DNA of 64,000 nucleotides from Candidatus Binataceae bacterium (GTDB taxonomy: Bacteria; Desulfobacterota; Binatia; Binatales; Binataceae). Below the pieces are notes generated by a model that saw nothing but the letters and a program-made list of their open reading frames with translations, was not told the DNA's origin and did not search any database. Below are positions 1-64,000 of the stretch, piece after piece. The stretch spans positions 174,545 to 238,544 of the forward strand of contig DASRHP010000009.1 of assembly GCA_035650475.1 (NCBI GenBank), given 5' to 3'. The position numbers and the translations under genes are program-made. How positions within the stretch are numbered: the first letter of the stretch is position 1; every line of letters begins with the position of its first letter.

Positions 1-814
1 GCCGACCGCCCAGGCGCTTTCGGGGCTGACCGCGATGTCGGGCCTGCCTGAGCCGCGCGAGCCGGCCGGCTGGGGGTACTCATACCTCGATCATTCGCCG
101 GGCTATTACAGCTCGATGCTGGTGATCGCGGCGATCATGCGCCGGCGCAAAACCGGCCAGGGATGCTACATCGACCTCTCGCAGACCGAGTGCGGAATCA
201 TGCTCTCGGGCACCGCCGCGCTGGCCCATCAACTGAGCGGGCAGCCGACCGCGCGCCACGGTAATCGGATGCCGTTCGCGCCGTGGGCGCCGCACGGGGC
301 CTACCCCTGCCGCGCCGAGGGTGATCCGGGCGACGAGTGGATCGCGATCGCCGTGCAGAACGACGATCAATGGGCGGCCCTGGTGGCCGAAATGGGCTCG
401 CCCGTATGGGCGGCCGAAGCGCGGTTTGCCGACGCCGCCGGGCGCAAGGCCAACGAGGACGAACTGGATCGCAAGCTCGCCGCATGGACATCGACGCAGG
501 AGCGCTACGCGCTGATGGCGCGCCTGCAAGCGCGCGGGATTCCCGCCGGTGTGGTGCAGAAGTCGGTTGACCGCTTCACGCGCGACGACCAGCTCCGCGC
601 GCGCGGCTTCTTCGTAGCGCTGCCGCAGAGCGAGATCGGCGAGTGGCCGGTCGATGGCTTTCCAGCGCGGATGACGGCCTCGCCAGCCTTCGTGGGCGGG
701 CTGACCGCGCGCGGCGCGCCGATGCTTGGCGAGGACAACGAGCGGATCTATCGCGAAGTCCTCGGGATCGAGTCCGCCGAGCTCGAGGCGCTCAAGGCGG
801 AGGGCGCGGTGTGA
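1..814 (+). CDS. CoA transferase family III (CaiB/BaiF-like), 5'-partial; frame stays open to the window start
   Basis: ORF 35..814 carries C-terminal CaiB/BaiF-like sequence; no stop upstream in frame to position 2; GTG-TGA overlap with the next paralog. Confidence 0.72.
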   Translation, partial: PTAQALSGLTAMSGLPEPREPAGWGYSYLDHSPGYYSSMLVIAAIMRRRKTGQGCYIDLSQTECGIMLSGTAALAHQLSGQPTARHGNRMPFAPWAPHGAYPCRAEGDPGDEWIAIAVQNDDQWAALVAEMGSPVWAAEARFADAAGRKANEDELDRKLAAWTSTQERYALMARLQARGIPAGVVQKSVDRFTRDDQLRARGFFVALPQSEIGEWPVDGFPARMTASPAFVGGLTARGAPMLGEDNERIYREVLGIESAELEALKAEGAV

Positions 815-2079
815 GCGCCGGGGCCGCGCCGCTGGGCGACGCGCTCGGCGGCTTCGTCGTGCTGGAGGTCGGTGACGAGCGCGGCGAGTTCGCCGGAGTG
901 CTGCTGGCGGGGCTGGGCGCCGAGGTTATCCGCGTCGAGCCGCCCGGCGGCGCGCCGTCGCGCCGGCTCGGCCCGTTCGCCTCCGGCGCACCCCACCCCG
1001 AGCGCAGCCTCCATTTCTGGCGCTACAACCTCAATAAGAAGAGCGTCACGCTCGACCTCGGCAATTCGGCGGCGGCGCCGGTCCTCGCGCGTGTCGCCGC
1101 GCACGCCGACGTGATTATCGACTCGGGCGAAGCGGCGGCGGTGGCGCGCCGGATGGCGGCGTACCGCGAGCTGCGCGCGGCGAGTCCGCGGCTGATCGTT
1201 TGCGCGATCACGCCGTTCGGACTCGACGGCCCCTGGCGCGATTTCAAAATGACCGACCTTACGCAGCTCGCGATGGGCGGCATCATGGCGGTGTGCGGCT
1301 ACGAGCCCGGCGCCGACGGCAAGTACGACACGGCGCCGATCGCGCCCGCCGCCTGGCACGCCTACCATCTCGGCTCCGAGTACGCGGCGGTTTCGATAGC
1401 CGCGGCGCTCAACTTCCGCGAGCTCAGCGGCGAAGGACAGGAGATCGACGTCTCGATCCACGAGGCGATCAACACCTGCACCGAGTTCACGATGCCGAGC
1501 TACATTTATGCCGGCGTGGTGGTGAAGCGACAAACCGCGCGCCATGCGAGCGCCTCAATCTCGCCGCCCTGGTTGCGGCGCGCCGCCGACGGCGTTTACG
1601 TCAACGCCATAATCGCGCCGACCGACCGCGAGTTCCGCGCCTTGGTGCGCCTGCTTGACGACTGCGGCGTAACGCACGATCTGAACTCCGAGGCCTTCTC
1701 CGATCCCACCCGGCGCGGCAGGCGCGAGGCGCAGCGCGAAATTTTCGCTGCCCTGGATCGCCTGGTGGCCTCGCGCCCGGCCGAGGAGATCTTCCGGCGC
1801 GCGCAGGCGCTGGGGCTCGCGTGGGCGCCGGTGCGCCGTCCCGAGGAAAATCTCGCCGACGAACATTTCCGCCGGCGCGGCAGCTTCGCCGCGATCGCCC
1901 ATCCGGAGCTCGGAGGCGACCTCCTATATCCCGCGTCGGTGGCAACCGACGGCGAGCGCCCGCATTTCAACTACCGTCGGCGCGCGCCCCGCCTGAGCGA
2001 GCATACTGGGGAAATCCTCGCGCGCGCCGGCTACGCGGCGGACGAGATCGCCGCGCTGCGCGCCGCGCGGATTATATAG
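811..2079 (+). CDS. CoA transferase family III (CaiB/BaiF-like)
   Basis: N-terminal motif GFVVLEVGDERGEFAGVLLAGLGAEVIRVEPPGG is typical of family III CoA transferases; GTG start at 811 overlaps the upstream stop (gtgtga); in frame with ORF 643..2079. Confidence 0.75.
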   Translation: MSAGAAPLGDALGGFVVLEVGDERGEFAGVLLAGLGAEVIRVEPPGGAPSRRLGPFASGAPHPERSLHFWRYNLNKKSVTLDLGNSAAAPVLARVAAHADVIIDSGEAAAVARRMAAYRELRAASPRLIVCAITPFGLDGPWRDFKMTDLTQLAMGGIMAVCGYEPGADGKYDTAPIAPAAWHAYHLGSEYAAVSIAAALNFRELSGEGQEIDVSIHEAINTCTEFTMPSYIYAGVVVKRQTARHASASISPPWLRRAADGVYVNAIIAPTDREFRALVRLLDDCGVTHDLNSEAFSDPTRRGRREAQREIFAALDRLVASRPAEEIFRRAQALGLAWAPVRRPEENLADEHFRRRGSFAAIAHPELGGDLLYPASVATDGERPHFNYRRRAPRLSEHTGEILARAGYAADEIAALRAARII

Positions 2080-2084
2080 CGTCG

Positions 2085-2933
2085 ATGCGAACCGCGGCGA
2101 TGAAACCTGTGTGGGGCGTCCTGGTGATCTCGGCGGCCGCCTTCGTGCTCTCGGGCGCGGCGGCCGCGCTCGGCGCGATCAAAACCGAAACCGTCATCTA
2201 CCAGGAAGGTCAGGTCGAGGCGCACAGCGTCCTCGCTTACGATCAGAGCGCGGCCGGCCGCCGTCCCGGCGTGCTGGTCGTGCCGGAATGGTGGGGGCTC
2301 AACGACTACGCAAAGCGCCGCGCAGAGATGCTGGCGAAGCTCGGCTACACAGCGATGGCGGTCGATATCTACGGCGACGGCAAGACCACCGTCGATCCTA
2401 AACAGGCTGGCGCATGGTCGCACGAGCTGCGCGCCGGCGATCGCCATGAGCTGCGCGCGCGAATCGCCGCCGCCCTGGCGAAGCTCAAGAGCGAGCCGAT
2501 GGTCGACCCCACCCGCACCGCCGCGATCGGCTACTGCTTCGGCGGCACCACGGTGCTCGAACTCGCGCGCAGCGGCGCCGATGTCAACGGCGTGGTCAGC
2601 TTCCATGGCGGACTCGACACGCAGAAGCCGGCGCAGCCCGGCCAAATCAAGGCGAGGATTCTCGCCTGCCACGGCGCCGACGATCCCTTCGAGCCGCCCC
2701 TCCAGGTGCAGGCCTTCGAGGACGAGATGCGCAACGCCCGGGCCGACTGGCAGCTCAACATCTACAGCGGCGCCGAGCACAGCTTCACCAATCCCGCGGC
2801 CGACAGTTTCCATATCAAGGGCGTCACGTATAACGCCGAGGCCGACCGCCGCTCATGGCGGGCGATGCGCGATTTCTTCCGGGAGATTTTCAAACCAAGG
2901 CCGCGGTCAGACGGGGCTCACGACAAGCCCTGA
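2085..2933 (+). CDS. dienelactone hydrolase family protein, with signal peptide
   Basis: ORF 1821..2933; ATG at 2085 (MRTAAMKPVWGVLVISAAAFVLSGAAAALG looks like a signal peptide); DLH-like GYCFGG nucleophile motif. Confidence 0.72.
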   Translation: MRTAAMKPVWGVLVISAAAFVLSGAAAALGAIKTETVIYQEGQVEAHSVLAYDQSAAGRRPGVLVVPEWWGLNDYAKRRAEMLAKLGYTAMAVDIYGDGKTTVDPKQAGAWSHELRAGDRHELRARIAAALAKLKSEPMVDPTRTAAIGYCFGGTTVLELARSGADVNGVVSFHGGLDTQKPAQPGQIKARILACHGADDPFEPPLQVQAFEDEMRNARADWQLNIYSGAEHSFTNPAADSFHIKGVTYNAEADRRSWRAMRDFFREIFKPRPRSDGAHDKP

Positions 2934-3141
2934 ATCGTTGCAAGCGGATTTTTACGTTCGCTGAGCAATGACCGCTTCGCTTTGGTGCGGAGCGCATCCT
3001 GAGCCAAGCGCGCGACGCGAACGCGCTCCACGCACTCGCGCGCGGCGATATGTTACGTTAATCTCTGTGCCCGACGCGCAATTAACCACGAGATGCGGAG
3101 GAACCGGCGGCGCGTCTCCTGCCGCCGACCGTCTTTAGCCA

Positions 3142-6033
3142 GTGGCCGAAACCGACTACAAAGCAACGCTCAAACTTCCCCGGACCGACTTCCCGATGAA
3201 GGCCAACTTGCCCAAGCGGGAGCCTGAGACGCTCAGGCGCTGGCAAGAGAGCAAGCTCTACGAGGAGCTGATGCGCGCGCGCAAGGACGCGCGGGTGTGG
3301 GTGCTCCACGACGGCCCGCCCTACGCCAACGGCCGCGTCCATATGGGCACCGCGCTCAACAAGGTGCTCAAAGACTTCGTTGTGCGCTCGCGTTCGATGA
3401 TGGGCCTGCGCACGCCGTTCGTGCCGGGATGGGACTGTCACGGGATGCCGATCGAGTTCAAGGTCTCGCGCGAGCTGGGCGAACGGGCGCGCTCAATGCC
3501 GAAGCTGGAGCTGCGCAGGCTGTGCCGCGCGGAGGCCGAGAAGTGGATCGACATCCAGCGGCGCGATTTCATGCGTCTGGGATGTATCGGCGACTGGTTC
3601 AATCCGTACATCACGATGGACCCCGCCTACGACGCGGCCGAGATTGGCGTCCTGCGCAACCTGGTCGCGCGTGGCTACGTCTATCGCGGCCTGCGCCCGG
3701 TGCTCTGGTGCTTCTACGACCGTACGGCGCTTGCCGAGGCCGAGGTCGAGTACCGCGAGCACGTCTCACCGTCGATCTACGTCGCCTTTGCCTTCAACGC
3801 GAACCTGCCCGACGCTGGCGCGCTCGCGGTCGACCGGGCCGAGGGCGCCGAGCTTGCGGCGGCGCTGACAGCGGGCAGGCTCTTCGCGGTGATTTGGACC
3901 ACCACGCCGTGGACGCTGCCGGCCAATCTCGGAATCAGTCTCAACCCGACTTTCGACTACGTCGCCCTGGTCGCGGGCGATCGCTACTACGTCGTCGCCG
4001 CGCGCCTGGCCGAGGCGGTCGAGCAGGCCTGCGGGTTGAAAGTGCAAAAGCGAATCGCGCTCAGCCGCGACGCGCTCAGGGCGCTCGACGGCCGCGACAT
4101 CTTCCGCCATCCGTTCCTCGCCCGCGACGTCAAGCTGATGTACGGCGACCACGTCACCGCCGACGCCGGCACCGGCCTGGTGCATACCGCGCCCGGCCAC
4201 GGTTACGAGGACTTCGTGGTCGGCGCGCAGTATGGGCTCAAGCCGTTTACCCCGGTCGATACCGCGGGCGCGTTCACCGCCGAGGGCGGCGAATGGGCCG
4301 GACGCAACGTCTTCGAGGCCAACCCGGCGATCGTCGCGCGGCTGCGCGAGCGCGGCGCGCTGCTCCAGGTCGAAAACTACTCGCACAGCTATCCACATTG
4401 CTGGCGCTGCAAGAATCCCCTGATCTTCCTCGCCGCCGAGCAATGGTTCATGCGGGTGGACCACGAGAAGCTGCGCGAGCGCGTGATCGCCGCGATCGAC
4501 AGCGTGCAGTGGATTCCCCCGTGGTCGCGCGACCGCATTCGCAACATGACCGAGACGCGCCCCGACTGGTGCCTGTCGCGCCAGCGGGCCTGGGGCGTGC
4601 CGATTCCTGCGCTCAGGTGTCGCGGATGCGGCCACGTCGGGCTGTACGACGAGGTGATGCGCGCGGCCGAGGAGCTCTTCGCGCGCGAAGGCTCCGACGC
4701 CTGGTTCGCGCGGCCGGCCGCCGATTTTATCCCGGCGGGCGTCAAGTGCGCTGAATGCGGGCGCGCGGAGTTCGATAAGGAAGACGACGTGCTCGACGTC
4801 TGGTTCGACTCGGGCGTTTCCCAGGCCGCCGTGCTGGGCAAGCGCGCCGAGCTCACCTGGCCCGCCGACGCCTACCTCGAAGCGGTCGAGCAGGCGCGCG
4901 GATGGTTCGGCTCGTCGCTCGCGTGCGCGGTCGCCGAGCGCGGCAGCGCGCCGTTTCGCGCCGTTATTAGCCACGGGCTTACGGTCGACGAGCAGGGGCG
5001 CAAGATGTCGAAGTCGCTGGGCAACGCCGAAGACGCCGCCGACGCGGTCAATCGGCTCGGCGCCGACGTGCTGCGCCTGGTGTACGCTTCGCTCGACTAC
5101 ACCGGCGAGGTCACGCTTGGCGAGACAATCTACGCGGCGATCTCGGAGTCGTACCGCAAGATCCGCAACACCTGCCGCTACATCCTTGGCAACCTCGCCG
5201 ATTTCGACCCCGCTCGCGACGCCCTGCCAACTGCGCGGATGGCCGAGTTTGACCGCTACATCCTGGCCCGCCTCGAGCGTCTGAAGGCTGAGGTGCGCCG
5301 CGCCTTCGAGGCCTACGACTTCCAGGCTGCCTATCACGCGATCATCAATTTCGTCGTCGTCGATCTGAGCTCGCTGTATATCGACGTCGCACGCGACCGG
5401 CTGTACTGCGCGGGAGCCGAGTCGCCCGCGCGCCGCTCGGTGCAGACCGCGCTCTGGACCGTGCTCGACACGCTGGTACGGATCCTCGCCCCGCTCATCC
5501 CGTTCACCGCCGAGGAGATCTACGCGCACATGCCCGGCGAGCGCGCCTCGAGCGTCCATTTGCTGACGCTTCATCCGGCGAATCCCGAATTCGCCGACGC
5601 CGCGCTCGAGGCGCGCTGGGAGCGCCTGCTCAAGGTGCGCACCGAGGTGCTCAAGCTGCTCGAAACGATGCGCCAGGAGGGAACGATCGGCGCCCCGCTG
5701 GAGGCGGCATTGCGAATCGGCGCGCTCGACGACGGCGCGCTGGCCGAGACGCTCGCGCGCAATCGAGAGGCGCTCAAGGAGCTGTTCATCGTTTCGGACG
5801 TTGCGATGCTTGACCGGCGCGAAGCGGAGGAGCTGCGCGGCCGCGCCGGCGGCGGCGACACGTTCAGCTTCGACGGCGCCTGGGGCCGCTTGTCGGCCGA
5901 CCCGCCGATGGTTTTCGTCGGGCGGCGCGCGCCTGGGAACAAGTGCCAGCGCTGCTGGATGTACTACGACGACGGCGCCGATCCCGAGCTGTGTCCGCGA
6001 TGCCGCACGGTGGTGCGGCGGCCGGCCGCGTGA
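3142..6033 (+). CDS. ileS: isoleucine--tRNA ligase
   Basis: 963 aa; HMGTALNK (HIGH-type) and KMSKS motifs; C-terminal zinc finger CQRCW...CPRCR. Confidence 0.95.
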   Translation: MAETDYKATLKLPRTDFPMKANLPKREPETLRRWQESKLYEELMRARKDARVWVLHDGPPYANGRVHMGTALNKVLKDFVVRSRSMMGLRTPFVPGWDCHGMPIEFKVSRELGERARSMPKLELRRLCRAEAEKWIDIQRRDFMRLGCIGDWFNPYITMDPAYDAAEIGVLRNLVARGYVYRGLRPVLWCFYDRTALAEAEVEYREHVSPSIYVAFAFNANLPDAGALAVDRAEGAELAAALTAGRLFAVIWTTTPWTLPANLGISLNPTFDYVALVAGDRYYVVAARLAEAVEQACGLKVQKRIALSRDALRALDGRDIFRHPFLARDVKLMYGDHVTADAGTGLVHTAPGHGYEDFVVGAQYGLKPFTPVDTAGAFTAEGGEWAGRNVFEANPAIVARLRERGALLQVENYSHSYPHCWRCKNPLIFLAAEQWFMRVDHEKLRERVIAAIDSVQWIPPWSRDRIRNMTETRPDWCLSRQRAWGVPIPALRCRGCGHVGLYDEVMRAAEELFAREGSDAWFARPAADFIPAGVKCAECGRAEFDKEDDVLDVWFDSGVSQAAVLGKRAELTWPADAYLEAVEQARGWFGSSLACAVAERGSAPFRAVISHGLTVDEQGRKMSKSLGNAEDAADAVNRLGADVLRLVYASLDYTGEVTLGETIYAAISESYRKIRNTCRYILGNLADFDPARDALPTARMAEFDRYILARLERLKAEVRRAFEAYDFQAAYHAIINFVVVDLSSLYIDVARDRLYCAGAESPARRSVQTALWTVLDTLVRILAPLIPFTAEEIYAHMPGERASSVHLLTLHPANPEFADAALEARWERLLKVRTEVLKLLETMRQEGTIGAPLEAALRIGALDDGALAETLARNREALKELFIVSDVAMLDRREAEELRGRAGGGDTFSFDGAWGRLSADPPMVFVGRRAPGNKCQRCWMYYDDGADPELCPRCRTVVRRPAA

Positions 6034-6047
6034 AGGCCGTCGCGCCG

Positions 6048-6569
6048 ATGGCGGCGCAGGCCGAAGCTCCCCAAGCGCAGCGCTGGAACCTGCGCCGGTT
6101 CGCCGCGATGGTGCTGGGAGTCGCACTGCCGGTCTTCGTGCTCGACCAACTGAGCAAGGTCCTCATCGAGCGCCATCTTCGCCCCTTCGAGCGGATCGAT
6201 CTGATCCCGCATCTGCTCGCGATAACCTACACGCAGAATCCGGGCGCGGCCTTCAGCCTGTTCGCCGGCATGCCGCCGGCCGTGCGTAATCTGGCGCTCG
6301 GCGGACTGGCGGCGGGCGCCGTCGCGGTCCTGGGCGTGCTGCTCGCGCGCGGCTCGCGTCCGACCCTCGTTTCGGTCGCTTTCGCGCTGATCATGGGCGG
6401 TGCCGCGGGCAACCTGGTCGATCGCGTCCTGCGCGGGCGCGTCGTGGACTTCATCTACGTCCACTATTACGCCTGGAGCTACCCGGTCTTTAATTTCGCC
6501 GACAGCGCGATCACGATCGGCGTCGCGGTAATCCTGATCCATTCGCTTTTCGCCCACGACGCCTCCTGA
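6048..6569 (+). CDS. lspA: lipoprotein signal peptidase (signal peptidase II)
   Basis: Immediately downstream of ileS (conserved ileS-lspA synteny); membrane protein with conserved NLVDR and FNFAD motifs. Confidence 0.85.
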   Translation: MAAQAEAPQAQRWNLRRFAAMVLGVALPVFVLDQLSKVLIERHLRPFERIDLIPHLLAITYTQNPGAAFSLFAGMPPAVRNLALGGLAAGAVAVLGVLLARGSRPTLVSVAFALIMGGAAGNLVDRVLRGRVVDFIYVHYYAWSYPVFNFADSAITIGVAVILIHSLFAHDAS

Positions 6570-6681
6570 CCGCCGCGCGCGGGTCTGGCCGCCACGCTGC
6601 CATTTGACGGAAGCTGGAAACTGAGGCAACGTGGCGATGCGCACGCCGGTCTCAACCGGCGTCAGACGGGGAGCTTTGGTC

Positions 6682-7635
6682 ATGAAGACGATCAACACCG
6701 TCACCGGAACCACCAGCAGCGACAAGCTCGGCACCACGCTGATGCACGAGCATCTGATGGTCGGCTGGGGCGGGTGGGAACTGGACTGCACGGCGCCGCG
6801 CTTTGAGCGCAAGGCCGCGCTGAAATTCGCCACCGACCGCCTCAAGGAGCTGCGCGACCTCGGCCTGGGCACGTTCGTCGATCCGTGCCCGATGGATATC
6901 GGCCGCGACATCAACTTCATGGCCGAGGTGGCGGACGGCGCCCAGGTCCAGGTCGTCTGCGCGACCGGCCTCTACAAGGAGGACCTCGGCAACACGGCCT
7001 ATTTCAAGCAGCGCCCGATCGACGACATCGCCGCGGTGTACGTTGCCGAGCTGACCGAGGGAATCGCGCGCACCGGGATCAAGGCGGGGATAATCAAGTG
7101 CGCGACCTCCAAGGGCAAGATCACAGACTACGAGGAGAAGTGCTTGCGCGCCGCCGCCCGCGCCCATCTCAAGACTGGTGCGCCCATCACCACCCATACC
7201 GACGACGGCACGATGGGCCGCGAGCAACTCGACATCTTCGCTTCAGAGGGGGTCGATCTGAAGCGTGTGATCATCGGGCACAGCTGCGGCGCTTCGGACC
7301 TGCGCTACCATACCGACATGCTCGATCGCGGATGTTACCTAGGCTTTGACCGCTTCGGCCTCGACATCCTGCATCCCGACCGCCTGCGCCTGGCCGCGCT
7401 GATCGGGCTTTTGGGAATCGGCTTCGAGAAACAGCTCGTGATGTCGCACGACTCGGTGGCGTGCTGGCTCGGACGCGGCCTCGATCTGACGCCCGAGATG
7501 GAAGCCGGCATTCGCAACTGGCAGCCGACTCACATCTTCAAGAACATCCTGCCTGCGTTGCGCAGGGCCGGGGTGAGCGAAGAAAAGATTCAGACGATGA
7601 TGGTGGAGAATCCCCGCCGTTACTTCAGCGAGTAG
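6682..7635 (+). CDS. phosphotriesterase-family (PTE/PHP, amidohydrolase superfamily) metal-dependent hydrolase
   Basis: GTTLMHEHL N-terminal metal-binding motif; TIM-barrel PTE-like length (317 aa); ATG 6682 in frame with ORF 6631..7635. Confidence 0.8.
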   Translation: MKTINTVTGTTSSDKLGTTLMHEHLMVGWGGWELDCTAPRFERKAALKFATDRLKELRDLGLGTFVDPCPMDIGRDINFMAEVADGAQVQVVCATGLYKEDLGNTAYFKQRPIDDIAAVYVAELTEGIARTGIKAGIIKCATSKGKITDYEEKCLRAAARAHLKTGAPITTHTDDGTMGREQLDIFASEGVDLKRVIIGHSCGASDLRYHTDMLDRGCYLGFDRFGLDILHPDRLRLAALIGLLGIGFEKQLVMSHDSVACWLGRGLDLTPEMEAGIRNWQPTHIFKNILPALRRAGVSEEKIQTMMVENPRRYFSE

Positions 7636-7659
7636 CTGGAGTGCGATCGAACTTCCGAG

Positions 7660-7690
7660 GGCGGGCCGCCGGCCCGCCTCTTTTTTGCTT
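7660..7690 (+). terminator. rho-independent terminator after the PTE-family gene (A-tract upstream makes it potentially bidirectional)
   Basis: GGCGGGCC-GCC-GGCCCGCC 8-bp GC stem followed by TCTTTTTTGCTTTTG. Confidence 0.65.
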
Positions 7691-7734
7691 TTGTCGTCCC
7701 CCCCCTTTTGCCCGAAATCGCCGCTCCGACCCTC

Positions 7735-7980
7735 TTAGCTCTTCGACAACACCTGGCCGCCGGCTTCCATCTGCGCGCGCCAGCGGTCGATCGCCTCGAC
7801 GTTGAACCGCCAATCGCTGCCGACCCGGAACGCCGGCAGCTCGTTGCGCTTGAGCAACCGGTAAACCGTCGAAGGATGGACCCGCAGATAGGTGGAGACG
7901 TCCTGCACCGTCATCACGCGCGACTGAACGCTGTCGAAATCCATCAGCCCAACCCGCTCTTTCCCGTTATTGGTCATTTC
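7735..7980 (-). CDS. excisionase-family helix-turn-helix DNA-binding protein
   Basis: MTVQDVSTYLRVHPSTVYRLLKRNELPAFRVGSDWRF is a classic Xis/MerR-type HTH; RBS GGGGAGAGG precedes ATG at 7980. Confidence 0.75.
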   Translation of the reverse strand, partial: EMTNNGKERVGLMDFDSVQSRVMTVQDVSTYLRVHPSTVYRLLKRNELPAFRVGSDWRFNVEAIDRWRAQMEAGGQVLSKS

Positions 7981-8145
7981 CTCTCCCCTGGGAAATGAAG
8001 TGGTCCCCTGGCGAAGCTGACTGATGTGGGGCTGTTGTGGAAAAGAAGCGCTTCGTCCCACCACCGCGCCGCCTCGCCGCGCTCCTCGCTAACGCGCGCC
8101 ATTCTAGCCTGCGTTTTGCTAATGTGAACCGAAAGGCAGCACAAA

Positions 8146-8174
8146 TATCCACAAAAATCGTCGATCTGTGGATA
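8146..8174. promoter_or_regulatory. perfect 8-bp inverted repeat TATCCACA-N13-TGTGGATA in the divergent HTH/MMPL intergenic region (candidate operator)
   Basis: Read directly from the sequence; lies between the divergently transcribed HTH gene and the MMPL transporter. Confidence 0.4.
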
Positions 8175-8316
8175 AGCCTGGCGCATGGGCGAAAGTCCGC
8201 TTGCCTCGCTTCGCCCGGGATCGGAGTGCGCCCTGTCGGCGGACCCGCCTTGACTTGGATGACCGGGTTTGGTCGGATGGCTCGCCCACCTCGGCAAGGA
8301 TCGGTCAATTCGTTCT

Positions 8317-10701
8317 ATGGGATCGTTTGGTCAGAGGACCGCGGACTTTCTGCTCCGCTGGCGATGGTCGGTTCTGGCGCTTTACACCGTACTGACCGCC
8401 TTTTTCGCCATCGGCGTGGCGCGGATCGCGCGCAACTTTCAGGCTCAGACTTCGTTTGCCGACCTCATCCCGGGCCACAACCCGGTCACCGACGTCTTCA
8501 AGCAGTACCAAAACTTCAGCAAGCCGGCGACGGTCGAGATCCTGCTTAAGGTCAAGCACGGCACGATCTACACGCCCCAAACGCTCGCACGCATCTGGCG
8601 GCTGACGCGCGAGCTTGACCTCGTGCCCGGGATCGACCACGTCACCCTGACCTCGATCGCCTCCGAAAAAATCCGCGTGGTGCGGCCGACCCCGTGGGGC
8701 GCGGTTTCGATGCCGGTGATGACCGACGTGATCCCGCGCACCGAGGCCGAGGCGATGGCGGTGCGCGAGCGCGCGCGCCACGCTGCCGGCGTCACCGGAA
8801 TTCTCGTCTCGCCCGACGAGCGGGCCGCGCTCATCGACGCCGCCTTCTTCGAAAACGTCCTCGATTACGGCGACGTCTTCGACCGCGTGCATCGCATGCT
8901 GGAGGCCGAGCACGACCCGAACGTGGAGTTTTATCCGGCCGGGCGCGTGATGCTGATCGGATGGATTTACCGCTACGGCCATCAGGCGATCTGGATCTTC
9001 CTGCTCTCGCTCGCCTTGGTCATCCTCGCCCACGTCGATTACATGCGCAGCCTCGCCGGCGCGCTCACGCCGATAATCGCGGCCGCGGTTTCGACCGTAT
9101 GGGGGCTCGGCGCGGGCGGCTGGATGGGGCTTAACCTGGAGCCGTTGACCGTGGTGGTGCCGGTGCTGCTGATGGCGCGCGCGCTCAGCCACTCGCTCCA
9201 GATCACGCGCCGCTACTACGAGATCCTCTACGAGAGACACGAGCGGGTGGCCGGCGCGGCGGGCGCGCTGGCCTCGATGTTCGCGCCGGCCTGCCTCGGG
9301 ATCATGTGCGACGTCGCCGGGCTCTATATGATCTGCCTTGCGCCGATCCCGATCATCCAGAAGCTCGGGCTCCTGTGCGGCACGTGGTCGCTGCTGCTGA
9401 TTCCCTCGACCGTCATGCTCACACCGGTGCTGCTCGCGATCCTGCCGCCGCCGCGCGACGTGAGCGTATTCATCACGCACGAGGTTCCCTCGCTCAGCAC
9501 GCGATTGATCGAACCCGTGCAGCGCGCGCTGGCCGCGCTGCTGACGCCGCGCACGCGGATGCTGAGCGCGATGGTTGCGCTGCCGATGGCGGCGCTGATC
9601 GCGTACCTGGCGATGAGCCGGCCGGTAGGCAACGTCTCGATTGGGAGCCCGCTGCTGTGGCACAACAACGAATACAACGTCGCCGAGCGCGAGATTAACC
9701 GCAACCTCGCCGGCACCTCCACGCTCAACGTGGTATGGGAGGGAAAGGTGCCGATGGCGCTGTTCCGGCCGCAGGTGTTCGACTCGATGCGCCGCTTCCA
9801 GCTTGCGATCGAGCGCGCCCACGGCGCCGAGGCGACGCTCTCGATTGCGGACTACATCCCGATAACCGGTCTCATCCTGCGCGGCGGCAATCCCAAATGG
9901 CTGCCGGTCGATCTGACCGGCCACGACGTCGGCGCCTACCTGTTCTGGACGCTCACCGGCCATTCGCTGGAGAACTTCAGCCAGCTGCTCGAGCCCAACG
10001 CGCGCAACGGCGACGTCGTCCTGTGGTACAAGGACCTGCGCGCAGGCACGGTCGAGCGCGCGATGGCCGAGGCGCGGCGCGCGGTCGCGGCGGTCCAGCC
10101 CGAGCCCTCGCCGATCTACAACATCCGCATCGGCACCGGCTTGGTCGCCCTGCAGTACGCGCTCGACCACGTGGTGCGCGCCGCCGACCTGCGCATCCTG
10201 GTCTACCTGCTGGCGACGATCTTCGTGATGTGCGTGATGACGTACTACTCGGCGGTGGCGGCCGCGATGCTGCTGGTGCCGCTGATTCTCGCCCAGTTCG
10301 CCACCGACTCGGTGATGTACCTGCGCGGGGTGGGACTCGACGTCAACACGCTGCCGGTGGTCGCGGTTGGCCTCGGCGTCGGCATCGACTACGGAATTTA
10401 TCTGCTGAGCCGCATCTGCGAGGAGTTCCAGGGCGCCGCCGACGGCGACGTCCAGGGCGCGGTGACGCGCGCGCTGTTCACCACCGGCGAGGCGACCTTT
10501 TTCGTCGCTTTCACGATGGTCCTGGGTGTGCTGCCGTGGTACTTCCTGTCCGACCTGCGATTTCTGGCCGAGATGGGGCTGATGCTGGCGCTGGTGATGG
10601 CGTTCAACGGGCTGCTCGCGATGACCGTGCTGCCGTTGGAAACGGTGCTGCTTCGCCCGCGCTTTCTGGGTCGCGTCAAGTTGATGCGGCGCAAGGGATG
10701 A
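8317..10701 (+). CDS. MMPL/RND-superfamily membrane transporter (SSD domain; possibly HpnN-like)
   Basis: ~795 aa with two membrane bundles separated by periplasmic domains; SSD-like GLGVGIDYGIYLLSR motif. Confidence 0.8.
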   Translation: MGSFGQRTADFLLRWRWSVLALYTVLTAFFAIGVARIARNFQAQTSFADLIPGHNPVTDVFKQYQNFSKPATVEILLKVKHGTIYTPQTLARIWRLTRELDLVPGIDHVTLTSIASEKIRVVRPTPWGAVSMPVMTDVIPRTEAEAMAVRERARHAAGVTGILVSPDERAALIDAAFFENVLDYGDVFDRVHRMLEAEHDPNVEFYPAGRVMLIGWIYRYGHQAIWIFLLSLALVILAHVDYMRSLAGALTPIIAAAVSTVWGLGAGGWMGLNLEPLTVVVPVLLMARALSHSLQITRRYYEILYERHERVAGAAGALASMFAPACLGIMCDVAGLYMICLAPIPIIQKLGLLCGTWSLLLIPSTVMLTPVLLAILPPPRDVSVFITHEVPSLSTRLIEPVQRALAALLTPRTRMLSAMVALPMAALIAYLAMSRPVGNVSIGSPLLWHNNEYNVAEREINRNLAGTSTLNVVWEGKVPMALFRPQVFDSMRRFQLAIERAHGAEATLSIADYIPITGLILRGGNPKWLPVDLTGHDVGAYLFWTLTGHSLENFSQLLEPNARNGDVVLWYKDLRAGTVERAMAEARRAVAAVQPEPSPIYNIRIGTGLVALQYALDHVVRAADLRILVYLLATIFVMCVMTYYSAVAAAMLLVPLILAQFATDSVMYLRGVGLDVNTLPVVAVGLGVGIDYGIYLLSRICEEFQGAADGDVQGAVTRALFTTGEATFFVAFTMVLGVLPWYFLSDLRFLAEMGLMLALVMAFNGLLAMTVLPLETVLLRPRFLGRVKLMRRKG

Positions 10702-10900
10702 AGGAATTCCAGCAGGCGTGATGATTCACCCCGTCGAAGCCCGCCCGGCGGCATAACCGACTATGGGGCTTGCCGGCTTCCTCGGCTGTCATTCCCGCGC
10801 GCGTGCGAGGATTCTCAATCTGTGCGCCTGGGTCACATGCGGGCAGGGACGCCCGCCCCACTGAATGCGCGCGGGCCATCGCGCGCGGCGGCGACTTTCT

Positions 10901-11980
10901 CTAACCGAGCCCGCTGAGGATTTCGGCGAAGCTGAGCTTGCGGGTGAGCGCGTGGCCCAGACGGTCGAGCAGGATGAATTCGATCGCGTCGCCCGCGCGC
11001 TTCTTGTCCAGCCGCATCGCGCGGGCGAACTCCTCGCCGCCGCGCCATCCCGCGGGCATCGCCGTCGGCAGCCCCGCTCGCGAGAGCAGGCGCTCCAGAC
11101 GCGCGGCATCGGCGGCGGCGAGCCCGGCAAAGGCCTGCGAGAGCCGCCCCGCCGCGACCATCCCGATCGCCACTGCCTCGCCGTGCAGCAGGCTGCCGTA
11201 GCCCGCCGACGCTTCCAGCGCATGGCCGACCGTGTGCCCGTAGTTGAGAATCCTGCGCAAGGATCCTTCGCGCTCGTCGCTCGCCACGACCGCCGCCTTG
11301 TGCCGCAGCGAGCGCTCGACGGCGTCTTCGAGCGCGGCCGGCTCGCGGCGCAGGATCGCATCCAGCCCGCGCTCGAGCGCATCGACCATCGCCGCGTCCA
11401 TGATCGCGCCGTATTTGATCACCTCGGCCAGCCCCTCGCGGAACTCGCGCTCGGGAAGTGAGATGAGCGTGGAAACGTCGGCGACGACGAGCCGCGGCTG
11501 ATAAAAGGCGCCGATCAGGTTTTTCGCCCGCGGATGGTTCACGGCGGTCTTGCCGCCGAGCGCCGAATCGACCTGCGCGACCACGGTGGTCGGAATCTGC
11601 ACCAGAGCGATGCCGCGCATGTAGGTGGCGGCGGCAAAGCCGGCGAGGTCGCCGATTACGCCGCCGCCGAGCGCGAATACGGCGCTTGCGCGGTCGAGCT
11701 CGGCCTCGACCAGCGCGTCGTACACGCGCTCGAGCGTCGCGAGGGACTTGCTCTGCTCGCCGGCGGCGACCTCGACCATGCGCGGGATGAAGCCCGCGGC
11801 CCTGAGTGAGGCGGCCACGCGCTCGCCGTAGAGCCGCGCGACGTTGGAGTCGGTGACGAGCGCGGCGCGCCCGGGCGCCACTGCGGCCGCGCGCGCCAGC
11901 CGGCCGAGCTGTTCCAGCGCACCCGCGCCGACGTGCACCGGATGGGCGTTGGGGCCGAGCTCTACACGGAAGCTGCGCAT
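10901..11980 (-). CDS. aroB: 3-dehydroquinate synthase
   Basis: 359 aa; GGGVIGDLAGFAAATYMRGI NAD-binding motif; conserved HALE/HGEAV metal ligands. Confidence 0.9.
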   Translation of the reverse strand: MRSFRVELGPNAHPVHVGAGALEQLGRLARAAAVAPGRAALVTDSNVARLYGERVAASLRAAGFIPRMVEVAAGEQSKSLATLERVYDALVEAELDRASAVFALGGGVIGDLAGFAAATYMRGIALVQIPTTVVAQVDSALGGKTAVNHPRAKNLIGAFYQPRLVVADVSTLISLPEREFREGLAEVIKYGAIMDAAMVDALERGLDAILRREPAALEDAVERSLRHKAAVVASDEREGSLRRILNYGHTVGHALEASAGYGSLLHGEAVAIGMVAAGRLSQAFAGLAAADAARLERLLSRAGLPTAMPAGWRGGEEFARAMRLDKKRAGDAIEFILLDRLGHALTRKLSFAEILSGLG

Positions 11981-12552
11981 TGATGGGCCCCTGCGGCGGC
12001 GCCGCCGTGCGCGGTGAAGATTTCGATCACGCGCTCAGCCGCCTCGGCGACGGTGAGATCGGAGGTATCGACGGTGAAGTCGGCGCGCGCGTAGGCGGTG
12101 CGCCGTTCTTCCATCAGCTCGGCGATCCGCTGCTCCAGCGGTTTGCCGCCTTCGAGCAGCTTGGGCCGCGTCTCGCGCGAGCGGCGCACGCGCGCGGCGA
12201 CAACCTCGGGCCGCGCGGTCAGGCATACGATCACCCCGGCGCGCTTGAGCGCGGCGTGGTTGCGCTCATCAACCAGCGCGCCGCCGCCGGTCGAAATCAC
12301 CGCCGCCCGCGCCGCGCCGCATCGCGGACAGCGCTCCGCGTCGGCGGCGAGCTCGGCGATCACCTCGCGCTCGAGCGCGCGGAAATGCGCCTCGCCGTCG
12401 CGCGCGAAGATCTCCTCGATCGGCCGCCCCGCGCGCGCGACCAGCTCGGCGTCGCTGTCGCGCAGCCGCAGCCCCAGGCGCGCCGCGACTGCCCGCCCCA
12501 CCGCGCTTTTACCCGCGGCCATGAAGCCGGTCAGGATAAGCTTGGGCGCCAT
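11962..12552 (-). CDS. aroK: shikimate kinase
   Basis: MAPKLILTGFMAAGKSAVGR P-loop; 196 aa; the stop overlaps the aroB start; the listed ORF 11962..13041 is over-extended. Confidence 0.85.
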   Translation of the reverse strand: MAPKLILTGFMAAGKSAVGRAVAARLGLRLRDSDAELVARAGRPIEEIFARDGEAHFRALEREVIAELAADAERCPRCGAARAAVISTGGGALVDERNHAALKRAGVIVCLTARPEVVAARVRRSRETRPKLLEGGKPLEQRIAELMEERRTAYARADFTVDTSDLTVAEAAERVIEIFTAHGGAAAGAHQCAASV

Positions 12553-12572
12553 CGCGCTCGGCTCCCGGCCGC

Positions 12573-13739
12573 TCAAAAGTTGCGTACCTGTTCGAGGAAG
12601 CCCGCGTAGTTGCGCGCGATCTCGGCGCGCGAGTCGCCGCCGAATTTCTCCAGGAAGGCCGCCGCCAGCTCGAACGCCACCACCGCCTCGGCGATTACCG
12701 CGGCCGCCGGAATCGCGCACACGTCGGAGCGCTCGGTGTTGCCGACCGACTCCGCCTTGGTGCGGATATCGACCGAGCGCAGCGGACGCATCAGGGTGGA
12801 CAGCGGTTTGAACGCGGCGCGCACACGCAGCGGCTCGCCCGTGCTCATCCCGCCCTCGGTGCCGCCGGAGTTGTTGGAGTTGCGAAGGAAGCGGCGCGCC
12901 TCGGCATCGTAGCCGATCTCGTCGTGCAGCGCCGAGCCGCGGGTCGCCGCCGCTCTGAAGCCCATCCCGACCTCGACTCCCTTGACCGCCTGCAGGCTCA
13001 GCAGCGCATGCGCGAGCCGCCCATCGAGCTTGCGATCCCACTGGACGTGGCTACCGAGCCCGACCGGCAGTCCGGTGGCGACGACCTCGACCACGCCGCC
13101 CAGCGTGTCGCCGGCCTTTTTGCACTCGTCGATCTCGGCGATAATTGCGCGTTCGGCCTCGGGGTCGGCGACACGCACCTGGGAGTCTTCGGTTACGCGG
13201 CGCAGCTCCGCGATACTGAGGTCGGCGGGCGTGCGCGCGACGGTCGCACCGATGCTGACAACGTAGCCGAGGACCGTTATCCCGAATGGCTCGAGGATCT
13301 GCCGGGTCAGCGCGCCAATCGCGACGCGCATCGTGGTCTCGCGCGCCGAGGCGCGTTCGAGCACGTCGCGGACGTCGTCGAGGTTGTACTTGAGCACGCC
13401 GGCGAGGTCGGCATGGCCGGGGCGCGGACGGGTGACCGGTTCGGCGGCTTCGCGGTCGCGCGGGTCGAGCGACATCCGCTTCTGCCAGTTCCTGAAGTCG
13501 CGGTTTTCGACGATGAGCGTAATCGGGCTGCCGAGCGAGCGGCCGAAGCGGATCCCGGAAACCACCCGCACCTCGTCGCGCTCGATCGCCATCCGCCCGC
13601 CGCGCCCGTAGCCCTTCTGGCGGCGCGCGAGATCGGCGTTGATCTTTGCGAGGTCAATATCGAAACCGGCCGGGAAGCCTTCGACTATCGCGACCAGTTC
13701 GGGGCCGTGCGATTCACCGGCTGTCAGAAAACGCAGCAT
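12573..13739 (-). CDS. aroC: chorismate synthase
   Basis: MLRFLTAGESHGP... signature N-terminus; 388 aa. Confidence 0.92.
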   Translation of the reverse strand: MLRFLTAGESHGPELVAIVEGFPAGFDIDLAKINADLARRQKGYGRGGRMAIERDEVRVVSGIRFGRSLGSPITLIVENRDFRNWQKRMSLDPRDREAAEPVTRPRPGHADLAGVLKYNLDDVRDVLERASARETTMRVAIGALTRQILEPFGITVLGYVVSIGATVARTPADLSIAELRRVTEDSQVRVADPEAERAIIAEIDECKKAGDTLGGVVEVVATGLPVGLGSHVQWDRKLDGRLAHALLSLQAVKGVEVGMGFRAAATRGSALHDEIGYDAEARRFLRNSNNSGGTEGGMSTGEPLRVRAAFKPLSTLMRPLRSVDIRTKAESVGNTERSDVCAIPAAAVIAEAVVAFELAAAFLEKFGGDSRAEIARNYAGFLEQVRNF

Positions 13740-13849
13740 CGTGGGATCATCCGCCGCCGGCGCGGCCTGTGTGCCGCATCCGCGTCTGAAGATTCAACCA
13801 GACTTGGCGGGGCGGGGAAAGCCGGTGCGCGGCGTCCCGCACCGACGGT

Positions 13850-14317
13850 TCAACCCAAAGAAATCTTGAAGTTGCGCCCGCGCAGCATCCGCTTGACCGT
13901 GCATTCCATCACCGTTTCCCCCTCCTGGTTGAGCACGGTATGGCGGAAGGTGACGAGGCCGCGGTCGCCCCGGCTGCTCGCGCGCGTCTCGATGACCTCG
14001 ACCCGCACGCGCATCGTGTCGCCTGCGAACAGCGGGCGGCGAAAGGTCATGTTCTCGAGCGCCACCAGCGCAAGCCCCACGCCGTGGATACATCCGCTCA
14101 GGATGATCAGGCCCTCGGTGAAGGCGAAGATGAGCGCGCCGGGGGCGAAGCGCCGCGGGTAGAGCGAGGACTTCTTGACGTACTCCTCGTTCATGAAGAG
14201 CTCCTCGAACATCCCACTGAGCCCGACGAACTGCGAGATTTCCGCATCGCCCACGGTGCGGCCGAGGGTCTCGATGCGGTCGCCGACCTTCCAGTCCTCG
14301 AAGTAGCGCGTCTCCAT
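13850..14317 (-). CDS. MaoC-like (R)-specific enoyl-CoA hydratase / hotdog-fold dehydratase
   Basis: 155 aa; hotdog-fold MaoC pattern (FAPGALIFAFTEGL...). Confidence 0.78.
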   Translation of the reverse strand: METRYFEDWKVGDRIETLGRTVGDAEISQFVGLSGMFEELFMNEEYVKKSSLYPRRFAPGALIFAFTEGLIILSGCIHGVGLALVALENMTFRRPLFAGDTMRVRVEVIETRASSRGDRGLVTFRHTVLNQEGETVMECTVKRMLRGRNFKISLG

Positions 14318-14353
14318 CCGGTGATCCTTCCGCCTTTTGCGTTGCGCGGCGCC

Positions 14354-14530
14354 TCAGTCACACATCAGGCCGCCGTCCGCGTTGAACGACTGCCCGGTGA
14401 TATTGTCCGACTCGGGCGAGGCGAGGAAGGCCGCCAAGTTGGCGCCCTCGCTGGCAAAGCGCGCGGCGATCGCGCGGCCCATCCCGCGCCCCGCGCCGGT
14501 GACGATTGCGACCTTGCCCTGAAGCTTCAT
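14354..14530 (-). pseudogene. short-chain dehydrogenase (FabG-like SDR) remnant: N-terminal Rossmann motif fused in frame to the extreme C-terminus, with ~190 central residues deleted
   Basis: Manual translation of the minus strand: [32 protein letters not shown]|AAFLASPESDNITGQSFNADGGLMCD*; 58 aa, so below the ORF-track cutoff. Confidence 0.5.
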
Positions 14531-14628
14531 CGCAGGATCCTCCGCCTGCGGTCGGGGCCCTGTAGCGCACCGACGCCGCCGATGTCATCGGGCGCGCGCG
14601 GACCGCCGAGCGCGCGCCGGGCGGTCGA

Positions 14629-14820
14629 TTAGGAGAAGCGGTGCCGCAGCTGATCGAGCGGTTCGTCAACCACGATGCTCATGTCGGCGTCGAAACAGAG
14701 CCGGCTTTCCTTGCGCGTGCTGCCATCGGGTGCGACCGACTCGGCCGCTTCGAAATAGGCGACGCGATCGCTGTTGATAAAGATTGGTTGTCCGTCCCTG
14801 TTGAGCCTGATAAACGCCAT
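14629..14820 (-). CDS. small hypothetical protein (63 aa), FlbD-like N-terminal pattern
   Basis: MAFIRLNRDGQPIFINSDRVAYFEAAE... with GGAG RBS 8 nt upstream of the ATG; co-oriented in the operon; the family assignment is uncertain. Confidence 0.4.
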   Translation of the reverse strand: MAFIRLNRDGQPIFINSDRVAYFEAAESVAPDGSTRKESRLCFDADMSIVVDEPLDQLRHRFS

Positions 14821-14912
14821 CCCCCACTCCGCTCTCGATGGTTTTCGCGCCGCCTGGCGCGGCGCGGTCCGTCTCGTTTGGAAATCTGCGCGACGTGCCG
14901 CACGGAAATCCT

Positions 14913-15797
14913 TTACAGCTTGGCGGCGGGCTCGACCCATGCGCGCGCCGCCTCCTCGACCCGCTCGGCCGCTTCCTCAACCGTGCGCGGCGCGCGCACG
15001 TTGACGATTACGACCTCGTCCACCCCGGCGTCGCGGTAGCGCTTGAGATCGTCGGGTGAGACCGGCTTGGTGTAGGGCGAGACCGCCAGCTCGAGGTCGG
15101 AGCGTTTGCGGCGGCTTGCGCGCAGCAGCTCCTCGATACGCCTGACCTTGGCCGCCGCTTCGTCGGGCGAAAGATTGAAGCCGACCCATCCGTTGCCGTA
15201 CTCGGCGACCCGGCGCAGCGCGGGACCGCTTTCGCCGCCGAAGAAGACCGGCAGCTCGGCGCCGCGCACGGGCTTGGGATAAGAGCGCACGCCATCAAAA
15301 TTGACAAACTCGCCATGGTAGGAGCTGAGCGGCTCGCTCCACAGCCGGCGCATCGCCTCGATATACTCGCGGGTGCGCTGCGCGCGCCGTTCCCACGGGA
15401 TCCCCAGCGCGCGGAACTCCTCTTCCAGCCATCCGATCCCGACGCCGAGGATCACGCGCCCCTGGCAGAGCGAGTCGAGCGTTGCCACCACTTTGGCCAG
15501 CACGAGCGGGTTATGCTCGGGCACCAGGCAGATGCCGGTGGCGAGGCGGATCCTTTCCGTCACCGAGCCCATCGTGCACAGCGCAAGGAACGGATCGGCG
15601 ATCGGTTGATCGGTGGGCCCGGGAAGCCTGGCGTCGCTGCGATAGGGATAGTGCGAGGCGTACTGGTCGAGCAGCACCACGTGCTCGGGCACCCACAGGG
15701 TCGAGAAACCGCAGCGCTCCGCGCTCTGCGCGAACGCCTTCATCACCGCCATCCCGGTCACCCGTCCCGAAACCACTGCGAAGAGTCCAACTTTCAT
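14913..15797 (-). CDS. LLM-class (luciferase-like) F420/flavin-dependent oxidoreductase
   Basis: Luciferase-like TIM-barrel signature (LWVPEHV, GVGIGW). Confidence 0.8.
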   Translation of the reverse strand: MKVGLFAVVSGRVTGMAVMKAFAQSAERCGFSTLWVPEHVVLLDQYASHYPYRSDARLPGPTDQPIADPFLALCTMGSVTERIRLATGICLVPEHNPLVLAKVVATLDSLCQGRVILGVGIGWLEEEFRALGIPWERRAQRTREYIEAMRRLWSEPLSSYHGEFVNFDGVRSYPKPVRGAELPVFFGGESGPALRRVAEYGNGWVGFNLSPDEAAAKVRRIEELLRASRRKRSDLELAVSPYTKPVSPDDLKRYRDAGVDEVVIVNVRAPRTVEEAAERVEEAARAWVEPAAKL

Positions 15798-15889
15798 GCG
15801 TGTATAATCCCTGTGCAAAATAAAGGAGCGCTTCGACTGGGTTCGCGTTGCTCACTTCGCCCACGATGACAGCGAGGATGCTGCCAGCC

Positions 15890-16251
15890 CTACGACATCA
15901 AATCCTTCACCTTCTCGGTATCGACGTACTCGCGAATGCGCCGGATTTTGCCGTTCTCGATCTCGTAAATGAAACAGTGCTCGTTCTCGTAGTCGCGGCC
16001 GTTGCCGAGCTTGCCGCGGTTCGTCAGGTCGACGATCACAACGTCGCCCTCGCCGTAGACGCGCCGCACTTCGCTCTTAAGCCCGCTCGGAAACAGCTTC
16101 GCCGCGCTGCGCAAAAACTCCAGTATTCCGGCCTTGCCCTTCTTGAGCCCCGAGACCGGCAGGTTGCCCGGGATGAGCCAACTCACCCCGGACCAGCGCC
16201 TCCCAGGTCTGCCTCACCAGCGCCTTGTTCTGCTCGACGTTCATCACGATG
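15890..16251 (-). pseudogene. SnoaL-like / NTF2-like protein with an apparent frameshift (N-terminal 22 aa in one frame, remainder in another)
   Basis: MNVEQNKALVRQTWEALVRG (ATG 16251) matches a SnoaL N-terminus at the C-terminus of ORF 16077..16724; the SnoaL body (WLIPGNLPVSGL...IYEIENGKIRRIREY) is ORF 15890..16186 in another frame. Confidence 0.5.
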
Positions 16252-16294
16252 GAGCCTCCTTGCGCGGCCTTGGTCTCGCCTTGCGGGCCGCCGT

Positions 16295-17485
16295 TCAGTA
16301 GGCGGCCTCCAGCAGCCGCAGCAGGTCGTCGCGGGTTATCGGTCGGCCGACGGTTTGCGCGCGTTCGACCTCGTCGAGCACGGTCGCCGCGATCGCGCCC
16401 AGCTCCTCGCGCGGGACGCCCGCGTCGCGCAGGCGATTGGGAACCTCGAAGTGGGCGATGAAGCGGGCAGTGCGCTCGGCGCACTCCAGCGCCGCCGGCT
16501 TCGGATTGGCAGGGTCGAAGCGCACGCCGAAGCCCTCGGCGATGGGGCCGAAGCGCTCGGGCGCGACGCCCGCCATGTAGCGCATTACGTGGGGCAGCGT
16601 GATGCATGAGGTGACGCCGTGCGGCACGTTCCACATCGGGCCGATCTGATGGCCGAGCGCATGCGAGATCCCAAAGCGCGTGTTCATTGCGCCGAAGATC
16701 GAGAACCACGCCGCGAGCTGGCATTGCCCGCGATGGGCGAGGGACTCCGCGCCGGTGGTCTTAAGCGAGGCCGTCAGATGCGTGGTCAGAAGCGCGATCG
16801 CACGCGCGGCGAGCGCGTCGGTCAGCGGCTGATGGCGCGTCGAGTAGCTTGCTTCGACCGCGTGATCGAGCGCGCGCATCCCGGTTGCCGCCCACAGCCA
16901 GGCCGGCGTCTCGACCGTAAGTTCGGGGTCGAGAAAGATCGTGCGCGGCTGAAGCCGTGGGTCGCTCACCCCGCCCTTGATGTGGCTCGCCTCGTCGGTA
17001 ACGCCGCCCACCGGCGTGTACTCGCCGGCCGAGAGTGTTGTCGGCAGCGCGACATGGATCAGGTCCGGCCCGCCGGCCGCTCCGGCCATCGCGGACTCGA
17101 AGTCGATCGTATGCGCGTCGGCGCCCTTGGGCGGGGAGCCTTCGAGAATGCGCTTGGCGGCGACCTTGACCGTGTCGATTGGGCTGCCGCCGCCGAAGCT
17201 GACCATGCAGTCGGCGCCGCTGCGCTGATATTCCTCGACCAGCGCGCCCACGGTAGCCGACGGTACGTGCTGGCCGGCGCCCTTGAATACGCCGGCCAGC
17301 CGCGCGCCGGCGGCGCTCGTCACCTTGTCGAGCAGCGGCGAGCGGCCGAGCGTCTTGCCAGTCACAATCAGCGCGCGCTTAAGCCCGCGCCGCTCGAGCT
17401 CGCGGCCCAGACCCGCGACCTTGCCCGGGCCAAAGACGACCTTTTCCAGCCGCGTGAAGTTGAACTCGCCCGCCACTGGGTCCAT
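16295..17485 (-). CDS. iron-containing (group III) alcohol dehydrogenase family (maleylacetate reductase-like)
   Basis: 396 aa; GGGSPIDTVK motif and His metal ligands. Confidence 0.85.
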   Translation of the reverse strand: MDPVAGEFNFTRLEKVVFGPGKVAGLGRELERRGLKRALIVTGKTLGRSPLLDKVTSAAGARLAGVFKGAGQHVPSATVGALVEEYQRSGADCMVSFGGGSPIDTVKVAAKRILEGSPPKGADAHTIDFESAMAGAAGGPDLIHVALPTTLSAGEYTPVGGVTDEASHIKGGVSDPRLQPRTIFLDPELTVETPAWLWAATGMRALDHAVEASYSTRHQPLTDALAARAIALLTTHLTASLKTTGAESLAHRGQCQLAAWFSIFGAMNTRFGISHALGHQIGPMWNVPHGVTSCITLPHVMRYMAGVAPERFGPIAEGFGVRFDPANPKPAALECAERTARFIAHFEVPNRLRDAGVPREELGAIAATVLDEVERAQTVGRPITRDDLLRLLEAAY

Positions 17486-17545
17486 CGCGCGCTCCTTCGC
17501 AATGCGGGTGGCGGGCGCGCCGCCGGATGCGTGGCGCCGTCCGCC

Positions 17546-18493
17546 TCAGGGTTTGATTACCACGAGCGCGCCCACGGGCAGAAGCGCTTCGAGTTCGTCG
17601 ATCGCGCCGTTATCGACCGAAATGCACCCGGTAGTCCAGTTGATGTTGCCCGAGTTGAGAATCGGGACGTCGGTGCCGTGGATGCCCACGGCGCCCCCTT
17701 CGGGCGTTGCGCGCCCGTGGCTCTTGGGCACTTGGCCCTCAAGCAGCATCTCGTGATAGACCGCGCGGTCGTAGTCGTTGGGGTAATCGATTTGCAGGAA
17801 ATAGCGCCATCGACGGTTGGGGCGCTTGCGAATTATCCGGTAAACGCCCTCGGGCGTGCGCCGGTCGCCCGACCATTCCTTGCCCCCCGCCTCCAGGCTG
17901 CGCCCGAACACCGCGTGATATTTCTTATAGAGGTGGCCCTCGAAATAGACCACCAACTCGTGGCGCGACTTATACGCCATCACCGCCCAGTTGCGGGGGT
18001 CGAGCACGACCGACTGATCCCTGGTGAGGCGCAGCGCCTCCTGCCCTGGTGTCGGCTGCTCAGCCGGGGGCGCTGCGGCCGAGCCATCGCTGGCGCCGGA
18101 GTGAGGAGGCGTGAGGCGGGTGGAGTCCTGAGTCGCGCCGCTCGAAGGAGAGCCGGGGGGAGAGAGGGCGGCGACCCGCGGGGCCGGGGCGCGCGCCGCA
18201 GACGATGTGGCCGGGGCCACCGAGACTGCCGCCGGCAGATTGGGAATCGTGTCCGCGCTTGGAGAAGGCGCCGGCTGCGCCGGCCTCAGCACGGTCCAGC
18301 TGCCGGGCTTCGGGACAGGCGCCGGGGGTTGCACTGTGGCAGCCGCGGCCGCGGACACCGGAGGCGTCATCGCGCCTGAAGCGACCGGCGCCGCGCTCGG
18401 CTGAGCGTCCATCGCCAAGGCGCCGGCCGAAAACGCCGAGCCGAGCATAACCACCCCTATCGCCGCCCCAACCAACCACCGCATCGGCTTCAT
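17546..18493 (-). CDS. L,D-transpeptidase (YkuD domain) with signal peptide and Ala/Pro-rich linker
   Basis: C-terminal HGTD...TTGCISV catalytic motif; ATG at MKPMRW is preceded by GGAGAAAAG. Confidence 0.8.
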   Translation of the reverse strand: MKPMRWLVGAAIGVVMLGSAFSAGALAMDAQPSAAPVASGAMTPPVSAAAAATVQPPAPVPKPGSWTVLRPAQPAPSPSADTIPNLPAAVSVAPATSSAARAPAPRVAALSPPGSPSSGATQDSTRLTPPHSGASDGSAAAPPAEQPTPGQEALRLTRDQSVVLDPRNWAVMAYKSRHELVVYFEGHLYKKYHAVFGRSLEAGGKEWSGDRRTPEGVYRIIRKRPNRRWRYFLQIDYPNDYDRAVYHEMLLEGQVPKSHGRATPEGGAVGIHGTDVPILNSGNINWTTGCISVDNGAIDELEALLPVGALVVIKP

Positions 18494-18630
18494 CGCTTTT
18501 CTCCGCAAGATCTTCATCCTTGCGCGCCATTAATTGTGGAAGAGCTTGGCGGACGGGTCAATTGCTACTAGCTTCGCCATATGGTGCGGCCTGGAGGGCT
18601 TTGGATAACTAGTTGGAATAGGAGCCGCCT

Positions 18631-19146
18631 GTGATGGACACCGATTTGACCGCCGCATTCGCGTCGCTCACCACCGGAATCTACGTGCTTACGGTCGCCG
18701 ACGGCGCGCAGCACCACGGGATGTCGTCATCGTGGGCGACGCAGGTTTCGGGCGAACCGCCGCTGTTCTCGGTCGCCGTGGATAACGGCCATTTCTCATC
18801 CAACGTGCTGATGCGCACGGGCTTATTCGGGCTCAACATCGTCGGGGCGCGCGGCAAGGCGCTGGAGGACTACTTCTACTCGGCGGCGGCACGGCGGCCC
18901 GACAATCTGGCAGGGATGGATTACGAACTGTCACCCAAGCTGGGCGTACCGTGGCTGGGCGCGGCGATGGTCTCAGTCGAGGCGCGGGTGGTCAACAGCG
19001 TACTCGCCGGAGATCACAGGATATTCATCGCCGAGCCGGTGGGAGTGCGGATTCGCGCCGCCGATCGGCCGCTCACCTCGCTCGACCTAGATTATGTGTA
19101 TCTAGGCGGGCGTCAGGTGGTCGCGCGCGATCGCAGCGGATGGTGA
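18631..19146 (+). CDS. flavin reductase family protein (FMN-binding split barrel)
   Basis: GIYVLTV...HHGMSSSWATQVS pattern. Confidence 0.8.
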   Translation: MMDTDLTAAFASLTTGIYVLTVADGAQHHGMSSSWATQVSGEPPLFSVAVDNGHFSSNVLMRTGLFGLNIVGARGKALEDYFYSAAARRPDNLAGMDYELSPKLGVPWLGAAMVSVEARVVNSVLAGDHRIFIAEPVGVRIRAADRPLTSLDLDYVYLGGRQVVARDRSGW

Positions 19147-19237
19147 CGTGGCGTCCAAGAGGCGGAGCGGGTCGGCCGATTCAAATTTGACCGTCTACAA
19201 AGGCGTCTGATAGCATCCGGCGCGCGGAGAATTGCCG

Positions 19238-19714
19238 ATGGCCATCGACAAGAACGAGCTGCGCCGCGTGATGGGACACTTCGCGACCGGCGTCACCGTG
19301 ATCACTACCTGCTCCAAGGACGGCCAGCCTTACGGGCTGACCGCCAACGCCTTTACTTCGGTTTCCCTGACGCCGCCGCTGCTCCTGATCTGCGTGGACA
19401 AGAAGGCCGAGAGCTATCCCTACTTCGAACAGAGCAAAGTCTTCACGGTGAACATCCTGGCCGACGACCAGGAGGCGATTTCGCGGCGCTTTGCGGTTAG
19501 CGGCGGCCCGAAATTCGAAGGCGTCGCCTACCGCATGGGCGCGAACGGCGCGCCGATCCTCGAAGGCACCGTCGGCTATATCGAATGCACTCTTTATGCC
19601 ACCTACGACGGGGGCGATCACACGATCTACCTCGGCGAAATTCAGCAGGCCGAAACCTCAGACCGCAAGCCCCTGCTCTTCTTCCGTGGCGGCTATCGCA
19701 CGCTTGGCGACTGA
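19238..19714 (+). CDS. flavin reductase family protein (tandem paralog)
   Basis: HFATGVTVITT...GLTANAFTSVSLTPPLLLICV pattern; GGAGA RBS upstream of the ATG at 19238. Confidence 0.82.
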   Translation: MAIDKNELRRVMGHFATGVTVITTCSKDGQPYGLTANAFTSVSLTPPLLLICVDKKAESYPYFEQSKVFTVNILADDQEAISRRFAVSGGPKFEGVAYRMGANGAPILEGTVGYIECTLYATYDGGDHTIYLGEIQQAETSDRKPLLFFRGGYRTLGD

Positions 19715-20453
19715 ACCCGCACGCCTTCCCGGCATTAGCGTTTTTCTCCCCTGCCATAACGAGGAGGGCAACGTCGAGCGGGTGGTGGCGGGGCTGGGCG
19801 CGCAGTTGCCCGCGCTGGCTGAGCGCTGGGAAATCGTCATCGTTGACGACGGCAGCCGCGACCGCACGGGCGCGCTGGCCGACGCGCTGGCTGCGCGCGA
19901 CCCCCACGTGAGGGTCGTCCATCATCCGGTGAACCGCGGCTACGGGGCGGCAGTCATCTCCGGCATCCGCGCATGCACGCAGCCATGGGTGGTGCTGTGC
20001 GACGGCGACGGCCAGTTCGAGGCGGCCGACATCGGGCGGCTGGTTGCCGAGGCGGCGGCCAGCGATGTGGTTGTCGGGCATCGCGTGCGCCGCGCTGACC
20101 CGCTGATGCGGCGGATCAACGGCAAGGCATGGACAATACTGATGCGCCTAGTGTTGGGCGTCCGCGTGCGCGACATCGATTGCGGTCTGAAGCTGTTCAG
20201 GCGCGAACTGCTGGAAGGAATCGATCTTCAGGCCAAGGGTGCCATGATTTCGGCCGAGTTGATGGCGCAGTTGGCGGGGCGTGGCGCGTGCATTTCAGAG
20301 GTAGACGTGCGTCATCTGCCGCGCTTGAGCGGCGAGCAGTCTGGCGCCAATATCAGAGTTATCGCGCGCGCTTTCAAGGAGCTCTTCCTGCTCCACGGAA
20401 GGCTGCGCCGGGCGCGCCGCCTGGGCGAAGCCTCGCGCCACGGGACGGATTAG
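19686..20453 (+). CDS. glycosyltransferase family 2 (DPM1/GtrB-like)
   Basis: ISVFLPCHNEE and VIVDDGSRD DxD motifs; no ATG, so a GTG (19686) or TTG (19704) start that overlaps the upstream gene end. Confidence 0.72.
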   Translation: MAAIARLATEPARLPGISVFLPCHNEEGNVERVVAGLGAQLPALAERWEIVIVDDGSRDRTGALADALAARDPHVRVVHHPVNRGYGAAVISGIRACTQPWVVLCDGDGQFEAADIGRLVAEAAASDVVVGHRVRRADPLMRRINGKAWTILMRLVLGVRVRDIDCGLKLFRRELLEGIDLQAKGAMISAELMAQLAGRGACISEVDVRHLPRLSGEQSGANIRVIARAFKELFLLHGRLRRARRLGEASRHGTD

Positions 20454-20674
20454 GCTTGGGGGCCGCTGGGGAGACTGGGGCTCCAGCCCTACCGCCTCTG
20501 GACGCAAAAGGGGTGACGAGTAGCCCAACTGCGTCGGGAAAAAGCATCGGATCGAGCAAAAGCAGCCACTTTGAACAGGTTCTGCGATGGCACGCCAATC
20601 GCACTTAATGTCAGCGAAAATGCGGCTGCACGGGTCAGCCGCCAAGTGAGGGGTAAAAGGAGAAAGGAACGAAT

Positions 20675-20959
20675 ATGAAACGGACTCTGACTATTCTGAC
20701 GGCGGCACTGTTCGCGGGCGCGCTTGCGGCGCCGGTGGTGCATGCGGCGGACGCCAGTTCGCCAGCCGCGGCTCCCGCGGCGGCTGCTCCGGCTGCTCCG
20801 GCGGCTCCGGCCGCGGAAAGCGCGCCTAAGGCGGCCAAGAAGGCCACCCATCACGCCAAGCATCACGCCAAGAAGCACGCGGCCAAGAAGAAGACCACGG
20901 CGAAGGCCGAGAGCAGCACGGCCACCGACGCCGGCGGCACGGGCAACGCGAAGCAGTAA
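20675..20959 (+). CDS. small secreted low-complexity protein, Ala/Pro-rich then His/Lys-rich
   Basis: Strong RBS AAAGGAGAAAGGAACGAAT-ATG; signal peptide MKRTLTILTAALFAGALAAPVVHA; basic tract KKATHHAKHHAKKHAAKKK; strong terminator downstream. Confidence 0.6.
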   Translation: MKRTLTILTAALFAGALAAPVVHAADASSPAAAPAAAAPAAPAAPAAESAPKAAKKATHHAKHHAKKHAAKKKTTAKAESSTATDAGGTGNAKQ

Positions 20960-21045
20960 GCTCGCCCTTCCGTTCTGCCGACGTGCTCTGCGGCGCTCGA
21001 GCGGCTGTTTGGGGCCCTCGGACCACCGCAGCGGCCTTTTCTTCA

Positions 21046-21082
21046 AGCGCGCGGCGTCAATTTGATGCCGCGCGCTTTTTCT
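21046..21082 (+). terminator. rho-independent terminator
   Basis: AGCGCGCGGC-gtcaatttgat-GCCGCGCGCT followed by TTTTTCTC. Confidence 0.65.
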
Positions 21083-21139
21083 CACTTTCACTTTCCTGCT
21101 AAGGTCCTTGATGTCCGCGCACGTTTGACGTGCCGGCTT

Positions 21140-21859
21140 ATGGCTCTGAGTAGTTATCGCGCGTCTGGGTTTTGGCTTGTGCTGCTGTTGTCGATAGCGG
21201 CGCTTGGGACGGACGTGATCCGCGCGCCGGCGGCCGCCGCCGACCAGCAGGTCTGCGACCCGGTGGCCGATTACTACCTCGGGATGGAGAATTACCCAGC
21301 CGCGATCCGGCGTCACCTTGTAGTCATCCGTGCTCATCCCGACAACGCGCTTGCCCATTACCATCTGGGCTTTGCGTATGGCTTAACCGGCCAGCACGCG
21401 CGTGAACTGAACGAGTATCGGCGGGCCGTCGCCCTTGGGTTCGGTGACTGGCAGCTTTTCCTCAACATGGGGCTGGCCTACGTCGAGGCCGGCCGGCTGA
21501 ACGAAGGCATCGAGGTGCTGCGGTTGGCGACACTGCTGGCGCCGTACCAGAGCGAAGCGCACTTCAACCTGGGGTTGGCCTACGAACGGCGCGGGATGCT
21601 GTCGGCGGCGGAGCAGGAGGTTCTGCTTGCGCTGCGGCTGAAGCCGGGCGACCTCGACACGCGCAACACGCTCGGCTTGGTTTATGCCGAGGAAGGCCGT
21701 TACGGGTTGGCGCGCACGGAGTGGGCGGAGTTGCTCGGCGCGGATCCGGAATATACGCCGGCCCGCGAAAATCTGGCGATCCTGAGGCGGGCGGAGCAGC
21801 ACGCGGGCGGCGAGGGCGCCGGCTCACATCCGGTGGCCATTTTCGCTCACAGGCGGTGA
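21140..21859 (+). CDS. tetratricopeptide-repeat protein with signal peptide
   Basis: MALSSYRASGFWLVLLLSIAALG signal peptide; repeated AxxxYxLGxAY TPR units. Confidence 0.7.
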   Translation: MALSSYRASGFWLVLLLSIAALGTDVIRAPAAAADQQVCDPVADYYLGMENYPAAIRRHLVVIRAHPDNALAHYHLGFAYGLTGQHARELNEYRRAVALGFGDWQLFLNMGLAYVEAGRLNEGIEVLRLATLLAPYQSEAHFNLGLAYERRGMLSAAEQEVLLALRLKPGDLDTRNTLGLVYAEEGRYGLARTEWAELLGADPEYTPARENLAILRRAEQHAGGEGAGSHPVAIFAHRR

Positions 21860-21875
21860 GGTTGAGGTGGTAACG

Positions 21876-23183
21876 ATGGTGGCGAGGCCTGTGGCAGAAG
21901 GGGTGCAAAGGCGGACGGATAACGCAGCGATTCGCGGGTGGACGGCAGCGACATCCTGCACAAAATTATTGGTCCTTGTCCTCGTCGCCGTGCTGATAGC
22001 CCCCGGCGCGGCGCGTGCGACCTCTCATCGAGCTCGTCACAGACGGCACGCTACCCGCCATCATCGCAGCCACTACAGCACGCACGGCGCTCCTTACCAT
22101 GCCCTGCTGCTGGAAGAGGCCGACACCGGCAAGATTCTCTACGACTACAATGGCGGCATCCAATGGCCGCCGGCGTCGATGGCCAAGATGATGCTGCTGT
22201 TGGTCGCCGAGGAGGCGATCCAGTCTGGCCGCGTTCATCTCAACGATCCGGTGACCATATCCGCCAACGCCGCGGTGACCGGCGGCTCGCGCCTTGGGCT
22301 GCTGCGCGCGGGCGAAGTCGTCCCGCTGGGCGAACTGATGAAGGCGGCGCTCATCCGCTCGGCCAACGACGCCGCCGTCGCGGTGGCCGAGAAGGTATGC
22401 GGTTCGACCGAGCGCTGCGTCGCGCTGATGAACGAGCAGGCCAAGGCGCTCGGCATGACCCACACCGTTTACCATACGGTCGAGGGGTTGCCGCCGCGCC
22501 CGCTGCACGACGTTGACACCACCAACGCCTATGACCTTGCGACCCTCGCCCGCGCGCTTATCCATCGCACCAACCTGCTCCAATGGTCGGGGATGGAGAC
22601 CGCGTCCTTCGAGGACGGCCTAGTGATGCTCCATAACACCAATCATCTGGTGGGCCATTTCGAGGGCTGCGACGGGCTGAAGACCGGTTTCACGATCAGG
22701 GCCGGCTTCAATCTGACGGCGACCGCCGAGCGCGGCAACATGCGGCTGATTGCCGTGGTGCTCGGCGCGCCCAACAACTCCGCGCGCTTTGCCCAGGCGG
22801 CGCGCCTGATGGAGTGGGGGTTCGACAACTTTGCGAAAGTCACGGTGCTCAAGCGGGGCGAGTTGCTGCCGGTGCAGGTGCGGGTTGGAACGGACGAGGT
22901 GATGCAGCCGGTGGCGCAAAACACGGTTACCGTGATCGTGCCGAAGAAGGATGCCGCCTCAATTAAAATCGACTATGCGGTGCCGGCCAGCCAGTACGGG
23001 CCGCTGGTCTCGGATCAGACCGTGGGCCATGTTATCGTGCGCGACGGCGGCGAGGTGCTGGCCGAATGCAACGCGGTGTGCCCGTTTCCGGTCGGACAGC
23101 GGCCGGCGGTGCTCAACGCGATGAACGGCTCCGACCTCAACGCCCACAGCGCAACCATGCAGGTAGAGGCGCCCGCAAGGTGA
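21876..23183 (+). CDS. D-alanyl-D-alanine carboxypeptidase (peptidase S11, PBP5/6 family)
   Basis: SMAKMM (SxxK), SAND (SxN) and KTGFT (KTG) motifs; GAGGTGG RBS before ATG 21876. Confidence 0.85.
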   Translation: MVARPVAEGVQRRTDNAAIRGWTAATSCTKLLVLVLVAVLIAPGAARATSHRARHRRHATRHHRSHYSTHGAPYHALLLEEADTGKILYDYNGGIQWPPASMAKMMLLLVAEEAIQSGRVHLNDPVTISANAAVTGGSRLGLLRAGEVVPLGELMKAALIRSANDAAVAVAEKVCGSTERCVALMNEQAKALGMTHTVYHTVEGLPPRPLHDVDTTNAYDLATLARALIHRTNLLQWSGMETASFEDGLVMLHNTNHLVGHFEGCDGLKTGFTIRAGFNLTATAERGNMRLIAVVLGAPNNSARFAQAARLMEWGFDNFAKVTVLKRGELLPVQVRVGTDEVMQPVAQNTVTVIVPKKDAASIKIDYAVPASQYGPLVSDQTVGHVIVRDGGEVLAECNAVCPFPVGQRPAVLNAMNGSDLNAHSATMQVEAPAR

Positions 23184-23475
23184 ATTGATGAAACCAGCTT
23201 CCCGTCAGCGCAATCGGCGCAACCGCAAACTGGCGCGTAAGCGCCGCAGCAATCCCGTCCAGGTGCGCGCGCGCAAGCGGCGGATGCGCCGCACGCGGAT
23301 GCGCAAGGCGCGCACCTGAGCGCACTGCGGCCGAGCCGTCGTCAGCTAAAGTTCCGGCTCAGCGGGGCGGGCATCGTTGCCCGCCCTGTCCGCATTTGGC
23401 GGATGCGCGTCCACAGGCTGAGGGCTGTGGCGGAGTTTCTGCGCTCTGCTTGTGGAGCAAACGCGGACGGCCAAA

Positions 23476-23504
23476 TTGACAGCCACCCGCGCGGCGGGTA
23501 CCAA
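23476..23504 (+). promoter_or_regulatory. candidate sigma70-type promoter for kdsB (TTGACA-N17-TACCAA)
   Basis: Perfect -35 hexamer, 17-nt spacer, weak -10; ~50 nt upstream of the kdsB ATG. Confidence 0.3.
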
Positions 23505-23553
23505 TGATCGTGCCGTCCGGTTGCCCTTACCCCATCCCAGCGGAGGCTTCACG

Positions 23554-26805
<3,252 letters not shown>

Positions 26806-26923
26806 GCCGCGCGTGGTTGGCGCCCGCTGCGCGCGAGCTGCGCGCGCCGCTGTGGCGCGCCCGCGCGACAAAGTTCATTTACACCCCCACCGTGCGCTGA
26901 TAGCCTCATCTGTTGGAAGCGCG

Positions 26924-27532
26924 ATGAGTCCCCGGCGTGTAGCCAAAGCGATGGGGTTGTTCGGGGCTGCGGCACTGGCCGTGGTTTTCGTCGTCGCGGT
27001 TTGGGTCGTGCACCATCGCAGCTCCTCTTCCGCGGCCGCCTTGCGCCAGGCAGTGAATCTGGTGCCTGGAGCGCTGCTCCACGCGCACAACTTCAAGTGG
27101 ACCCAGATGAAAGGCGGGCAGAGCCAGTGGCGGCTGAGCGCGCGCGATGCCAGCTACGCCAAGGACAAGACCTCGCTGATGCTGACTGACGCGGCGCTCT
27201 CGATGGTTGCCGCGGACGGCAAGGAGGTCGCGGTCAACGCGCCGCACGCCGAGATCTCGGTGACCGGCAATCACGTCAACAGCGCGCGCCTAAGCGGCGG
27301 GCTTACGATCAACTACGGCAATTTCGTGTTGAGCACTCCCGAAGCGACCTTCGTCCCCGACAAGGACATCCTGACCGCGCCCGGCGTGGTCAAGGTTGTG
27401 GGCGAAGGGCTGACCGTCACCGGCGTTGGGCTCAGCGGCCATCCCAAGGAACGCAGCTTCACCCTGCTTAACCAGACCAACACCGTGGTGGTTCCCAAAA
27501 CGACCCGTGACAACAAATCCGGCAAGTTGTGA
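26924..27532 (+). CDS. lptC: LPS export system protein LptC
   Basis: N-terminal TM anchor followed by an OstA/LptC beta-jellyroll domain; position kdsA-lptC-lptA. Confidence 0.7.
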   Translation: MSPRRVAKAMGLFGAAALAVVFVVAVWVVHHRSSSSAAALRQAVNLVPGALLHAHNFKWTQMKGGQSQWRLSARDASYAKDKTSLMLTDAALSMVAADGKEVAVNAPHAEISVTGNHVNSARLSGGLTINYGNFVLSTPEATFVPDKDILTAPGVVKVVGEGLTVTGVGLSGHPKERSFTLLNQTNTVVVPKTTRDNKSGKL

Positions 27533-27572
27533 TTGTGTACCCGCCCGGCGCCGCCGCGCACTTGCGGCCGCG

Positions 27573-28544
27573 TTGAACGGATTGTGCGCCGCCGCGCTGG
27601 TGCTTGCGCCAATAGGGCTTGTGCCGGGACGGGCGCGCGCCCAGGAGTCCGCGCCCGAGCCGCCGAGCACGGATGCCGGGCCCGGTTTCGCGAGCACGCT
27701 GCCCGAAGCCGGCGGCGGGCTGCCCGATGTCGGCAGCGTGACCTCCGCGTTCGCAGCGGATTCGTCCGCGACGTCCAGCCCGGCGCCGCCTGCCAACCTC
27801 GGCGACAGCGTGCGCAAGCCTGCCGGCGCGGCGGGCGCCGACGCATCGGCGTCCGCCGCGTCGGCGGCAGCCTCCACCCCGGCGGGCGCGGCTGGCTCCG
27901 TCGCTGGCGGCGGCGCCCCCGCGACCGGCTCAATCACGCAGGCGGCGGCCACGCCGCCTGCGCCTGCGACGGCGCAGAAGGGCGAACGCAGCCCCGGCGA
28001 TCGGGCGCATCCCGTGGCCGCCGCCAGCGCGCCGTCCGCAGGGCAGGCCTCGAGCGCGGACGCCAAGGACGCCACGGCAGAGCAAGGCAATCCGTTCTCT
28101 GCCCTCCAGCTCTCGTCCGGCCACGGTCCCATCGACATCAAATCGGACACCCTGGAGCTCGACTATAAGGGCAACAGCGTTACCTTCCGCGGGCACGTGC
28201 GTGCGGTCCAGGCCGACGCGGTGCTCACCAGTGATTCGCTCAAGGTGCTCTACGGTAAGGATTTTCATGAAGTCAAAGAGATGTTCGCCGACGGCAATGT
28301 GCGGATGAGCCAAGGCACGCGCTGGGCAACCGGCGATCATGCGGTGCTCGACCAGACCGCGCATACAGTCGTCCTGACCGGCAACCCGGTCGTGCACGAC
28401 GGCGAGGATCAGGTCGCCGGCACCCGGATTACGGTCCATCTTGACTCGGGCAAGAGCGAAGTTCAGGGCGCCCGCGCAGTCCTATTCCCTAAGCAGCAGC
28501 AAACCCGCGATAATAAGGGAGCGCCCGCCGCTCAGCAGCTTTAG
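27573..28544 (+). CDS. lptA: LPS transport periplasmic protein LptA (OstA-like), with a long Ala/Pro/Ser-rich linker
   Basis: C-terminal OstA N-domain pattern (DIKSDTLELDYKGNSVTFRGHV...LTGNPVV); putative TTG start at 27573 giving signal peptide MNGLCAAALVLAPIGLVPGRARA; start is uncertain. Confidence 0.65.
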   Translation: MNGLCAAALVLAPIGLVPGRARAQESAPEPPSTDAGPGFASTLPEAGGGLPDVGSVTSAFAADSSATSSPAPPANLGDSVRKPAGAAGADASASAASAAASTPAGAAGSVAGGGAPATGSITQAAATPPAPATAQKGERSPGDRAHPVAAASAPSAGQASSADAKDATAEQGNPFSALQLSSGHGPIDIKSDTLELDYKGNSVTFRGHVRAVQADAVLTSDSLKVLYGKDFHEVKEMFADGNVRMSQGTRWATGDHAVLDQTAHTVVLTGNPVVHDGEDQVAGTRITVHLDSGKSEVQGARAVLFPKQQQTRDNKGAPAAQQL

Positions 28545-28558
28545 GCGGGGCCTTCGCT

Positions 28559-30124
28559 ATGCCTCCGGAGTTGAAACTCGGCCAGGATCTGCGGCTGCGC
28601 CAGCAGCTGGTGATGACGCCGCAGCTCCAGCAGGCGATCAAGATTCTTCAGCTCTCGCTGCCCGAGCTGGAGGCGGTCGTCCAGAGCGAGTTGGAATCCA
28701 ACCCGCTGCTCGAGATGGTCGAGGAACGCAGCCCGACCGCCACTGCCGCCGACGACACGATGGCCGCCGCGCCGGAGGCCGCGCCCGCCGGCGAGCCGGA
28801 CCTGCTGCCGCCTGAGCCCGAGGCGGGCGCGGCGGAAGTGGAGCCGGAATGGAACGGCAATGGCGACGAGCAGCCGGCGGTCGAGGGCTCGGCCAGCGAG
28901 GCACGCGACGCCGCGCTCGAGATCAAGGAGGATCGCCTCGACAATCTCGACTGGCGCGAGTACCTCGAAAATTACTCCAACAACTGGCAGGACACGCGCG
29001 AGGCCGAGGCCGACGACGAGCGGCGCCAGACGCTCGAGAACACGCTCACCCGCCGCACCTCGCTCGAAGAGCATCTGATGTGGCAGCTCAGGATGTCCTC
29101 GCTCGATCACGACGAGCAGCTCATCGCCGCCACCATCATCTACAACCTCAGCGACGACGGCTACCTCGAAACGCCGCTCGAGGAGCTGGCACGCCAGCTC
29201 GAAACCGAGCCCGCGCGAATCGAGCAGGTGCTGCGCCGGGTACAGCGCTTCGACCCGCCCGGAGTTGCGGCGCGCGACCTGCGCGAGTGCCTGTATCTGC
29301 AGCTGATCAACCTTGGGATGGAGGAGTCGCTAGCCGCGCGCATCGTGCTCAATCATCTCGAGCTGCTCGAAAAGCACCGCTACGCCGAGATCGCCAAGGC
29401 GCTCGGTGTGCCGCTGGAGGCGGTGGGGCAAGCGGCCAAGATCATCTCGCTGCTCGAGCCCAAGCCGGGGCGCGACTATGGCGGGCAGGAGCCGGCCTAC
29501 ATCGTGCCCGACGTCTTCATCCACAAGATGGGCGCCGACTACGTGGTGCTGCTCAACGAGGGGGCGGTGCCGCGGCTGCGGCTGGCGGGCTACTACCAGC
29601 GCGTGCTCAACGACGGCGCGGCGGGCGCCGAGGCCAAGGAATATCTCCAGGAGCGGCTGCGCTCGGCGCGCTGGCTGGTCAAGTCGATCTACCAGCGCCA
29701 GCAGACCATCTTCAAGGTCGCAAACTCGATCGTGAAGTTCCAGCGTGCCTTCTTCGACCACGGCATCACCCATCTGCGCCCGTTGGTGCTCAAGGACGTT
29801 GCCGAAGATATCGGGATGCATGAATCGACGATCAGCCGGGCGACCGCCAACAAGTACGCCCACACCCCGCAGGGCATTTTCGAGCTCAAATTCTTTTTTA
29901 CCTCGGGCGTCAAGGCGGCCAGCGGCGAGGACGTGAGCGCCGAGACAGTCAAGGAGAAGATCCGTACGATGGTGGCGGGCGAGTCGCAGAACAATCCGCT
30001 CTCCGACCAGGCGATCGCGGAGATTCTCCGCCGCGACCAGATCAATATCGCTCGCCGCACCGTGGCCAAGTATCGTCAGGCCCTCGGCATCCTGCCCTCC
30101 GCTCGGCGCAAGAAGGTTAGCTGA
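28559..30124 (+). CDS. rpoN: RNA polymerase sigma-54 factor
   Basis: 521 aa; C-terminal RpoN box ARRTVAKYRQALGI. Confidence 0.92.
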   Translation: MPPELKLGQDLRLRQQLVMTPQLQQAIKILQLSLPELEAVVQSELESNPLLEMVEERSPTATAADDTMAAAPEAAPAGEPDLLPPEPEAGAAEVEPEWNGNGDEQPAVEGSASEARDAALEIKEDRLDNLDWREYLENYSNNWQDTREAEADDERRQTLENTLTRRTSLEEHLMWQLRMSSLDHDEQLIAATIIYNLSDDGYLETPLEELARQLETEPARIEQVLRRVQRFDPPGVAARDLRECLYLQLINLGMEESLAARIVLNHLELLEKHRYAEIAKALGVPLEAVGQAAKIISLLEPKPGRDYGGQEPAYIVPDVFIHKMGADYVVLLNEGAVPRLRLAGYYQRVLNDGAAGAEAKEYLQERLRSARWLVKSIYQRQQTIFKVANSIVKFQRAFFDHGITHLRPLVLKDVAEDIGMHESTISRATANKYAHTPQGIFELKFFFTSGVKAASGEDVSAETVKEKIRTMVAGESQNNPLSDQAIAEILRRDQINIARRTVAKYRQALGILPSARRKKVS

Positions 30125-30169
30125 GAAGCTTCTTCGATTGGTGTCCTTTTTGGGGCGGTGAGGCCGGCT

Positions 30170-30610
30170 ATGAAAGCACGCACAGGCAAACGCAGTCGGA
30201 CGGTCGAACGTCGGGCGCGCCGGCGCGCGCAACTCAACGCGCGCCCCCAGGCCGAGGTCACGGTCACTTTCCGTCACGTCGAACCGACCGCCGCCATCCG
30301 GTTGTATGCCGAACGCAAGCTCGCCCGCGTGGCGCAGTCACTCAAGCGCCCCTGCGCCGTGCACCTGATCCTGGAGGTCGACAAGTACCGCCAGCGCGGC
30401 GAAGTTACGGTAAAATCCGGCCGCCTTGCGGTGGTTGCGGCGCAGGGAGAAACCAAGGATCTCTACTCGGTCATCGACCTGCTCGCGGCCAAGGTCGGGC
30501 GCCAGCTCAAGGCCCATCTGGAGAAGATCCAGACGCGCAAATGGCGCGCTCCGTCAGCTCCGGAGCTGCTCAGCGCGGTGGAGGAGGCCGAGAGTAGCCC
30601 GCGCTCGTAG
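30170..30610 (+). CDS. hpf: ribosome hibernation promoting factor / sigma-54 modulation protein
   Basis: RaiA/HPF domain (VTVTFRHVEPTAAIRLYAERKLARV...); conserved position after rpoN; basic N-terminal extension; start is uncertain. Confidence 0.8.
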   Translation: MKARTGKRSRTVERRARRRAQLNARPQAEVTVTFRHVEPTAAIRLYAERKLARVAQSLKRPCAVHLILEVDKYRQRGEVTVKSGRLAVVAAQGETKDLYSVIDLLAAKVGRQLKAHLEKIQTRKWRAPSAPELLSAVEEAESSPRS

Positions 30611-30727
30611 CGGTCGCGCAAGCAGTATCGCGGGGCTCGACCACCGGCCGCCGGCGGCGGGCATCGCGTTGCATCCGGCTCGCCCGAGCCGGCCTTCGAT
30701 GCAATAATCAGCGGTGCTGATCAGGCC

Positions 30728-31189
30728 ATGAAAATCACGGATATCCTCAACCCCGAGATGGTGTTGCCCGAGCTCAAGGGTGCGAATAAGGCCGACGTCC
30801 TGCGCGAGCTTGCCGCCTATCTCGTGAGCAAACACGGCGCGCTGGACGCCGAGATGCTCGCGGCCGTACTGGCCGAGCGCGAGCGGCTGGGCTCGACCGC
30901 GATCGGCGACGGCATTGCGATCCCACATGGCAAAATCGCCGGCATCGACCATATCATCGGCATCTTCGGGCGCCACCGCCGCGGCGTCGATTTCGACTCG
31001 CTCGATGGTCGCCCGACCCATCTGTTCTTTCTGCTGGTTGCGCCCGAAGATTCCGCCAGTCTCCATCTCAAGGCGCTGGCGCGCGTCTCGCGCCTGATGA
31101 AGGACGCGGGCTTCCGCACCCGCCTGATGAACGCCTCCGACGCGCCCGAGATCTTCCGCCTGATAAAGGAGGAAGACGCCCGGCACTGA
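30728..31189 (+). CDS. ptsN: PTS IIA-Ntr nitrogen regulatory protein
   Basis: PTS EIIA type-2 domain with active-site His (GIAIPHGK). Confidence 0.85.
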   Translation: MKITDILNPEMVLPELKGANKADVLRELAAYLVSKHGALDAEMLAAVLAERERLGSTAIGDGIAIPHGKIAGIDHIIGIFGRHRRGVDFDSLDGRPTHLFFLLVAPEDSASLHLKALARVSRLMKDAGFRTRLMNASDAPEIFRLIKEEDARH

Positions 31190-31220
31190 GGCGGAGGTTG
31201 CCGGAGCGCCGCAGACTCCG

Positions 31221-32141
31221 ATGGCCGCACGGCCAGCGCAGCCCCGCACAGGGGACGCCGATGCGTCCGCACCCCGCCGTCCGCGCCTGGTGATCGTGAC
31301 CGGCGTCTCGGGCTCGGGCCGCGCCTCCGCGATGCGCGTGCTCGAAGATCTCGGCTTCTATTGCGTGGACAATCTGCCGGTCGCGCTGGCGTCTTCGGTG
31401 ATGCGGCTTGCGACCGAGCGCGACCCCGGCCTGCGCGCAGTGGCGCTCGGCATCGACGCCCGCGAGCGGCTGTTTTTTCCGCAGTGGCCGCGCGTCTTCG
31501 CCGACCTCGAGCGCGACGGCTTCCATCCCGAGGTGCTCTTCCTCGACGCCTCCGACGAGGTCCTGGTGCGCCGCTACTCGGAAAGCCGCCGGCCCCATCC
31601 CTTCGTCACCGACAGCGGCGCCTCGGTCGTCGAGGGCATCCGGCGCGAGCGCCTGGCGCTGGCCGAGATGCGCGAGCGCGCCGATCGCGTGATCGACACC
31701 AGCGCGCTGAGCGTTCACGAGCTGCGGGCGGTGCTGACCGCGGCGATGATGGGCGCTGCGGGCGGCGCCGCTATGACCGTCGCGCTGGTCTCCTTCGGCT
31801 ACAAGTATGGCCTCCCGGTCGGGATGGACCTGGTGATGGACGTGCGCTTCCTGCCCAATCCGTTCTTCGTCCCCGAGCTCAAGCCGCTGGACGGGACCGA
31901 CTCGCGGGTGCGCGAATACGTGATGGGCCATCCGGAGGCTCGCCGCTTCATCGACGAATTTGCCCGTTTGCTCGGCTTTCTCATCCCGCTGTACCGGCGC
32001 GAGGGCAAGAGCTACCTGACGATCGGCCTTGGATGCACCGGCGGGCGCCATCGCTCGCCCACCCTGGCGCTGGAGCTGGCGCACCGGCTGGAAGGGGAGG
32101 GCACGGCGGTCCAGGTGCGCCACCAGGACATCACCCGCTAG
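31221..32141 (+). CDS. rapZ: RNase adapter protein RapZ (YhbJ), P-loop ATPase
   Basis: LVIVTGVSGSGRASA P-loop; conserved synteny rpoN-hpf-ptsN-rapZ. Confidence 0.88.
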   Translation: MAARPAQPRTGDADASAPRRPRLVIVTGVSGSGRASAMRVLEDLGFYCVDNLPVALASSVMRLATERDPGLRAVALGIDARERLFFPQWPRVFADLERDGFHPEVLFLDASDEVLVRRYSESRRPHPFVTDSGASVVEGIRRERLALAEMRERADRVIDTSALSVHELRAVLTAAMMGAAGGAAMTVALVSFGYKYGLPVGMDLVMDVRFLPNPFFVPELKPLDGTDSRVREYVMGHPEARRFIDEFARLLGFLIPLYRREGKSYLTIGLGCTGGRHRSPTLALELAHRLEGEGTAVQVRHQDITR

Positions 32142-32232
32142 GCGAGCCGCTCGATAATTGCGACCGCGCGCGCTTGTCAGCATACCGAGGCGCTCCGTAT
32201 CATTCTTGACTGCCCGCCATCGCGGGCCTGCG

Positions 32233-32949
32233 ATGGCCGCCATCAGTCCGATTCCAACGCCACAACCGCAACCCCGCCGCCTGCTTACCCCGATGGTGGT
32301 GGTCAGAATCGCGATCGTCGCGTTTCTGATCGTCGGTTCGGGCTTTCTGCTGTGGACGCACGCCGAGTGGTTCGAGAACCCCGAGCTGGTCAAAGTCGAG
32401 GTCCTGCGTTGGGGATTTTGGGGACCGCTCGCCTACATGCTGCTCTACGCCGTGGGGCCGTCGTTCCTGGTGCCGGGGGCGGTGATGACGATCGCGGGCG
32501 GACTGGCGTTTGGGACGCTGTGGGGCTCGATATATTCGCTCATCGGCGCCGACGCGGGCGCGCTGGTCGCCTTCGGCGCCGGGCGCTTCCTGGGGCGCTC
32601 GTTCGTGCGGCGAGTAGTCGGCGGGCGCTTCGAGAAACTGCTCGGACACATCGAGCGCTACGGCTTTCAGATCATTTTCTATCTGCGGCTGGTGCCGGTG
32701 ATCCCGTACAACGCGCTCAACCTGCTTGCCGGCGCTTCGCCGATCACTTTTCGCGACTACTTGTGGGCGAGCGTGATCGGGATGGTACCGGGCACGATCC
32801 TGTTCGCCTTTCTGGGCGACGCGCTATGGCACCCGACCTCGCCCAAATTCTTCGTCGCGCTCGGGCTCATCGGGATCTGCTTCGCGGCGGGCGAGCTGGC
32901 GCGCCGGCGCGGCTGGCTGCCCGGCGGCCAGGCCGCGGAAGACGGCTGA
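32233..32949 (+). CDS. TVP38/TMEM64 / DedA-family membrane protein
   Basis: DedA-like motif GRFLGRSFVRR...VPYNALNLLAG. Confidence 0.75.
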   Translation: MAAISPIPTPQPQPRRLLTPMVVVRIAIVAFLIVGSGFLLWTHAEWFENPELVKVEVLRWGFWGPLAYMLLYAVGPSFLVPGAVMTIAGGLAFGTLWGSIYSLIGADAGALVAFGAGRFLGRSFVRRVVGGRFEKLLGHIERYGFQIIFYLRLVPVIPYNALNLLAGASPITFRDYLWASVIGMVPGTILFAFLGDALWHPTSPKFFVALGLIGICFAAGELARRRGWLPGGQAAEDG

Positions 32950-33244
32950 GGCGCCTTGGGCATCCTTCGAGCATGCGACCCGCGCGTTGCTCGAAAGCGC
33001 GGCGCAAGGTCGCTCGAGCTGCGCGCGGCAACCTCGCTCGCCCGGCTTTTGAAGGATACCAGCCGCCGCTTACGAAAGGCGCGCGATGCTCGCCGAGAGC
33101 TGCAACTGATTCGCCGAAGGCATGCGGACTGGCGACGTCAAGGACGCAAGGGCGTGGCTCGACGAACCAGGGCATAGGCCTCTCGATTCCAGCGCCACGC
33201 CCGCGGGTGGACATCCGGCGGGCAGCCGACGTAAAGATCGCTCC

Positions 33245-34132
33245 GTGGCGCTCGCATCATCGCTGGTCGGTACGGCGTCGGAGATGGCGGTGACCGAAGT
33301 CGATACCGGATGGACGATGGCATACGCAGCCGGGCTCGGCGACGCCTGGCCGTGCTACCTCGATACGACCCGCGAGCGCGGCGTCGTCGCCCATCCGATG
33401 TTCAGCGTCGCGATCGAGTGGCCGGCGATGCTGCATATCATCCAGGCCCTGCGCGAGGCGGGTTTCTCGCGGGTTGAGATGCTGCGTCGGGTGCATGCCA
33501 CCGACGACGTGATTGTGCATCGGTTGATCCGTCCGCCCGAGCGCCTGCTTACCCGCGCGACGCTGGCCGGGATCGAGCGTCGCGGCGCAGGTGCCTACCA
33601 GCTCACGCGCTTCGACACTTTCGACGAGAACGGCGCGCCGGTATGCACGACGTGGTACGGCAACCTGTACCGCGGGATCGACGTGGCGGGTCCCGACCGT
33701 CCGCCGCTCGACGCCCCCGCTGCGCTTGCGCCATCGACAATGAAGTCCGCGCCGCGTGCGAGCTTCGCGATTCCGATTACGCCGGTTGCCGCACTGGTCT
33801 ATAACGCGGGCGCGCGGCTAGGCAACGCGATCAACATCCACACTGACGCGGCGACCGCCAAAAGCGCTGGGCTGCCCGGACCGATCCTGCATGGCACGGC
33901 GACACTCGCGATGGCGGTTTCGCGCGTGGTCGCGGCCGAGGCCTGCGGCGACCCGACGCGCGTCGCGCGGATCCATGCGCGCTTCGGCGCGATGGTGCTG
34001 ATGCCGTCACAGCTCGAGTTGCGGATCACGGCGCGCGAACGAACCAGCGCCGGCGAGACGGTCTTTTTCGAAGTGATCAATGGCGAAGGCGGCCGTGCGA
34101 TCCGCGACGGCTTCGTGGTCCTGCGCGTGTAG
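33245..34132 (+). CDS. MaoC-like double-hotdog dehydratase/hydratase (paralog A)
   Basis: N- and C-terminal hotdog halves (…GLPGPILHGTATLAMAVS…); GTG 33245 chosen by alignment with paralog B (SSLVGT conserved at nucleotide level). Confidence 0.7.
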   Translation: MALASSLVGTASEMAVTEVDTGWTMAYAAGLGDAWPCYLDTTRERGVVAHPMFSVAIEWPAMLHIIQALREAGFSRVEMLRRVHATDDVIVHRLIRPPERLLTRATLAGIERRGAGAYQLTRFDTFDENGAPVCTTWYGNLYRGIDVAGPDRPPLDAPAALAPSTMKSAPRASFAIPITPVAALVYNAGARLGNAINIHTDAATAKSAGLPGPILHGTATLAMAVSRVVAAEACGDPTRVARIHARFGAMVLMPSQLELRITARERTSAGETVFFEVINGEGGRAIRDGFVVLRV

Positions 34133-34194
34133 CGCTCGTTGGAAGGCCGAGGGAGAAGCGCTGTCCTCCGCTGCATTGCGCGCAGCGATCGCGT

Positions 34195-36048
34195 CTAGTT
34201 CGGCGACGTTATCCAGTCGTGCTTGCGCCAATGGGTCAGCAACGTGTTGAGATAGCTCTGCGCCGCCGCATCCATCCAGCCTCCGGAAAAATGCGAACTC
34301 AGGCAGCCGAACAGCATCCAGTCCTGATTCGTCGCAGGTTTAGCGGTGATTGGATTAAGAAAGTTGTGCGGCGATACCCCACCGGGATTCGACAGATAGG
34401 CCGAAACGTCGGCGCTGTAGGTATTGGGCAAATGATCAGCGCTGGCGAAATAAGGCGCTTGGTCGCCGTTCATGCAAGCGCGCTGGCTGGCGAAACGAAA
34501 CTCGGCCGAGAAAGTGGTCGAGTATTCCATCATCGGCCACGTCATCGTTGCGTAGAAAACCTTGGTCTGAAAATCCCCCCACGACTGGTAGCAGCAGTTC
34601 TCGCAGATGTAACCGAAGAGATTAACATCACGGTTGCGGCACTCGGACAAAGTTGTGCGCCGATCGCCGCCCGAATGCCACTGGACCCAGGAGCCGTTTT
34701 CGCTCGTCGCCTGCGCGCGCACAGCGTCCTCGTCGATTCCGTACTTGCAGGCTGCGAGGCGAAAGATGTTCCAGGTCGATCCGGTGTACTGCCCGGTGAT
34801 TTTGCGGAACCAGAAATCGTTGTTCCAACTCGAGTTTAGATCGAAAGTGTCGATGCCATTAATCAGCCGCTCCAGGTCCGCCGGCCGCGCCCGCGTCTGG
34901 TTGACCGGCGAAGTAATGCCGATATTTAGATCGTCCACGTGGGTGGCCTGGTTCGCGGGAATCGTTTCGTCGGCGTCGCTGAGCATTGCCGCGCATTCGG
35001 CGTCCGTGGGCACGCTCGTACTTCCGTCGGCGAAGCGTCCCGTGCCAGGCTCGGTGCCGAAATGCAGGCTCGGCGTCGGTGCCGGACTGGGGTTTTCGAA
35101 CACGTAGCTGGTGCTGGTAGTGGCGAGAATCACCTCGTTGGGTTGGGCGGAATGGGCTTCGATTTTCACGGTGTGGCGGCCGTTTGGATAATCATCGGTC
35201 GATAGCAATTCCTGGCCGACGCCGAATTCAATCATCGGGCCGCCATCAACGAACATCGCTTCGTGGTTTACGCCGGCACAGGTATCCGAGGTGTGGATCG
35301 CAACGTCGCCGCTGAGCGTGCTGCCGGACGTGGGCGAGATAATGACCAGGCAGATTGGATTTGGCGTCGGCATGGCACTGGGCGTAGGTGTCGGACCATT
35401 CTGGACGTTCAATGTTTCGCTGGCGCTGCCCAACACGCGTGAACCGGGATTGCTAGATTGGCTCGTTACCGTGATCTGGTGGTTGCCATTGACCCATTCA
35501 ACGGTCTGCCAGGTAACCGCGCCGGGAGCGAAGGCGCCAACGAACGTGTTGTCGACGAACAGCGTCTCGAACCACAGGCCCGTGCACGTATCCAACGTTG
35601 ATATCGGGACTATGCCGCCGACTGCCTGTCCCGGCTGGGGCGCCGTTATCCTGATACAGGGCGTGGGCGTAGGCGTCGGGGTTGGCGTGGGAACAGGAGT
35701 TGGCTTGGGAGTCGGCGTCGCGGGTGCGATCAGGTACGCTTTGACCGACGCAGAGCCGAGCAGTCGTCCGCCGCTTCGGAACGACTTGACCGTGAGCGTG
35801 TACGTACCGAGCGCGAAATTGGAGGTCGGCCAGATGAACTGCTGCGGATTCGGTGTCGCGCATCCCAGTCCGGTCTGATTAACGTATGCGCACTCGTACC
35901 AGCGGTTCGTGCAACGATCGGAAAACACGATCGGAACCGACGGTCCTTTAAGAATCAGCGCGCCGTTGGTCGGAGAGGTGATGCGAATACACTGGCCGTG
36001 AGCTGGCGCAGTGCACGTGATCACCATCGCCACGATCGCGATGGCCTG
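34195..36048 (-). CDS. secreted multi-domain protein: three bacterial Ig-like repeats separated by Pro-Thr linkers, then an unrecognised Cys-rich C-terminal domain (~310 aa)
   Basis: Repeats start CIRITSP / CIRITAP / ICLVIISP; linkers PTPTPTPTPTP; GC (~55%) is lower than the flanks; candidate signal peptide KHSALLFSALQRISQAIAIVAMVITCTAPAHG but no in-frame canonical start next to the GGAGGA RBS, so the 5' end is uncertain. Confidence 0.6.
   Translation of the reverse strand, partial: QAIAIVAMVITCTAPAHGQCIRITSPTNGALILKGPSVPIVFSDRCTNRWYECAYVNQTGLGCATPNPQQFIWPTSNFALGTYTLTVKSFRSGGRLLGSASVKAYLIAPATPTPKPTPVPTPTPTPTPTPCIRITAPQPGQAVGGIVPISTLDTCTGLWFETLFVDNTFVGAFAPGAVTWQTVEWVNGNHQITVTSQSSNPGSRVLGSASETLNVQNGPTPTPSAMPTPNPICLVIISPTSGSTLSGDVAIHTSDTCAGVNHEAMFVDGGPMIEFGVGQELLSTDDYPNGRHTVKIEAHSAQPNEVILATTSTSYVFENPSPAPTPSLHFGTEPGTGRFADGSTSVPTDAECAAMLSDADETIPANQATHVDDLNIGITSPVNQTRARPADLERLINGIDTFDLNSSWNNDFWFRKITGQYTGSTWNIFRLAACKYGIDEDAVRAQATSENGSWVQWHSGGDRRTTLSECRNRDVNLFGYICENCCYQSWGDFQTKVFYATMTWPMMEYSTTFSAEFRFASQRACMNGDQAPYFASADHLPNTYSADVSAYLSNPGGVSPHNFLNPITAKPATNQDWMLFGCLSSHFSGGWMDAAAQSYLNTLLTHWRKHDWITSPN
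35661..35728 (-). repeat. tandem Pro-Thr codon repeat (linker PATPTPKPTPVPTPTPTPTPTP)
   Basis: Minus-strand translation of the (ACG CCx) repeats; a second shorter PT linker lies at ~35371..35404. Confidence 0.6.
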
Positions 36049-36527
36049 CGAAATACGCTGCAGGGCAGAGAAGAGGAGAGCCGAATGCTTTGATCCTCCG
36101 TGCCCAAAGCCTACGCGCCGAGCGGCGCCGACAGCGCCAGGGCGAAAGTCACCATAATTCGACTGCGCGGATCGCCAGACAGGACGGGATGGGCCGGCCG
36201 ACCGTATTTCGAATGGGAACACCTGCTGTCGCCCGCGAATATTGAGCACTTCCGGTGCCATCGATACCCTCAGCGAAAGCCTTGGAGCAATGCGGGCAAT
36301 AAAACTAGTTCCTTCCTTGTGGTGTGCGGAAATTGAGACGCCTCTTTGACGAACAGTTACGTGCGGATTGAAACAGTCTGTCGTTCGGCGATTCAGACGT
36401 GAACTGTCGCGGGTGCCCTTGCGGCTCCGACAACAAGGTTGTGGTTCTGACCTATGCACGGCATGGGCAATACGACACTGGGCACGCTGCGATAGACAAC
36501 TGGTGGCGGGCTGGCTAGATATAGCCC

Positions 36528-37409
36528 ATGCCACTGGACTCATCGCTGGTTGGAACCACGGTTGGACCGGTTGAGGCCGAAGTCGACGCGCGCTGGGCGA
36601 TGGCCTACGCGGCGGGAATCGAAGACTACCTGCCGTGCTACCTCGACACGCGCCGCCCGCACGGGATCGTCACCCATCCCGTCTTTCCGGTCTGTTTCGA
36701 ATGGCCGGCGACGTATGCGCTGAGCGCCAGGCTGCGCCAATCCAGCCTGGCGCCGGCCGAGGCGGCGCGCGGCGTGCATGCGACTTACGACCTGACGCTC
36801 CATCGCCCGATTCGCCCGCCCGAGCGCTTGACCACTATGCTCACGCTGGCGGGTGTGCAGCGCCTGCGGCCGGGTGCGTACCAGCTAATGCGTTTCGAAA
36901 CAGTGGACGCCGGGGGCAGGCCGGTATGCACGACTTGGTACGGCAGCATCTATCGTGGCGTCGAGGTGGCGGGTCCGGACCGCCCTGCCGTTGACACCCC
37001 CGCTCTCCCTCCTGCCGGCCTTGCGGGCGACACGCCCCGTGCGGAGATTCCGCTTGCGATTTCGCCCGGCGCCGCTCACGTCTATACCGAGTGCGCGCGC
37101 ATCTGGAACCCGGTTCATACCGACGCAGCGGTTGCTGCGGCCGCCGGGTTGCCGGCGATCATCCTGCATGGCACGGCCACGATGGCGATGGCGGTGTCCA
37201 AGATCGTCACCGCCGAGGCCGCCTGCAATCCCGAGCGCGTGCGACGCGTGCGCGGGCGCTTCGCCGCGATGGTCCTGATGCCGTCGCTATTGACGGTGCG
37301 GATCAACTCGCGCATCGCGTTTGCAGGCGGCGAGTCGATCACCTTCGAAGTGTTCAACGCCGACGGCAGCCGTGCGATCCGCGACGGCTTCGTGGTCCTC
37401 GGCGATTGA
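36528..37409 (+). CDS. MaoC-like double-hotdog dehydratase/hydratase (paralog B)
   Basis: ~55-60% identical to paralog A over its full length (MAYAAGxxDxxPCYLDT…IRDGFVVL). Confidence 0.7.
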   Translation: MPLDSSLVGTTVGPVEAEVDARWAMAYAAGIEDYLPCYLDTRRPHGIVTHPVFPVCFEWPATYALSARLRQSSLAPAEAARGVHATYDLTLHRPIRPPERLTTMLTLAGVQRLRPGAYQLMRFETVDAGGRPVCTTWYGSIYRGVEVAGPDRPAVDTPALPPAGLAGDTPRAEIPLAISPGAAHVYTECARIWNPVHTDAAVAAAAGLPAIILHGTATMAMAVSKIVTAEAACNPERVRRVRGRFAAMVLMPSLLTVRINSRIAFAGGESITFEVFNADGSRAIRDGFVVLGD

Positions 37410-37429
37410 CAGGCGCCGCCGCGGACGGC

Positions 37430-38086
37430 TCATTCGGCAAGGGAGGATTTGTGCGCCGGAATGATCCGCTCTGCGATCATGGCGCACAGCGAGGCGAGCG
37501 CCCAGGCCGCCGCCGGCGCGGCGAGCGCGCCCGCCGCGGTGCCGAGGAACACCAGCCAATCCATGCTGAATGAGGGCTGGTCCGCACCGAAGCCAAAGGC
37601 GTCCACCGCGCTCAGTAACGGCACCGCCCACCATATGGCCTCGGCGATCAGAACCGCGCCGACTCCGCGGCGCAGGCCCGGCCGCAGCATCACCGCCGCG
37701 ACGGCCGCGAACATGACGGCCAGCATGAACGTGCCGGCGAAGGTGCCCAGCCACAGATACGGCGGCGGCCACATCACGGACGCGATCCCGCTGGTGGCCG
37801 AGAATTGCAAAAGCGCACCGATCCCGAGCGCGCCGAGCGCGGCAAGGCCGGCCCCGAACGCTCCGCGCCGTCTCCGCAGCAGTGCGGCGATAACCAGGAC
37901 GAGCAGCACCGCGCCGCCGACGGCGAACGTCTCGGCGTACTGGCGATGGCGCAGGATGAGAAAATCGCTCAGCGGCGCCTGGGTGGCGACGCGCTCAATA
38001 GCGGCAGCCGCAGGCGCATATCGCAGCGCCACGGCTGTCGCTGCGGCCAGCGCTATTGCCGCCAGCCTTGGGCCGCCGCGCGTCAT
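37430..38086 (-). CDS. hypothetical polytopic membrane protein
   Basis: Several hydrophobic segments; low information content in a GC-rich frame. Confidence 0.45.
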   Translation of the reverse strand: MTRGGPRLAAIALAAATAVALRYAPAAAAIERVATQAPLSDFLILRHRQYAETFAVGGAVLLVLVIAALLRRRRGAFGAGLAALGALGIGALLQFSATSGIASVMWPPPYLWLGTFAGTFMLAVMFAAVAAVMLRPGLRRGVGAVLIAEAIWWAVPLLSAVDAFGFGADQPSFSMDWLVFLGTAAGALAAPAAAWALASLCAMIAERIIPAHKSSLAE

Positions 38087-38238
38087 AGCCAGCAACTATC
38101 CGCTTCCACCGCGGCACGGGCAATGCCCCCGCATGGACCGGCCTCGGACCGGGGTGTAGTTGTTTGTGAGGGCGGCGCAACGGCCGTCCGCAGAGTGTTA
38201 TGGTTCGGATCAGGGCTGAGTGGCGGCGGCGATCAGGA

Positions 38239-38676
38239 ATGCTGGCGGCGCGTGTGCGGTCGTGGATTGCCGCCGCCGTCGCGACGGGCCTTGCGGCCGG
38301 CATGCTCGCCGGATGCTCGTCGCAGAGCCACCAGGAAGCTTTGGGACCGCCCGCCCAGCAGCAATACTTCGACGCGCTGAAGCTCGGCAACGCCGCGGAG
38401 GCGAGCCAGATCTGGCTTCGGATGACGCCGGAGGAGCGGCTGAAGTTCGAGCGCGGGCAGGACATCCGACCCAGCGTCGCCCCCCAGCAAGTACAGCGCG
38501 CGATTGCGGAGCACTACGCCAACCAGGAAGACGACGAAGGCGACTCTGCGCCCAAGCAGATCGAGCTGGGGCCGCATGGCGGCGGCTTGCAAGACCTGCC
38601 CGCCTACCTTCAGCAATACGGCGGCTCATCCGGCGGCGCGCCGCAGTCTGCGCCCGTTGCCCCCGCCAATCACTGA
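38239..38676 (+). CDS. hypothetical lipoprotein
   Basis: Lipobox LAGC after the signal peptide MLAARVRSWIAAAVATGLAAGM. Confidence 0.5.
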   Translation: MLAARVRSWIAAAVATGLAAGMLAGCSSQSHQEALGPPAQQQYFDALKLGNAAEASQIWLRMTPEERLKFERGQDIRPSVAPQQVQRAIAEHYANQEDDEGDSAPKQIELGPHGGGLQDLPAYLQQYGGSSGGAPQSAPVAPANH

Positions 38677-38810
38677 CGGGCGCACTGCCGCAGCTAACGG
38701 CCAAGGTGCTGGCGGACGGCGCTTCGGCACGCCAAAATCACCAAGCACCTGAATCATCGACACGGCGCTGGCGTCAACAACCTCTGACGCGCCGAGGAAG
38801 CGGAGCTACG

Positions 38811-39965
38811 ATGGATTTCGCCTTCAGTCCCGAACAGGAGATGCTGCGCCGCACGCTGGCCGAGTTCGCCGCGCGCGAACTCGCCCCCGGGTACGCCGGA
38901 CGCGATGTTGACGAGGACCTGCCGCGCTCGCTGGTACGCAAGCTCGGCGAGCTGGGGCTGCTCGCCCCGATGGCGGAGACGCGCCATGGCGGCCAAGGGC
39001 TCGACTACGTCTCGCTGGGCATCGCGCACGAGGAGATCGGCCGCGCCGACTTCAACGCCGCTTACATCCTGCTGCTCGCCGCGCTGGTCGGCGCGATCGT
39101 CAGCGCCCATGGCGACGAGCGCCAGCGCGCCGAGTTCCTGCCGCCGATCTGTCGTGGCGACGCAGTCGTCGCGCTCGGGGTGACCGAACCCGCAGGCGGC
39201 TCCGACGCCGCGCACGTCCGCCTCCAGGCGCGCCGCGACGGCGACGGCTATGTGCTCAACGGCGAAAAGACGTCGATCTCTTTCGCTTCGTGGGCCGACA
39301 CGGCGCTGGTGATGGCGCGCACGGGTACGCTCGCGCAAGGCGCGCGCGGGGTCAGCGCGTTCTACGTCGATCTGCATTCACCCGGCGTCAGCCGCGCGCG
39401 CTTTCGCGACCTCGGTACCCGCGCGATCGGCCGCGGCCAGCTCTTCTTCGATTCGGTGCGCGTGCCCGCCGCCAACCGCGTCGGCGCAGAGGGCGCGGGT
39501 TTCGTCCAAGTGATGCAGGGTTTCGACTTCAGCCGTTCGCTGATCGGCCTGATGTGTATCGGGGCGGCCGAGCAGAGCGTGGACGAGACTGTCAAGTACG
39601 TCGCCGAGCGCCAGGCCTTCGGCGCGCCGCTCGCGCGCTTCGAGGGAGTGTCGTTCCCGCTTGCCGAGGCGGCGGTCAAGCTGCGCGCGGCGCGCCTGCT
39701 CTGCTACGAGGCGCTGTGGATGCGCGATCGCAATCTGCCGCACGGATGGCTGGCGGCGGGATGCAAATGGTGGGCGCCTGAGCTCGCCGTGCAGGTCATC
39801 CATCAGTGCCTGCTCCTGCACGGCCATTTGGGCTTCAGCCTCGACCTGCCCCATCAGCAGCGCCTGCGCGACGTTATCGGGCTGGAGATCGGCGACGGCA
39901 CCGCCCAGATCATGAAGACGCTCGTCGCGCGCGAGATTGTCGGCAAGAGTGCCCGCCCGTACTGA
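38811..39965 (+). CDS. acyl-CoA dehydrogenase
   Basis: 384 aa; ACAD N/M/C domains (…GVTEPAGGSDAA…GQLFFDSVRVP…). Confidence 0.9.
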   Translation: MDFAFSPEQEMLRRTLAEFAARELAPGYAGRDVDEDLPRSLVRKLGELGLLAPMAETRHGGQGLDYVSLGIAHEEIGRADFNAAYILLLAALVGAIVSAHGDERQRAEFLPPICRGDAVVALGVTEPAGGSDAAHVRLQARRDGDGYVLNGEKTSISFASWADTALVMARTGTLAQGARGVSAFYVDLHSPGVSRARFRDLGTRAIGRGQLFFDSVRVPAANRVGAEGAGFVQVMQGFDFSRSLIGLMCIGAAEQSVDETVKYVAERQAFGAPLARFEGVSFPLAEAAVKLRAARLLCYEALWMRDRNLPHGWLAAGCKWWAPELAVQVIHQCLLLHGHLGFSLDLPHQQRLRDVIGLEIGDGTAQIMKTLVAREIVGKSARPY

Positions 39966-39974
39966 GCGGTTGCC

Positions 39975-40742
39975 TCAGCGTACCAGACGGGCGCTAAACC
40001 GCAGACGCATGTAGTCGGCGGTCCAACGCCCGGCGCCGTCGCATAGCACGGGCCTGAGCAACTCCACCACCTCGTCGCGCGCGCCGGCGCGGCTCTGCTC
40101 GGGCAGGTGGCGGAAGAACGGCTCGCCGAACGTTTCCAGCCACCCCTCCAGCGCCGTCGGCAGCGGCGTGGGCCGCGGAATCAGCGCGATGTAATCGACT
40201 TCGAACCCGCCGCGCTCGAGCCGCCCGCGATAGTCCTCGACGGTTGGGAAATACCACGGGATCACCGCGCGGCCGTCCACGCCGTGGCGCCCGAGCACTG
40301 CGACCAGCGCCACCGTGATCGCCGCGACGCATCCATGGCCCCCCATCTCGCCGACGAAGCGTCCGCCGGGCTTCAGCGCGCGCGTCACGCCAGCGATCAC
40401 CGCGTCGGGATCGTCTTTCATCCAGTGCAGCGCGGCGTTGGAAAACACGGCGTCGAACTCGGCGTCGAACGTCAGGCGCGCGCCATCCATCACGCGCGCG
40501 TCGAGTCCGCGCCGTTGCGCCGCCGCGACCATGTCTCCGGCTGCGTCGACGGCCACCACCGCTGCGCCGGCGGCCGTGATCTTCTCGGTCAGCACGCCAT
40601 CACCGCATCCGAGGTCAAGAATTCGCTCTCCGGGCTGCGGCTTGAGCAGCTCGAGTACCGGCTGGCCGAGCGCGGGGACGAAATGGGCGTTGCGCGCGTA
40701 GCGCTCCGCCGTCCAGGTTTGGGCCATTTGTGATTCCGCCAT
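39975..40742 (-). CDS. class I SAM-dependent methyltransferase (trans-aconitate methyltransferase-like)
   Basis: ILDLGCGDG motif I; the listed ORF 39975..41144 is over-extended, and ATG 40742 gives 255 aa. Confidence 0.8.
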   Translation of the reverse strand: MAESQMAQTWTAERYARNAHFVPALGQPVLELLKPQPGERILDLGCGDGVLTEKITAAGAAVVAVDAAGDMVAAAQRRGLDARVMDGARLTFDAEFDAVFSNAALHWMKDDPDAVIAGVTRALKPGGRFVGEMGGHGCVAAITVALVAVLGRHGVDGRAVIPWYFPTVEDYRGRLERGGFEVDYIALIPRPTPLPTALEGWLETFGEPFFRHLPEQSRAGARDEVVELLRPVLCDGAGRWTADYMRLRFSARLVR

Positions 40743-40772
40743 CGTATAAACAATACTGGGAAGCGGGGCGCA

Positions 40773-41402
40773 GTGGCCACACCCGACAGCAACAGGGCCC
40801 CGAAAGAGACCCGGGTGTCCCGCGTATGGCGAGGGCTGGCCGTCCTTGCGGCAGCGATCGCGTTGGCCTGTGCCGTGGCCGCCGGCAGGTTCGCCGCCGC
40901 CCTGCGCTACGCCCGGGTCCGCGATTCCGCACAGATCGCCGCGCTGAGCGACCGGATCACCGGCCTTGAACACGACGTTGAGAACCGGCAGGACGAGGTC
41001 GCGCAGCTGCGCGAGCAAGTGAATCTCGGCGCCGAGCTTCTTGGCGCGGCGCTGGCACCGGACAGCCGGATAATCCGGATGAGCGGACTCGCGCCGGTGC
41101 CGCAGGCGAGCGCCGTGATCGTCCTCAGCAGCCGCGCGGATCACGCGATGATGCGTGTCAGCGGGCTGCCCGCGCCGCCGCCGGGAAGGATTTATGCCCT
41201 GTGGTGGATTGCGGAGGCCGGTGGCGCGCCGACGCGTGGCGCGCTGTTCCGCACCGCCTCCGACGGCACGGCGATCGTCGCCGCGACCCTGCCGCCCCCC
41301 GGCACCCGCATCGCCGCCAGCGCGATCACTCTCGAAGCGCTCAAGGGCGGCGACCGCCCAAACGGCGCGACGTATCTCAAGGGCGCCGCCAACGGACGCT
41401 AA
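40773..41402 (+). CDS. membrane protein with an anti-sigma-K factor RskA-like C-terminal domain
   Basis: TM segment LAVLAAAIALACAVAAG followed by an extracytoplasmic domain carrying the YALWWI motif. Confidence 0.45.
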   Translation: MATPDSNRAPKETRVSRVWRGLAVLAAAIALACAVAAGRFAAALRYARVRDSAQIAALSDRITGLEHDVENRQDEVAQLREQVNLGAELLGAALAPDSRIIRMSGLAPVPQASAVIVLSSRADHAMMRVSGLPAPPPGRIYALWWIAEAGGAPTRGALFRTASDGTAIVAATLPPPGTRIAASAITLEALKGGDRPNGATYLKGAANGR

Positions 41403-41477
41403 CGCGGCGCTGCGAACGCTTGCGGGGCTGTACAGCGCCTTCTACTAATTGAGTGAGGCGACGCAGGAGCGGCCACG

Positions 41478-42248
41478 ATGCTCAAGGGAATCGACCATGT
41501 GGTGATCGCAGTTGCGGACCTGGAGCGTGCGGTCGCAGGTTTCAGCGAGCTCGGCTTCACCGTCGTCCGCGGCGGGCGCCATCCGGCCCTCGCCACCCAC
41601 AACGCTCTGATCGCGTTCGCCGACGGCGCTTACTTCGAACTCATCGCCTTCCAGGCCGAATACTCGCCCCATCCATGGTTCAACGCGGTGCGCCGCGGCG
41701 GCGGGCTTACCGACTTCTGTATGCAGACCGACGACCTTGATGCGGATGTCGCAGCGTTGCGGCGCGCGGGGGCGCATATCGGCGAGCCGTTGGCGATGGA
41801 GCGCGAGCGGCCCGACGGCTACACGCTCAAGTGGGTACTGGCCGTCGCGCAGCCGCCGAGCGCCGGAAGCGTCCCGTTTCTGATCCGCGATCTCACGCCG
41901 CGCGACGAGCGCGTGCCGCGCGCGCGCAGTCATCTCAACGGTGCGGCCGCGATCCGCACGCTTACCGTCGCCGTCCGCGATGCGCGCGCCGCCGGCGCCT
42001 TCTACGCGAGCGTGCTCGGTACCCGGCACAGAGCGATTCGTCGCGACGACCTCGGCGCGGCCGGCGTGAGCGTCGCCGCCGGACCACACGAGCTGCAGTT
42101 GGTCGAGCCGGCTACCGGGCATGGGATCGTCGCACGATGGATTCGCGGCCGCGGGCCGTCGCCTGTCGAGGTCACGCTGCGCGGACGTTCGCCGCGCCCG
42201 ACCCTCCTTGACCCGGCGCGGGCGCAGGGCGCCCGGATCCGGCTCTAG
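41478..42248 (+). CDS. VOC (glyoxalase/bleomycin-resistance/dioxygenase) family protein
   Basis: MLKGIDHVVIAVADLERAVAGF VOC N-terminus. Confidence 0.75.
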   Translation: MLKGIDHVVIAVADLERAVAGFSELGFTVVRGGRHPALATHNALIAFADGAYFELIAFQAEYSPHPWFNAVRRGGGLTDFCMQTDDLDADVAALRRAGAHIGEPLAMERERPDGYTLKWVLAVAQPPSAGSVPFLIRDLTPRDERVPRARSHLNGAAAIRTLTVAVRDARAAGAFYASVLGTRHRAIRRDDLGAAGVSVAAGPHELQLVEPATGHGIVARWIRGRGPSPVEVTLRGRSPRPTLLDPARAQGARIRL

Positions 42249-42262
42249 CGCGGCGCTCCGCG

Positions 42263-43684
42263 ATGGCCTCAACGCCTGCAATTCCGCGCGTGCTCCTCGC
42301 CGCCACCGGCAGCGGCGCGGGCAAGACTACGGCGGTCATCGCGCTTATCGGGGCGCTGCGCGCGCGCGGGATGCGGGTGGCGGCGTTCAAGTGCGGCCCC
42401 GATTATCTCGATCCGACCTACCATCGCCGCGCCGCCGGCGCGCCCTCGCACAACCTCGACGGTTGGATGATGGGGCGCGAGGCGGTCCTCAGCACCTTTG
42501 CGCGTGCCGCCGACGGCGCCGACATCGCCGTGATCGAGGGCATGATGGGGCTGTTCGACGGCGTCGCGCCCGAGCGCGACGAAGGCTCGACGGCGGAAAT
42601 CGCCAAATGGCTCGACGCGCCGGTGCTGCTGGTCGTGGACGCGTCGGGGATGGCGCGCACGGTGGCGGCGCTCGCCGCCGGCTTCAAACGCTTCGATCCG
42701 CGGCTCAACCTGGCGGGCCTGCTCTGCAACCGCGTCGGCGGTCGCGGCCATCTGGATCTCCTGCGCACGGCGTCAGCCGAGCTGCCGGTGTTGGGCGGCT
42801 TTCCGGCCGAGCCCCGCGCGGCGTTTCCCGAGCGCCATCTCGGACTGCTCAGCGCCGACGACAAGTCGGTTGCGCCGGCGCTGTTCGCGGCGTGGACGGT
42901 GCTTGCCGCCGAGTGGCTCGATCTCGACGCGATCGTCGAGCTCGCGCGCGCCGCGCCGCCGCTTGCGGCCGGCGCGGAGGAGTTATGGCCCCGGCGCGGC
43001 GCCGACGCCCCGCGATGCCGGATCGGCGTGGCCCACGATGCCGCGTTCCATTTCTACTATGAGGACAATCTGCGACGGCTCGAGCTTGCGGGCGCGGAGC
43101 TGGTGCGCTTTGCGCCCACGCGCGATCGCGAGCTGCCGCAAGTCGACGGACTTTACTTCGGCGGCGGCTATCCGGAAGCCTGTGCGCGCGAGCTTTCCGG
43201 CAATCAGGCGATGCTCGACGCGGTGCGCGGCTTTGTGCGGCGCGGCGGGCCAATCTACGCCGAGTGCGGCGGCCTGATGTACCTGGCCGACGCGATCCGC
43301 ACGCTCGACGGCCGACGCTGGCCGATGGCGGGAATCGTCGGCGGCGAGGCCGTGATGGCGGATAGACTCCAGGCGCTGGGCTATGTCGAGGTCGAAACGC
43401 GCGCGGATTCGATCGTCGGACCGGCCGGGATGCGCCTGCGGGGCCATCAGTTCCGTTACTCCACACTTAAGCCAGCCCCGCCGGCGAGGTTCGCGCGCGT
43501 GTACTCGGTGAGCCCGCGATGGGGCGGCGCGACGTTCGACGAAGGCTACCGCACGGGCGGCGTGCTCGCCTCTTACGTGCATGTGCATTGGGCGTCGAAT
43601 CCGCAGGCGGCCGGGCATTTCGTCGATTCCTGCGCGCGCTGGCGTGCGAATCGGATGGGCGAGCACGGAGGCCTGCCCCGCTGA
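42263..43684 (+). CDS. cbiA: cobyrinate a,c-diamide synthase
   Basis: GSGAGKTT P-loop and a C-terminal glutamine amidotransferase-like domain. Confidence 0.85.
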   Translation: MASTPAIPRVLLAATGSGAGKTTAVIALIGALRARGMRVAAFKCGPDYLDPTYHRRAAGAPSHNLDGWMMGREAVLSTFARAADGADIAVIEGMMGLFDGVAPERDEGSTAEIAKWLDAPVLLVVDASGMARTVAALAAGFKRFDPRLNLAGLLCNRVGGRGHLDLLRTASAELPVLGGFPAEPRAAFPERHLGLLSADDKSVAPALFAAWTVLAAEWLDLDAIVELARAAPPLAAGAEELWPRRGADAPRCRIGVAHDAAFHFYYEDNLRRLELAGAELVRFAPTRDRELPQVDGLYFGGGYPEACARELSGNQAMLDAVRGFVRRGGPIYAECGGLMYLADAIRTLDGRRWPMAGIVGGEAVMADRLQALGYVEVETRADSIVGPAGMRLRGHQFRYSTLKPAPPARFARVYSVSPRWGGATFDEGYRTGGVLASYVHVHWASNPQAAGHFVDSCARWRANRMGEHGGLPR

Positions 43685-43745
43685 GGCGGTGAGACGCGTC
43701 ACCGCCAGCGAGACATCGGCGGAGCGAAAACATACAATTGACGGT

Positions 43746-44588
43746 ATGAGCGACTCTCGTTCGGATGACCTCGCACGTCAGTTGGCGCACGCAGTGCCCA
43801 ATACGCTCGAAGGATGGGGCGTGCTCCATCAGATGTTCCGCGTGCGGCGCGACGCGCTCGACGCGGCGTGGCGCGCGCGAGCTGCGCGCGAAGCGGCGGA
43901 CGCGTTCGCTGCGATGGCGCGGCGCGAGGATGGCGAGAGCGCGCTGTTTTCGATCCTCGGCCACAAGGGAGACCTGCTGGCGCTCCATTTCCGCCGCTCC
44001 TTTGACGATCTCGGCCGCGCGCAGGGGGAGGTCGCGGCGCTCGGTCTGAGCGCGATGCTCGAGCAGACGTGGTCGTACGTCTCGATGGTCGAAATCGGAC
44101 TGTACGAGGCGACCGTGGCGCTCAACACGCGGCTTGCGCAGCAGGGCCTGCGGCCGCATTCGCCCGAGTGGAAAATGGCGGTCGAAGAGGAGCTCGCCGC
44201 CCAGCGCCACAAGCTCAGCGAGCGCCTGTGGCCGAAGATTCCCGCGCGCCGCTTTCTATGCTTCTACCCGATGAACAAGCGGCGCAGCGACCCCGACAAC
44301 TGGTACATGCTGCCGATCGACGAGCGCCGCCGCCTGATGCACGAGCACGGGATGATCGGCCGGCGCTACGCCGGTCAGGTAACGCAGATCATCTCGGGCT
44401 CGATCGGCTTTGACGACTGGGAATGGGGCGTCGACCTGTTTGCCGACGACCCGCTGGTATTCAAGAAGCTGGTGTACGAGATGCGCTTCGACGAATCGAG
44501 CGCGCGCTACGCCGAGTTCGGCCCCTTCGTCGTCGCGATCCGCCTGGGCCCCGACGAACTGCCGAAGTTCATTCTCGACCGTTCCTGA
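43746..44588 (+). CDS. chlorite dismutase-family heme enzyme (coproheme decarboxylase HemQ/ChdC-like)
   Basis: Cld/HemQ-family pattern (…FCFYPMNKRR…WYMLP…). Confidence 0.78.
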   Translation: MSDSRSDDLARQLAHAVPNTLEGWGVLHQMFRVRRDALDAAWRARAAREAADAFAAMARREDGESALFSILGHKGDLLALHFRRSFDDLGRAQGEVAALGLSAMLEQTWSYVSMVEIGLYEATVALNTRLAQQGLRPHSPEWKMAVEEELAAQRHKLSERLWPKIPARRFLCFYPMNKRRSDPDNWYMLPIDERRRLMHEHGMIGRRYAGQVTQIISGSIGFDDWEWGVDLFADDPLVFKKLVYEMRFDESSARYAEFGPFVVAIRLGPDELPKFILDRS

Positions 44589-44612
44589 GCCGCTGAAAGT
44601 TGCGGTTGCCGG

Positions 44613-44861
44613 CTACGATTTGGAGGAGGGCGCGCCCGGCTTGAGCGCGGCGAACAGGCCTTCCACCTCGCCCTCGACCGGGAAGCGCCCGCTCCTGGCT
44701 TTGGAGAAGATGAGTTTGCCGTCAACCACGACGTCGAACTGGCCGGTCTTGCCGACCTTGATTTCGGCCTTTTCGCCGAAGCGTTTGCTGAGCGAGGCGG
44801 CCAGACTGGCCGCGCGCGACTTGTAGCCTCAGGCGGAGCAGTAGAAGATCTCGATAGCCAT
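44613..44861 (-). CDS. SelW/SelT/Rdx-family selenoprotein candidate, with an in-frame TGA (Sec) at codon 11 in a CxxU motif
   Basis: Manual minus-strand translation: MAIEIFYCSA-U-GYKSRAASLAASLSKRFGEKAEIKVGKTGQFDVVVDGKLIFSKARSGRFPVEGEVEGLFAALKPGAPSSKS*; TGA at 44829-44831; hairpin GCGGCC-AGUCU-GGCCGC sits 16 nt downstream of the UGA. Confidence 0.6.
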
Positions 44862-44873
44862 AAGCTCAGGCTA

Positions 44874-45437
44874 TCACTTGCTCTCCGGCAGATCGACGAA
44901 GACTGCCGCCGCCACCACCGAGGTCCACAGCCCGTCGCGGTCGCCGATCGCCGACTGGGTCACGTTGCGGGTGGTGACGATCTTGTCCGACACCCGCCAG
45001 ACGTCCTTGCGCTCGTCGTAGCTGGCGTTGGGGTCGAAGTCCACCCCGAGAATCGTCGCCAGCATCATCGCGGCGAGATCCTCGGCGTAGTCGCCCGCCT
45101 TCTGGTCGGTTTCGCCAAAACTATGATGCTCGGAGAGGTAGCCGTAGTGGCTGGGGTTGGCCGGGATTGCGACGCCGACCGAGGCGGCGATGAGGCGATG
45201 CGGCTCGTCGGTCGCGTTATCGCTCATCACGGCGAATACGATCTGCCCCGGCGTCAGCCGCTTGAGACCCTCCTGCGGCGTGATGAGCTTGCAATAGGGC
45301 GGAAAGATCGACTTGACGCGAACGAGGTTGAACTCCGCGATGCCGGCCGAGCGCAGGGCGAGCTCGAACGAGTTCAACTTCTCGCGGTGCTTGCCTACGC
45401 CCTTGGTCAGAAACACACCTTTCGGAAAAGGCCCCAT
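44874..45437 (-). CDS. pdaD: pyruvoyl-dependent arginine decarboxylase
   Basis: PdaD-specific N-terminus [28 protein letters not shown]. Confidence 0.82.
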
Positions 45438-45621
45438 CGCATCTCTCCCGCTTGGACTCCTCCCGGCGTGTCGGGTCGGGGATCAACCGTCAACCTTAGC
45501 AGGAGCCGCCCGCGTGTTACATGGGGGGCGGCGGCTCGCCGCAAGATTTTGACGACGACAGTTAACGATCGCCTAGCGGGCGGTGGGGGTGCCAAAGCAG
45601 CGGGGCCGTTCTCGAACAGCC

Positions 45622-47289
45622 CTACAGCACGTTGACTGGCCGGTATTCGCCGAACACCCGCCGCATCGCGTCCGAGATCTCGCCCAGGGTCGCCCGCTTG
45701 CGCACCGCGTCGATAATCGGCGGCATCAGGTTGCTGCCGTCGCGCGCCGCCCTCTCGACCTTCCCGAGCGCCGCGCGTGCGGCTTCCGCGTCGCGCTCGG
45801 CACGCAGGCGAGCCAGGCGTTCGCGCTGACGCTCCTCGAGCTGCGGGTTGAGGCGGAGAATATCGGTCGGAGGTTCTTCCTCGGCGGTGAATTGGTTGAC
45901 GCCGACGATGATGCGCTGTTTGGTTTCGATTTCGCGCTGGTAGGCGTAGGCCGCCGACTGGATCTCGCGCTGCATGTAGCCGCGCTCGATCGCAGCCACC
46001 GCGCCGCCGAGGTCGTCGATACGGCCCAGGTATTCCGTAGCCTTGGTCTCGAGCTCGCGCGTGAGGGTCTCGAGGAAGTAGGAGCCGCCCAGCGGATCGA
46101 CCGTATCGGCGACGTCGGACTCGTGCGCGATGATCTGCTGGGTGCGCAGCGCGAGCAGGGCCGAGTTCTCAGTCGGCAATGCCAGCGCCTCGTCGCGCGA
46201 GTTGGTGTGGAGCGACTGCGCGCCGCCGAGGACCGCGGCCAGCGCCTGGAGCGTAACCCGCACCACGTTGTTGTCCACCTGCTGCGCCGTCAGCGTCGAG
46301 CCCGCGGTCTGCGCATGGAAGCGCATCATCATCGAGCGCTCGTCGGTGGCGCCGAAGCGCTCTTTCATGATCCGCGCCCACAGCCGGCGCGCTGCGCGGA
46401 ACTTGGCGATCTCCTCGAAGAAGCCGTTGTGGACGTTGAAGAAGAACGACAGCCGGCTGGCGAAGGCGTCCACCTTGAGCCCCGCCTTGATCGCCGCTTC
46501 GACGTAGGCGATGCCGTCGGCGAGGGTGAAGGCGAGCTCCTGGGCGGCGGTCGAGCCGGCCTCGCGGATGTGGTAGCCGGAGATCGAGATCGTGTTCCAG
46601 TTGGGGACTTCGCTGGTCGCGAACTCGAAGATGTCGGTGATAATCCGCATCGAGTCGCGCGGCGGATAGATGTAGGTCCCGCGCGCGACGTACTCCTTGA
46701 GCACGTCGTTCTGGATCGTGCCGTTGAGCTTGTCCCATCCCACCCCGCGCCGCTCGGCCACCGCCAGGTAGAGCGCAAGCAGGATCGCGGCGGTGGCGTT
46801 GATCGTCATCGAGGTCGAGATCTTTTCCAGCGGTAAGGCCTCGAGCAGGGTCTCCATGTCGTCGATCGAGCAGATCGACACGCCCACCCGCCCGACCTCG
46901 CCGCGGGCCAGCGGATGATCCGGGTCGCGGCCCATTTGGGTCGGCAGGTCGAAGGCGACCGACAGCCCGGTCTGCCCATGTTCGAAGAGATAGCGATAGC
47001 GGCGGTTGGACTCCTCCGCGGTGCCGAAGCCCGCGTACTGGCGCATCGTCCACAGCCGCCCGCGGTACATCGTCGGCTGCACGCCGCGGGTGAACGGATA
47101 CTCGCCGGCGAAGCCGAGGTCGCGCAGGTAGTCAAAATCGTCAAGATCGGTGGGGTCGTACTGGCGCTTGATCTCGATGCCCGAGGTGGTGGCGAACTTC
47201 GCGCGCCGCTCGCCGCCGCGCTTGAGCGCGGGCGCGACCTTGCGCTGCTCCCAGGCTTTGCGTGCGTCCTCGATTCCGCCGTTCGACAT
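45622..47289 (-). CDS. methylmalonyl-CoA mutase, large (catalytic) subunit without a fused B12-binding domain
   Basis: 555 aa; MCM N-terminal TIM-barrel signature (…[13 protein letters not shown]…). Confidence 0.9.
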
Positions 47290-47314
47290 AAGCGCCTTGG
47301 CCTCCGATCCGGCG

Positions 47315-47824
47315 CTACTCGATAATCGCCAGGATCTCGCCCTTCTCGACCGTCTGGCCCGCGGTCACCCGCACCTCTACCACCCGTCCGGCCTTGGGCG
47401 TCTTGATCTCGTTCTCCATCTTCATCGCTTCAACGGTCAAGACGCCCTCACCGACTTCGACCTGCTGGTCGGGTTTGACCAGCACGTTGACCACCCGCCC
47501 GGGCATCATCGCCTTGAGTTCGACACGGCCGCTGACCTGGCGGCCGAGACGCGCCTCCACCTGGCGTATCGCGCGCTGGCGCTCGTCAACCAGGGCGACG
47601 CGCCATGCGCCGGCGCGCGAGGCGACGATGAGCTCCTCGCCGTCAGGCGTGACGTCGAAATCGAAGGAGCGGTGGCCAATGAGGACTGAAAACGAACTTG
47701 CGCCGACGCGGCGCAGATCGACCTCGAAGCGCCGCTCGCCCATCCGGACCGCATAGGAATGGGCGCCGAGCTCTTCGAACTCGAAATCGTGCTCCGCACC
47801 CTGCATCGTCGCCAGGTATCGCAT
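47315..47824 (-). CDS. biotin carboxyl carrier protein (biotin/lipoyl attachment domain)
   Basis: EAMKMENEI biotinylation motif; 169 aa from ATG 47824. Confidence 0.8.
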
Positions 47825-47844
47825 GGCTGCCGTCGTCCCTTTCA

Positions 47845-49371
<1,527 letters not shown>

Positions 49372-49505
49372 CGTCTATAGAAACGAGGCGCGCCGCTCCG
49401 AGGCGGAGGGGCCGCTCGTGCTCCAGTCTATCGCGTTCGCGCCGGTGCGGGCGAGGCGGTGCGGCGCCGCACGCATGCCGCCGCGGCTCGAGGTCGCGCC
49501 GCCGC

Positions 49506-51056
<1,551 letters not shown>

Positions 51057-51271
51057 CGTCAGAATTCCGCGCAAGCGAGCATGATACGGGTTGCCGCCCG
51101 CGCCGTGCAAGCGCCGCCCGCCGGCTGTGGGCGTTCGGTTTGCGCCGCTTGCCAGGCGGCAGAAGTGCGCCGCGGCGCCTTGAAATCTTTCCGCCCGAGG
51201 CTGCGGCGTACGATAATAACCCGCCCTGAGGGCTGCCGGTTAAGGAGTGCCCTGACGTGATCGACAACAGG

Positions 51272-51610
51272 ATGGCTGAGCGGATGGTGGCTTGCGGATG
51301 GGCCGCGGCGGCGGCTGCGGGGCTCTTCATGTTCGGGTGGAGCTTTTTCCAACGCGGCCCATTCATCTGGACGGGGGTAATTGCGGGCGCGATCCTGCTG
51401 GCGCTGGCTTGGGGGATGTACCGCCGCAGCCGCATCTGTGCACTGCTGGTTTTAATCAATCACGTCTCGGGCTTCACGGGACTGATGCGGCAAGGCCGGT
51501 CTGTCCCGCAAGGCGAGATCGCCGTCGCGCTTGTCCTCGGCGTGCTCTACGTGCTCGGCATCGTCGGCACGTTTGCCCATCACGCGCGCCGGCGCGAGCA
51601 ACCAGCGTAG
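51272..51610 (+). CDS. hypothetical small membrane protein
   Basis: Three predicted TM segments; start uncertain (GTG 51257 or ATG 51272). Confidence 0.4.
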   Translation: MAERMVACGWAAAAAAGLFMFGWSFFQRGPFIWTGVIAGAILLALAWGMYRRSRICALLVLINHVSGFTGLMRQGRSVPQGEIAVALVLGVLYVLGIVGTFAHHARRREQPA

Positions 51611-51619
51611 CGGCGCGGC

Positions 51620-52129
51620 TCAGTCGGCGGCGCGCGGCTCGAAGCCGACGAAGCGCATCCGGTCGCCCACCTGTACGCGGTGGCGCGCGCAGAAGCCGCC
51701 GTTAACCTCCAGCACGTACTGCGCGTCGGCGTCGGGGCCGACCGATTGCTTGGAGTAGGGTTCGGCGTTGGCGACGATCCCGACGATCTTCCCCGCAGGG
51801 TCGGCGAAGATCATGTCGAGCGGAATCTCGGTGTTCTTCATCCAAAAGCGCAAGCGGCCGGCGGTGGGAAAGACGAACAGCATCCCGGCATCCTCGTCCA
51901 TGTGATTGCGGTACATCAGTCCCAGCTCGCGTTTGGCAGGAGTCAGCGCCAGCTCGACCCGCAACGCCGCGCGCCGGGCGCCGTCGGGAGCGTCGATCAC
52001 CGTTTGGGGATCGCGTGCGCATCCGGCTATCACGGCGGCCATCACGAGCGCAGCGAGCGCGCGCACGACCGGCGCGCGCGGAAGGGCAGTGCGCGCGTCT
52101 TCGGCCATCGGCGGGGCGGCGTCAGCCAA
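51620..52129 (-). CDS. DUF192-domain protein (lipoprotein-like N-terminus)
   Basis: LFVFPTAGRLRFWMKNTEIPLDMIFAD DUF192 core; IAGC lipobox. Confidence 0.7.
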   Translation of the reverse strand: MADAAPPMAEDARTALPRAPVVRALAALVMAAVIAGCARDPQTVIDAPDGARRAALRVELALTPAKRELGLMYRNHMDEDAGMLFVFPTAGRLRFWMKNTEIPLDMIFADPAGKIVGIVANAEPYSKQSVGPDADAQYVLEVNGGFCARHRVQVGDRMRFVGFEPRAAD

Positions 52130-53327
52130 CTTCGAGCGGCAGCGAGGTCAAGCCGCGCAGGAAGAACGATCCCTTGTATCGAAGCGGCGCCTCCGGCGTC
52201 GCGGGCCGGATGCGCTTGAAGCGCTCGAGCAGCGAGCTGATCGCGATCGCGCCTTCCATCCGCGCCAGCGGCGCGCCGAGGCAGAAATGGATGCCTTCGC
52301 CGAAGGCGAGATGGTCGTTGGGCGAGCGTGCGATGTCAAAACGTTCAGGCTCGGGGAACTGCGCGGGGTCGCGGTTGGCCGCCGCCACCAGCACGAAAAT
52401 CATCGTTCCCGCTGGAATCGTCATGCCCGCGAACTCGGTGTCCTGGCGGATGTGCCGCACGGTCGATTGGACCGGGCCGTCGTAGCGCAGCATCTCCTCG
52501 ACCGCCGACGCCGCCAGCCCGGGTTCGCGGCGCAGGCGTTCGAGCTCGCCCGGATGGCGCGTCAGGGCGAGCATCCCGTTGCCGATCAGATTGGTCGTGG
52601 TTTCATTGCCGGCGAGCAGCAGGATGACCACGAAGGCGATCAGTTCCTCTTCGCTCAGGGTTTCCTCGGAGTCCTCGTGCGCGGCGACCAGCACGCTGAC
52701 GAGGTCGTCGCCCGGGCTGCGCCTGCGCTTTTCGATCTCGGCGACGAAGTAGGCGCGCAGTGCGGCGAAGGCCTCGCGCACCTCCTGCGGCAGCGGCATC
52801 CCGGGTGGCGTGTTGTCGGACTCGATGACCGTGTCCGACCATCGCTTGAACATCGGGTAATGCTCGGGCGGCACCCCCAGCATGTGTGCGATCACCATCA
52901 CCGGCAGCGGATTGGCGAGGTCGGCCATCACGTCGAGTCCGCCGCGCGCGGCGGCGCGGTTGAGCAGCGAGTTGGTGAATTCGCGGATTTTCGGTTCCAG
53001 CTCGCGGATGCGCCGCGGGGTGAAGGCGCGGCTCACCAGGCGGCGCAGGCGGGTGTGGATCGGGGGGTCGGAAAAGACCACGCGCGGCGCGTTGCCGAAG
53101 ACGCTGATCCGCTCTTCGATCAGCGGACTGCGCGGCGGCACGCTGGAGAAATGCTCATGGTCGCGCAGGATCGCGCTGCAATCGGCGTAGCGCGCGACCA
53201 ACGCCATCGGCACGAACACGTTAAGCAGCCGCGGCGGCCCCTGAAACAGCGGTCGGTAGTACGGGTATGGATTGGCGCGGAACGCTTCGTCCCACGGGTT
53301 GAAGTAGATTTCGCCGGCTTCGCTCAT
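52122..53327 (-). CDS. cytochrome P450
   Basis: FGEGIHFCLGAPLAR heme-thiolate loop; EELIAFVVILLLAGNETT I-helix; ATG at MSEAGEIYFNPWDE. Confidence 0.88.
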   Translation of the reverse strand: MSEAGEIYFNPWDEAFRANPYPYYRPLFQGPPRLLNVFVPMALVARYADCSAILRDHEHFSSVPPRSPLIEERISVFGNAPRVVFSDPPIHTRLRRLVSRAFTPRRIRELEPKIREFTNSLLNRAAARGGLDVMADLANPLPVMVIAHMLGVPPEHYPMFKRWSDTVIESDNTPPGMPLPQEVREAFAALRAYFVAEIEKRRRSPGDDLVSVLVAAHEDSEETLSEEELIAFVVILLLAGNETTTNLIGNGMLALTRHPGELERLRREPGLAASAVEEMLRYDGPVQSTVRHIRQDTEFAGMTIPAGTMIFVLVAAANRDPAQFPEPERFDIARSPNDHLAFGEGIHFCLGAPLARMEGAIAISSLLERFKRIRPATPEAPLRYKGSFFLRGLTSLPLEVG

Positions 53328-53450
53328 CGCAGGGCCACCGCCTCCGCGTGTCCAGAAGGGACGTGCCCGTATGTTAGCCCGCCCGGCGGCGGCAAATACA
53401 GCGGGGAGCGCGGCGAGCCGGACCCGCTCCATGTCGCGGACGATCCGCCG

Positions 53451-54269
53451 TCAGCGGCCCATGAAACGGGGTCGGCGCTTTTCGAGGAACGCGCGCACGC
53501 CCTCGCGGTAGTCCTCGCTATCGTAGCAGCGCGAGACCAGCTCGGCGACAAGCCCGAGGTCGCGCTCGGCGGCGTCCTTGAGTCCCTCGCGGACAGCGGC
53601 CTTCGCCGCCGCCATCGTGAGCGGCGCATTGGACGCCATCCGGGTCGCGTACTCGCGCACGTAGGGCTCCAGCTCTTCCGGCCCGACAACCTTGTTGACC
53701 AAGCCCATCGCGTACGCCTCGTCGGCGTCGAAAATCCGCGCCGACATCAGGATGTCGCGCGCGTTGGCTGGCCCACAGACCTGCGCGAGCGCCATCACGC
53801 CGTCCAGCGGATAGGCAAGACCGAGCCGCGCGGCCGGGATTCCCATCTTCGTGCCGCGCGCGGCGATCCGGATGTCGCACGAGAGTGCAACCTGGACGCC
53901 GCCGCCGATGCAGATGCCGGCGATCATCGCGATTACCGGCTTGGGGCAGTTGAGCAGCGCGTTGGTGGCATTACCTGGAGCGTCGCGATAGATGCGCGCC
54001 TGCTCGGCGTTGGCGCGCAGGCTCGGAAACTCCGAGATGTCGGCGCCGGAGATGAAGGCCTCGGGGGTCGCCCCGCGCATCACGATCACGCGCACGTCAG
54101 GATCGTCCCGGAGCTCCGCCACGCCCTTGACGATGAGCTGCCAGGTGCGCAGGTTGAGCGCGTTGCGCACCTGCGGGCGGTTGATGATGAGCCAGCCGAG
54201 CGGCGCCTCGCGACGCACCAGCAGCGGCTCGGCCTCCTGTGCGTTGACGTTCACATCCTGTGTGGCCAT
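53451..54269 (-). CDS. enoyl-CoA hydratase/isomerase (crotonase) family
   Basis: 272 aa from ATG 54269; crotonase oxyanion-hole region (…FISGADISEF…GICIGGG…); the upstream part of the listed 538-aa ORF is antisense to the next gene. Confidence 0.85.
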   Translation of the reverse strand: MATQDVNVNAQEAEPLLVRREAPLGWLIINRPQVRNALNLRTWQLIVKGVAELRDDPDVRVIVMRGATPEAFISGADISEFPSLRANAEQARIYRDAPGNATNALLNCPKPVIAMIAGICIGGGVQVALSCDIRIAARGTKMGIPAARLGLAYPLDGVMALAQVCGPANARDILMSARIFDADEAYAMGLVNKVVGPEELEPYVREYATRMASNAPLTMAAAKAAVREGLKDAAERDLGLVAELVSRCYDSEDYREGVRAFLEKRRPRFMGR

Positions 54270-54307
54270 CGCTTCGACGCTCCTGGCTTTCGGTTTGCGC
54301 CTCGCGT

Positions 54308-55171
54308 TCACAACCTGGCGAGCACTTCGTTGGCGAGCTTGTCGAGCCCGCGCGTCAGGCCCTCGGCATCGAAGGCCGGCGGCGCGATTACGAGGCGCGA
54401 CACGCCGATATCCTGGAGCTGCCTGACCGTATCGAGGTTGGCGCGGCCGCCGCTGGAAAGCTCGATCGTCGCGGGGTCGCGGCCAGCCTGCTGCGCCTCC
54501 ACGCGCATGATCGCGAATAGCTCCTTGAGCTTTTCGATGTCGCCGATCGCGGGGAAGAAACCGTCGCCGAGGCGGCCGGCGCGGCGCGCGGCGGCCGGCG
54601 AGTGGCCGCCGATATGGATCGGTACGCCGCCCGATTGCGCCGGCTTCGGAAAGCTCTTCACTTCGCGGAAAGCGAAGTGTTTGCCGTGGAAGGTCGAAGT
54701 GGCGTCGCGCCACAACGTGCGCAGCGCCGCGATCGCCTCGTCGGTGCGCCTGCCGCGCTGACGGAAATCCAGGCCCAGCGCGTCGAACTCCTCCTTGAGC
54801 CAGCCGCTGCCGATGCCCAGGATCACGCGCCCGCGCGAGAGCACGTCGAGCGTGGCGACCTCCTTGGCGGTGTAGAGCGGATGGCGCTGGGGCAGGATCA
54901 GGATGCCGGTGGCGAGGCGGATGCGGCTGGTGACCGCGGCGGCGTAGGCGAGCGGAAGCAGCGGGTCGGGGATCGCAACGTCCTCGCCGCCGGGAATCTT
55001 GCCGTCGCGCGAGTACGGATAGGGGGTTTGGTAGTTGTGCGGGATGACGACGTGCTCGACCGTCCACAGCGACTCGAAGCCACGCTCCTCAGCGCTTGTG
55101 GCCAAATGGGCCAGCAGCTCGGGATTGGCGAACGGCCCCGCATTGGCGAACATCAGCCCCAGCTTCATCAT
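54308..55171 (-). CDS. LLM-class F420/flavin-dependent oxidoreductase
   Basis: Luciferase-like signature (LWTVEHVVIP…GIGSGW). Confidence 0.8.
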   Translation of the reverse strand: MMKLGLMFANAGPFANPELLAHLATSAEERGFESLWTVEHVVIPHNYQTPYPYSRDGKIPGGEDVAIPDPLLPLAYAAAVTSRIRLATGILILPQRHPLYTAKEVATLDVLSRGRVILGIGSGWLKEEFDALGLDFRQRGRRTDEAIAALRTLWRDATSTFHGKHFAFREVKSFPKPAQSGGVPIHIGGHSPAAARRAGRLGDGFFPAIGDIEKLKELFAIMRVEAQQAGRDPATIELSSGGRANLDTVRQLQDIGVSRLVIAPPAFDAEGLTRGLDKLANEVLARL

Positions 55172-55342
55172 CGGCTAGCTCCACGCCTCGCGTTGGTTTA
55201 CTGAATCCGCGGGCTTGAAGACTTGTAGCCCAGCTCGCGCGCCGAGGTAAACCGCGCGCGGCGTCGGTGCGAGGCGCCGGAGGTGCGGACGGTCGGGTTG
55301 CGAGCTTGTCCGCAGCGCGCGACAAGGTTAAGTAGAGGAGTC

Positions 55343-56218
55343 ATGGATATCGGCAAATACGGAGTGTGGTTCTTTTACGACGGGATGAGCGCGGAGCAGA
55401 GCGTGGCGTTCGCCCAGAAGGTCGAAAAGGCTGGCTACGGCGCGCTCTGGATCCCTGAGGCGGTCGGGCGCGAGCCCTTCGCGCACGCGGCCTATCTTGC
55501 CGCGCACACCGAGCGGCTGGTCTTCGCCACCGGGATCGCCAACATCTACGCGCGCGACGCGGTGACGATGGCGGCGGCGTCCAAGACCGTGGCTGAACTT
55601 TCGGGCGGCCGTTTCCTGCTCGGCATCGGTGTCAGCCACAAGCCGCTGGTGAGCAATTTGCGCGGCCACAGCTACGACAAGCCATACAGCTACATGCGCG
55701 AGTACCTGCCGCGGATGAAGAGTGCGCTATACCGCGCGCCCGAACCCAAGGAGCGCGTGCCGGTCGTGCTCGCCGCGCTGCATCCCAAGATGCTCGCGCT
55801 ATGCGCCGCCGAGGCCGACGGCACCCATACCTACTTTGTGCCGCCCGAGCATACCCAGAAGGCGCGCGCCGCGATTGGGCCCAAGCCGATGATTTGCGTC
55901 GAGCAGGCAGTGGTCCTTTCCACCGACGCGGCCAAGGCGCGCGCCACCGCCCGCGAGTACATGAAGACCTACGTGCCGCGGCTGCCCAACTACACCAAGA
56001 ACCTCAAGAACCTGGGCTTCGCTGACAAGGAATTCGAGAACGGATGCAGCGACCGGCTGGTCGATGCGATCGTCGCCTGGGGCACCGAGACTCAGATCCG
56101 CGACCGCGTCGAGGCCCATCTCAAGGCCGGCGCAACTCACGTCTGTATCCAGCCGCTGAGCACCGAGAGCGCCACGATGCCCGACGAGCGTGCGATGCAG
56201 GCGCTGGCGCCGCGGTAG
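55343..56218 (+). CDS. LLM-class F420-dependent oxidoreductase
   Basis: AGAGGAG RBS; LWIPEAVGREPF…GIGVSH signature. Confidence 0.8.
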   Translation: MDIGKYGVWFFYDGMSAEQSVAFAQKVEKAGYGALWIPEAVGREPFAHAAYLAAHTERLVFATGIANIYARDAVTMAAASKTVAELSGGRFLLGIGVSHKPLVSNLRGHSYDKPYSYMREYLPRMKSALYRAPEPKERVPVVLAALHPKMLALCAAEADGTHTYFVPPEHTQKARAAIGPKPMICVEQAVVLSTDAAKARATAREYMKTYVPRLPNYTKNLKNLGFADKEFENGCSDRLVDAIVAWGTETQIRDRVEAHLKAGATHVCIQPLSTESATMPDERAMQALAPR

Positions 56219-56224
56219 TGCGCG

Positions 56225-56530
56225 ATGCGGCCGGGCTGGGCCGCCGTGGCCTTCGCCGCGCTGGCGCTGGGCGCGCCGCTGGTGCTCGGATGCGGGCCGT
56301 CGGCCGAGGACAGCGCGGTCCAGGCCGAGGCGGCGGCCGCCCAGGCCCGGGCCGCGGCGGCCAATGCGCAGGCCGCCGCGCTCAAGGCGCGAGCGCAGGC
56401 GCTTGACGCCCAGCGGCGCGCCGACCATGCGGCGGAATTGTTCAGGGCCGCGGCGGCCGAGTTCGACGACGCGGCGCGAAAACTCGCCCAGCACCAGCGC
56501 GAGTTGCAGCAGAACGACGAGCAAAAGTAA
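56225..56530 (+). CDS. hypothetical Ala-rich coiled-coil lipoprotein
   Basis: LGC lipobox after the signal peptide; low-complexity A/Q-rich body; weak support. Confidence 0.4.
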   Translation: MRPGWAAVAFAALALGAPLVLGCGPSAEDSAVQAEAAAAQARAAAANAQAAALKARAQALDAQRRADHAAELFRAAAAEFDDAARKLAQHQRELQQNDEQK

Positions 56531-56593
56531 CGAGCAGAACCCCGCGGCGCGCGGCGCCGACATTTGGCCAACCGGGAAAGGACGGGCGTAGCG

Positions 56594-57238
56594 ATGAAGC
56601 TCTACAACATGAACCTCTCCAACTTTGCCACCAAGTCGCGCATCGCGATCTACGACAAGGGGCTCAACATCGAGATCGCGCCGGTCCCCGGCGGCAATCT
56701 GAAATCGCCCGAGTACCTCAAGATCAATCCGCTCGGCAAAATCCCCGCGCTCGACGCCGACGGCATGATCATCGCCGAGTCCGAGGTCATCAACGAGTAC
56801 CTCGAAGACAAATTTCCCAGCCCTCCGCTGCTGCCCAAGTCGCCCGAAGGACGTGCACGGGTGCGCGAGTTCACCCGCTTCCATGACCTTTACCTCGAGC
56901 CGCCGCTGCGCGCGCTGTTCGGCCAGCTCAATCCCAAAAGTCGCGACGAGAAGGTGGTCAACGAGCGGCTGACCGAGTTCAACCAGCGCCTCGACCAGCT
57001 CGAAGCGATGCTTGCGCCGAGCGGCTTCGCCAGCGGCCCCGACTTCACGCTGGCCGACTGCGCGCTGGCGCCGACGATGTTCTTCGCGACCAACATGCTG
57101 CCCGGCTTCGGCGCCAAACCGCCGCTGGAAGGGCGGCCCAGGCTCGCCGCCTGGTGGGCGCACGTGCAGACGCGCCCGTCGGTCAAGAAGGCGCTGGACG
57201 AGATGGCCGAGGCGCTCGCCGCGATGATGAAGCGCTAG
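56594..57238 (+). CDS. glutathione S-transferase
   Basis: N-terminal thioredoxin-like GST domain (MKLYNMNLSNFATKSRIAIY…KIPALD…ESEVINEYL). Confidence 0.8.
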   Translation: MKLYNMNLSNFATKSRIAIYDKGLNIEIAPVPGGNLKSPEYLKINPLGKIPALDADGMIIAESEVINEYLEDKFPSPPLLPKSPEGRARVREFTRFHDLYLEPPLRALFGQLNPKSRDEKVVNERLTEFNQRLDQLEAMLAPSGFASGPDFTLADCALAPTMFFATNMLPGFGAKPPLEGRPRLAAWWAHVQTRPSVKKALDEMAEALAAMMKR

Positions 57239-57266
57239 GCGAGGCGCGCAAGCGGGGTCGAAACAC

Positions 57267-58337
57267 CTAGCGCGCCGGCGCGGCGGCGCGCGCCTTGGGC
57301 TGCTCCGCCGCGCGTGCCTTGCGCCGAAAGTGTGGGATCACTTCCCTGGCGAACAGGCGCATGCTCGCGCGCACCTTTTTCGGATCCAGCCCCGGCAGCG
57401 ACATCCCGAGCGCAAGATGGGTATGCCCGGTGTAGCGCTCGAGCATCTCGATCGCGTCGTCGGGGCTCCCGATGATCAGCGGCTCGCCCAGAAAACGCGT
57501 GTCGTTGAGCTTGCGCAACTCGCCCACCGGCGGGACCTGCGCGAACCGCTCGTCGCCCGGGACGTCGGCCGCCTCCGCGATCCACTGCCCGTACTTTGCC
57601 ATCAGGTGATGGATCGCGTACTCGGCGTCGTCCCACGCGCGGTCACGGCGCGGCGCGATATAGCCGAAGCGCAGCTGGGCGATGTTGAAATGGTCGGGGT
57701 CGCGGCCGGCGGCGCGCAGCGCCTCCTTGTAAATCTCGGCCTGGCGCGGACCGGTGCCCGCCAGATGGTAGCCGTTGCGCGCGGCGCGCTCGGTCGCGCT
57801 GCGGCTGCGCGCGCCGATCCAGATCGGAATATGCGGCTGTTGCGCGGCTTTGGGATACAGCGTCGCGTTGCGCACGGTGTAGTGTTTGCCCTCGAACGTC
57901 ACGTTGTCCTCGGTGAACAGGCGCCGGATTATCGCGACCCCCTCGCGCAGGCGCGCGGCGCGCTCGTTGCGCGGGACGTTGAAGCCGTCGAATTCCTGCG
58001 GCCGGTAACCTTGGCCCAGCCCGAGGTCCAAGCGCCCGCCCGACAGCACATCGACGGTCGCCGCCGATTCGGCCACGTGCAGCGGGTGGTGCAGCGGCAT
58101 CAGCAAGACGAAGGTCCCGATGCGGATTTTCCTCGTGCGTGTGGCGATCGCCGCCGCCAGTGGAAGCATCGCCGGCGAGTAACCGTCCTCGACGAAGTGA
58201 TGCTCGGTCAGCCAGATGGTGTCGTAGCCCATCTCCTCGGCCTCGACCGCGAGGTCCACGTGGCGGCGATAAAGCTCCGAGTAGGAGAGTTCATTGCGGT
58301 CGGAATTGCGGAAGGATTCGAGCAGCCCGAAGTTCAT
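57267..58337 (-). CDS. LLM-class flavin/F420-dependent oxidoreductase
   Basis: IWLTEHHF…LGLGQGY signature. Confidence 0.8.
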   Translation of the reverse strand: MNFGLLESFRNSDRNELSYSELYRRHVDLAVEAEEMGYDTIWLTEHHFVEDGYSPAMLPLAAAIATRTRKIRIGTFVLLMPLHHPLHVAESAATVDVLSGGRLDLGLGQGYRPQEFDGFNVPRNERAARLREGVAIIRRLFTEDNVTFEGKHYTVRNATLYPKAAQQPHIPIWIGARSRSATERAARNGYHLAGTGPRQAEIYKEALRAAGRDPDHFNIAQLRFGYIAPRRDRAWDDAEYAIHHLMAKYGQWIAEAADVPGDERFAQVPPVGELRKLNDTRFLGEPLIIGSPDDAIEMLERYTGHTHLALGMSLPGLDPKKVRASMRLFAREVIPHFRRKARAAEQPKARAAAPAR

Positions 58338-58468
58338 CTCGCTCCTCCTTGGCGATGCGGCCGGGGCGCGCCGATTTCATCGGCACAATACCGCGAAGGC
58401 GCAACTATGCGTCAACAGCTTGCGCATTGCGGAGTCGCCGCCATCCGCGCGATAAATAAACAGCCGCC

Positions 58469-59500
58469 GTGAAGCTCTCGGTAATCGATCAGTCGCCGGT
58501 CTCCGCCGGATTCACTCCGGCCGCCGCGCTGCGCAACTCGATCGAACTCGCCCGTCTGGCCGACCGCCTCGGCTACGAGCGCTACTGGATCGCCGAGCAT
58601 CACGCGATCGAGGCGCTCGCGAGCCCGGCGCCGGAAATCCTCATCACGCGCGTTGCCGCCGAAACCTCGGGCATCCGGGTCGGCTCGGGTGGCGTGATGC
58701 TGCCCCATTACAGCCCGCTGAAGGTGGCCGAGGTCTTCCGGATGCTGCATGCGATGTATCCGGGGCGGATCGATCTCGGGCTGGGGCGCGCCCCGGGCGG
58801 CACAGCGCTCGATTCCTACGCGCTCCAGCGCGACCGCAGCCAGCAGCGCACGGTGGACGACTTTCCCCAGCAGCTCGTCGAGCTGCTGGCCTTCCTGGGC
58901 CGCGATTTCCCGCCGCGCCATCCGTTCAGCCGCATCCACGTCTCGCCCGACATGCCCGGCGCGCCCGAGGTCTGGCTGCTCGGCTCGAGCCCGTGGAGCG
59001 CCTCGGCGGCGGCGCAGCTCGGATTGCCGTACGCCTTCGCGCACTTCATCGATCCCCATCCGACACGCACCGCGCTCGAGCATTACTTCGCCCGCTTCAC
59101 GCCGTCAAAGTATCTGCCGGTGCCGCGCGCGATCCTTGCGCTGGGCGTGGTCTGCGCCGAGACGCGGGCCGAGGCCGAGCGGCTGCTGATGAGCGCGCGC
59201 CTGTTCCGCCGCCGTATCCGCCAGGGCGATGTCCGTCCGATTCCGACCCCGGAGGAGGCAATCGCGGAGTTGGGCGCGGAGCCGCGGCCGGCGGCGAGCG
59301 AGTCCGGCGAATGGCCGCGTTACGTAGTCGGCGCGCCCGAGGCGGTGCGCGACCAGTTGATAGACATGGCGAGCGTGCTGCGCGTGGAGGAGCTGATGGT
59401 GGTGACGGTCGTGCACGACCATCGTGCCCGCATGCGCTCCTATGAGCTGCTCGCTGAGGCCTTCAGCCTCCCGCCGCGTCCGCCGCGCGTCCAACGATGA
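58469..59500 (+). CDS. LLM-class flavin-dependent oxidoreductase (MsnO8/YhbW-like)
   Basis: MKLSVIDQSPV…YWIAEHH…GLGRAPG signature; GTG start. Confidence 0.8.
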   Translation: MKLSVIDQSPVSAGFTPAAALRNSIELARLADRLGYERYWIAEHHAIEALASPAPEILITRVAAETSGIRVGSGGVMLPHYSPLKVAEVFRMLHAMYPGRIDLGLGRAPGGTALDSYALQRDRSQQRTVDDFPQQLVELLAFLGRDFPPRHPFSRIHVSPDMPGAPEVWLLGSSPWSASAAAQLGLPYAFAHFIDPHPTRTALEHYFARFTPSKYLPVPRAILALGVVCAETRAEAERLLMSARLFRRRIRQGDVRPIPTPEEAIAELGAEPRPAASESGEWPRYVVGAPEAVRDQLIDMASVLRVEELMVVTVVHDHRARMRSYELLAEAFSLPPRPPRVQR

Positions 59501-59621
59501 CTGCTGCGCAAATTAAAATTCCCGTTCCTCTTTTCCCCCGGGGAAGGCGTCAGGCCGCGGTGCGGCTTTCGCCGCCACCACCAGGCACGTCTCTGAAACT
59601 CCCAGCGCAGGAGGCCACCCC

Positions 59622-60380
59622 ATGAGCACGTCCGCCAAAGTCGCGATCGTAACCGGCGCCGGCACCGGGATCGGTAAGGCCAGCGCGCTCGCCCTGATGC
59701 GCGAAGGATACGCGGTCGCGCTGGCCGGGCGCCGCAAGGAGCCGCTCGAGGCGACCGCCGAGCAGGCGAAGGCGATCGGGGCCTCCGCGCTGGTCGTTCC
59801 CGCCGACGTAAGCGATGCCGCCTCGGTCAAGGCGCTCTTCGCGGGCACGGTCGAGGCTTTTGGGCGCGTTGACCTGTTGTTCAACAACGCCGGCATCGGC
59901 GCGCCCGCGATTCCGCTCGAAGATCTGACCGTGGAGCAATGGAAAAAGGTCGTCGATATAAACCTGACCGGCGCGTTCCTGTGCACGCAGGAGGCGTTCC
60001 GCGTGATGAAAGGCCAGAATCCGCGTGGCGGACGGATCATCAACAACGGCTCGATCTCCGCTCACGCGCCGCGTCCGAACTCCGCCCCCTACACCGCGAC
60101 CAAGCATGCGATGACGGGGCTGACCAAATCGACCTCGCTCGATGGGCGCAAGTACAACATCGCCTGCGGCCAGATCGATATCGGCAACGCAGCGACCGAG
60201 ATGACGGCGCGGATGGCGCGCGGCGTGCCGCAGGCCAACGGCGCGATCGCGGCCGAGCCGACCTTCGCCGTCGAGCACGTCGCGCGCGCGGTGGTCTATA
60301 TGGCGAGCCTGCCGCTGGAGGCCAACGTGCAGTTCATCACTGTGATGGCGACCGCGATGCCCTTCATCGGCCGCGGCTGA
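59622..60380 (+). CDS. SDR-family oxidoreductase
   Basis: [14 protein letters not shown] Rossmann motif; NNAG; YxxxK (YTATK); GGAGG RBS. Confidence 0.88.
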
Positions 60381-60918
60381 GGTTTGCGTCGACGACCGCC
60401 TGACTTCCGTCCCCTTCCCTGAAGGAGGGTGCCGCGCGAGGGGTCAAGGCGTCTTCCGCGTAGGGGCGGTTCGCGAACGGTCCCTACGCAGAGATCACAG
60501 CGCTTGTGCGCGGCCCAATGCGCGAGGTGCGCTGGGCAGTCGCCGCACTTGCACCCTCCTCCGCTCGTGACGCGGGCAAGGGGTCAGAGCGGAGGCAACA
60601 CTCCTCAATAATTCGGGGGGCCGGGCGTTTGCCCGACCCCCCTACCGCCTCCACATCCGCAACCCCACACCACGCCTGAGCGGGGCCGCTCACCTCATCG
60701 CCATCCGCACCTCGTCACGCTCGCCCGCTAAACCAGACCCCGGAGGAGTCCACCGCCTCTCTCGCCGCCGCCAAGCGCCTCTCCCGGACGCGCCCGCCGA
60801 TCGCGCCGCTCCGCTAAGCGCGCCCAATCGCCTGTCCTGCCGTTCCCCCTCCTGCCAAGCTTTTCCGCCGCCAGCCCCCGCGCCCTTCACTCCCCCGGGG
60901 TCTTCCGACCTGCTCGGT

Positions 60919-63753
<2,835 letters not shown>

Positions 63754-63922
63754 CTCCTCCACCTCCCCGGCTGCCCTGCGCCTCGGCTGGAACGCAAATT
63801 ACTCCGGTTCGTGGTTGTGTCAAGGACCACACCCCAAGATATTGTATAGGATAACTTGTGGACAACCTATAGAAAGGGCTGTTAGTAAGTCTTCGTACTA
63901 ATTTCGCCTCTATAGGAATGCC

Positions 63923-64000
63923 TTATTCTTCAAGCACATACTCGATGAGGGCTTTGATTGTCGGCCTGTTGATGAACGATCTGATTTTTCTGCCGTCATT
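63923..64000 (-). CDS. 3' end of an unidentified ORF running off the window edge, in AT-rich DNA
   Basis: Minus-strand translation ...NDGRKIRSFINRPTIKALIEYVLEE* with TAA stop at 63923-63925; local GC ~40% versus ~69% background. Confidence 0.3.
   Translation of the reverse strand, partial: NDGRKIRSFINRPTIKALIEYVLEE

Follow-up and report, generated by a model that had tools for sequence, protein, structure and literature searches.

How did a gene of low G+C content come to lie between two tandem MaoC paralogs of fatty acid metabolism in the chromosome of an uncultured Candidatus Binataceae bacterium from soil, and what kind of protein does it encode? The window, that is, the whole 64,000-nucleotide stretch of DNA that was analysed and to which all coordinates refer, carries at this place a minus-strand frame free of stop codons from 36543 to 34195 (782 codons), which encodes three immunoglobulin (Ig)-like repeats and a cysteine-rich C-terminal domain. 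Here, we examine the origin of the gene, the relationships of its domains, its candidate translation starts and the genomic contexts of its family, and weigh the explanations that these observations allow.

Gene structure and base composition

The features of the locus are summarized in Table 1. Residues of the protein are numbered from codon 36063, from which a frame of 622 codons runs intact and retains all residues that are invariant in its family. The two flanking MaoC proteins are 56% identical to each other; the neighbours of the gene comprise MaoC, VTT/DedA, rapZ and acyl-CoA dehydrogenase genes, and no polysaccharide genes were found near it.

Table 1. Positions of the gene, its parts and its flanks in the window
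Feature	Position	Strand	Remarks
MaoC1, double-hotdog MaoC-like hydratase	33245..34132	+	Pfam FAS1_DH_region and MaoC_dehydratas; left flank of the insert
Coding gene	stop codon 34195-34197, coding to at least 36063	-	between the two MaoC paralogs
C-terminal helical domain, putatively lysozyme-like/SLT-type	34198..35091	-	298 aa, residues 325-622; 8 Cys
Glu455 codon (E131 of the domain), predicted general acid	34699..34701	-	motif ATSENGSW
Ig-like repeat 3	35098..35352	-	residues 238-322; starts CLVIISP; AlphaFold2 all-beta domain 239-322
Pro/Thr linkers	35659-35727 and 35353-35403	-	between repeats; AlphaFold2 pLDDT below 50
Ig-like repeat 2, Big_7 type	35404..35658	-	residues 136-220; starts CIRITAP; AlphaFold2 beta domain 137-220
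Ig-like repeat 1	35728..35991	-	residues 25-112; starts CIRITSP; AlphaFold2 beta domain 26-112
Signal-peptide-like segment, (L/M)QRISQAIAIVAMVITCTAPAHG	35995..36063	-	predicted cleavage between AHG and QC; begins at CTG 36061-36063
Low-GC upstream region, part of the insert	36064..36490	-	58.1% GC; in-frame stop-free, without coding signature
Alternative in-frame start, ATG	36259-36261	-	GAGGG 5 nt upstream; JGI gene call begins at 36261
Retained host sequence, right edge of the insert	36491..36527	+	diverged copy of the motif abutting the MaoC2 start in relatives
MaoC2, paralog of MaoC1	36528..37409	+	FAS1_DH_region and MaoC_dehydratas; right flank of the insert

Over the whole window, GC content is lowest at 34-36 kb. 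The GC content of the gene is 59.7%, that of the 427 bp upstream is 58.1% and the lowest 400-bp windows reach 56.0%, compared with 64-72% in 20 neighbouring genes and a window mean of 67.2%. At third codon positions (GC3), the gene has 0.72-0.73 against 0.80-0.89 in all 20 neighbours, 7-16 points below each of them, and by host-codon score it ranks worst among the 21 genes. First and second positions are low throughout the family to which the protein belongs (GC1 0.52, GC2 0.53), and at ten other loci the family genes lie within about 3 points of the GC content of their own locus. The gene is of foreign composition in its present surroundings.

A single-gene insertion between the MaoC genes

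Among the 14 closest Binataceae loci, 13 have MaoC1 and MaoC2 directly adjacent, and so does L077; the MaoC1 orthologs, 73-82% identical, stand directly upstream of MaoC2, with spacers of 59-159 bp in the 13 relatives measured, and a homolog of the gene is absent within 10 kb on either side from every relative locus compared. A motif that abuts the MaoC2 start and looks like a promoter, GATGGACATTCGCCGCCCAAGCTCTGTAGAAATATCCT, is conserved in 13 relatives, and the window holds its own version, GATAGACAACTGGTGGCGGGCTGGCTAGATATAGCCC, at the right edge of the insert. The upstream region shows an in-frame GC3 of 0.59 and 0.47 versus 0.73 in the gene, and has no similarity to the relatives' loci, the rest of the window or the contig of the closest homolog, P0002; the non-coding parts of the insert as a whole likewise resemble nothing elsewhere in the window or among the loci retrieved for comparison. 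P0002, with 75% amino acid identity, is encoded on a contig of 52% GC throughout, to which DNA similarity is restricted to the coding sequence, and the contigs of the nearest homologs have 52-55% GC. Because the MaoC genes are adjacent in relatives, family genes elsewhere match the GC content of their loci and the closest homolog comes from a contig with 52% GC, there is good support for the horizontal insertion of a single gene.

No integrase, transposase or tRNA was found to mark the insert, which comprises one gene, nor were convincing terminal repeats or a target-site duplication; no Rfam family was detected in the upstream region or the whole window, and in folding the 62-bp spacer that follows MaoC1 does not surpass shuffled sequences. 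A phage origin was considered and is unlikely, one weak relative having been the sole find among 2.9 million viral contigs, and a metagenome scan for close relatives yielded nothing useful. The neighbourhood itself varies: the relatives have an ADH gene that the window lacks, and synteny breaks down on the left side of MaoC1. Another family member, P0010, lies between IS110 and IS3 transposase genes.

A preliminary description of this DNA had placed the insert exactly between the two MaoC paralogs, and both neighbours do carry the two domains listed in Table 1. The horizontal acquisition that it proposed is borne out by the base composition, the codon usage and the adjacency of the MaoC genes where the gene is missing. 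The GC dip on which it drew is real, but its figures (about 55% against about 69%) overstated the contrast, given 59.7% in the gene and 58.1% upstream against about 68%.

Ig-like modules and the C-terminal domain

AlphaFold2 models the three repeats as all-beta domains, with pLDDT mostly 80-95, and their pairwise identities are 43% (repeats 1 and 2), 31% (repeats 2 and 3) and 22%. Repeat 2 matches Pfam Big_7 (PF17957; E 4.2e-7, 30.9 bits, cut-off 24.1), whereas repeats 1 and 3 are recognised by internal similarity and the model. A disulfide is probable between the first Cys of each module and a Cys some 25 residues further on. Big_7 modules stand upstream of the catalytic domain in 21 of the 118 members of the wider family profile.

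Direct HMM searches of the C-terminal domain against Pfam, NCBIfam and PHROGs gave no match, and the window protein did not match Pfam SLT (PF01464) at E up to 1 or up to 0.01. Five of the 118 wider family members do match SLT (best E 1.4e-9), with 38 bits for P0189, 21.7 for P0182 and 21.6 for P0195 (cut-off 21.3), and the P0189 match spans the conserved core of the family. A BLASTP alignment with P0182 (E 1e-20) places E131 on the Glu of 'QES', within the SLT match of P0182 (260-313), and 113 of 118 members have Glu at this position. In the window protein, Asn replaces the Ser of the SLT 'ES' motif and WGDFQ stands in place of GLMQ; the corresponding segment reads S-x-G-[IL]-x-Q-x-K in the wider family and SWGDFQTK in the window, with its Gln conserved in 114 of 118. 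G142-D143 (D143 being Asp467 of the protein), 10-12 residues past the Glu, is near-invariant, and no equivalent of AYNxG was identified (family STAFNxDY, window STTFSAEF).

The domain is predicted to adopt a lysozyme-like helical fold with an active-site cleft. Searches of PDB sequences (phmmer with the domain, hmmsearch with the 118-member profile) returned chance matches only; Foldseek searches of PDB and BFVD gave no match at E <= 0.001, the best being Tse3 (E 0.036). Alignment by hhalign of the family profile with sequences of goose-type lysozyme (GEWL) and Slt70 was not significant, and the best of these non-significant local alignments set E131 on the catalytic Glu. Because remote members pass the Pfam SLT cut-off and the catalytic Glu of SLT has its aligned counterpart in Glu455, the domain appears to be a very divergent lysozyme-like (SLT/GH23-type) domain and not a new fold, with Glu455 as the predicted general acid.

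The closest likeness is to the Family-1 lytic transglycosylases (PF01464, GH23: MltC, MltE/EmtA, MltF, Slt70 and EtgA), which share the Glu at a helix end within an (E)(S/N)xxW motif and, after a hairpin, a G-x-x-Q-x-K segment that may correspond to GLMQ; it is over exactly this core that remote family members pass the SLT cut-off. Compared with an SLT domain, however, the window domain is about twice as large, carries 8 Cys and lacks a direct HMM match. It has a conserved N-terminal extension of roughly 100 aa (C33, E42, N47, N64) and, at the C terminus, a further helical one (G262-C263, G270, W272, Y280, W293); Asn takes the place of the Ser after the Glu, and no 'AYNAG' motif is recognisable. 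Family members are also often found in polysaccharide loci instead of cell-wall or secretion-system loci. Goose-type lysozyme, a GH23 hydrolase, has Glu73 and Asp86, to which the family Glu and G142-D143 may correspond, and by this analogy the GD after the Glu would favour hydrolysis over lytic transglycosylation; the sequence similarity to the goose enzyme is not significant, and the position matching its Asp97 is Lys in the family. Tse3, a muramidase effector of the Pseudomonas aeruginosa type VI secretion system (T6SS) whose Foldseek match is not significant, differs in context and architecture: the window gene is accompanied neither by T6SS or immunity genes nor by PAAR/VgrG, and its product bears a Sec-type signal and Ig modules.

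The three Ig-like repeats with Pro-Thr linkers named in the preliminary description are confirmed by the repeat identities, the modelled beta domains and the Big_7 match. Its C-terminal domain of no recognised family still has no Pfam or NCBIfam match; through remote members, however, it is related at the superfamily level to SLT, a family that direct HMM matching did not reach, and the suggestion of a possibly novel catalytic domain gives way to a divergent SLT/GH23-type one. As to the secreted effector, hydrolase or adhesin envisaged there, an exported hydrolase on Ig modules agrees with the predictions, whereas conservation of the catalytic Glu makes a pure adhesin unlikely. The difficulty that it saw at the start codon, with a GGAGGA and a signal-peptide-like segment and no canonical in-frame start next to them, is genuine.

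Translation start, export and selection

The signal-peptide-like segment possesses a hydrophobic core and an AHG/Q site, and AlphaFold2 models a helix at residues 2-17 within it; in homologs, including P0002 and P0003, a canonical signal peptide stands immediately ahead of the first Ig Cys, from which export of the protein is predicted. In the window, the segment is not preceded by a canonical start. Opposite the ATG of P0002 stands a CAG at 36058-36060, so that the ancestral ATG has apparently become CAG, and the CTG at 36061-36063 has no Shine-Dalgarno sequence; expression of this copy may therefore be weak or absent. GGAGGA occurs at 36094-36099, and between it and the hydrophobic segment there is no ATG, GTG or TTG in any frame. 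Initiation at the ATG of 36261 is possible: the GAGGG before it equals the ribosome-binding sites of neighbouring genes in quality, and from this start the hydrophobic segment would be preceded by 66 further residues, rich in Arg. The stretch of 160 stop-free codons that continues the frame upstream was rejected as a conserved coding extension, as it shows no GC3 signal and has no counterpart in any homolog.

Scans found no sigma-70-like promoter or terminator on the strand of the gene. A sigma-54-like TGGCAC-N5-GTGCT at 36245-36260 was dismissed, the motif being no more frequent than expected by chance (2 found, 1.4 expected in the window) and not conserved upstream of P0002. A 99.9% identical copy in a second sample encodes the same protein. 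Comparison with the P0002 gene gave a pN of 0.157 and a pS of 0.706, and dN in the C-terminal domain is low (0.127); the gene is under purifying selection.

Genomic contexts of the family

The C-terminal domain belongs to a family of at least 413 clusters, which no Pfam or NCBIfam model names and on which literature searches found nothing. After P0002 and P0003, the group P0005-P0020 (including P0006, P0011 and P0014) is closest to the window domain, at 42-49% identity. P0014 closes a Wzc-Wza-Wzx-Wzy-Ugd-GT4-GT4 cluster and shares 4 bp with the GT4 gene upstream of it; a Wzx-GT2-Wzy-Ugd-GT4-GT2 cluster likewise ends with P0006, and P0011 joins GT2 and this domain in one protein. Elsewhere, P0021 has Wzy, GT2, a polysaccharide deacetylase and a Pel9A-like beta-helix protein as neighbours; P0024 and P0023 head a cluster that contains amino-sugar genes together with those for Wza, a Wzz-like protein and an ExeA-like ATPase; and two further members contain a Wzy_C domain. 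Encoding in polysaccharide clusters thus holds for P0014, P0006, P0021, P0024, P0023 and the fusions and not for the window copy, and P0010, P0039, P0015 and P0034 are also without polysaccharide context. As the linked contexts are partly orthologous, they amount to about 3-4 independent observations. Glycoside hydrolases and lyases encoded in exopolysaccharide loci include PslG, BcsZ, PelA, AlgL and PgaB. Many family members share their genomic habit by being last in, or fused to, Wzx/Wzy/GT clusters; the folds are unrelated.

Competing explanations

We consider it probable that the locus combines a foreign insert with an exported, modular, lysozyme-like glycan-cleaving enzyme. About 2.3 kb of foreign DNA with one gene would have entered the short spacer between older tandem MaoC-like hydratase genes in the core chromosome of the Binataceae bacterium. 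The encoded enzyme would consist of a Sec-type signal, three Big_7-type Ig modules serving as spacers or binding modules, Pro/Thr linkers and a disulfide-rich SLT/GH23-type catalytic domain of 298 aa with Glu455 as general acid, and its predicted action, outside the cytoplasm, is cleavage of beta-1,4 bonds in a polymer of N-acetylated amino sugars. That polymer has about an even chance of being peptidoglycan (the enzyme acting as a muramidase or lytic transglycosylase), an exopolysaccharide being a less probable substrate. Of these elements, the domain architecture, the relationship of the fold, the conserved Glu, the insertion, the foreign composition and purifying selection follow from the observations above, whereas export, catalytic activity, the substrate and expression of this copy are predictions. 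Descent of the gene from an ancestor at this locus, with loss in the relatives and a low GC content caused by a Ser/Thr/Asn/Pro-rich composition, is extremely improbable: the low GC1 and GC2 across the family do imply that part of the dip comes from amino acid composition, and the neighbourhood is variable, but GC3 is also 7-16 points under every neighbour, family genes elsewhere match host GC, the thirteen relatives have in common the short spacer and the same end motif, and the nearest homologs are on 52-55% GC contigs. Hardly better placed is a non-enzymatic adhesin or surface protein whose lysozyme-like domain, catalytically dead, would serve to bind glycans; surface proteins typically carry Ig-like modules and Pro/Thr linkers such as the three modules found here, and this copy has degenerate 'ES' and 'GLMQ' motifs, yet the catalytic Glu, the GD motif, Q175/K177 and other near-invariant residues are retained and the dN of the domain is low.

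A decaying or silent window copy, from which the functional exported protein is no longer made, is distinctly improbable. It would account for the CAG in place of the homolog's ATG, the preceding CTG without a Shine-Dalgarno sequence, the lack of ATG, GTG or TTG behind GGAGGA and the failure of the scans to find a sigma-70-like promoter or terminator, whereas the intact 622-codon frame with all family-invariant residues, the ATG at 36261 with its GAGGG and the second-sample copy encoding the same protein speak against it. Somewhat less remote, though still on the unlikely side, is the view that the family belongs to the Wzx/Wzy/Wza system, as a glycanase that trims or releases exopolysaccharide or as a cell-wall gap-maker for the export machine and not as a peptidoglycan enzyme; the window copy would then be a secreted, Ig-decorated orphan, perhaps acting on the matrix of other cells. 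The cluster membership of five members, the GT2 fusion, the two Wzy_C proteins and the closeness of the P0005-P0020 group to the window domain favour this view, but the window copy and four other members lack such a context, the independent linked contexts are few, and all characterised structural neighbours act on peptidoglycan or chitin. More broadly, we tentatively suggest, as a doubtful proposition, that the family consists of enlarged, disulfide-rich lysozyme-fold enzymes (at least 400 clusters) with a native role inside Wzx/Wzy/Wza assembly, in polymer trimming or release or in cell-wall opening, their genes forming operons with those of glycosyltransferases or fusions with GT2 or Wzy, of which the window gene would be a horizontally captured, Ig-decorated offshoot; to our knowledge, a role in polysaccharide assembly has not been described for GH23-type folds.

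Implications

The gene is unannotated, yet it is not a new kind of thing, because its end domain is a divergent relative of lysozymes and lytic transglycosylases, and the result leaves established concepts unchanged. What was a Cys-rich domain of no known family becomes a testable prediction, namely an enzyme that cleaves glycans and uses Glu455 for catalysis, and a clean single-gene horizontal gain is documented in the uncultured phylum Binatota. Since the family recurs in exopolysaccharide clusters, a model naming it would improve annotation, and might bring to light a new accessory stage of polysaccharide export, or enzymes of a new class that degrade matrix or wall.

Architecture and setting of the inserted gene

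The minus-strand gene inserted between the double-hotdog MaoC-like hydratase genes MaoC1 and MaoC2, both on the plus strand, encodes an unannotated variant of the lysozyme-like superfamily carried on Ig-like Big_7 modules. The MaoC paralogs are 56% identical, within the ~55-60% of the preliminary description, and the three repeats and Cys-rich C-terminal domain reported there are present. The repeats are joined by Pro/Thr linkers and share pairwise identities of 43%, 31%, and 22%. An AlphaFold2 model of the product (51-sequence alignment, mean pLDDT 81.5) comprises an N-terminal helix, all-beta domains at residues 26-112, 137-220, and 239-322, and a helical C-terminal domain, with low-confidence linkers.

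Features of the window and of the inserted gene product (residues counted from codon 36063)
Feature	Position	Remark
MaoC1	33245-34132 (+)	
MaoC2	36528-37409 (+)	
Stop-free frame of inserted gene	36543 to stop codon 34195-34197 (-)	
Stretch upstream of gene	36064-36543 (-)	160 in-frame codons
Hydrophobic signal-like segment	residues 1-23	
Repeat 1	from residue 25	CIRITSP
Repeat 2	from residue 136	CIRITAP; passes Pfam Big_7
Repeat 3	from residue 238	CLVIISP
C-terminal domain		298 aa, 8 Cys
E131 (Glu455)	codon 34699-34701	
CAG	36058-36060	homologs' ATG
CTG	36061-36063	
ATG	36261	JGI gene call
Sigma-54-like sequence	36245-36260 (-)	TGGCAC-N5-GTGCT
Diverged 38-nt motif	36491-36527	
YkuD-type L,D-transpeptidase	17546-18517 (-)	
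PBP5-type D-Ala-D-Ala carboxypeptidase	21867-23183 (+)	
Luciferase-like monooxygenases	54308-59500 and 14913-15818	five paralogs
Cytochrome P450	52122-53432	
Alcohol dehydrogenase of relatives	L003 10880-12175, likewise L004-L016	absent from window 37410-37429

The window matches a soil-type metagenome contig in JGI (Ga0484956_0001229, 65.8 kb, sample 3300045256) and is filled with core chromosomal genes, including those for a class-I aminoacyl-tRNA synthetase, aroB, aroC, pyrG, kdsA, lptC/lptA, rpoN, hpf, ptsN, rapZ, methylmalonyl-CoA mutase, propionyl-CoA carboxylase, and class II ribonucleotide reductase. No Rfam family reached its gathering score across positions 1-64000. Four of the luciferase-like monooxygenase paralogs lie within 5 kb; together with the P450, they are in keeping with an alkane- and lipid-oxidising lifestyle, as described for Binatota. 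At a distance of 11-17 kb, the two host genes for cell-wall remodelling (L,D-transpeptidase and carboxypeptidase) show no link to the inserted gene.

A divergent lysozyme-like domain

The C-terminal domain matches no Pfam, NCBIfam, or PHROG model and no PDB sequence, and Foldseek returned nothing significant (top match Tse3, E 0.036). A word-indexed search found 56 related proteins, and an exhaustive search yielded 413 representative clusters at E <=1e-3, of which 116 at <=1e-10; where source names are given, they read "hypothetical protein" or are plainly wrong. Structural neighbours of the domain include goose-type lysozyme (6.7), Slt70, the phiKZ gp144 transglycosylase, GH23 and GH19 chitinases, GH124 cellulase, and GH134 mannanase; the relationship is a distant one, as the common core takes in just 115-155 of 298 residues.

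Matches to Pfam among 118 wider family members comprise five to SLT (lytic transglycosylase domain PF01464; best 1.4e-9), two to SLT_3, and two to Glucosaminidase. In three relatives (P0189, P0182, and P0195), the SLT match (profile positions 2-46 or 2-49) spans exactly the conserved core of the family, IIQWAACKWG...(A/V)xES.W...GD...G(L/I)xQ(V/I)K. When the window domain is aligned with P0182 by BLASTP (E 1e-20), ATSENGSW pairs with AVQESDW, which places E131 on the SLT catalytic Glu; a Glu occupies this position in 113 of the 118 members. Further near-invariant residues are T106, K116, G118, W135, G142-D143, Q175, K177, P186, T192, R204, C206, G209, Y225, C263, G270, W272, Y280, and W293, along with C33, E42, N47, and N64 in a conserved N-terminal extension of ~100 residues. 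Because of the structural neighbours, the SLT matches, and the Glu alignment, the domain is assigned by sequence and predicted structure to the lysozyme-like superfamily, as an enlarged, disulfide-rich, and strongly divergent SLT/GH23-type member. The same three lines led us to reject a new fold, and the novel catalytic domain initially suspected is not borne out. The G-D pair some twelve residues past the Glu may recall Asp86 of goose lysozyme, a possible sign that the enzyme hydrolyses its substrate instead of acting as a lytic transglycosylase. The 573-aa P0189, found outside the window, carries two tandem catalytic-domain copies after a Big_7 module; its JGI annotation as an 'autotransporter family porin' looks wrong.

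Evidence for horizontal insertion between the MaoC genes

Scanning 185,579 species genomes with MaoC2 yielded 80 loci, each reaching 10 kb on either side; the genomes nearest to the window are MAGs labelled Candidatus Binataceae, Binatia, or "uncultured delta proteobacterium". Of the 14 closest loci (MaoC2 75-81% identical), 13 have a MaoC1 ortholog (73-82%) directly upstream of MaoC2, as does one other relative (L077); the spacer is 59-159 bp in the 13 loci measured. None of the MaoC2 loci has a homolog of the inserted gene within 10 kb on either side. Binatia further removed carry just one MaoC copy, indicating that the duplication is older than the insertion. In 13 Binataceae relatives (L003-L016, directly upstream of position 10001), the spacer ends with a 38-nt motif, GATGGACATTCGCCGCCCAAGCTCTGTAGAAATATCCT, that abuts the MaoC2 ATG; judging by the diverged copy in the window, the insert ends near 36490 on the right, and its left edge falls within 34133-34197. 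The motif resembles a -35 (TGGACA) and -10 (TAGAAA) pair, whose nearness to the ATG would make the mRNA leaderless.

The GC drop noted earlier is real and the deepest trough in the window, but it is shallower than first claimed: 59.7% in the gene and 58.1% in the 427 bp upstream, versus 64-72% in 20 neighbouring genes. GC3 is likewise lower (0.72-0.73 versus 0.80-0.89), and the host-codon score is the worst of the 21 genes. At ten other loci, family genes lie within about 3 points of the GC of their own locus; the deficit thus does not come with the protein family. P0002, the nearest homolog (75% amino acid identity), resides on a contig of 52% GC throughout, and only within the coding sequence does its DNA resemble that of the window (71.6%). 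No integrase, transposase, tRNA, terminal repeats, or repeated DNA was found marking the insert. Given MaoC1-MaoC2 adjacency in relatives, the foreign GC, and the 52%-GC contig of P0002, the proposed horizontal acquisition is well supported. Gene content around the insert varies in other respects: in relatives, a gene for a class-III zinc alcohol dehydrogenase (FrmA/AdhC-like, ~370 aa), missing from the window, separates MaoC2 from the next gene, and left of MaoC1 synteny with them stops, the window having rpoN-hpf-ptsN-rapZ-VTT genes there.

Translation start

As reported earlier, no canonical start lies beside the GGAGGA and the signal-like segment; in DNA alignment, the ATG of the P0002 and P0003 (a further homolog) genes corresponds to CAG. 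Initiation may tentatively be placed at ATG 36261, which has GAGGG 5 nt upstream, equal to the ribosome-binding sites of neighbouring genes, and would put a 66-aa Arg-rich extension before the hydrophobic segment. If this ATG is now the start, it could have kept these 66 codons open; the whole upstream 480 nt is stop-free (naive chance estimate ~0.3%), yet it lacks a coding GC3 signal (0.59 and 0.47 versus 0.73 in the gene), and an extension of this sort is missing from every homolog. The CTG one codon upstream of the CAG, with no Shine-Dalgarno sequence ahead of it, is a less likely start, and poor or no expression of the gene is slightly less likely again. The same protein is encoded in a second sample, by a copy 99.9% identical. 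The sigma-54-like sequence lies upstream of the gene, suitably oriented, and overlaps ATG 36261; such matches number just 2 in the window versus an expectation of 1.4, and the region upstream of the P0002 gene does not share it.

Predicted function and genomic contexts of the family

Relative to the P0002 gene, the inserted gene is under purifying selection (pN 0.157, pS 0.706, with pS saturated), and the catalytic domain is more tightly constrained than the Ig part; the catalytic Glu is conserved in the modular protein. Close homologs have a canonical N-terminal signal peptide directly before the first Ig Cys. The product would probably be exported by Sec and form disulfides, with the Ig modules possibly serving as spacers or binding modules and the enzyme predicted to cleave a beta-1,4-linked N-acetylated amino-sugar polymer. 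Every structural neighbour of characterised activity targets peptidoglycan or chitin, which would make peptidoglycan the default substrate.

Ten genomic contexts of family members were examined, and in many cases this genomic habit points away from peptidoglycan. P0014 (L092) closes a Wzc-Wza-Wzx-Wzy-Ugd-GT4-GT4 cluster, its gene sharing 4 bp with the GT4 gene before it, and P0006 is the last gene of a Wzx-GT2-Wzy-Ugd-GT4-GT2 cluster. P0021 (L093) lies among Wzy, a polysaccharide deacetylase, a Pel9A-like beta-helix protein, and GT2, and P0024 (L086) and P0023 (L094) stand at the head of a cluster with Wza, a Wzz-like protein, an ExeA-like ATPase, and amino-sugar genes. In P0011 the domain is fused to GT2, and two further members carry a Wzy_C domain. 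P0015 and P0034 accompany MlaD-type ABC genes, and the context of P0039 is not telling. P0010 (L085) sits between IS110-family and IS3-family transposase genes beside a PIN/RHH toxin-antitoxin pair, indicating that the family can occupy mobile regions; it is essentially absent from viral contigs. Allowing for orthologous contexts, about 3-4 independent links to polysaccharide assembly remain; genes of this kind are absent around the window copy. The inserted gene is of modest interest in itself, and the recurrent placement of this unnamed family in exopolysaccharide loci is the most interesting by-product of the analysis.

Follow-up and report, generated by a model that had tools for sequence, protein, structure and literature searches.

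SelW-like proteins have been known in bacteria since about 2005, from the first prokaryotic selenoproteome surveys. They constitute an established family of bacterial selenoproteins with a CXXU motif (PMC1088965; PMC1794560), and no other selenoprotein family was as abundant in the Sargasso Sea data, in which they account for 48 genes (PMC1088965). The function of the family is unclear, although the CXXU motif points to a redox role (PMC1088965). Selenocysteine (Sec) forms dominate among the bacterial members and Cys forms are a minority (PMC1794560), and the same is true of the close relatives of the protein described here. The signal for Sec insertion has likewise been delimited: according to the bacterial SECIS consensus given in a 2026 review (PMC13188914, Fig. 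2), the apical loop has 3–9 nt and the upper stem 4–16 bp, a G lies within the first two loop positions, usually as N1-G-[G/U]-N-N2 with N1 and N2 paired, the loop is separated from the UGA by 16–37 nt and the MFE is −7.5 kcal/mol or lower.

The locus analysed here lies in a window of 64,000 nt, the whole stretch of contig DASRHP010000009.1 under study, whose nearest named relatives are Binataceae, of the phylum Candidatus Binatota. The SelW-like (Rdx-family) gene occupies positions 44613–44861 of the minus strand and consists of 82 codons and a TAG stop, with the predicted Sec at codon 11. Starting from the ATG at 44861–44859, the frame reads MAIEIFYCSA-TGA-GYKSRAASLAASLSKRFGEKAEIKVGKTGQFDVVVDGKLIFSKARSGRFPVEGEVEGLFAALKPGAPSSKS-TAG, with 71 sense codons between the TGA and the TAG at 44615–44613. 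Coordinates and translation reproduce those of the first-pass annotation, which had drawn a minus-strand ORF from ATG 44861 across a TGA at 44829–44831. The TGC codon of Cys8 (44838–44840, minus strand) opens the CxxU redox motif; it is conserved in the ortholog alignment and aligns with the first Cys of CxxC in solved Rdx proteins, and Cys8 is the probable resolving cysteine. The in-frame TGA (44829–44831, minus strand) occupies the second of the two redox positions in the CxxC/CxxU motif and, given its invariance among orthologs and its alignment with the solved Rdx proteins, is the putative codon of U11. No recognisable Shine–Dalgarno sequence is present at the usual distance 5′ of the ATG.

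Profile searches were run with C in place of U. The protein matched Pfam Rdx (PF10262) over residues 3–66 with 63.2 bits against a cut-off of 22.6 (E = 2.7e-17), and NCBIfam TIGR02174 (CXXU_selWTH) with 56.1 bits against a cut-off of 34.2, so that the Rdx/SelW membership proposed at first pass is borne out by both models. The top-scoring NCBIfam model was the equivalog NF041051 (SelTWH_Campy), of which positions 1–68 of 70 are covered; however, the score of 75 bits falls under the 88-bit cut-off, and the protein is therefore filed under the broader family only. Homologs of solved structure include human MIEN1/C17orf37 (2LJK, E = 6e-10), mouse selenoprotein W (2NPB) and Agrobacterium Atu0228 (2FA8), as well as four further bacterial Rdx proteins (2P0G, 2OKA, 2OBK and 3DEX), with the homology spanning residues 1–75 or 3–66. 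A thioredoxin-like α/β fold is predicted from this homology. Moreover, the redox motifs align residue for residue with those of mammalian selenoprotein W, MIEN1 and the bacterial Cys-form Rdx proteins. C8-S-A-U11 corresponds to C-E-P-C in 2LJK and to C-T-Q-C in 2FA8, with U11 on the second Cys of each, and the 2NPB chain reads S-G-A-C at the motif, with Cys on the TGA codon. Where the window protein has a Sec codon, MIEN1 and the solved bacterial Rdx proteins have Cys, and the position of the TGA exactly at the U of CxxU, as claimed in the first-pass annotation, is borne out by the alignments with the solved proteins and with the orthologs. The eukaryotic SelW gene differs in another respect, having a SECIS of another type in its 3′-UTR, unlike the coding-region hairpin of the window gene (PMC1088965). 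Compared with the bacterial SelW-like selenoproteins, the window copy differs in nothing of kind: it has the same small single domain, an N-terminal CxxU, and a TGA followed by a coding-region hairpin with a G in the apical loop. It lacks only the basic C-terminal tail kept by its nearest relatives.

A scan of species-representative genomes yielded 24 orthologous loci, 23 of them full-length; in the remaining one (L021), the TGA-form N-terminus is present and a frameshift occurs further downstream. By their record labels, the loci come from Binataceae, Eisenbacteria, Polyangia/Myxococcales, Gaiellaceae, Betaproteobacteria/Burkholderiaceae, Planctomycetota and Thermoanaerobaculia (Acidobacteriota), and the orthologs from Binataceae and from MAGs labelled ‘uncultured delta proteobacterium’ are 65–76% identical to the window protein. 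TGA is found at codon 11 in all 24 loci, with the protein-coding frame kept on both sides, and the alignment columns T10, G11 and A12 are invariant in 24 out of 24 aligned sequences. All 23 full-length loci have an ATG at the same distance (GTG in L014), followed by a [YHF]-C-x-x motif and then the TGA. The question raised at first pass, whether orthologs carry Cys or TGA at this position, is thus answered by TGA in every one of the 24 loci and by Cys in more distant relatives; orthologs ending at the TGA, which would have spoken against a selenoprotein, were not what we found, as the 24 loci align across it. The codon for Cys8 is TGC or TGT in 23 of the 24 aligned sequences and TGA in the other (L023). 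Together with a database relative, P0123, this sequence hints that some SelW-like proteins, the window copy not among them, may have a UxxU motif, in which one SECIS hairpin would serve both Sec residues.

Downstream of the TGA, the minus strand contains a hairpin at positions 44797–44813 that is assigned to the bacterial SECIS type by its geometry, its covariation and an invariant GU in the loop. It corresponds to the GCGGCC-AGUCU-GGCCGC that had been noted sixteen nucleotides past the UGA at SECIS-like spacing. The 5′ arm GCGGCCA (44813–44807) and the 3′ arm UGGCCGC (44803–44797) enclose the loop GUC (44806–44804); RNAfold includes the closing A-U pair, which brings the stem to 7 bp and leaves GUC as the loop, and without that pair the hairpin has 6 bp and the loop AGUCU. 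A 15-nt spacer separates the UGA from the stem, which opens with the 16th nucleotide, the loop lies 22 nt from the UGA, and the 17-nt hairpin has a folding energy of −12.0 kcal/mol. Loop and stem size, the G and U of the loop, spacing and MFE, four features out of four, thus agree with the bacterial SECIS model. Whereas the SECIS of E. coli fdhF has a bulged U, the window hairpin is without such a bulge. Relative to the bacterial consensus (PMC13188914), the window element is a minimal one, with a perfect, GC-rich 7-bp stem and a 3-nt loop.

The same element can be followed through the orthologs. When a perfect stem is demanded, 21 of the 24 sequences pass the SECIS model, with spacings of 21–25 nt; L002 and L004 have one internal stem mismatch each, and L015 has another hairpin with a longer loop. 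The G and U of the loop are invariant in 24/24 sequences, even though the codon that hosts them is AGT, GGT or CGT (Ser, Gly or Arg), and the T at the third position of this codon is kept against a GC3 of ~0.85. Over the 7 stem pairs in 24 sequences, 97% of the cells are paired, compared with 33–57% in controls in which the 3′ partners were shifted by 1–3 columns. Double-sided compensatory cells number 21 against 8.4 ± 1.8 in column shuffles, none of 500 shuffles reaching 21, although such counts overstate independent events among related sequences and correspond to roughly four to five independent switches. Two pairs stand out, each paired in 24/24 sequences: columns 33–45 (GC 15, CG 7, UA 1, GU 1) and columns 36–42 (CG 12, GC 11, AU 1). 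Each of them links two third-codon positions, in Ala and Leu codons, which indicates that synonymous sites are held complementary. Furthermore, RNAalifold independently predicted the same helix from the alignment.

Taken alone, the hairpin is within chance. Compared with shuffled sequences it has a fold z-score of only −1.96, and in this window of 67% GC a hairpin that passes the SECIS model follows 189 of the 1421 TGA trinucleotides (13.3%). A hairpin at least as stable follows 42 of them (3.0%), and one that in addition has a loop beginning with G[G/U] follows 11 (0.8%). Chance does not account for TGA, frame and hairpin being conserved together in 24/24 loci. The comparative data provide good support for a functional RNA element where a SECIS is expected, to which SelB would bind. 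We also considered that the RNA hairpin alone might dictate the conserved peptide ‘RAASLAA’, but did not adopt this idea, as several Cys-form relatives (P0042, P0063 and P0130) keep the motif; it may also matter at the level of the protein, or may reflect a recent conversion from Sec to Cys.

On the evidence of sequence comparison, the locus is a genuine, previously miscalled SelW-like gene that belongs to a well-known family, and very probably it is a functional gene for a SelW-like Sec protein with hairpin-directed UGA decoding and a redox role. Translation would start at ATG 44861, and the UGA at codon 11 would be read as selenocysteine rather than as a stop. As its conservation and geometry suggest, the mRNA hairpin at 44813–44797, 22 nt past the UGA, would act as a bacterial SECIS and would bring SelB-GTP and Sec-tRNA(Sec) to the ribosome. 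Judging by the family, the product would have a Cys8-x-x-Sec11 redox centre and would most likely be a thiol/selenol oxidoreductase, in which Sec11 would attack as the nucleophile and Cys8 would then resolve the intermediate via a selenenylsulfide. Four other explanations can be offered, which jointly take up only a small part of the probability; each is contradicted by the conservation, reading-frame and stop-usage evidence.

The least unlikely of the four is that the gene is of Sec type by descent and that the lineage has since lost the Sec machinery, so that translation now stops at codon 11 and the gene decays as a relic. Selenoprotein loss is indeed frequent in bacteria (PMC1794560), and the window protein has lost the basic C-terminal tail. 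Moreover, no sel gene or tRNA-Sec came to light in the sequence searched: tblastn with E. coli SelA, SelB and SelD gave no match at E ≤ 1e-3 in the window and the 24 related loci, additional flanks of ~6.9 kb and 5.5 kb on the source contig (about 12 kb) contained no sel-type domains, ARAGORN reported no tRNA, tRNA-Sec included, in the window or in 27 loci, and an Rfam scan of the whole window returned no matches and no tRNA-Sec. However, the search for sel genes covered less than 2% of a genome, and the absence is therefore uninformative rather than negative. To our knowledge, Rfam has no bacterial SECIS family, so that the missing SECIS match in Rfam says little. Nor was a second selenoprotein candidate found when the window was scanned for coding-looking read-through TGAs; the others turned out to be same-frame adjacent genes and antisense shadow frames only and were rejected. 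Against loss of the machinery, there is no damage to the start, the Cys8 codon, the TGA, the hairpin or the downstream frame, and the Rdx domain (residues 3–66) is complete. In addition, the product of a neighbouring gene is identical in several independent metagenome assemblies, and all eight Binatia-like relatives keep the intact arrangement. A gene stranded by loss of its decoding apparatus is thus very unlikely.

According to a second explanation, the gene begins after the TGA, and the preceding 33 nt are an untranslated leader. Public gene calls would agree with it. Standard gene finders overlook the gene, since they take its Sec codon for a stop. The first-pass annotation had expected an ORF finder to split or miss this gene, and that is what happened: it is missing from the list of ORFs of at least 40 aa, and of the public contigs with the exact region, the one in ENA (ERZ27279688 k141_2873558, 763.9 kb) leaves it uncalled and the one in JGI (3300045256, 65.8 kb) has a 38-aa fragment. 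Close database proteins start after the TGA in 27 out of 27 cases, with automated products such as ‘LAASL...’. When the exact post-TGA segment was searched against 1.84 billion cluster representatives and the best 150 were classified, 115 calls were N-truncated after the TGA, 14 were full-length with ‘CxxW’, that is, with the TGA translated as Trp (by a code 4 or 25 pipeline), 17 were true CxxC forms, the closest being P0030 at 56% identity, and 4 were unrelated long repeat proteins. The truncated calls, however, merely open at the first available CTG, TTG, GTG or ATG. The alignments to the family profile and to the solved structures open at residue 3 and take in the region of the first β-strand and the redox motif, and a short product devoid of CxxU would be devoid of the active site of the family. 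Furthermore, the start and the motif M-x-[IV]-x-I-x-[YH]-C-x-x lie at a fixed distance from the TGA in 24 loci, and the variability between them is of the coding type. In codons 2–10, the 9 codons from the ATG to the TGA, the summed column entropy is 7.8, 7.7 and 10.8 at positions 1, 2 and 3, respectively, whereas the 27 nt 5′ of the ATG, with 16.1, 16.6 and 15.1, are far more variable and show no codon periodicity. This third-position variability, absent upstream, implies that the segment 5′ of the TGA is translated, and a start downstream of the TGA is scarcely credible.

Equally hard to credit is a reading of the TGA as Trp or Gly, through a reassigned code or general read-through. The 14 representative relatives that public pipelines translated with W at this position would be in line with it. 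However, TGA ends 24 of the 46 confident ORFs of the window, pdaD included, and is their commonest stop codon, which rules out a reassigned code. The position is, moreover, that of a catalytic redox residue, for which the family has only Cys or Sec, and it is followed at the required distance by the conserved, covarying SECIS-type hairpin. Finally, the locus could be a pseudogene or an artefact, if the TGA had arisen in a gene of the Cys form (CxxC) by nonsense mutation or through an error of sequencing. Only a one-base change (TGC to TGA) would be required, and Cys forms do exist in the family (the 17 among the best 150 representatives, with P0030 as the closest), but with the TGA invariant in 24/24 independent loci from several phyla and a downstream frame that shows no decay, the probability of this explanation is close to nil.

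The SelW-like gene is the last on its strand behind genes for an acyl-CoA (propionyl-CoA-type) carboxylase, the mutase and PdaD. NCBIfam matches and the Pfam labels of public gene calls identify, all on the minus strand, a carboxyltransferase (49506–51110), a biotin carboxylase (47845–49371), a biotin carboxyl carrier protein (47315 to ~47824) and a methylmalonyl-CoA mutase large subunit (45622–47289). They are followed on the same strand by pdaD (44874–45437), which encodes a pyruvoyl-dependent arginine decarboxylase (TIGR00286, 131 bits against 107; Pfam PvlArgDC). Along the cluster at 45622–51110, pdaD and the SelW-like gene, the successive gaps are 134, 14, 25, 184 and 12 nt; the 184-nt gap separates the mutase gene from pdaD, and the 12 nt lie between the TGA stop of pdaD and the SelW-like ATG. 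On the other side, a convergent gene of the chlorite dismutase family (HemQ/ChdC-like heme synthase; 43746–44588, plus strand; NF008913, 296 bits against 253; Pfam Chlor_dismutase) ends 24 nt from the SelW-like stop and would thereby bound the transcription unit. A plus-strand ORF at 51906–54761, a crude GC3-based candidate, was rejected, public gene calls there being minus-strand genes. No promoter or terminator consensus was found in a scan of 44300–45800.

The order pdaD–SelW-like gene is common to seven Binatia-like relatives. In six of the loci (L001, L002, L004, L006, L007 and L008) pdaD lies directly 5′ of the SelW-like gene, and in L003, the complete chromosome OY970324.1, it is ~1.1 kb upstream. 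Outside Binatia, the neighbours include genes for an M16 peptidase, Lon, an RF-2-like protein, OmpA, a B12-radical SAM protein and an MBOAT protein, with no recurrent partner, which indicates that the linkage to pdaD is lineage-specific. The SelW-like gene is probably co-transcribed with at least pdaD. It had been described at first pass as the last gene of a methylmalonyl-CoA/pdaD operon; the last position stands and the order is kept in relatives, whereas the operon itself, with a 184-nt gap within it, can reasonably be inferred from spacing and synteny only. It is also conceivable, but unlikely, that in Binatia the SelW-like protein serves PdaD, or else the adjacent propionate/methylmalonyl-CoA module, as a dedicated partner, in which case the tight spacing of pdaD and the SelW-like gene (12 nt here) and the order conserved in eight genomes would reflect a specific redox role. 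If so, a bacterial SelW-like protein would for the first time be placed in a physiological context. Neither the Binatia host nor the place after pdaD is mentioned in the survey literature on SelW-like proteins (PMC1088965; PMC1794560), and a literature search for Binatia/Binatota together with selenocysteine returned nothing relevant.

The locus illustrates a systematic annotation error, as 115 of the 150 best representatives are truncated and 14 of the 150 carry Trp at the Sec position. With its covariation at synonymous sites, this subfamily is well suited to training or benchmarking predictors of bacterial SECIS elements. The window gene leaves the understanding of Sec decoding and of the Rdx family unchanged, and the scientific value of the finding is modest: a correctly delimited selenoprotein gene is added to the uncultured Binatia/Binatota. 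Its interest lies in annotation quality and in the use of Sec in Binatia, since a selenoprotein gene in Binatia/Binatota would imply that this lineage decodes UGA as Sec.

Selection on the SECIS-type hairpin is seen in a single codon of the SelW-like gene. The codon that contributes the GU of the hairpin loop (window 44804-44806, minus strand; columns 37-39 of the nucleotide alignment A1) is AGT, GGT or CGT depending on lineage, and thus encodes Ser, Gly or Arg. While the amino acid varies, the G and the third-position T are invariant in all 24 aligned sequences, and this T is retained despite a strong GC3 bias. The codon is a clear case of codon preference being overridden by selection at the RNA level.

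Two SelW-like sequences depart from the usual redox motif. In a Planctomycetota MAG (L023, DASVAL010000139.1), positions 6001-6040 contain CAC TGA ACC GCT TGA GGC, in which a TGA codon occupies the Cys position as well as the Sec position, whereas the first of these codons is TGC in its sister locus L018. A public protein, P0123, reads 'EYWGMWNY', with tryptophan at both redox positions, i.e. TGA translated as Trp twice. If one hairpin served both UGAs, its distances from them would be 31 nt and 22 nt, each within the 16-37 nt range of the model. On the sequence evidence, L023 and P0123 are possible double-Sec (UxxU) variants, but sequencing errors or a pseudogene could equally account for them. 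A different irregularity is found in a Burkholderiaceae MAG (L021:3300-3534, JBGTEW010000267.1), in which the SelW-like gene has a TGA-form N-terminus, MAILVLYCAV-TGA-NYKPEALRVKAW, and the frame shifts ahead of the conserved ...GQFDVVVDG... part. Either this copy is a pseudogene in decay or the assembly is wrong at this point.

The SelW-like protein of the window ends in ...KPGAPSSKS (44613-44640) and, in contrast to its closest relatives (L001-L003, L007 and P0001-P0016), lacks a C-terminal extension of 20-30 residues, which in those relatives finishes in a basic motif, ...GGRAGVLRRLSDKFRN. Only 24 nt separate the gene from the end of the convergent HemQ-like gene (43746-44588, plus strand), compared with ~580 nt between the same genes in L001.

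Several cobalamin-related genes surround the locus, namely, those for CobB, cobyrinic acid a,c-diamide synthase (42263-43684), a B12-dependent methylmalonyl-CoA mutase (45622-47289) and a putative class II (B12-dependent) ribonucleotide reductase (60919-63762), the latter identified from Pfam labels and reading by eye. Genes for luciferase-like (F420/FMN-type) oxidoreductases and family III CoA-transferases are abundant in the window. A plus-strand ORF of 951 codons (51906-54761) was rejected as an antisense shadow, since in the public gene calls for this contig the genes at 51900-54800 are on the minus strand (DUF192, cytochrome P450, enoyl-CoA hydratase and luciferase-like monooxygenase). 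In L012, an 'uncultured delta proteobacterium' MAG (CAWDXG010000004.1, 4999-6198), a release-factor-type gene with PCRF and RF-1 domains lies directly upstream of the SelW-like gene on the same strand; the adjacency is probably coincidental.

Among the proteins matching the 71-residue post-TGA query, four are very long: P0029 (4971 aa), P0033 (3686 aa), P0036 (1493 aa) and P0040 (908 aa). In each, 6-20 repeated stretches match query residues ~17-63 (e.g. residues 19-39, KAEIKVGKTGQFDVVVDGKLI), and the scores, with E-values down to 1e-16, are due to many repeats. These matches probably represent an unrelated repeated β-strand motif.

Public collections also hold SelW-like proteins with 'CxxW', i.e. 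Trp at the Sec position (P0039, P0041, P0045, P0064, P0065, P0067, P0073, P0081, P0088, P0095, P0123, P0153, P0161 and P0169). Presumably, these derive from contigs translated under genetic code 4 or 25. 'CxxW' is a systematic annotation artefact by which selenoproteins are hidden.

Follow-up and report, generated by a model that had tools for sequence, protein, structure and literature searches.

A block of luciferase-like oxidoreductase genes with P450, crotonase-fold and GST genes in a Candidatus Binataceae bacterium: gene content, conservation and possible function

A stretch of 64,000 nucleotides (hereafter, the window) from an uncultured soil bacterium of the Candidatus Binataceae (Binatota), and thus not of actinobacterial origin, carries at 52122-60380 four genes for luciferase-like (LLM) oxidoreductases alongside genes for a P450, a crotonase-fold protein, a small lipoprotein-like protein, a glutathione S-transferase (GST) and an SDR. 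This raises the question of whether all of these genes serve one pathway, or whether only a part of the block belongs together.

Organisation of the block

Genes of the block were called by third-position GC frame analysis in combination with Pfam and NCBIfam searches (Table 1), which bear out the positions that a sequence-only reading of this DNA had given for four LLM genes, and the P450, GST and SDR genes that it had placed in the block. That reading had counted five LLMs in the block and a sixth at 14913; tblastn with all LLMs as queries finds exactly four in the block and five in the whole window, so that the gene at 14913 does encode an LLM, albeit the fifth and not the sixth, while no LLM fragments or pseudogenes were found by tblastn across the whole window. 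The lipoprotein that it had proposed is plausible from the lipobox and Ala-rich tail of the 101-aa protein, which has no Pfam or NCBIfam match. NCBIfam matches of the GST all lie under their cut-offs and provide no equivalog assignment. The likely true start of the P450 gives a protein of 401 aa, as on the ENA contig.

Table 1. Features of the block, its transcription units and related genes elsewhere in the window
Feature	Position	Strand	Evidence and remarks
DUF192 protein	51620-52129	minus	PF02643, 115.7 bits; lipoprotein signal IAGC; last gene of P450 unit
Cytochrome P450, CYP107/CYP109-like	52122-53432	minus	PF00067, 137.6 bits
Crotonase-fold protein	53451-54305	minus	PF00378, 182.8 bits; likely start 54269 (272 aa)
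LLM1, TIGR03619 (Rv2161c-family), predicted F420-type	54308-55171	minus	274.3 bits vs cut-off 166.9
Divergent intergenic region LLM1/LLM2	55172-55342		171 nt; presumed bidirectional promoter region
LLM2, TIGR03620 (MSMEG_4141-family), predicted F420-type	55343-56218	plus	293.2 bits vs cut-off 219.8; alternative upstream start 55283
Putative lipoprotein, 101 aa	56225-56530	plus	Lipobox LVLGC; Ala-rich coiled tail
Glutathione S-transferase	56564-57238	plus	GST_N and GST_C (Pfam); likely start 56594 (214 aa)
LLM3, monocistronic	57267-58337	minus	TIGR03619 borderline, 171.2 bits vs cut-off 166.9
LLM4, MsnO8-family	58469-59500	plus	TIGR03558, 399.4 bits vs cut-off 167
Classical SDR, 3' of LLM4	59622-60380	plus	PF00106, 181.1 bits, and motifs
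Unit 1, LLM1-crotonase-P450-DUF192	55171-51620	minus
Unit 2, LLM2-small protein-GST	55343-57238	plus
Unit 3, LLM3, monocistronic	58337-57267	minus
Unit 4, LLM4-SDR	58469-60380	plus
LLM5, TIGR03619-type	14913-15818	minus	PF00296; TIGR03619, 245.8 bits vs cut-off 166.9
Flavin reductase 1	18631-19146	plus	PF01613, 97.6 bits; no NCBIfam match
Flavin reductase 2	19232-19714	plus	PF01613, 156.8 bits; HsaB/HpaC-like, under cut-offs

Coordinates and spacers divide the block into four transcription units of alternating orientation. LLM1 is the first gene of the minus-strand unit, the region separating it from LLM2 contains no match to the sigma-70 consensus, and LLM3 is convergent with the GST gene at 28 nt from stop codon to stop codon. 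Thus, the block does not have the form of a single operon or co-transcribed catabolic cluster, in the sense of co-directional genes with short spacers and a dedicated regulator, and neither a regulator nor a transporter gene is present in this window's version of it. The block is bordered by acyl-CoA carboxylase and methylmalonyl-CoA-mutase genes and by a class II ribonucleotide reductase gene, and acyl-CoA enzymes are abundant in the wider window. The gene set of the window is of Gram-negative type.

The two flavin reductases that had been read near 18631 and 19238 are present as a tandem pair; their suggested role as partners of the LLMs finds no backing in the layout, as some 39 kb, with rpoN/lpt and further housekeeping operons in between, separates them from LLM4, and cell-envelope genes (glycosyltransferase, TPR and PBP5) follow them.

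Conservation in related lineages and expectation by chance

LLM2 was used as the conserved anchor for neighbourhood comparison among 21 non-redundant related lineages, in which it is 75-93% identical and which all belong to one family. The closest loci come from Binataceae/Binatia MAGs; LLM2 itself has 7925 homologues at E<=1e-30, the top matches being named Candidatus Binataceae and those listed being at least 78% identical. In the close clade, the DUF192, P450 and crotonase genes were each present in 11/11 relatives, with DUF192 co-located with the P450 in all 11, and the GST was kept in all 12 close relatives and in 10 of 24 distant ones. An orthologue of the 101-aa protein was found in 12 of 14 close and none of 30 more distant relatives, while LLM1 is facultative (5/13 close, 9/22 more distant). 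LLM4 and the SDR accompany the block in close relatives (9/9 and 8/8, respectively) and in none of 15 distant ones, and LLM3 occupies this position in none of the ten assessable close relatives, occurring elsewhere with LLM4 in lineage L008 and after the GST in L006.

The arrangement that recurs is P450-crotonase-(LLM1), divergent from LLM2-small protein-GST. The crotonase gene stands beside LLM1 or LLM2 in 13 of the 21 lineages and the divergent LLM1/LLM2 pair is seen in ten, while in four LLM2 has no other cluster gene alongside, or only the GST or LLM3. Variant modules on contigs of 4.34 Mb and 232 kb add TetR, MFS, two P450s, DUF4019 and an alpha/beta-hydrolase, so that the core in sister lineages is accompanied by TetR, MFS and alpha/beta-hydrolase genes and by one more P450. 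The four-LLM set is thus a lineage-specific variant, and the block is real but fairly ordinary.

These data bear on the proposal of an oxidative pathway, of which one part stands, namely the recurrence of the P450, crotonase, LLM1, LLM2 and GST genes; this, sometimes with TetR, MFS and hydrolase genes, is in keeping with an accessory module that oxidises or breaks down a hydrophobic substrate. The part that gives way is the inclusion of all LLMs in one pathway, whereby the four LLMs, P450, crotonase, GST and SDR would act serially on one xenobiotic, lipid or terpenoid with reduced flavin supplied by the reductases at 18.6-19.7 kb. Such a pathway would account for nine contiguous genes with short spacers, for the same full arrangement on three independent metagenome contigs and for the partial conservation of the block, and LLM4, perhaps also LLM3, would require a reductase. 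However, the LLMs belong to different subfamilies, the units alternate in orientation, the rest of the block persists where LLM3 (10/10 close relatives) or LLM1 (8/13) is missing, the LLM4-SDR pair is confined to close relatives, and the reductases are remote and would be of no use to F420-type LLMs, making a single dedicated pathway quite improbable.

The number of LLM genes was also weighed against their background frequency, which in a small and biased sample was 2/69 Binatia ORFs (each 5 kb or more away from the anchors) and, in the window, one of about 48 genes outside the cluster, or roughly 2.6% overall (about 2-3%). At 2.6%, a 5000-gene genome is expected to contain about 0.26 runs of at least four LLMs in nine genes, about 6.6 of at least three in nine and about 85 of at least two in eight. 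Four LLMs together are thus mildly above chance, while the two-LLM state is not; of the six closest lineages, four show this state and the remaining two have LLM1 in addition. With LLMs at such a frequency, multi-LLM neighbourhoods are not very surprising.

It is conceivable that the LLMs and the other enzymes are functionally unrelated members of hugely expanded families that have merely gathered in a variable region, and synteny within one family could reflect shared, recent descent without selection. The expected frequency of three-LLM runs, the highly variable gene content of the locus and the lack of a regulator gene in the window agree with this, as does the occurrence of LLM2 alone among unrelated housekeeping genes in some lineages (in L104 it follows argH-lysA-dapF-dapA), which indicates that LLM2 can work outside the module. 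Nevertheless, the P450-crotonase-(LLM1) and LLM2-GST arrangement survives changing flanks and inserts (MFS, TetR, hydrolase, VapBC, DUF4019) and occurs in differing flanking contexts at LLM2 identities as low as about 76%, and TetR and MFS genes are typical companions of functional catabolic modules; we hold coincidence to be unlikely. What the sequence-only reading had named as evidence against its own pathway proposal (unrelated LLM subfamilies with scattered orthologues and no conserved neighbourhood) was half borne out: the LLMs do come from unrelated subfamilies, with a scattered distribution of LLM3 and LLM4, but LLM2 keeps a conserved neighbourhood.

Predicted biochemistry of the encoded proteins

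The P450 has an intact heme-thiolate loop (FGEGIHFCLG), I-helix (AGNETT) and EMLR motif, as in class I bacterial P450s, and its best PDB matches are 4rm4, Vdh (3a4g), YjiB (7y97) and CYP267B1 (E about 1e-80); no ferredoxin or ferredoxin reductase gene adjoins it (Pfam, 51.6-60.4 kb). The crotonase-fold protein belongs to the NCBIfam family PRK06127 (313.8 bits, cut-off 291) and shares its fold with canonical crotonase (5z7r, EchA8). It had been read as an enoyl-CoA hydratase; the fold is confirmed, but GGGVQ and GIPAA stand where 5z7r has GGGCE and GQPE, such that both catalytic glutamates are replaced, by Gln and Ala, as they are in all 11 orthologues checked. Identity as EC 4.2.1.17 was accordingly rejected. 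The closest structures, 4k2n and 4olq, bear generic family names and also miss one or both glutamates. The segments FISGADISEF and GICIGGG align with those that we take to form the oxyanion hole of crotonases.

The four LLMs (287-356 aa) share pairwise identities of 35% or less and fall into at least three subfamilies; by these comparisons they appear to be old paralogues. LLM1, LLM2 and LLM5 score over the curated cut-offs of TIGR03619 or TIGR03620, with LLM3 borderline; LLM5 is 39% identical to LLM1 and belongs not to the cluster but to a MaoC/SnoaL/Fe-ADH group elsewhere in the window. Among solved structures, LLM1 and LLM2 come closest to F420 enzymes, i.e. the F420-dependent hydroxymycolic acid dehydrogenase 9fp4 for LLM1 and, as the only PDB matches, F420-dependent Mer enzymes for LLM2. 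We know of no member of TIGR03619 or TIGR03620 with a known substrate. Use of F420 by LLM1 and LLM2, as predicted from HMM subfamily membership, would make them hydride transferases and not oxygenases (PMC6279831, PMC8498797), and such enzymes would not need a flavin reductase.

It is possible, if doubtful, that Binataceae use F420 and that P450-(glutamate-less crotonase)-TIGR03619 LLM, divergent from TIGR03620 LLM-lipoprotein-GST, represents an undescribed F420-linked breakdown pathway for a hydrophobic, CoA-activated soil compound. No F420 biosynthesis genes (cofC/fbiD, cofD/fbiA, cofE/fbiB, fbiC, cofG/H) lie within the 64-kb window, Binatota is absent from the phyla reported in the literature to encode F420 biosynthesis, and no F420 report for Binatota was found. 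The module so delineated occurs with or without TetR, MFS and alpha/beta-hydrolase genes. If it exists, the pathway would be ecologically widespread, given the great abundance of LLM2 orthologues in metagenomes from soil (the above-mentioned 7925 proteins).

LLM3 and LLM4 resemble characterised two-component FMNH2 oxygenases, a comparison that does not apply to LLM1 and LLM2. LLM4 aligns with MsnO8 (4us5) from end to end (residues 1-337; 7e-112, 376.9 bits) and is probably an FMNH2-dependent monooxygenase component. The nearest structures of LLM3 are FMN-type, namely RslO1 (7bip; 8e-38, 133.8 bits) and luciferase alpha, leaving its predicted cofactor ambiguous in view of its TIGR03619 score. 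A partner flavin reductase gene was found neither at 51.6-60.4 kb nor in the Pfam-annotated parts of related loci, which is compatible with an FMNH2 mechanism since reductases can be encoded elsewhere.

As MsnO8 and RslO1, the characterised proteins most similar to LLM4 and LLM3, act in tailoring within type II polyketide clusters of Streptomyces, and P450s and SDRs are common in that role, the block might be the tailoring part of a secondary-metabolite gene cluster, as had also been proposed. The Pfam-scanned ORFs across the 64 kb, including those at 51.6-60.4 kb, contain no PKS, NRPS, terpene synthase, RiPP or other core gene, nor do those parts of the flanks of related loci that were annotated with Pfam, and the direct flanks are the acyl-CoA and ribonucleotide reductase genes described above, rendering this origin extremely improbable.

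Proposed function and comparison with known systems

We consider it probable, with some reserve, that the block is a plastic accessory module for catabolism or detoxification of a hydrophobic, partly CoA-linked substrate, bearing add-on LLMs and containing no single pathway that needs all four. The locus would be chromosomal, accessory and vertically inherited, with variable gene content, and its recurrent core would consist of the divergent units (LLM1)-crotonase-P450-DUF192 and LLM2-small lipoprotein-GST. As to cofactors, reaction order and substrate class, we infer that the P450 would put oxygen into the substrate and that the GST (with the hydrolase where present) would open or conjugate the activated product, while LLM1 and LLM2 would catalyse alcohol/ketone or C=C redox steps by F420-type hydride transfer, and the glutamate-less crotonase may perform non-hydratase chemistry on a CoA thioester. 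The LLM4-SDR pair, a probable FMNH2-dependent monooxygenase of MsnO8 type with a dehydrogenase, would be an addition in the closest clade only, and the solitary LLM3, absent from its position in the closest relatives, a further one. The density of LLMs would thereby be made up of the two LLMs of the conserved core, of genes added in particular lineages and of LLM paralogues that have multiplied across the phylum.

Among known systems, the long-chain alkane monooxygenase LadA shares the LLM superfamily with these proteins, and 'multiple ladA homologues' have been reported from the same phylum (Murphy et al. 2021, PMC8262859), so that many LLMs are to be expected in Binatota genomes. Orthology to LadA (about 440 aa) was considered and rejected, as all four LLMs are shorter and no LadA chain is among their PDB matches at E<=1e-5. 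LadA is presumably placed in the NtaA/DmoA family TIGR03860; LLM1 scores 55.6 against its cut-off of 279.7, and the family is absent from the best 25 families for LLM3 and from those listed for LLM2 and LLM4.

TIGR03558 is a very broad family of which, to our knowledge, MsnO8 is the only characterised member. LLM4 matches MsnO8, and LLM3 best matches RslO1, of the Streptomyces bottropensis two-component FMN-dependent epoxidases MsnO8/MsnO3 and RslO1/RslO2. In those systems MsnO8 is partnered by the flavin reductase MsnO3 (PMC8093152), whereas the window has no adjoining reductase and no polyketide cluster, the context being catabolic or housekeeping. LLM1, LLM2 and LLM5 group by their subfamily scores with actinobacterial F420 LLMs (Fgd, Adf, Mer, hydroxymycolic acid dehydrogenase), although the host here is a Gram-negative candidate phylum outside those reported to synthesise F420.

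A further parallel is the expansion of LLM paralogues with P450s and CoA-transferases in SAR202 Chloroflexi (Landry et al. 2017, PMC5395668), a different phylum from the soil Binatota, which are represented here by a local neighbourhood. The SAR202 expansion includes a type II Baeyer-Villiger LLM group, whereas two or three LLMs of the window fall into F420-type subfamilies. In common with the block, SAR202 genomes combine many old FMN/F420 LLM paralogues with P450s, family III CoA-transferases, SDRs and acyl-CoA enzymes, and their LLMs have been interpreted as oxidising recalcitrant aliphatic and alicyclic compounds (PMC5395668); furthermore, homologues of LLM3 with 30-38% identity occur in SAR202/Dehalococcoidia MAGs.

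Gene content and layout of the block

As the window has a GC content of approximately 67%, coding frames were selected by third-position GC and subsequently annotated with Pfam and NCBIfam. All gene coordinates proposed in the sequence-only reading coincide with true ORF boundaries, and its observation of a dense oxidoreductase cluster was largely correct; however, while it placed five luciferase-like oxidoreductases (LLMs) in the block, tblastn with every LLM as query located only four there (LLM1–LLM4) and five in the entire window, and detected no fragments. A further LLM gene or pseudogene within the block was thereby ruled out. Public data call LLM2 in its 291-aa form rather than as a 311-aa start variant.

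Features of the block and of the remainder of the window
Feature	Coordinates	Strand	Basis
LLM5 group	13850-17485	-
LLM5	14913-15818	-
Flavin reductases (PF01613)	18631; 19232
rpoN-hpf-ptsN-rapZ operon	28559-32141	+
782-aa ORF	34195-36543	-
Carboxylase/mutase genes	45622-51110	-
DUF192 lipoprotein	51620-52129	-	third-position GC frame, Pfam/NCBIfam
Cytochrome P450	52122-53432	-	third-position GC frame, Pfam/NCBIfam
Crotonase-fold protein (ECH)	53451-54305	-	third-position GC frame, Pfam/NCBIfam
LLM1	54308-55171	-	third-position GC frame, Pfam/NCBIfam
LLM2	55343-56218	+	third-position GC frame, Pfam/NCBIfam
101-aa putative lipoprotein (hyp101)	56225-56530	+
GST	56564-57238	+	third-position GC frame, Pfam/NCBIfam
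LLM3	57267-58337	-	third-position GC frame, Pfam/NCBIfam
LLM4	58469-59500	+	third-position GC frame, Pfam/NCBIfam
SDR	59622-60380	+	third-position GC frame, Pfam/NCBIfam
Spacer	60381-60918

Coordinates and spacers resolve the block into four units of alternating orientation: LLM1-crotonase-P450-DUF192 (minus strand, gaps of roughly 15-125 nt), LLM2-lipoprotein-GST (plus strand, spaced by 6 and about 60 nt), a solitary LLM3 (minus strand, converging on GST, the stop codons being 28 nt apart) and LLM4-SDR (plus strand, 121-nt gap). Scans conducted to delimit operons revealed no sigma-70 promoters or intrinsic terminators beyond shuffled expectation, and Rfam and tRNA scans of the whole window returned zero matches. 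The block lacks any regulator, transporter, reductase or core biosynthetic gene. On one side it is bordered by acyl-CoA carboxylase subunits and a methylmalonyl-CoA-mutase-like gene, and on the opposite side by a class II ribonucleotide reductase. The latter is convergent with the SDR gene across a 538-nt C-rich spacer, in which public contigs call no gene and Rfam finds no match, and which includes a GC-rich stretch resembling a hairpin (GGGGGGCCGGGC...GCCCGACCCCCC). The carboxylase is split (carboxyltransferase (CT), biotin carboxylase and separate BCCP) and lies beside a methylmalonyl-CoA-mutase catalytic subunit of 555 aa, for which the mutase domain is the sole Pfam match; these genes, directly upstream of the cluster, are kept in close and several distant relatives (CT in 9/9 and 4/13 loci, respectively).

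Acyl-CoA enzymes abound in the window (two family III CoA-transferases, three MaoC dehydratases, an acyl-CoA dehydrogenase and the carboxylase/mutase genes). Between two of the MaoC-dehydratase genes sits a 782-aa ORF of lower GC content (0.60 versus about 0.67) with a weak bacterial Ig (Big_7) match; it may encode a surface protein that is foreign or evolves fast. The genes grouped with LLM5 (TIGR03619) encode a SnoaL-like protein, an Fe-alcohol dehydrogenase and a MaoC dehydratase. In several related loci (L006:14448-15709, L132:7693-8959 and L115:7846-9879), too, a SnoaL-like protein accompanies a TIGR03619 LLM, suggesting a small unit that recurs.

Predicted chemistry of the encoded enzymes

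Judged by sequence identity, the cluster LLMs are not a homogeneous set: LLM1 and LLM3, the best in-cluster pair, share 35% identity and the remaining pairs, aligned in short partial stretches, at most 34%. The identity of LLM1 to LLM5 is 39%; this and the best in-cluster value rule out a recent tandem LLM duplication in this window; relatives do display tandem LLM1 duplicates.

Subfamily assignment and predicted cofactor of the cluster LLMs
Protein	Subfamily (score vs cut-off)	Nearest structures	Predicted cofactor
LLM1	TIGR03619 (274 bits vs 167)	F420-dependent hydroxymycolate dehydrogenase (9fp4)	likely F420
LLM2	TIGR03620 (293 vs 220)	F420-dependent Mer enzymes only, among solved structures	likely F420
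LLM3	TIGR03619 (171 vs 167, borderline)	RslO1 (7bip), luciferase alpha	ambiguous, FMN-leaning
LLM4	TIGR03558, MsnO8 family (399 vs 167)	MsnO8 (4us5), 7e-112, full length	likely FMN

As no published sequence fingerprints that split F420 from FMN LLMs were found in PMC6279831, the cofactor calls are based on HMM subfamilies and nearest structures. MsnO8 and RslO1 depend on FMN and rely on separate flavin reductases for their supply (PMC8093152); F420-type LLMs are hydride-transfer dehydrogenases/reductases that neither activate O2 nor use a flavin reductase (PMC6279831, PMC8498797). "Multiple ladA homologues" have been reported in Binatota genomes (PMC8262859), for which the accessible part of the supplement text of Murphy et al. 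(PMC8262859) lists no LLM copy numbers. A LadA identity for the cluster LLMs was rejected, as 0/4 resemble LadA in NCBIfam and PDB matches. No literature report of F420 in Binatota or Binataceae was found, nothing in the window bears on it, and the phyla listed as carrying F420 biosynthesis genes in the review of Grinter and Greening do not include Binatota.

The heme-thiolate, I-helix and ExxR motifs of the P450 are all intact, and the protein is nearest to broad-substrate CYP109/CYP107/CYP267-type hydroxylases, with no redox partner gene adjoining it. The crotonase-fold protein scores above the NCBIfam PRK06127 cut-off and displays GGGVQ and GIPAA versus GGGCE and GQPE in the canonical hydratase 5z7r. 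The earlier label "enoyl-CoA hydratase" is thus unsafe, as the fold is that of a crotonase but both catalytic glutamates are replaced, by Gln and Ala; this replacement, shared by 11/11 Binataceae orthologues examined, marks a conserved crotonase subfamily with predicted non-hydratase chemistry. Its closest PDB entries, 4k2n and 4olq, carry generic family names only and lack one or both glutamates. GST and SDR are each generic members of their families.

Conservation of the neighbourhood

A genome collection was scanned with LLM3 as anchor and metagenomes with LLM2, after which the cluster proteins were mapped by tblastn. The comparison covers Binataceae relatives, the best LLM2 homologues (best 120 of 7925 public metagenome proteins at E<=1e-30) all being at least 78% identical.

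Presence of cluster genes in related loci, by LLM2 identity (denominators are loci whose contig extends far enough to judge the gene)
Gene	LLM2 >=84%	LLM2 75-83%
CT	9/9	4/13
DUF192	11/11	4/15
P450	11/11	5/15
ECH	11/11	8/20
LLM1	5/13	9/22
hyp101	12/14	0/30
GST	12/12	10/24
LLM3	0/10	4/19
LLM4	9/9	0/15
SDR	8/8	0/15

When loci were collapsed to 21 non-redundant lineages, each represented by 8 kb or more, the full core was confined to the six closest, among which LLM1 occurs in two and LLM3 in none. CT-DUF192-P450-ECH-LLM2...GST was observed in three of the 21, P450-ECH-LLM1-LLM2 in two, four LLMs of other make-up (two LLM1, LLM2 and LLM3) in two, and LLM1 (one or two copies)-LLM2 without P450 or ECH in four. 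In a further 4/21, LLM2 has no other cluster gene alongside, or GST or LLM3 only; in one of these it follows argH-lysA-dapF-dapA. The divergent LLM1-LLM2 pair is present in 10/21. Variant arrangements include, by Pfam, MFS-P450-P450-TetR-ECH-DUF4019-LLM1 divergent from LLM2-small ORF-alpha/beta-hydrolase-GST on a 4.34-Mb Binataceae contig (ENA ERZ25039533 contig_15114), and, on a 232-kb contig (L165), a VapBC toxin-antitoxin pair between the divergent LLMs with recR-ybaB-dnaX in place of GST; SnoaL-like and chalcone-isomerase-like proteins are further variable neighbours. The richer module spans L163:1907-13224 and L165:1705-12538 in sister lineages. From the patterns across the 21 lineages and variant contigs, the most persistent links are those of crotonase with LLM1 or LLM2 and with P450, of LLM1 with divergent LLM2, and of LLM2 with a GST downstream of it, while LLM3 and LLM4-SDR are peripheral.

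LLMs represent 2/69 sampled Binatia ORFs at least 5 kb from anchors and 1/~48 window genes outside the cluster, a frequency of roughly 2.6% from a small and biased sample. At this frequency, a 5000-gene genome is expected to contain at least four LLMs in nine genes about 0.26 times, at least three in nine about 6.6 times and at least two in eight about 85 times. Having four LLMs is mildly unusual, unlike the two-LLM state found in most close relatives; TIGR03619-type LLMs are found again and again across Binatia loci.

LLM3 shares 87% identity with a protein of a MAG bearing the label "Deltaproteobacteria bacterium" and 70-75% with those of four more MAGs, of which three are labelled Candidatus Binataceae; MAGs matching LLM3 also match GST (81%), LLM2 (77%), LLM1 (72%), ECH (70%) and P450 (63-72%). 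LLM2 orthologues carry the NCBI name "Candidatus Binataceae", a family of the candidate phylum Binatota, and the identical cluster is present on a 764-kb ENA contig (ERZ27279688 k141_2873558) and two JGI contigs. The rest of the window holds a Gram-negative gene set (lptC, lptA, rpoN-hpf-ptsN-rapZ, kdsB and lspA), in which the classical rpoN operon is preceded by lptC and lptA, with kdsB/pyrG farther upstream, in a Proteobacteria-like arrangement. An actinobacterial origin, to which the high GC content and the F420-type LLMs had pointed, was rejected on the strength of these nearest genomes and this gene set. Given the 7925 LLM2 orthologues, and recovered LLM2 contigs that are mostly JGI (Ga...) metagenome records, among them the Ga0335xxx and Ga0307xxx sample series, this lineage, and with it the locus, appears to be frequent in the environment.

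Interpretation and significance

The best-supported reading is that of a modular accessory locus. Its conserved core, in which two predicted F420-type LLMs lie beside P450-crotonase and GST and to which sister lineages add TetR, MFS and a hydrolase, has the appearance of a small catabolic/detoxification module acting on a hydrophobic substrate, handled as a CoA thioester at some stage, while LLM4-SDR and LLM3 are lineage-specific additions. We infer that P450 oxygenation would come first, followed by opening by the GST or hydrolase, F420-linked redox and, finally, CoA-level processing. The sequence-only reading had suggested an oxidative pathway or tailoring cluster partnered by the two flavin reductases; the catabolic-type core supports this in part, but tailoring has no core enzyme to back it and the flavin reductases, although genuine, are not placed so as to support the proposed link to the LLMs.

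Binatota is an abundant uncultured soil phylum, already proposed as an alkane degrader. If the core is a working module, it would offer a first way into the function of two large LLM families that are still orphans, TIGR03619 and TIGR03620, and of a crotonase subfamily that lacks the usual catalytic residues, and would extend F420-dependent metabolism to Binatota; should F420 biosynthesis be confirmed, F420-linked catabolism would reach another abundant soil phylum, an incremental rather than categorical novelty. For now, the finding chiefly shows that where LLM genes are densely packed in genomes of this kind, the cause is the expansion of paralogues and the gain and loss of modules; such neighbourhoods should therefore not, without further evidence, be read as single pathways or tied to distant flavin reductases. 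The locus is a new example of already known kinds of genes and not a new category, its closest published analogue in concept being the expansion of LLM paralogues in SAR202, together with P450s and CaiB/BaiF transferases (PMC5395668).

Follow-up and report, generated by a model that had tools for sequence, protein, structure and literature searches.

The gap between the SDR gene and nrdJ in the window (the whole 64-kb stretch of DNA that was analysed) raises the question of why one strand should be so rich in C and so poor in G, and on which of the two strands the reason for this lies. The tract had been picked out in the initial annotation from a hand count (C ~48%, G ~21%) that proved slightly low for C, the exact composition of positions 60641-60900 on the + strand being A 13.1%, C 51.5%, G 21.5% and T 13.8%, against 33.6% for both C and G in the window as a whole. 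Calculation of GC skew across the window upheld the strand-specific excess of C over G, with the lowest value anywhere (-0.453 at 60637-60896) lying about 5.6 sd out in the distribution of all 260-nt windows (mean 0.001, sd 0.080). The runner-up among negative non-overlapping 260-nt windows reached -0.272 and the top positive one +0.284. A maximal-segment scan set the bounds of the tract at 60632-60896, within a gap of 538 nt. The genes either side of this gap are as first described and were confirmed by Pfam (Table 1), with independent gene calls on the source contig, a metagenome contig of 763.9 kb in ENA, finding no gene between them. The convergent SDR gene is the sole possible origin of + strand read-through into the tract, and on the nrdJ strand the tract is, as had also been stated, G-rich sequence in the nrdJ 3′ UTR.

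Other stretches with unequal C and G occur in the window, all of them much weaker or shorter than that at 60641-60900. On the + strand a C/G ratio of at least 3 is found at ~7676-7753 and 18441-18533 and a G/C ratio of at least 3 at ~21851-21928, with further skewed 260-nt windows at 21689-21948 (+0.28) and 47267-47526 (-0.27). The SDR-proximal half of the gap itself holds an inverted repeat at 60455-60492, with 19-nt arms that are 84% complementary, a spacer of zero and no U tail on either strand.

The answer originally proposed was a Rho utilisation (rut) site, in which RNA read through from the SDR gene would be C-rich and weakly structured, allowing Rho to load and to stop antisense transcription before it reached nrdJ. 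In keeping with this the + strand has the composition of a rut site, that is, a C-rich and G-poor stretch of at least about 70-80 nt on the transcribed strand, with 78-nt windows reaching C/G ratios of up to 3.6 and the best of these combining many YC dinucleotides with little predicted structure (Table 1). In addition, a terminator scan of the + strand detected no intrinsic terminator that would serve the SDR gene. Comparison with related loci directs attention to the other strand. The tract is taken here, at a probability of roughly four in five, to be complementary to an RNA that is conserved, folded and rich in G and would form the 3′ end of the nrdJ transcript, a reading built on comparative analysis of sequences.

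Table 1. Genes flanking the C-rich tract, the most rut-like segment of the + strand and the parts of the G-rich element as found in the window.
Feature	Position	Strand	Basis or detail
SDR gene	59622-60380	+	Pfam adh_short E 2e-53
Best rut-like 78-nt window	60636-60713	+	43 C, 12 G, 26 YC dinucleotides, MFE only -8.8 kcal/mol
nrdJ, class II (B12-dependent) ribonucleotide reductase	60919-63753	-	Pfam Ribonuc_red_lgC E 4e-144, Ribonuc_red_2_N, TSCPD; gene call
nrdJ stop codon	60919-60921	-	
Whole element (putative nrdJ 3′ UTR; G-rich structured RNA, ~300 nt, ~50% G, 22% C)	60605-60918	-	nhmmer, 3′-domain covariance model, folding
P1 5′ arm (GACCCCGGGGGAGU)	60889-60902	-	Inverted repeat, 93% complementary; covariation
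Variable G-rich interior, enclosed by P1	60750-60888	-	Contains GCGAUUGGG motif and GGAUG-like repeats
P1 3′ arm (ACUCCUCCGGGGUC)	60736-60749	-	Inverted repeat; covariation
Linker between P1 and P2	60693-60735	-	
P2 hairpin (UGAGCGG CC CCGCUCA)	60677-60692	-	Hairpin at same position in relatives
Near-invariant single-stranded G-rich block (GUGGUGUGGGGUUGCGGAUGUGGAGGCGG)	60645-60673	-	Pattern match; invariant alignment columns
12-bp GC hairpin (GGGGGGUCGGGC AAAC GCCCGGCCCCCC)	60615-60642	-	Read from sequence; stem covaries
U-rich tail past hairpin (GAAUUAUUGA)	60605-60614	-	4 U in best 8-base window

Read on the nrdJ strand the element consists, in order, of a long-range helix (P1) closed around a variable interior, a second hairpin (P2), the near-invariant block, a GC hairpin and a U-rich tail. 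The block has the consensus GUGG..GGGG..GYGGAUGUGG..RCGG and holds most of the invariant columns of the alignment, with the spacing between conserved sub-blocks being 21, 22, 23 or 25 nt among members. The interior enclosed by P1 is 131 nt long in the window (after trimming of the arms) compared with 52-119 nt in relatives. Across members the element measures 200-300 nt with a G content of 37-50% and a C content of 18-24%. Six-frame translation found no open reading frame in the element, and the only internal tandem or direct repeats in the tract were short two-copy matches. A coding reading was considered and rejected, an AUG-led frame present in some relatives being broken by spacing differences of 1-4 nt and by loss of the AUG.

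A comparison of NrdJ with one genome per GTDB species places the source of the DNA among the uncultured Binataceae (Candidatus Binatia), the best match having 85% identity. Homologues of the element were identified at 16 loci, 14 of them distinct, from Binataceae MAGs and metagenomes, with nhmmer and a covariance model covering the 3′ domain only in agreement. The copy in the window scored E 4.5e-26 over its full length by nhmmer and 72.8 bits by the 3′-domain model. At every one of the 16 loci nrdJ lies upstream of the element on the same strand, and neither method found a convincing copy outside these loci, including in the rest of the 64-kb window. In Binataceae relatives with NrdJ identities of 77-85% the 200-400 nt past nrdJ show a G-rich skew of +0.3 to +0.5 on the nrdJ strand, with comparable skew absent downstream of nrdJ in the more distant taxa compared. 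Alignments of the region downstream of nrdJ revealed blocks common to the relatives despite NrdJ identities of only ~80%. These comprise GGNCCCGGRGRA soon after the nrdJ stop codon with its partner UYCUCCGGGNCC located 60-150 nt further on, the block AUGUGG..GGGG..GYGGAUGUGG..RCGG, a GC hairpin often topped by GGGAGCAAUCCC, and a U-rich tail. A DNA pattern drawn from the invariant block has a single match in the window, where 0 are expected, and one in each relative, every member being matched. The same pattern was scanned against metagenomes without use of nrdJ, yielding at least seven true copies, in which the hairpin was also present, among the 120 matches listed; all seven follow an nrdJ gene on the same strand, and 113 of the 120 are chance G-rich sequence. 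Counting against the main reading is L001, the closest relative by NrdJ identity (85%), in which only the 3′ domain is found and the P1 consensus is absent.

More distant Binatia (L011 at ~6000-6090, L020, L021, L022 and L050) carry after nrdJ a (GGNGG)n run of milder G-richness with a GC hairpin behind it, an arrangement that may represent a diverged form of the element; among these five only L011 gives a match to the model, a weak one of 18.8 bits. Covariance-model matches in L061 and L011 were not counted as members, being weak and terminator-like.

Whether these loci share a folded RNA can be judged from the substitutions in the proposed helices. In an ungapped alignment of both arms of P1 the 11 core pairs are all standard, with none broken in 13 distinct sequences, and both sides have changed in 11 of 17 pairs. 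Covariation in P1 is 0.40, compared with 0.23±0.03 on shuffling (0 of 500 reaching the observed value) and 0.06-0.19 after displacement of the partner by 1-3 columns, statistics that are indicative and not formal proof given an alignment of only 13-14 related sequences. In the terminator stem RNAalifold applied to the full alignment identified compensatory changes in 7 of 11 pairs, and 13 of 14 members have a P2 hairpin between P1 and the block, its stem differing considerably in sequence among them. The invariant block is unpaired in a manual three-helix model, RNAalifold having placed weak, non-covarying G·U pairs inside it.

These helices also bear on the strand. Cells of the P1 core include 11 G·U pairs and no A·C, the 12-bp hairpin of the window contains one U·G pair that becomes an A·C mismatch if read on the + strand, and the U-rich tail lies 3′ of the hairpin on the nrdJ strand only. 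The minus-strand RNA has an MFE of -157.7 kcal/mol (z -3.1 against shuffles) and the plus-strand RNA one of -99.6 kcal/mol (z -0.3), a fold no better than that of shuffled sequence and, as such, a further point for a rut site. Taken together the G·U pairs, the U tail and the folding energy indicate that the functional strand is that of nrdJ, with a conserved structured RNA on this strand very probably being the cause of the C/G skew. Rut sites, in contrast, are not expected to carry conserved primary sequence, compensatory changes or G·U pairs that form on the other strand only, and the + strand, for all its weakly folded 78-nt windows, also forms a 28-nt GC hairpin, the tract as a whole containing the complements of both P1 and the 12-bp GC hairpin.

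The hairpin and U-rich tail look like the intrinsic terminator of the nrdJ operon. For L008 and L005 the terminator scan made a call on the nrdJ strand at the hairpins homologous to that of the window, and the tails that follow the hairpin in relatives read GAAAUUUUUU or AAUUUUUUUC. Weighing against the main reading, the hairpin and tail of the window copy, with a 12-bp stem and 4 U in the best 8-base window, fall below the threshold of the scan.

The position of the element relative to nrdJ is equally constant. In the window and about six further members of the 14 distinct (L001/L178, L002, L005, L008, L017, L175 and L199) the element or P1 starts 15-25 nt past the nrdJ stop codon, leaving no room for a promoter of its own, such that the element is most simply part of the nrdJ 3′ UTR, and from this layout we infer that it would be co-transcribed with nrdJ. 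In L006, L007, L009, L091, L135 and L112/L182 nrdJ is separated from the element by one or two small ORFs, and there too the element is the last feature ahead of the putative terminator. CxxC motifs are present in the inserted ORFs of L006, L007, L009, L135 and L112/L182 and absent from that of L091.

The inserted CxxC ORFs (L007 3202-3678 and 3696-4052, L009 6164-6451, L006 5821-6078, and others in L003, L112/L182 and L135) encode 85-158 aa with no Pfam match, and none occurs in the window. They form two sub-families, ..PFEMSFKCxxC..FWFEN.. and ..AWIECxxC..FEL.., with 56-59% identity within each and weak similarity between them (E 1e-4 to 1e-5).

Beyond the terminator the gene changes from genome to genome, with the same type recurring only as the Gp49-like gene of L017 and L005. 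Of the six members with a downstream gene identified by Pfam, four have a convergent neighbour, as the rut reading would favour: the SDR gene in the window, an α/β hydrolase in L001 and the Gp49-like genes of L017 and L005. The other two have a co-directional neighbour, a DNA methylase in L006 and a globin in L007. It follows from the co-directional neighbours, together with the changing identity of the neighbour, that the element belongs to the nrdJ unit and is independent of convergent transcription. The claim that the tract exists to block convergent antisense transcription fails on this point, the element having been kept beside the L006 methylase and the L007 globin and staying with nrdJ as its neighbour changes.

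What stands of the rut interpretation is the composition of the + strand, the weakly folded 78-nt windows and the lack of an intrinsic terminator for the SDR gene; the skew on which it was founded is very probably explained by the conserved RNA of the nrdJ strand. As an account of the tract, a rut site is considered quite improbable. It is possible that the rut-likeness of the + strand is a by-product, at most used opportunistically at the window locus, where judging by sequence Rho may possibly play a part. More generally, where strand composition is anomalous between convergent genes, the cause can be a functional RNA encoded on the opposite strand, and a Rho loading site need not be invoked.

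The convergent genes of L017 (6310-6699, - strand) and L005 (4634-5257, - strand) are Gp49-like (DUF891, toxin-type), and the DNA methylase of L006 is fused to Mrr-like/NA-iREase1 restriction-endonuclease-like domains, a pattern suggestive of preferential insertion of mobile or defence genes directly beyond the terminator of the element.

The G-richness of the nrdJ strand invites a different explanation, in which the transcript or the non-template DNA forms a G-quadruplex or an RNA:DNA hybrid (R-loop) that pauses the polymerase and aids termination past nrdJ. Quadruplex-like structure on this strand had been part of the original claim, and a predictor supports it weakly: averaged over 250 nt, G4Hunter gives its most extreme score of the whole window here (-0.89 on the scale of the + strand, sd 0.16), with a local maximum of 2.04 at 60872-60896 and 21 overlapping motif starts of the two-tetrad type, and yet the canonical (G3+N1-7)x4 motif is absent from the window RNA, as it is from 8 of 10 relatives examined. 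The top-scoring G runs, moreover, belong to the covarying helix P1, and the sequence-specific conservation of the element exceeds anything that G-richness requires, making a quadruplex or R-loop very unlikely as the basis of the tract.

That the composition arose by chance or is the remnant of decayed coding sequence is effectively refuted by the comparative data, as far as sequences can decide. The skew is a 5.6-sd outlier, the element is conserved at 14 distinct loci with changes that preserve structure, no frame is open and the small ORFs lie outside P1 where they are present. A weak tblastn match of the L007 ORF at 3696-4052 to the tract (E 0.036 in a 538-nt database, 32% identity) is the one observation pointing to a coding remnant, and this was judged to be compositional.

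No known family accounts for the RNA. None of the 4227 models of Rfam 15 matches the element, with no match at gathering score in the whole window, and scans by E-value gave no meaningful match in 60300-61000 at E<=10 and no match at all to the element at five homologous loci. Matches to mir-149 and IRES_Bip and a 26-nt terminator-like match to BjrC68, all in 60300-61000, were dismissed as noise. A search of the literature on Binatia noncoding RNA and on nrdJ-associated structured RNA or terminators found no description of the element, which would as such be a previously undescribed RNA and a candidate new RNA family confined to uncultured Binataceae. G-rich, quadruplex-prone sequences are reportedly depleted from bacterial transcripts, against which a conserved RNA of 40-50% G is surprising. 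The Binatia are abundant in soil and are not known to have been brought into culture, and no RNA regulators described for them were found in the literature; if confirmed, the element would add to the lineage a conserved, gene-linked non-coding RNA. That the element is tied so strictly to nrdJ suggests that deoxyribonucleotide synthesis is under a further, post-transcriptional level of control that has gone unrecognised, and interest would be higher should a trans-acting or sensing role prove true.

How might such an RNA act? It would be made whenever nrdJ is transcribed and could act through the invariant single-stranded block beside the terminator, whether as a 3′-UTR-derived trans-acting RNA or decoy pairing with C-rich partners or as a docking site for a protein, with the outcome that some other process would be coupled to the expression of ribonucleotide reductase. 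The G-rich, C-poor composition might also keep Rho off the untranslated stretch. A regulatory RNA derived from the 3′ UTR is favoured by the combination of a conserved and covarying P1, a variable interior, a P2 conserved in structure only and ~25 invariant unpaired nt upstream of the terminator. In CpxQ, SdhX and DapZ the seed block of a 3′-UTR-derived sRNA lies directly upstream of the terminator. The element likewise is contiguous and co-oriented with the CDS and would have its putative terminator in common with it, and the nucleotides at 60645-60673, unpaired in the manual three-helix model, would provide a conserved single-stranded seed. Against action in trans, the Shine-Dalgarno sequence is the commonest target of sRNAs and a G-rich seed is unable to pair with it. 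Complements to 9-mers of the invariant block elsewhere in the window were only scattered matches inside coding regions, and at nine loci the duplex energies for pairing of the block with the nrdJ 5′ region were within the background of the locus. A specific trans-acting or decoy mechanism, argued by analogy with such sRNAs, is put forward tentatively and is rated less likely than not.

Slightly more doubtful is the broader suggestion of a new class of G-rich RNA carried on nrdJ mRNA that is itself the regulator, either as a released 3′-UTR RNA or decoy, its GUGG/GGAUGUGG block catching C-rich RNA or a dedicated protein, or as a 3′ switch responsive to a ligand or protein, which in each case would link expression of the B12-dependent RNR to other steps of dNTP supply or replication in Binataceae.

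The same features could be read in a purely cis-acting sense, with the G-rich UTR and hairpin forming a 3′ end module that shields nrdJ mRNA from 3′ exonucleases and Rho and sets its half-life with no partner in trans. That the element always closes the nrdJ unit on its 3′ side, including where small ORFs have been inserted, is in keeping with this, as are the strong hairpin and a G-rich, C-poor make-up that is the opposite of a rut site. A stabiliser, however, needs neither ~25 invariant single-stranded nucleotides nor a conserved long-range helix, a hairpin alone normally being enough. This explanation is simpler than a role in trans but leaves the invariant block unexplained, and is thought rather unlikely.

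The repeated GGAUG(N)GG motifs raise the further idea of a decoy or sponge for a GGA-recognising protein, CsrA/RsmA-like or other, as in CsrB and RsmZ. Over 10 divergent members GGAUG occurs 29 times compared with 8.5 expected (z 7.5, a 3.4-fold enrichment) and GGAUGNGG 19 times compared with 1.7 expected. The CsrA SELEX consensus, RUACARGGAUGU, also has GGAUGU as its 3′ half. Plain GGA, on the other hand, is barely enriched (z 2.2), the motif is found in 1-5 copies per RNA with only two GGAUG in the window copy, and about a third of the GGAUG count comes from a single conserved site, such that a protein sponge is judged improbable.

Regulation of nrdJ from its 5′ side yielded no known element: even with 3 mismatches allowed, the NrdR-box consensus ACACWATATATWGTGT had no match anywhere in the window, and neither a cobalamin riboswitch nor any other Rfam family was found upstream of nrdJ. 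The upstream region at 63763-63900 (minus strand) has a GC content falling to ~50% and contains CTATAG/CTATAC repeats.

Set beside known systems, the tract resembles characterised rut sites (lambda tR1 rutA/rutB, trp t′) in having a C-rich, G-poor + strand of more than 80 nt with locally little predicted structure and in lying downstream of a stop codon within a convergent gene pair. Rut sites are, however, defined by composition and function, whereas what is conserved in this case (G·U pairs, U tail, covariation and linkage to nrdJ) belongs to the other strand. The orphan RNA motifs of the kind reported by Weinberg et al. (2010, 2017) and held in Rfam are similar in combining a conserved intergenic block and covarying helices with a restricted taxonomic distribution and a constant association with one gene, although most such motifs lie 5′ of their gene, the element lying 3′ of its own and having no match in Rfam 15. 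With CsrB, RsmY and RsmZ the element shares a non-coding, purine-rich sequence with repeated GGA-containing motifs (GGAUG) and a putative Rho-independent terminator at its end, differing in the small number of motif copies, in apparently being carried on nrdJ mRNA instead of expressed from a gene of its own and in the lack of similarity in sequence or in Rfam. It is the 3′-UTR-derived sRNAs (CpxQ, SdhX, DapZ and NarS, with s-SodF in Streptomyces) that, reasoning by analogy, the element would appear most like in its working, starting past the stop codon on the same strand, ending at the hairpin and U tail of the operon and having its most conserved nucleotides in a single-stranded block directly upstream of the terminator. 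It departs from these sRNAs in its far greater length (200-300 nt), its extreme G content (37-50%) and a long-range helix around a variable domain, in a conserved block that is G-rich and not pyrimidine-rich and is unable to target Shine-Dalgarno sequences, and in an occurrence known from uncultured Binataceae alone.
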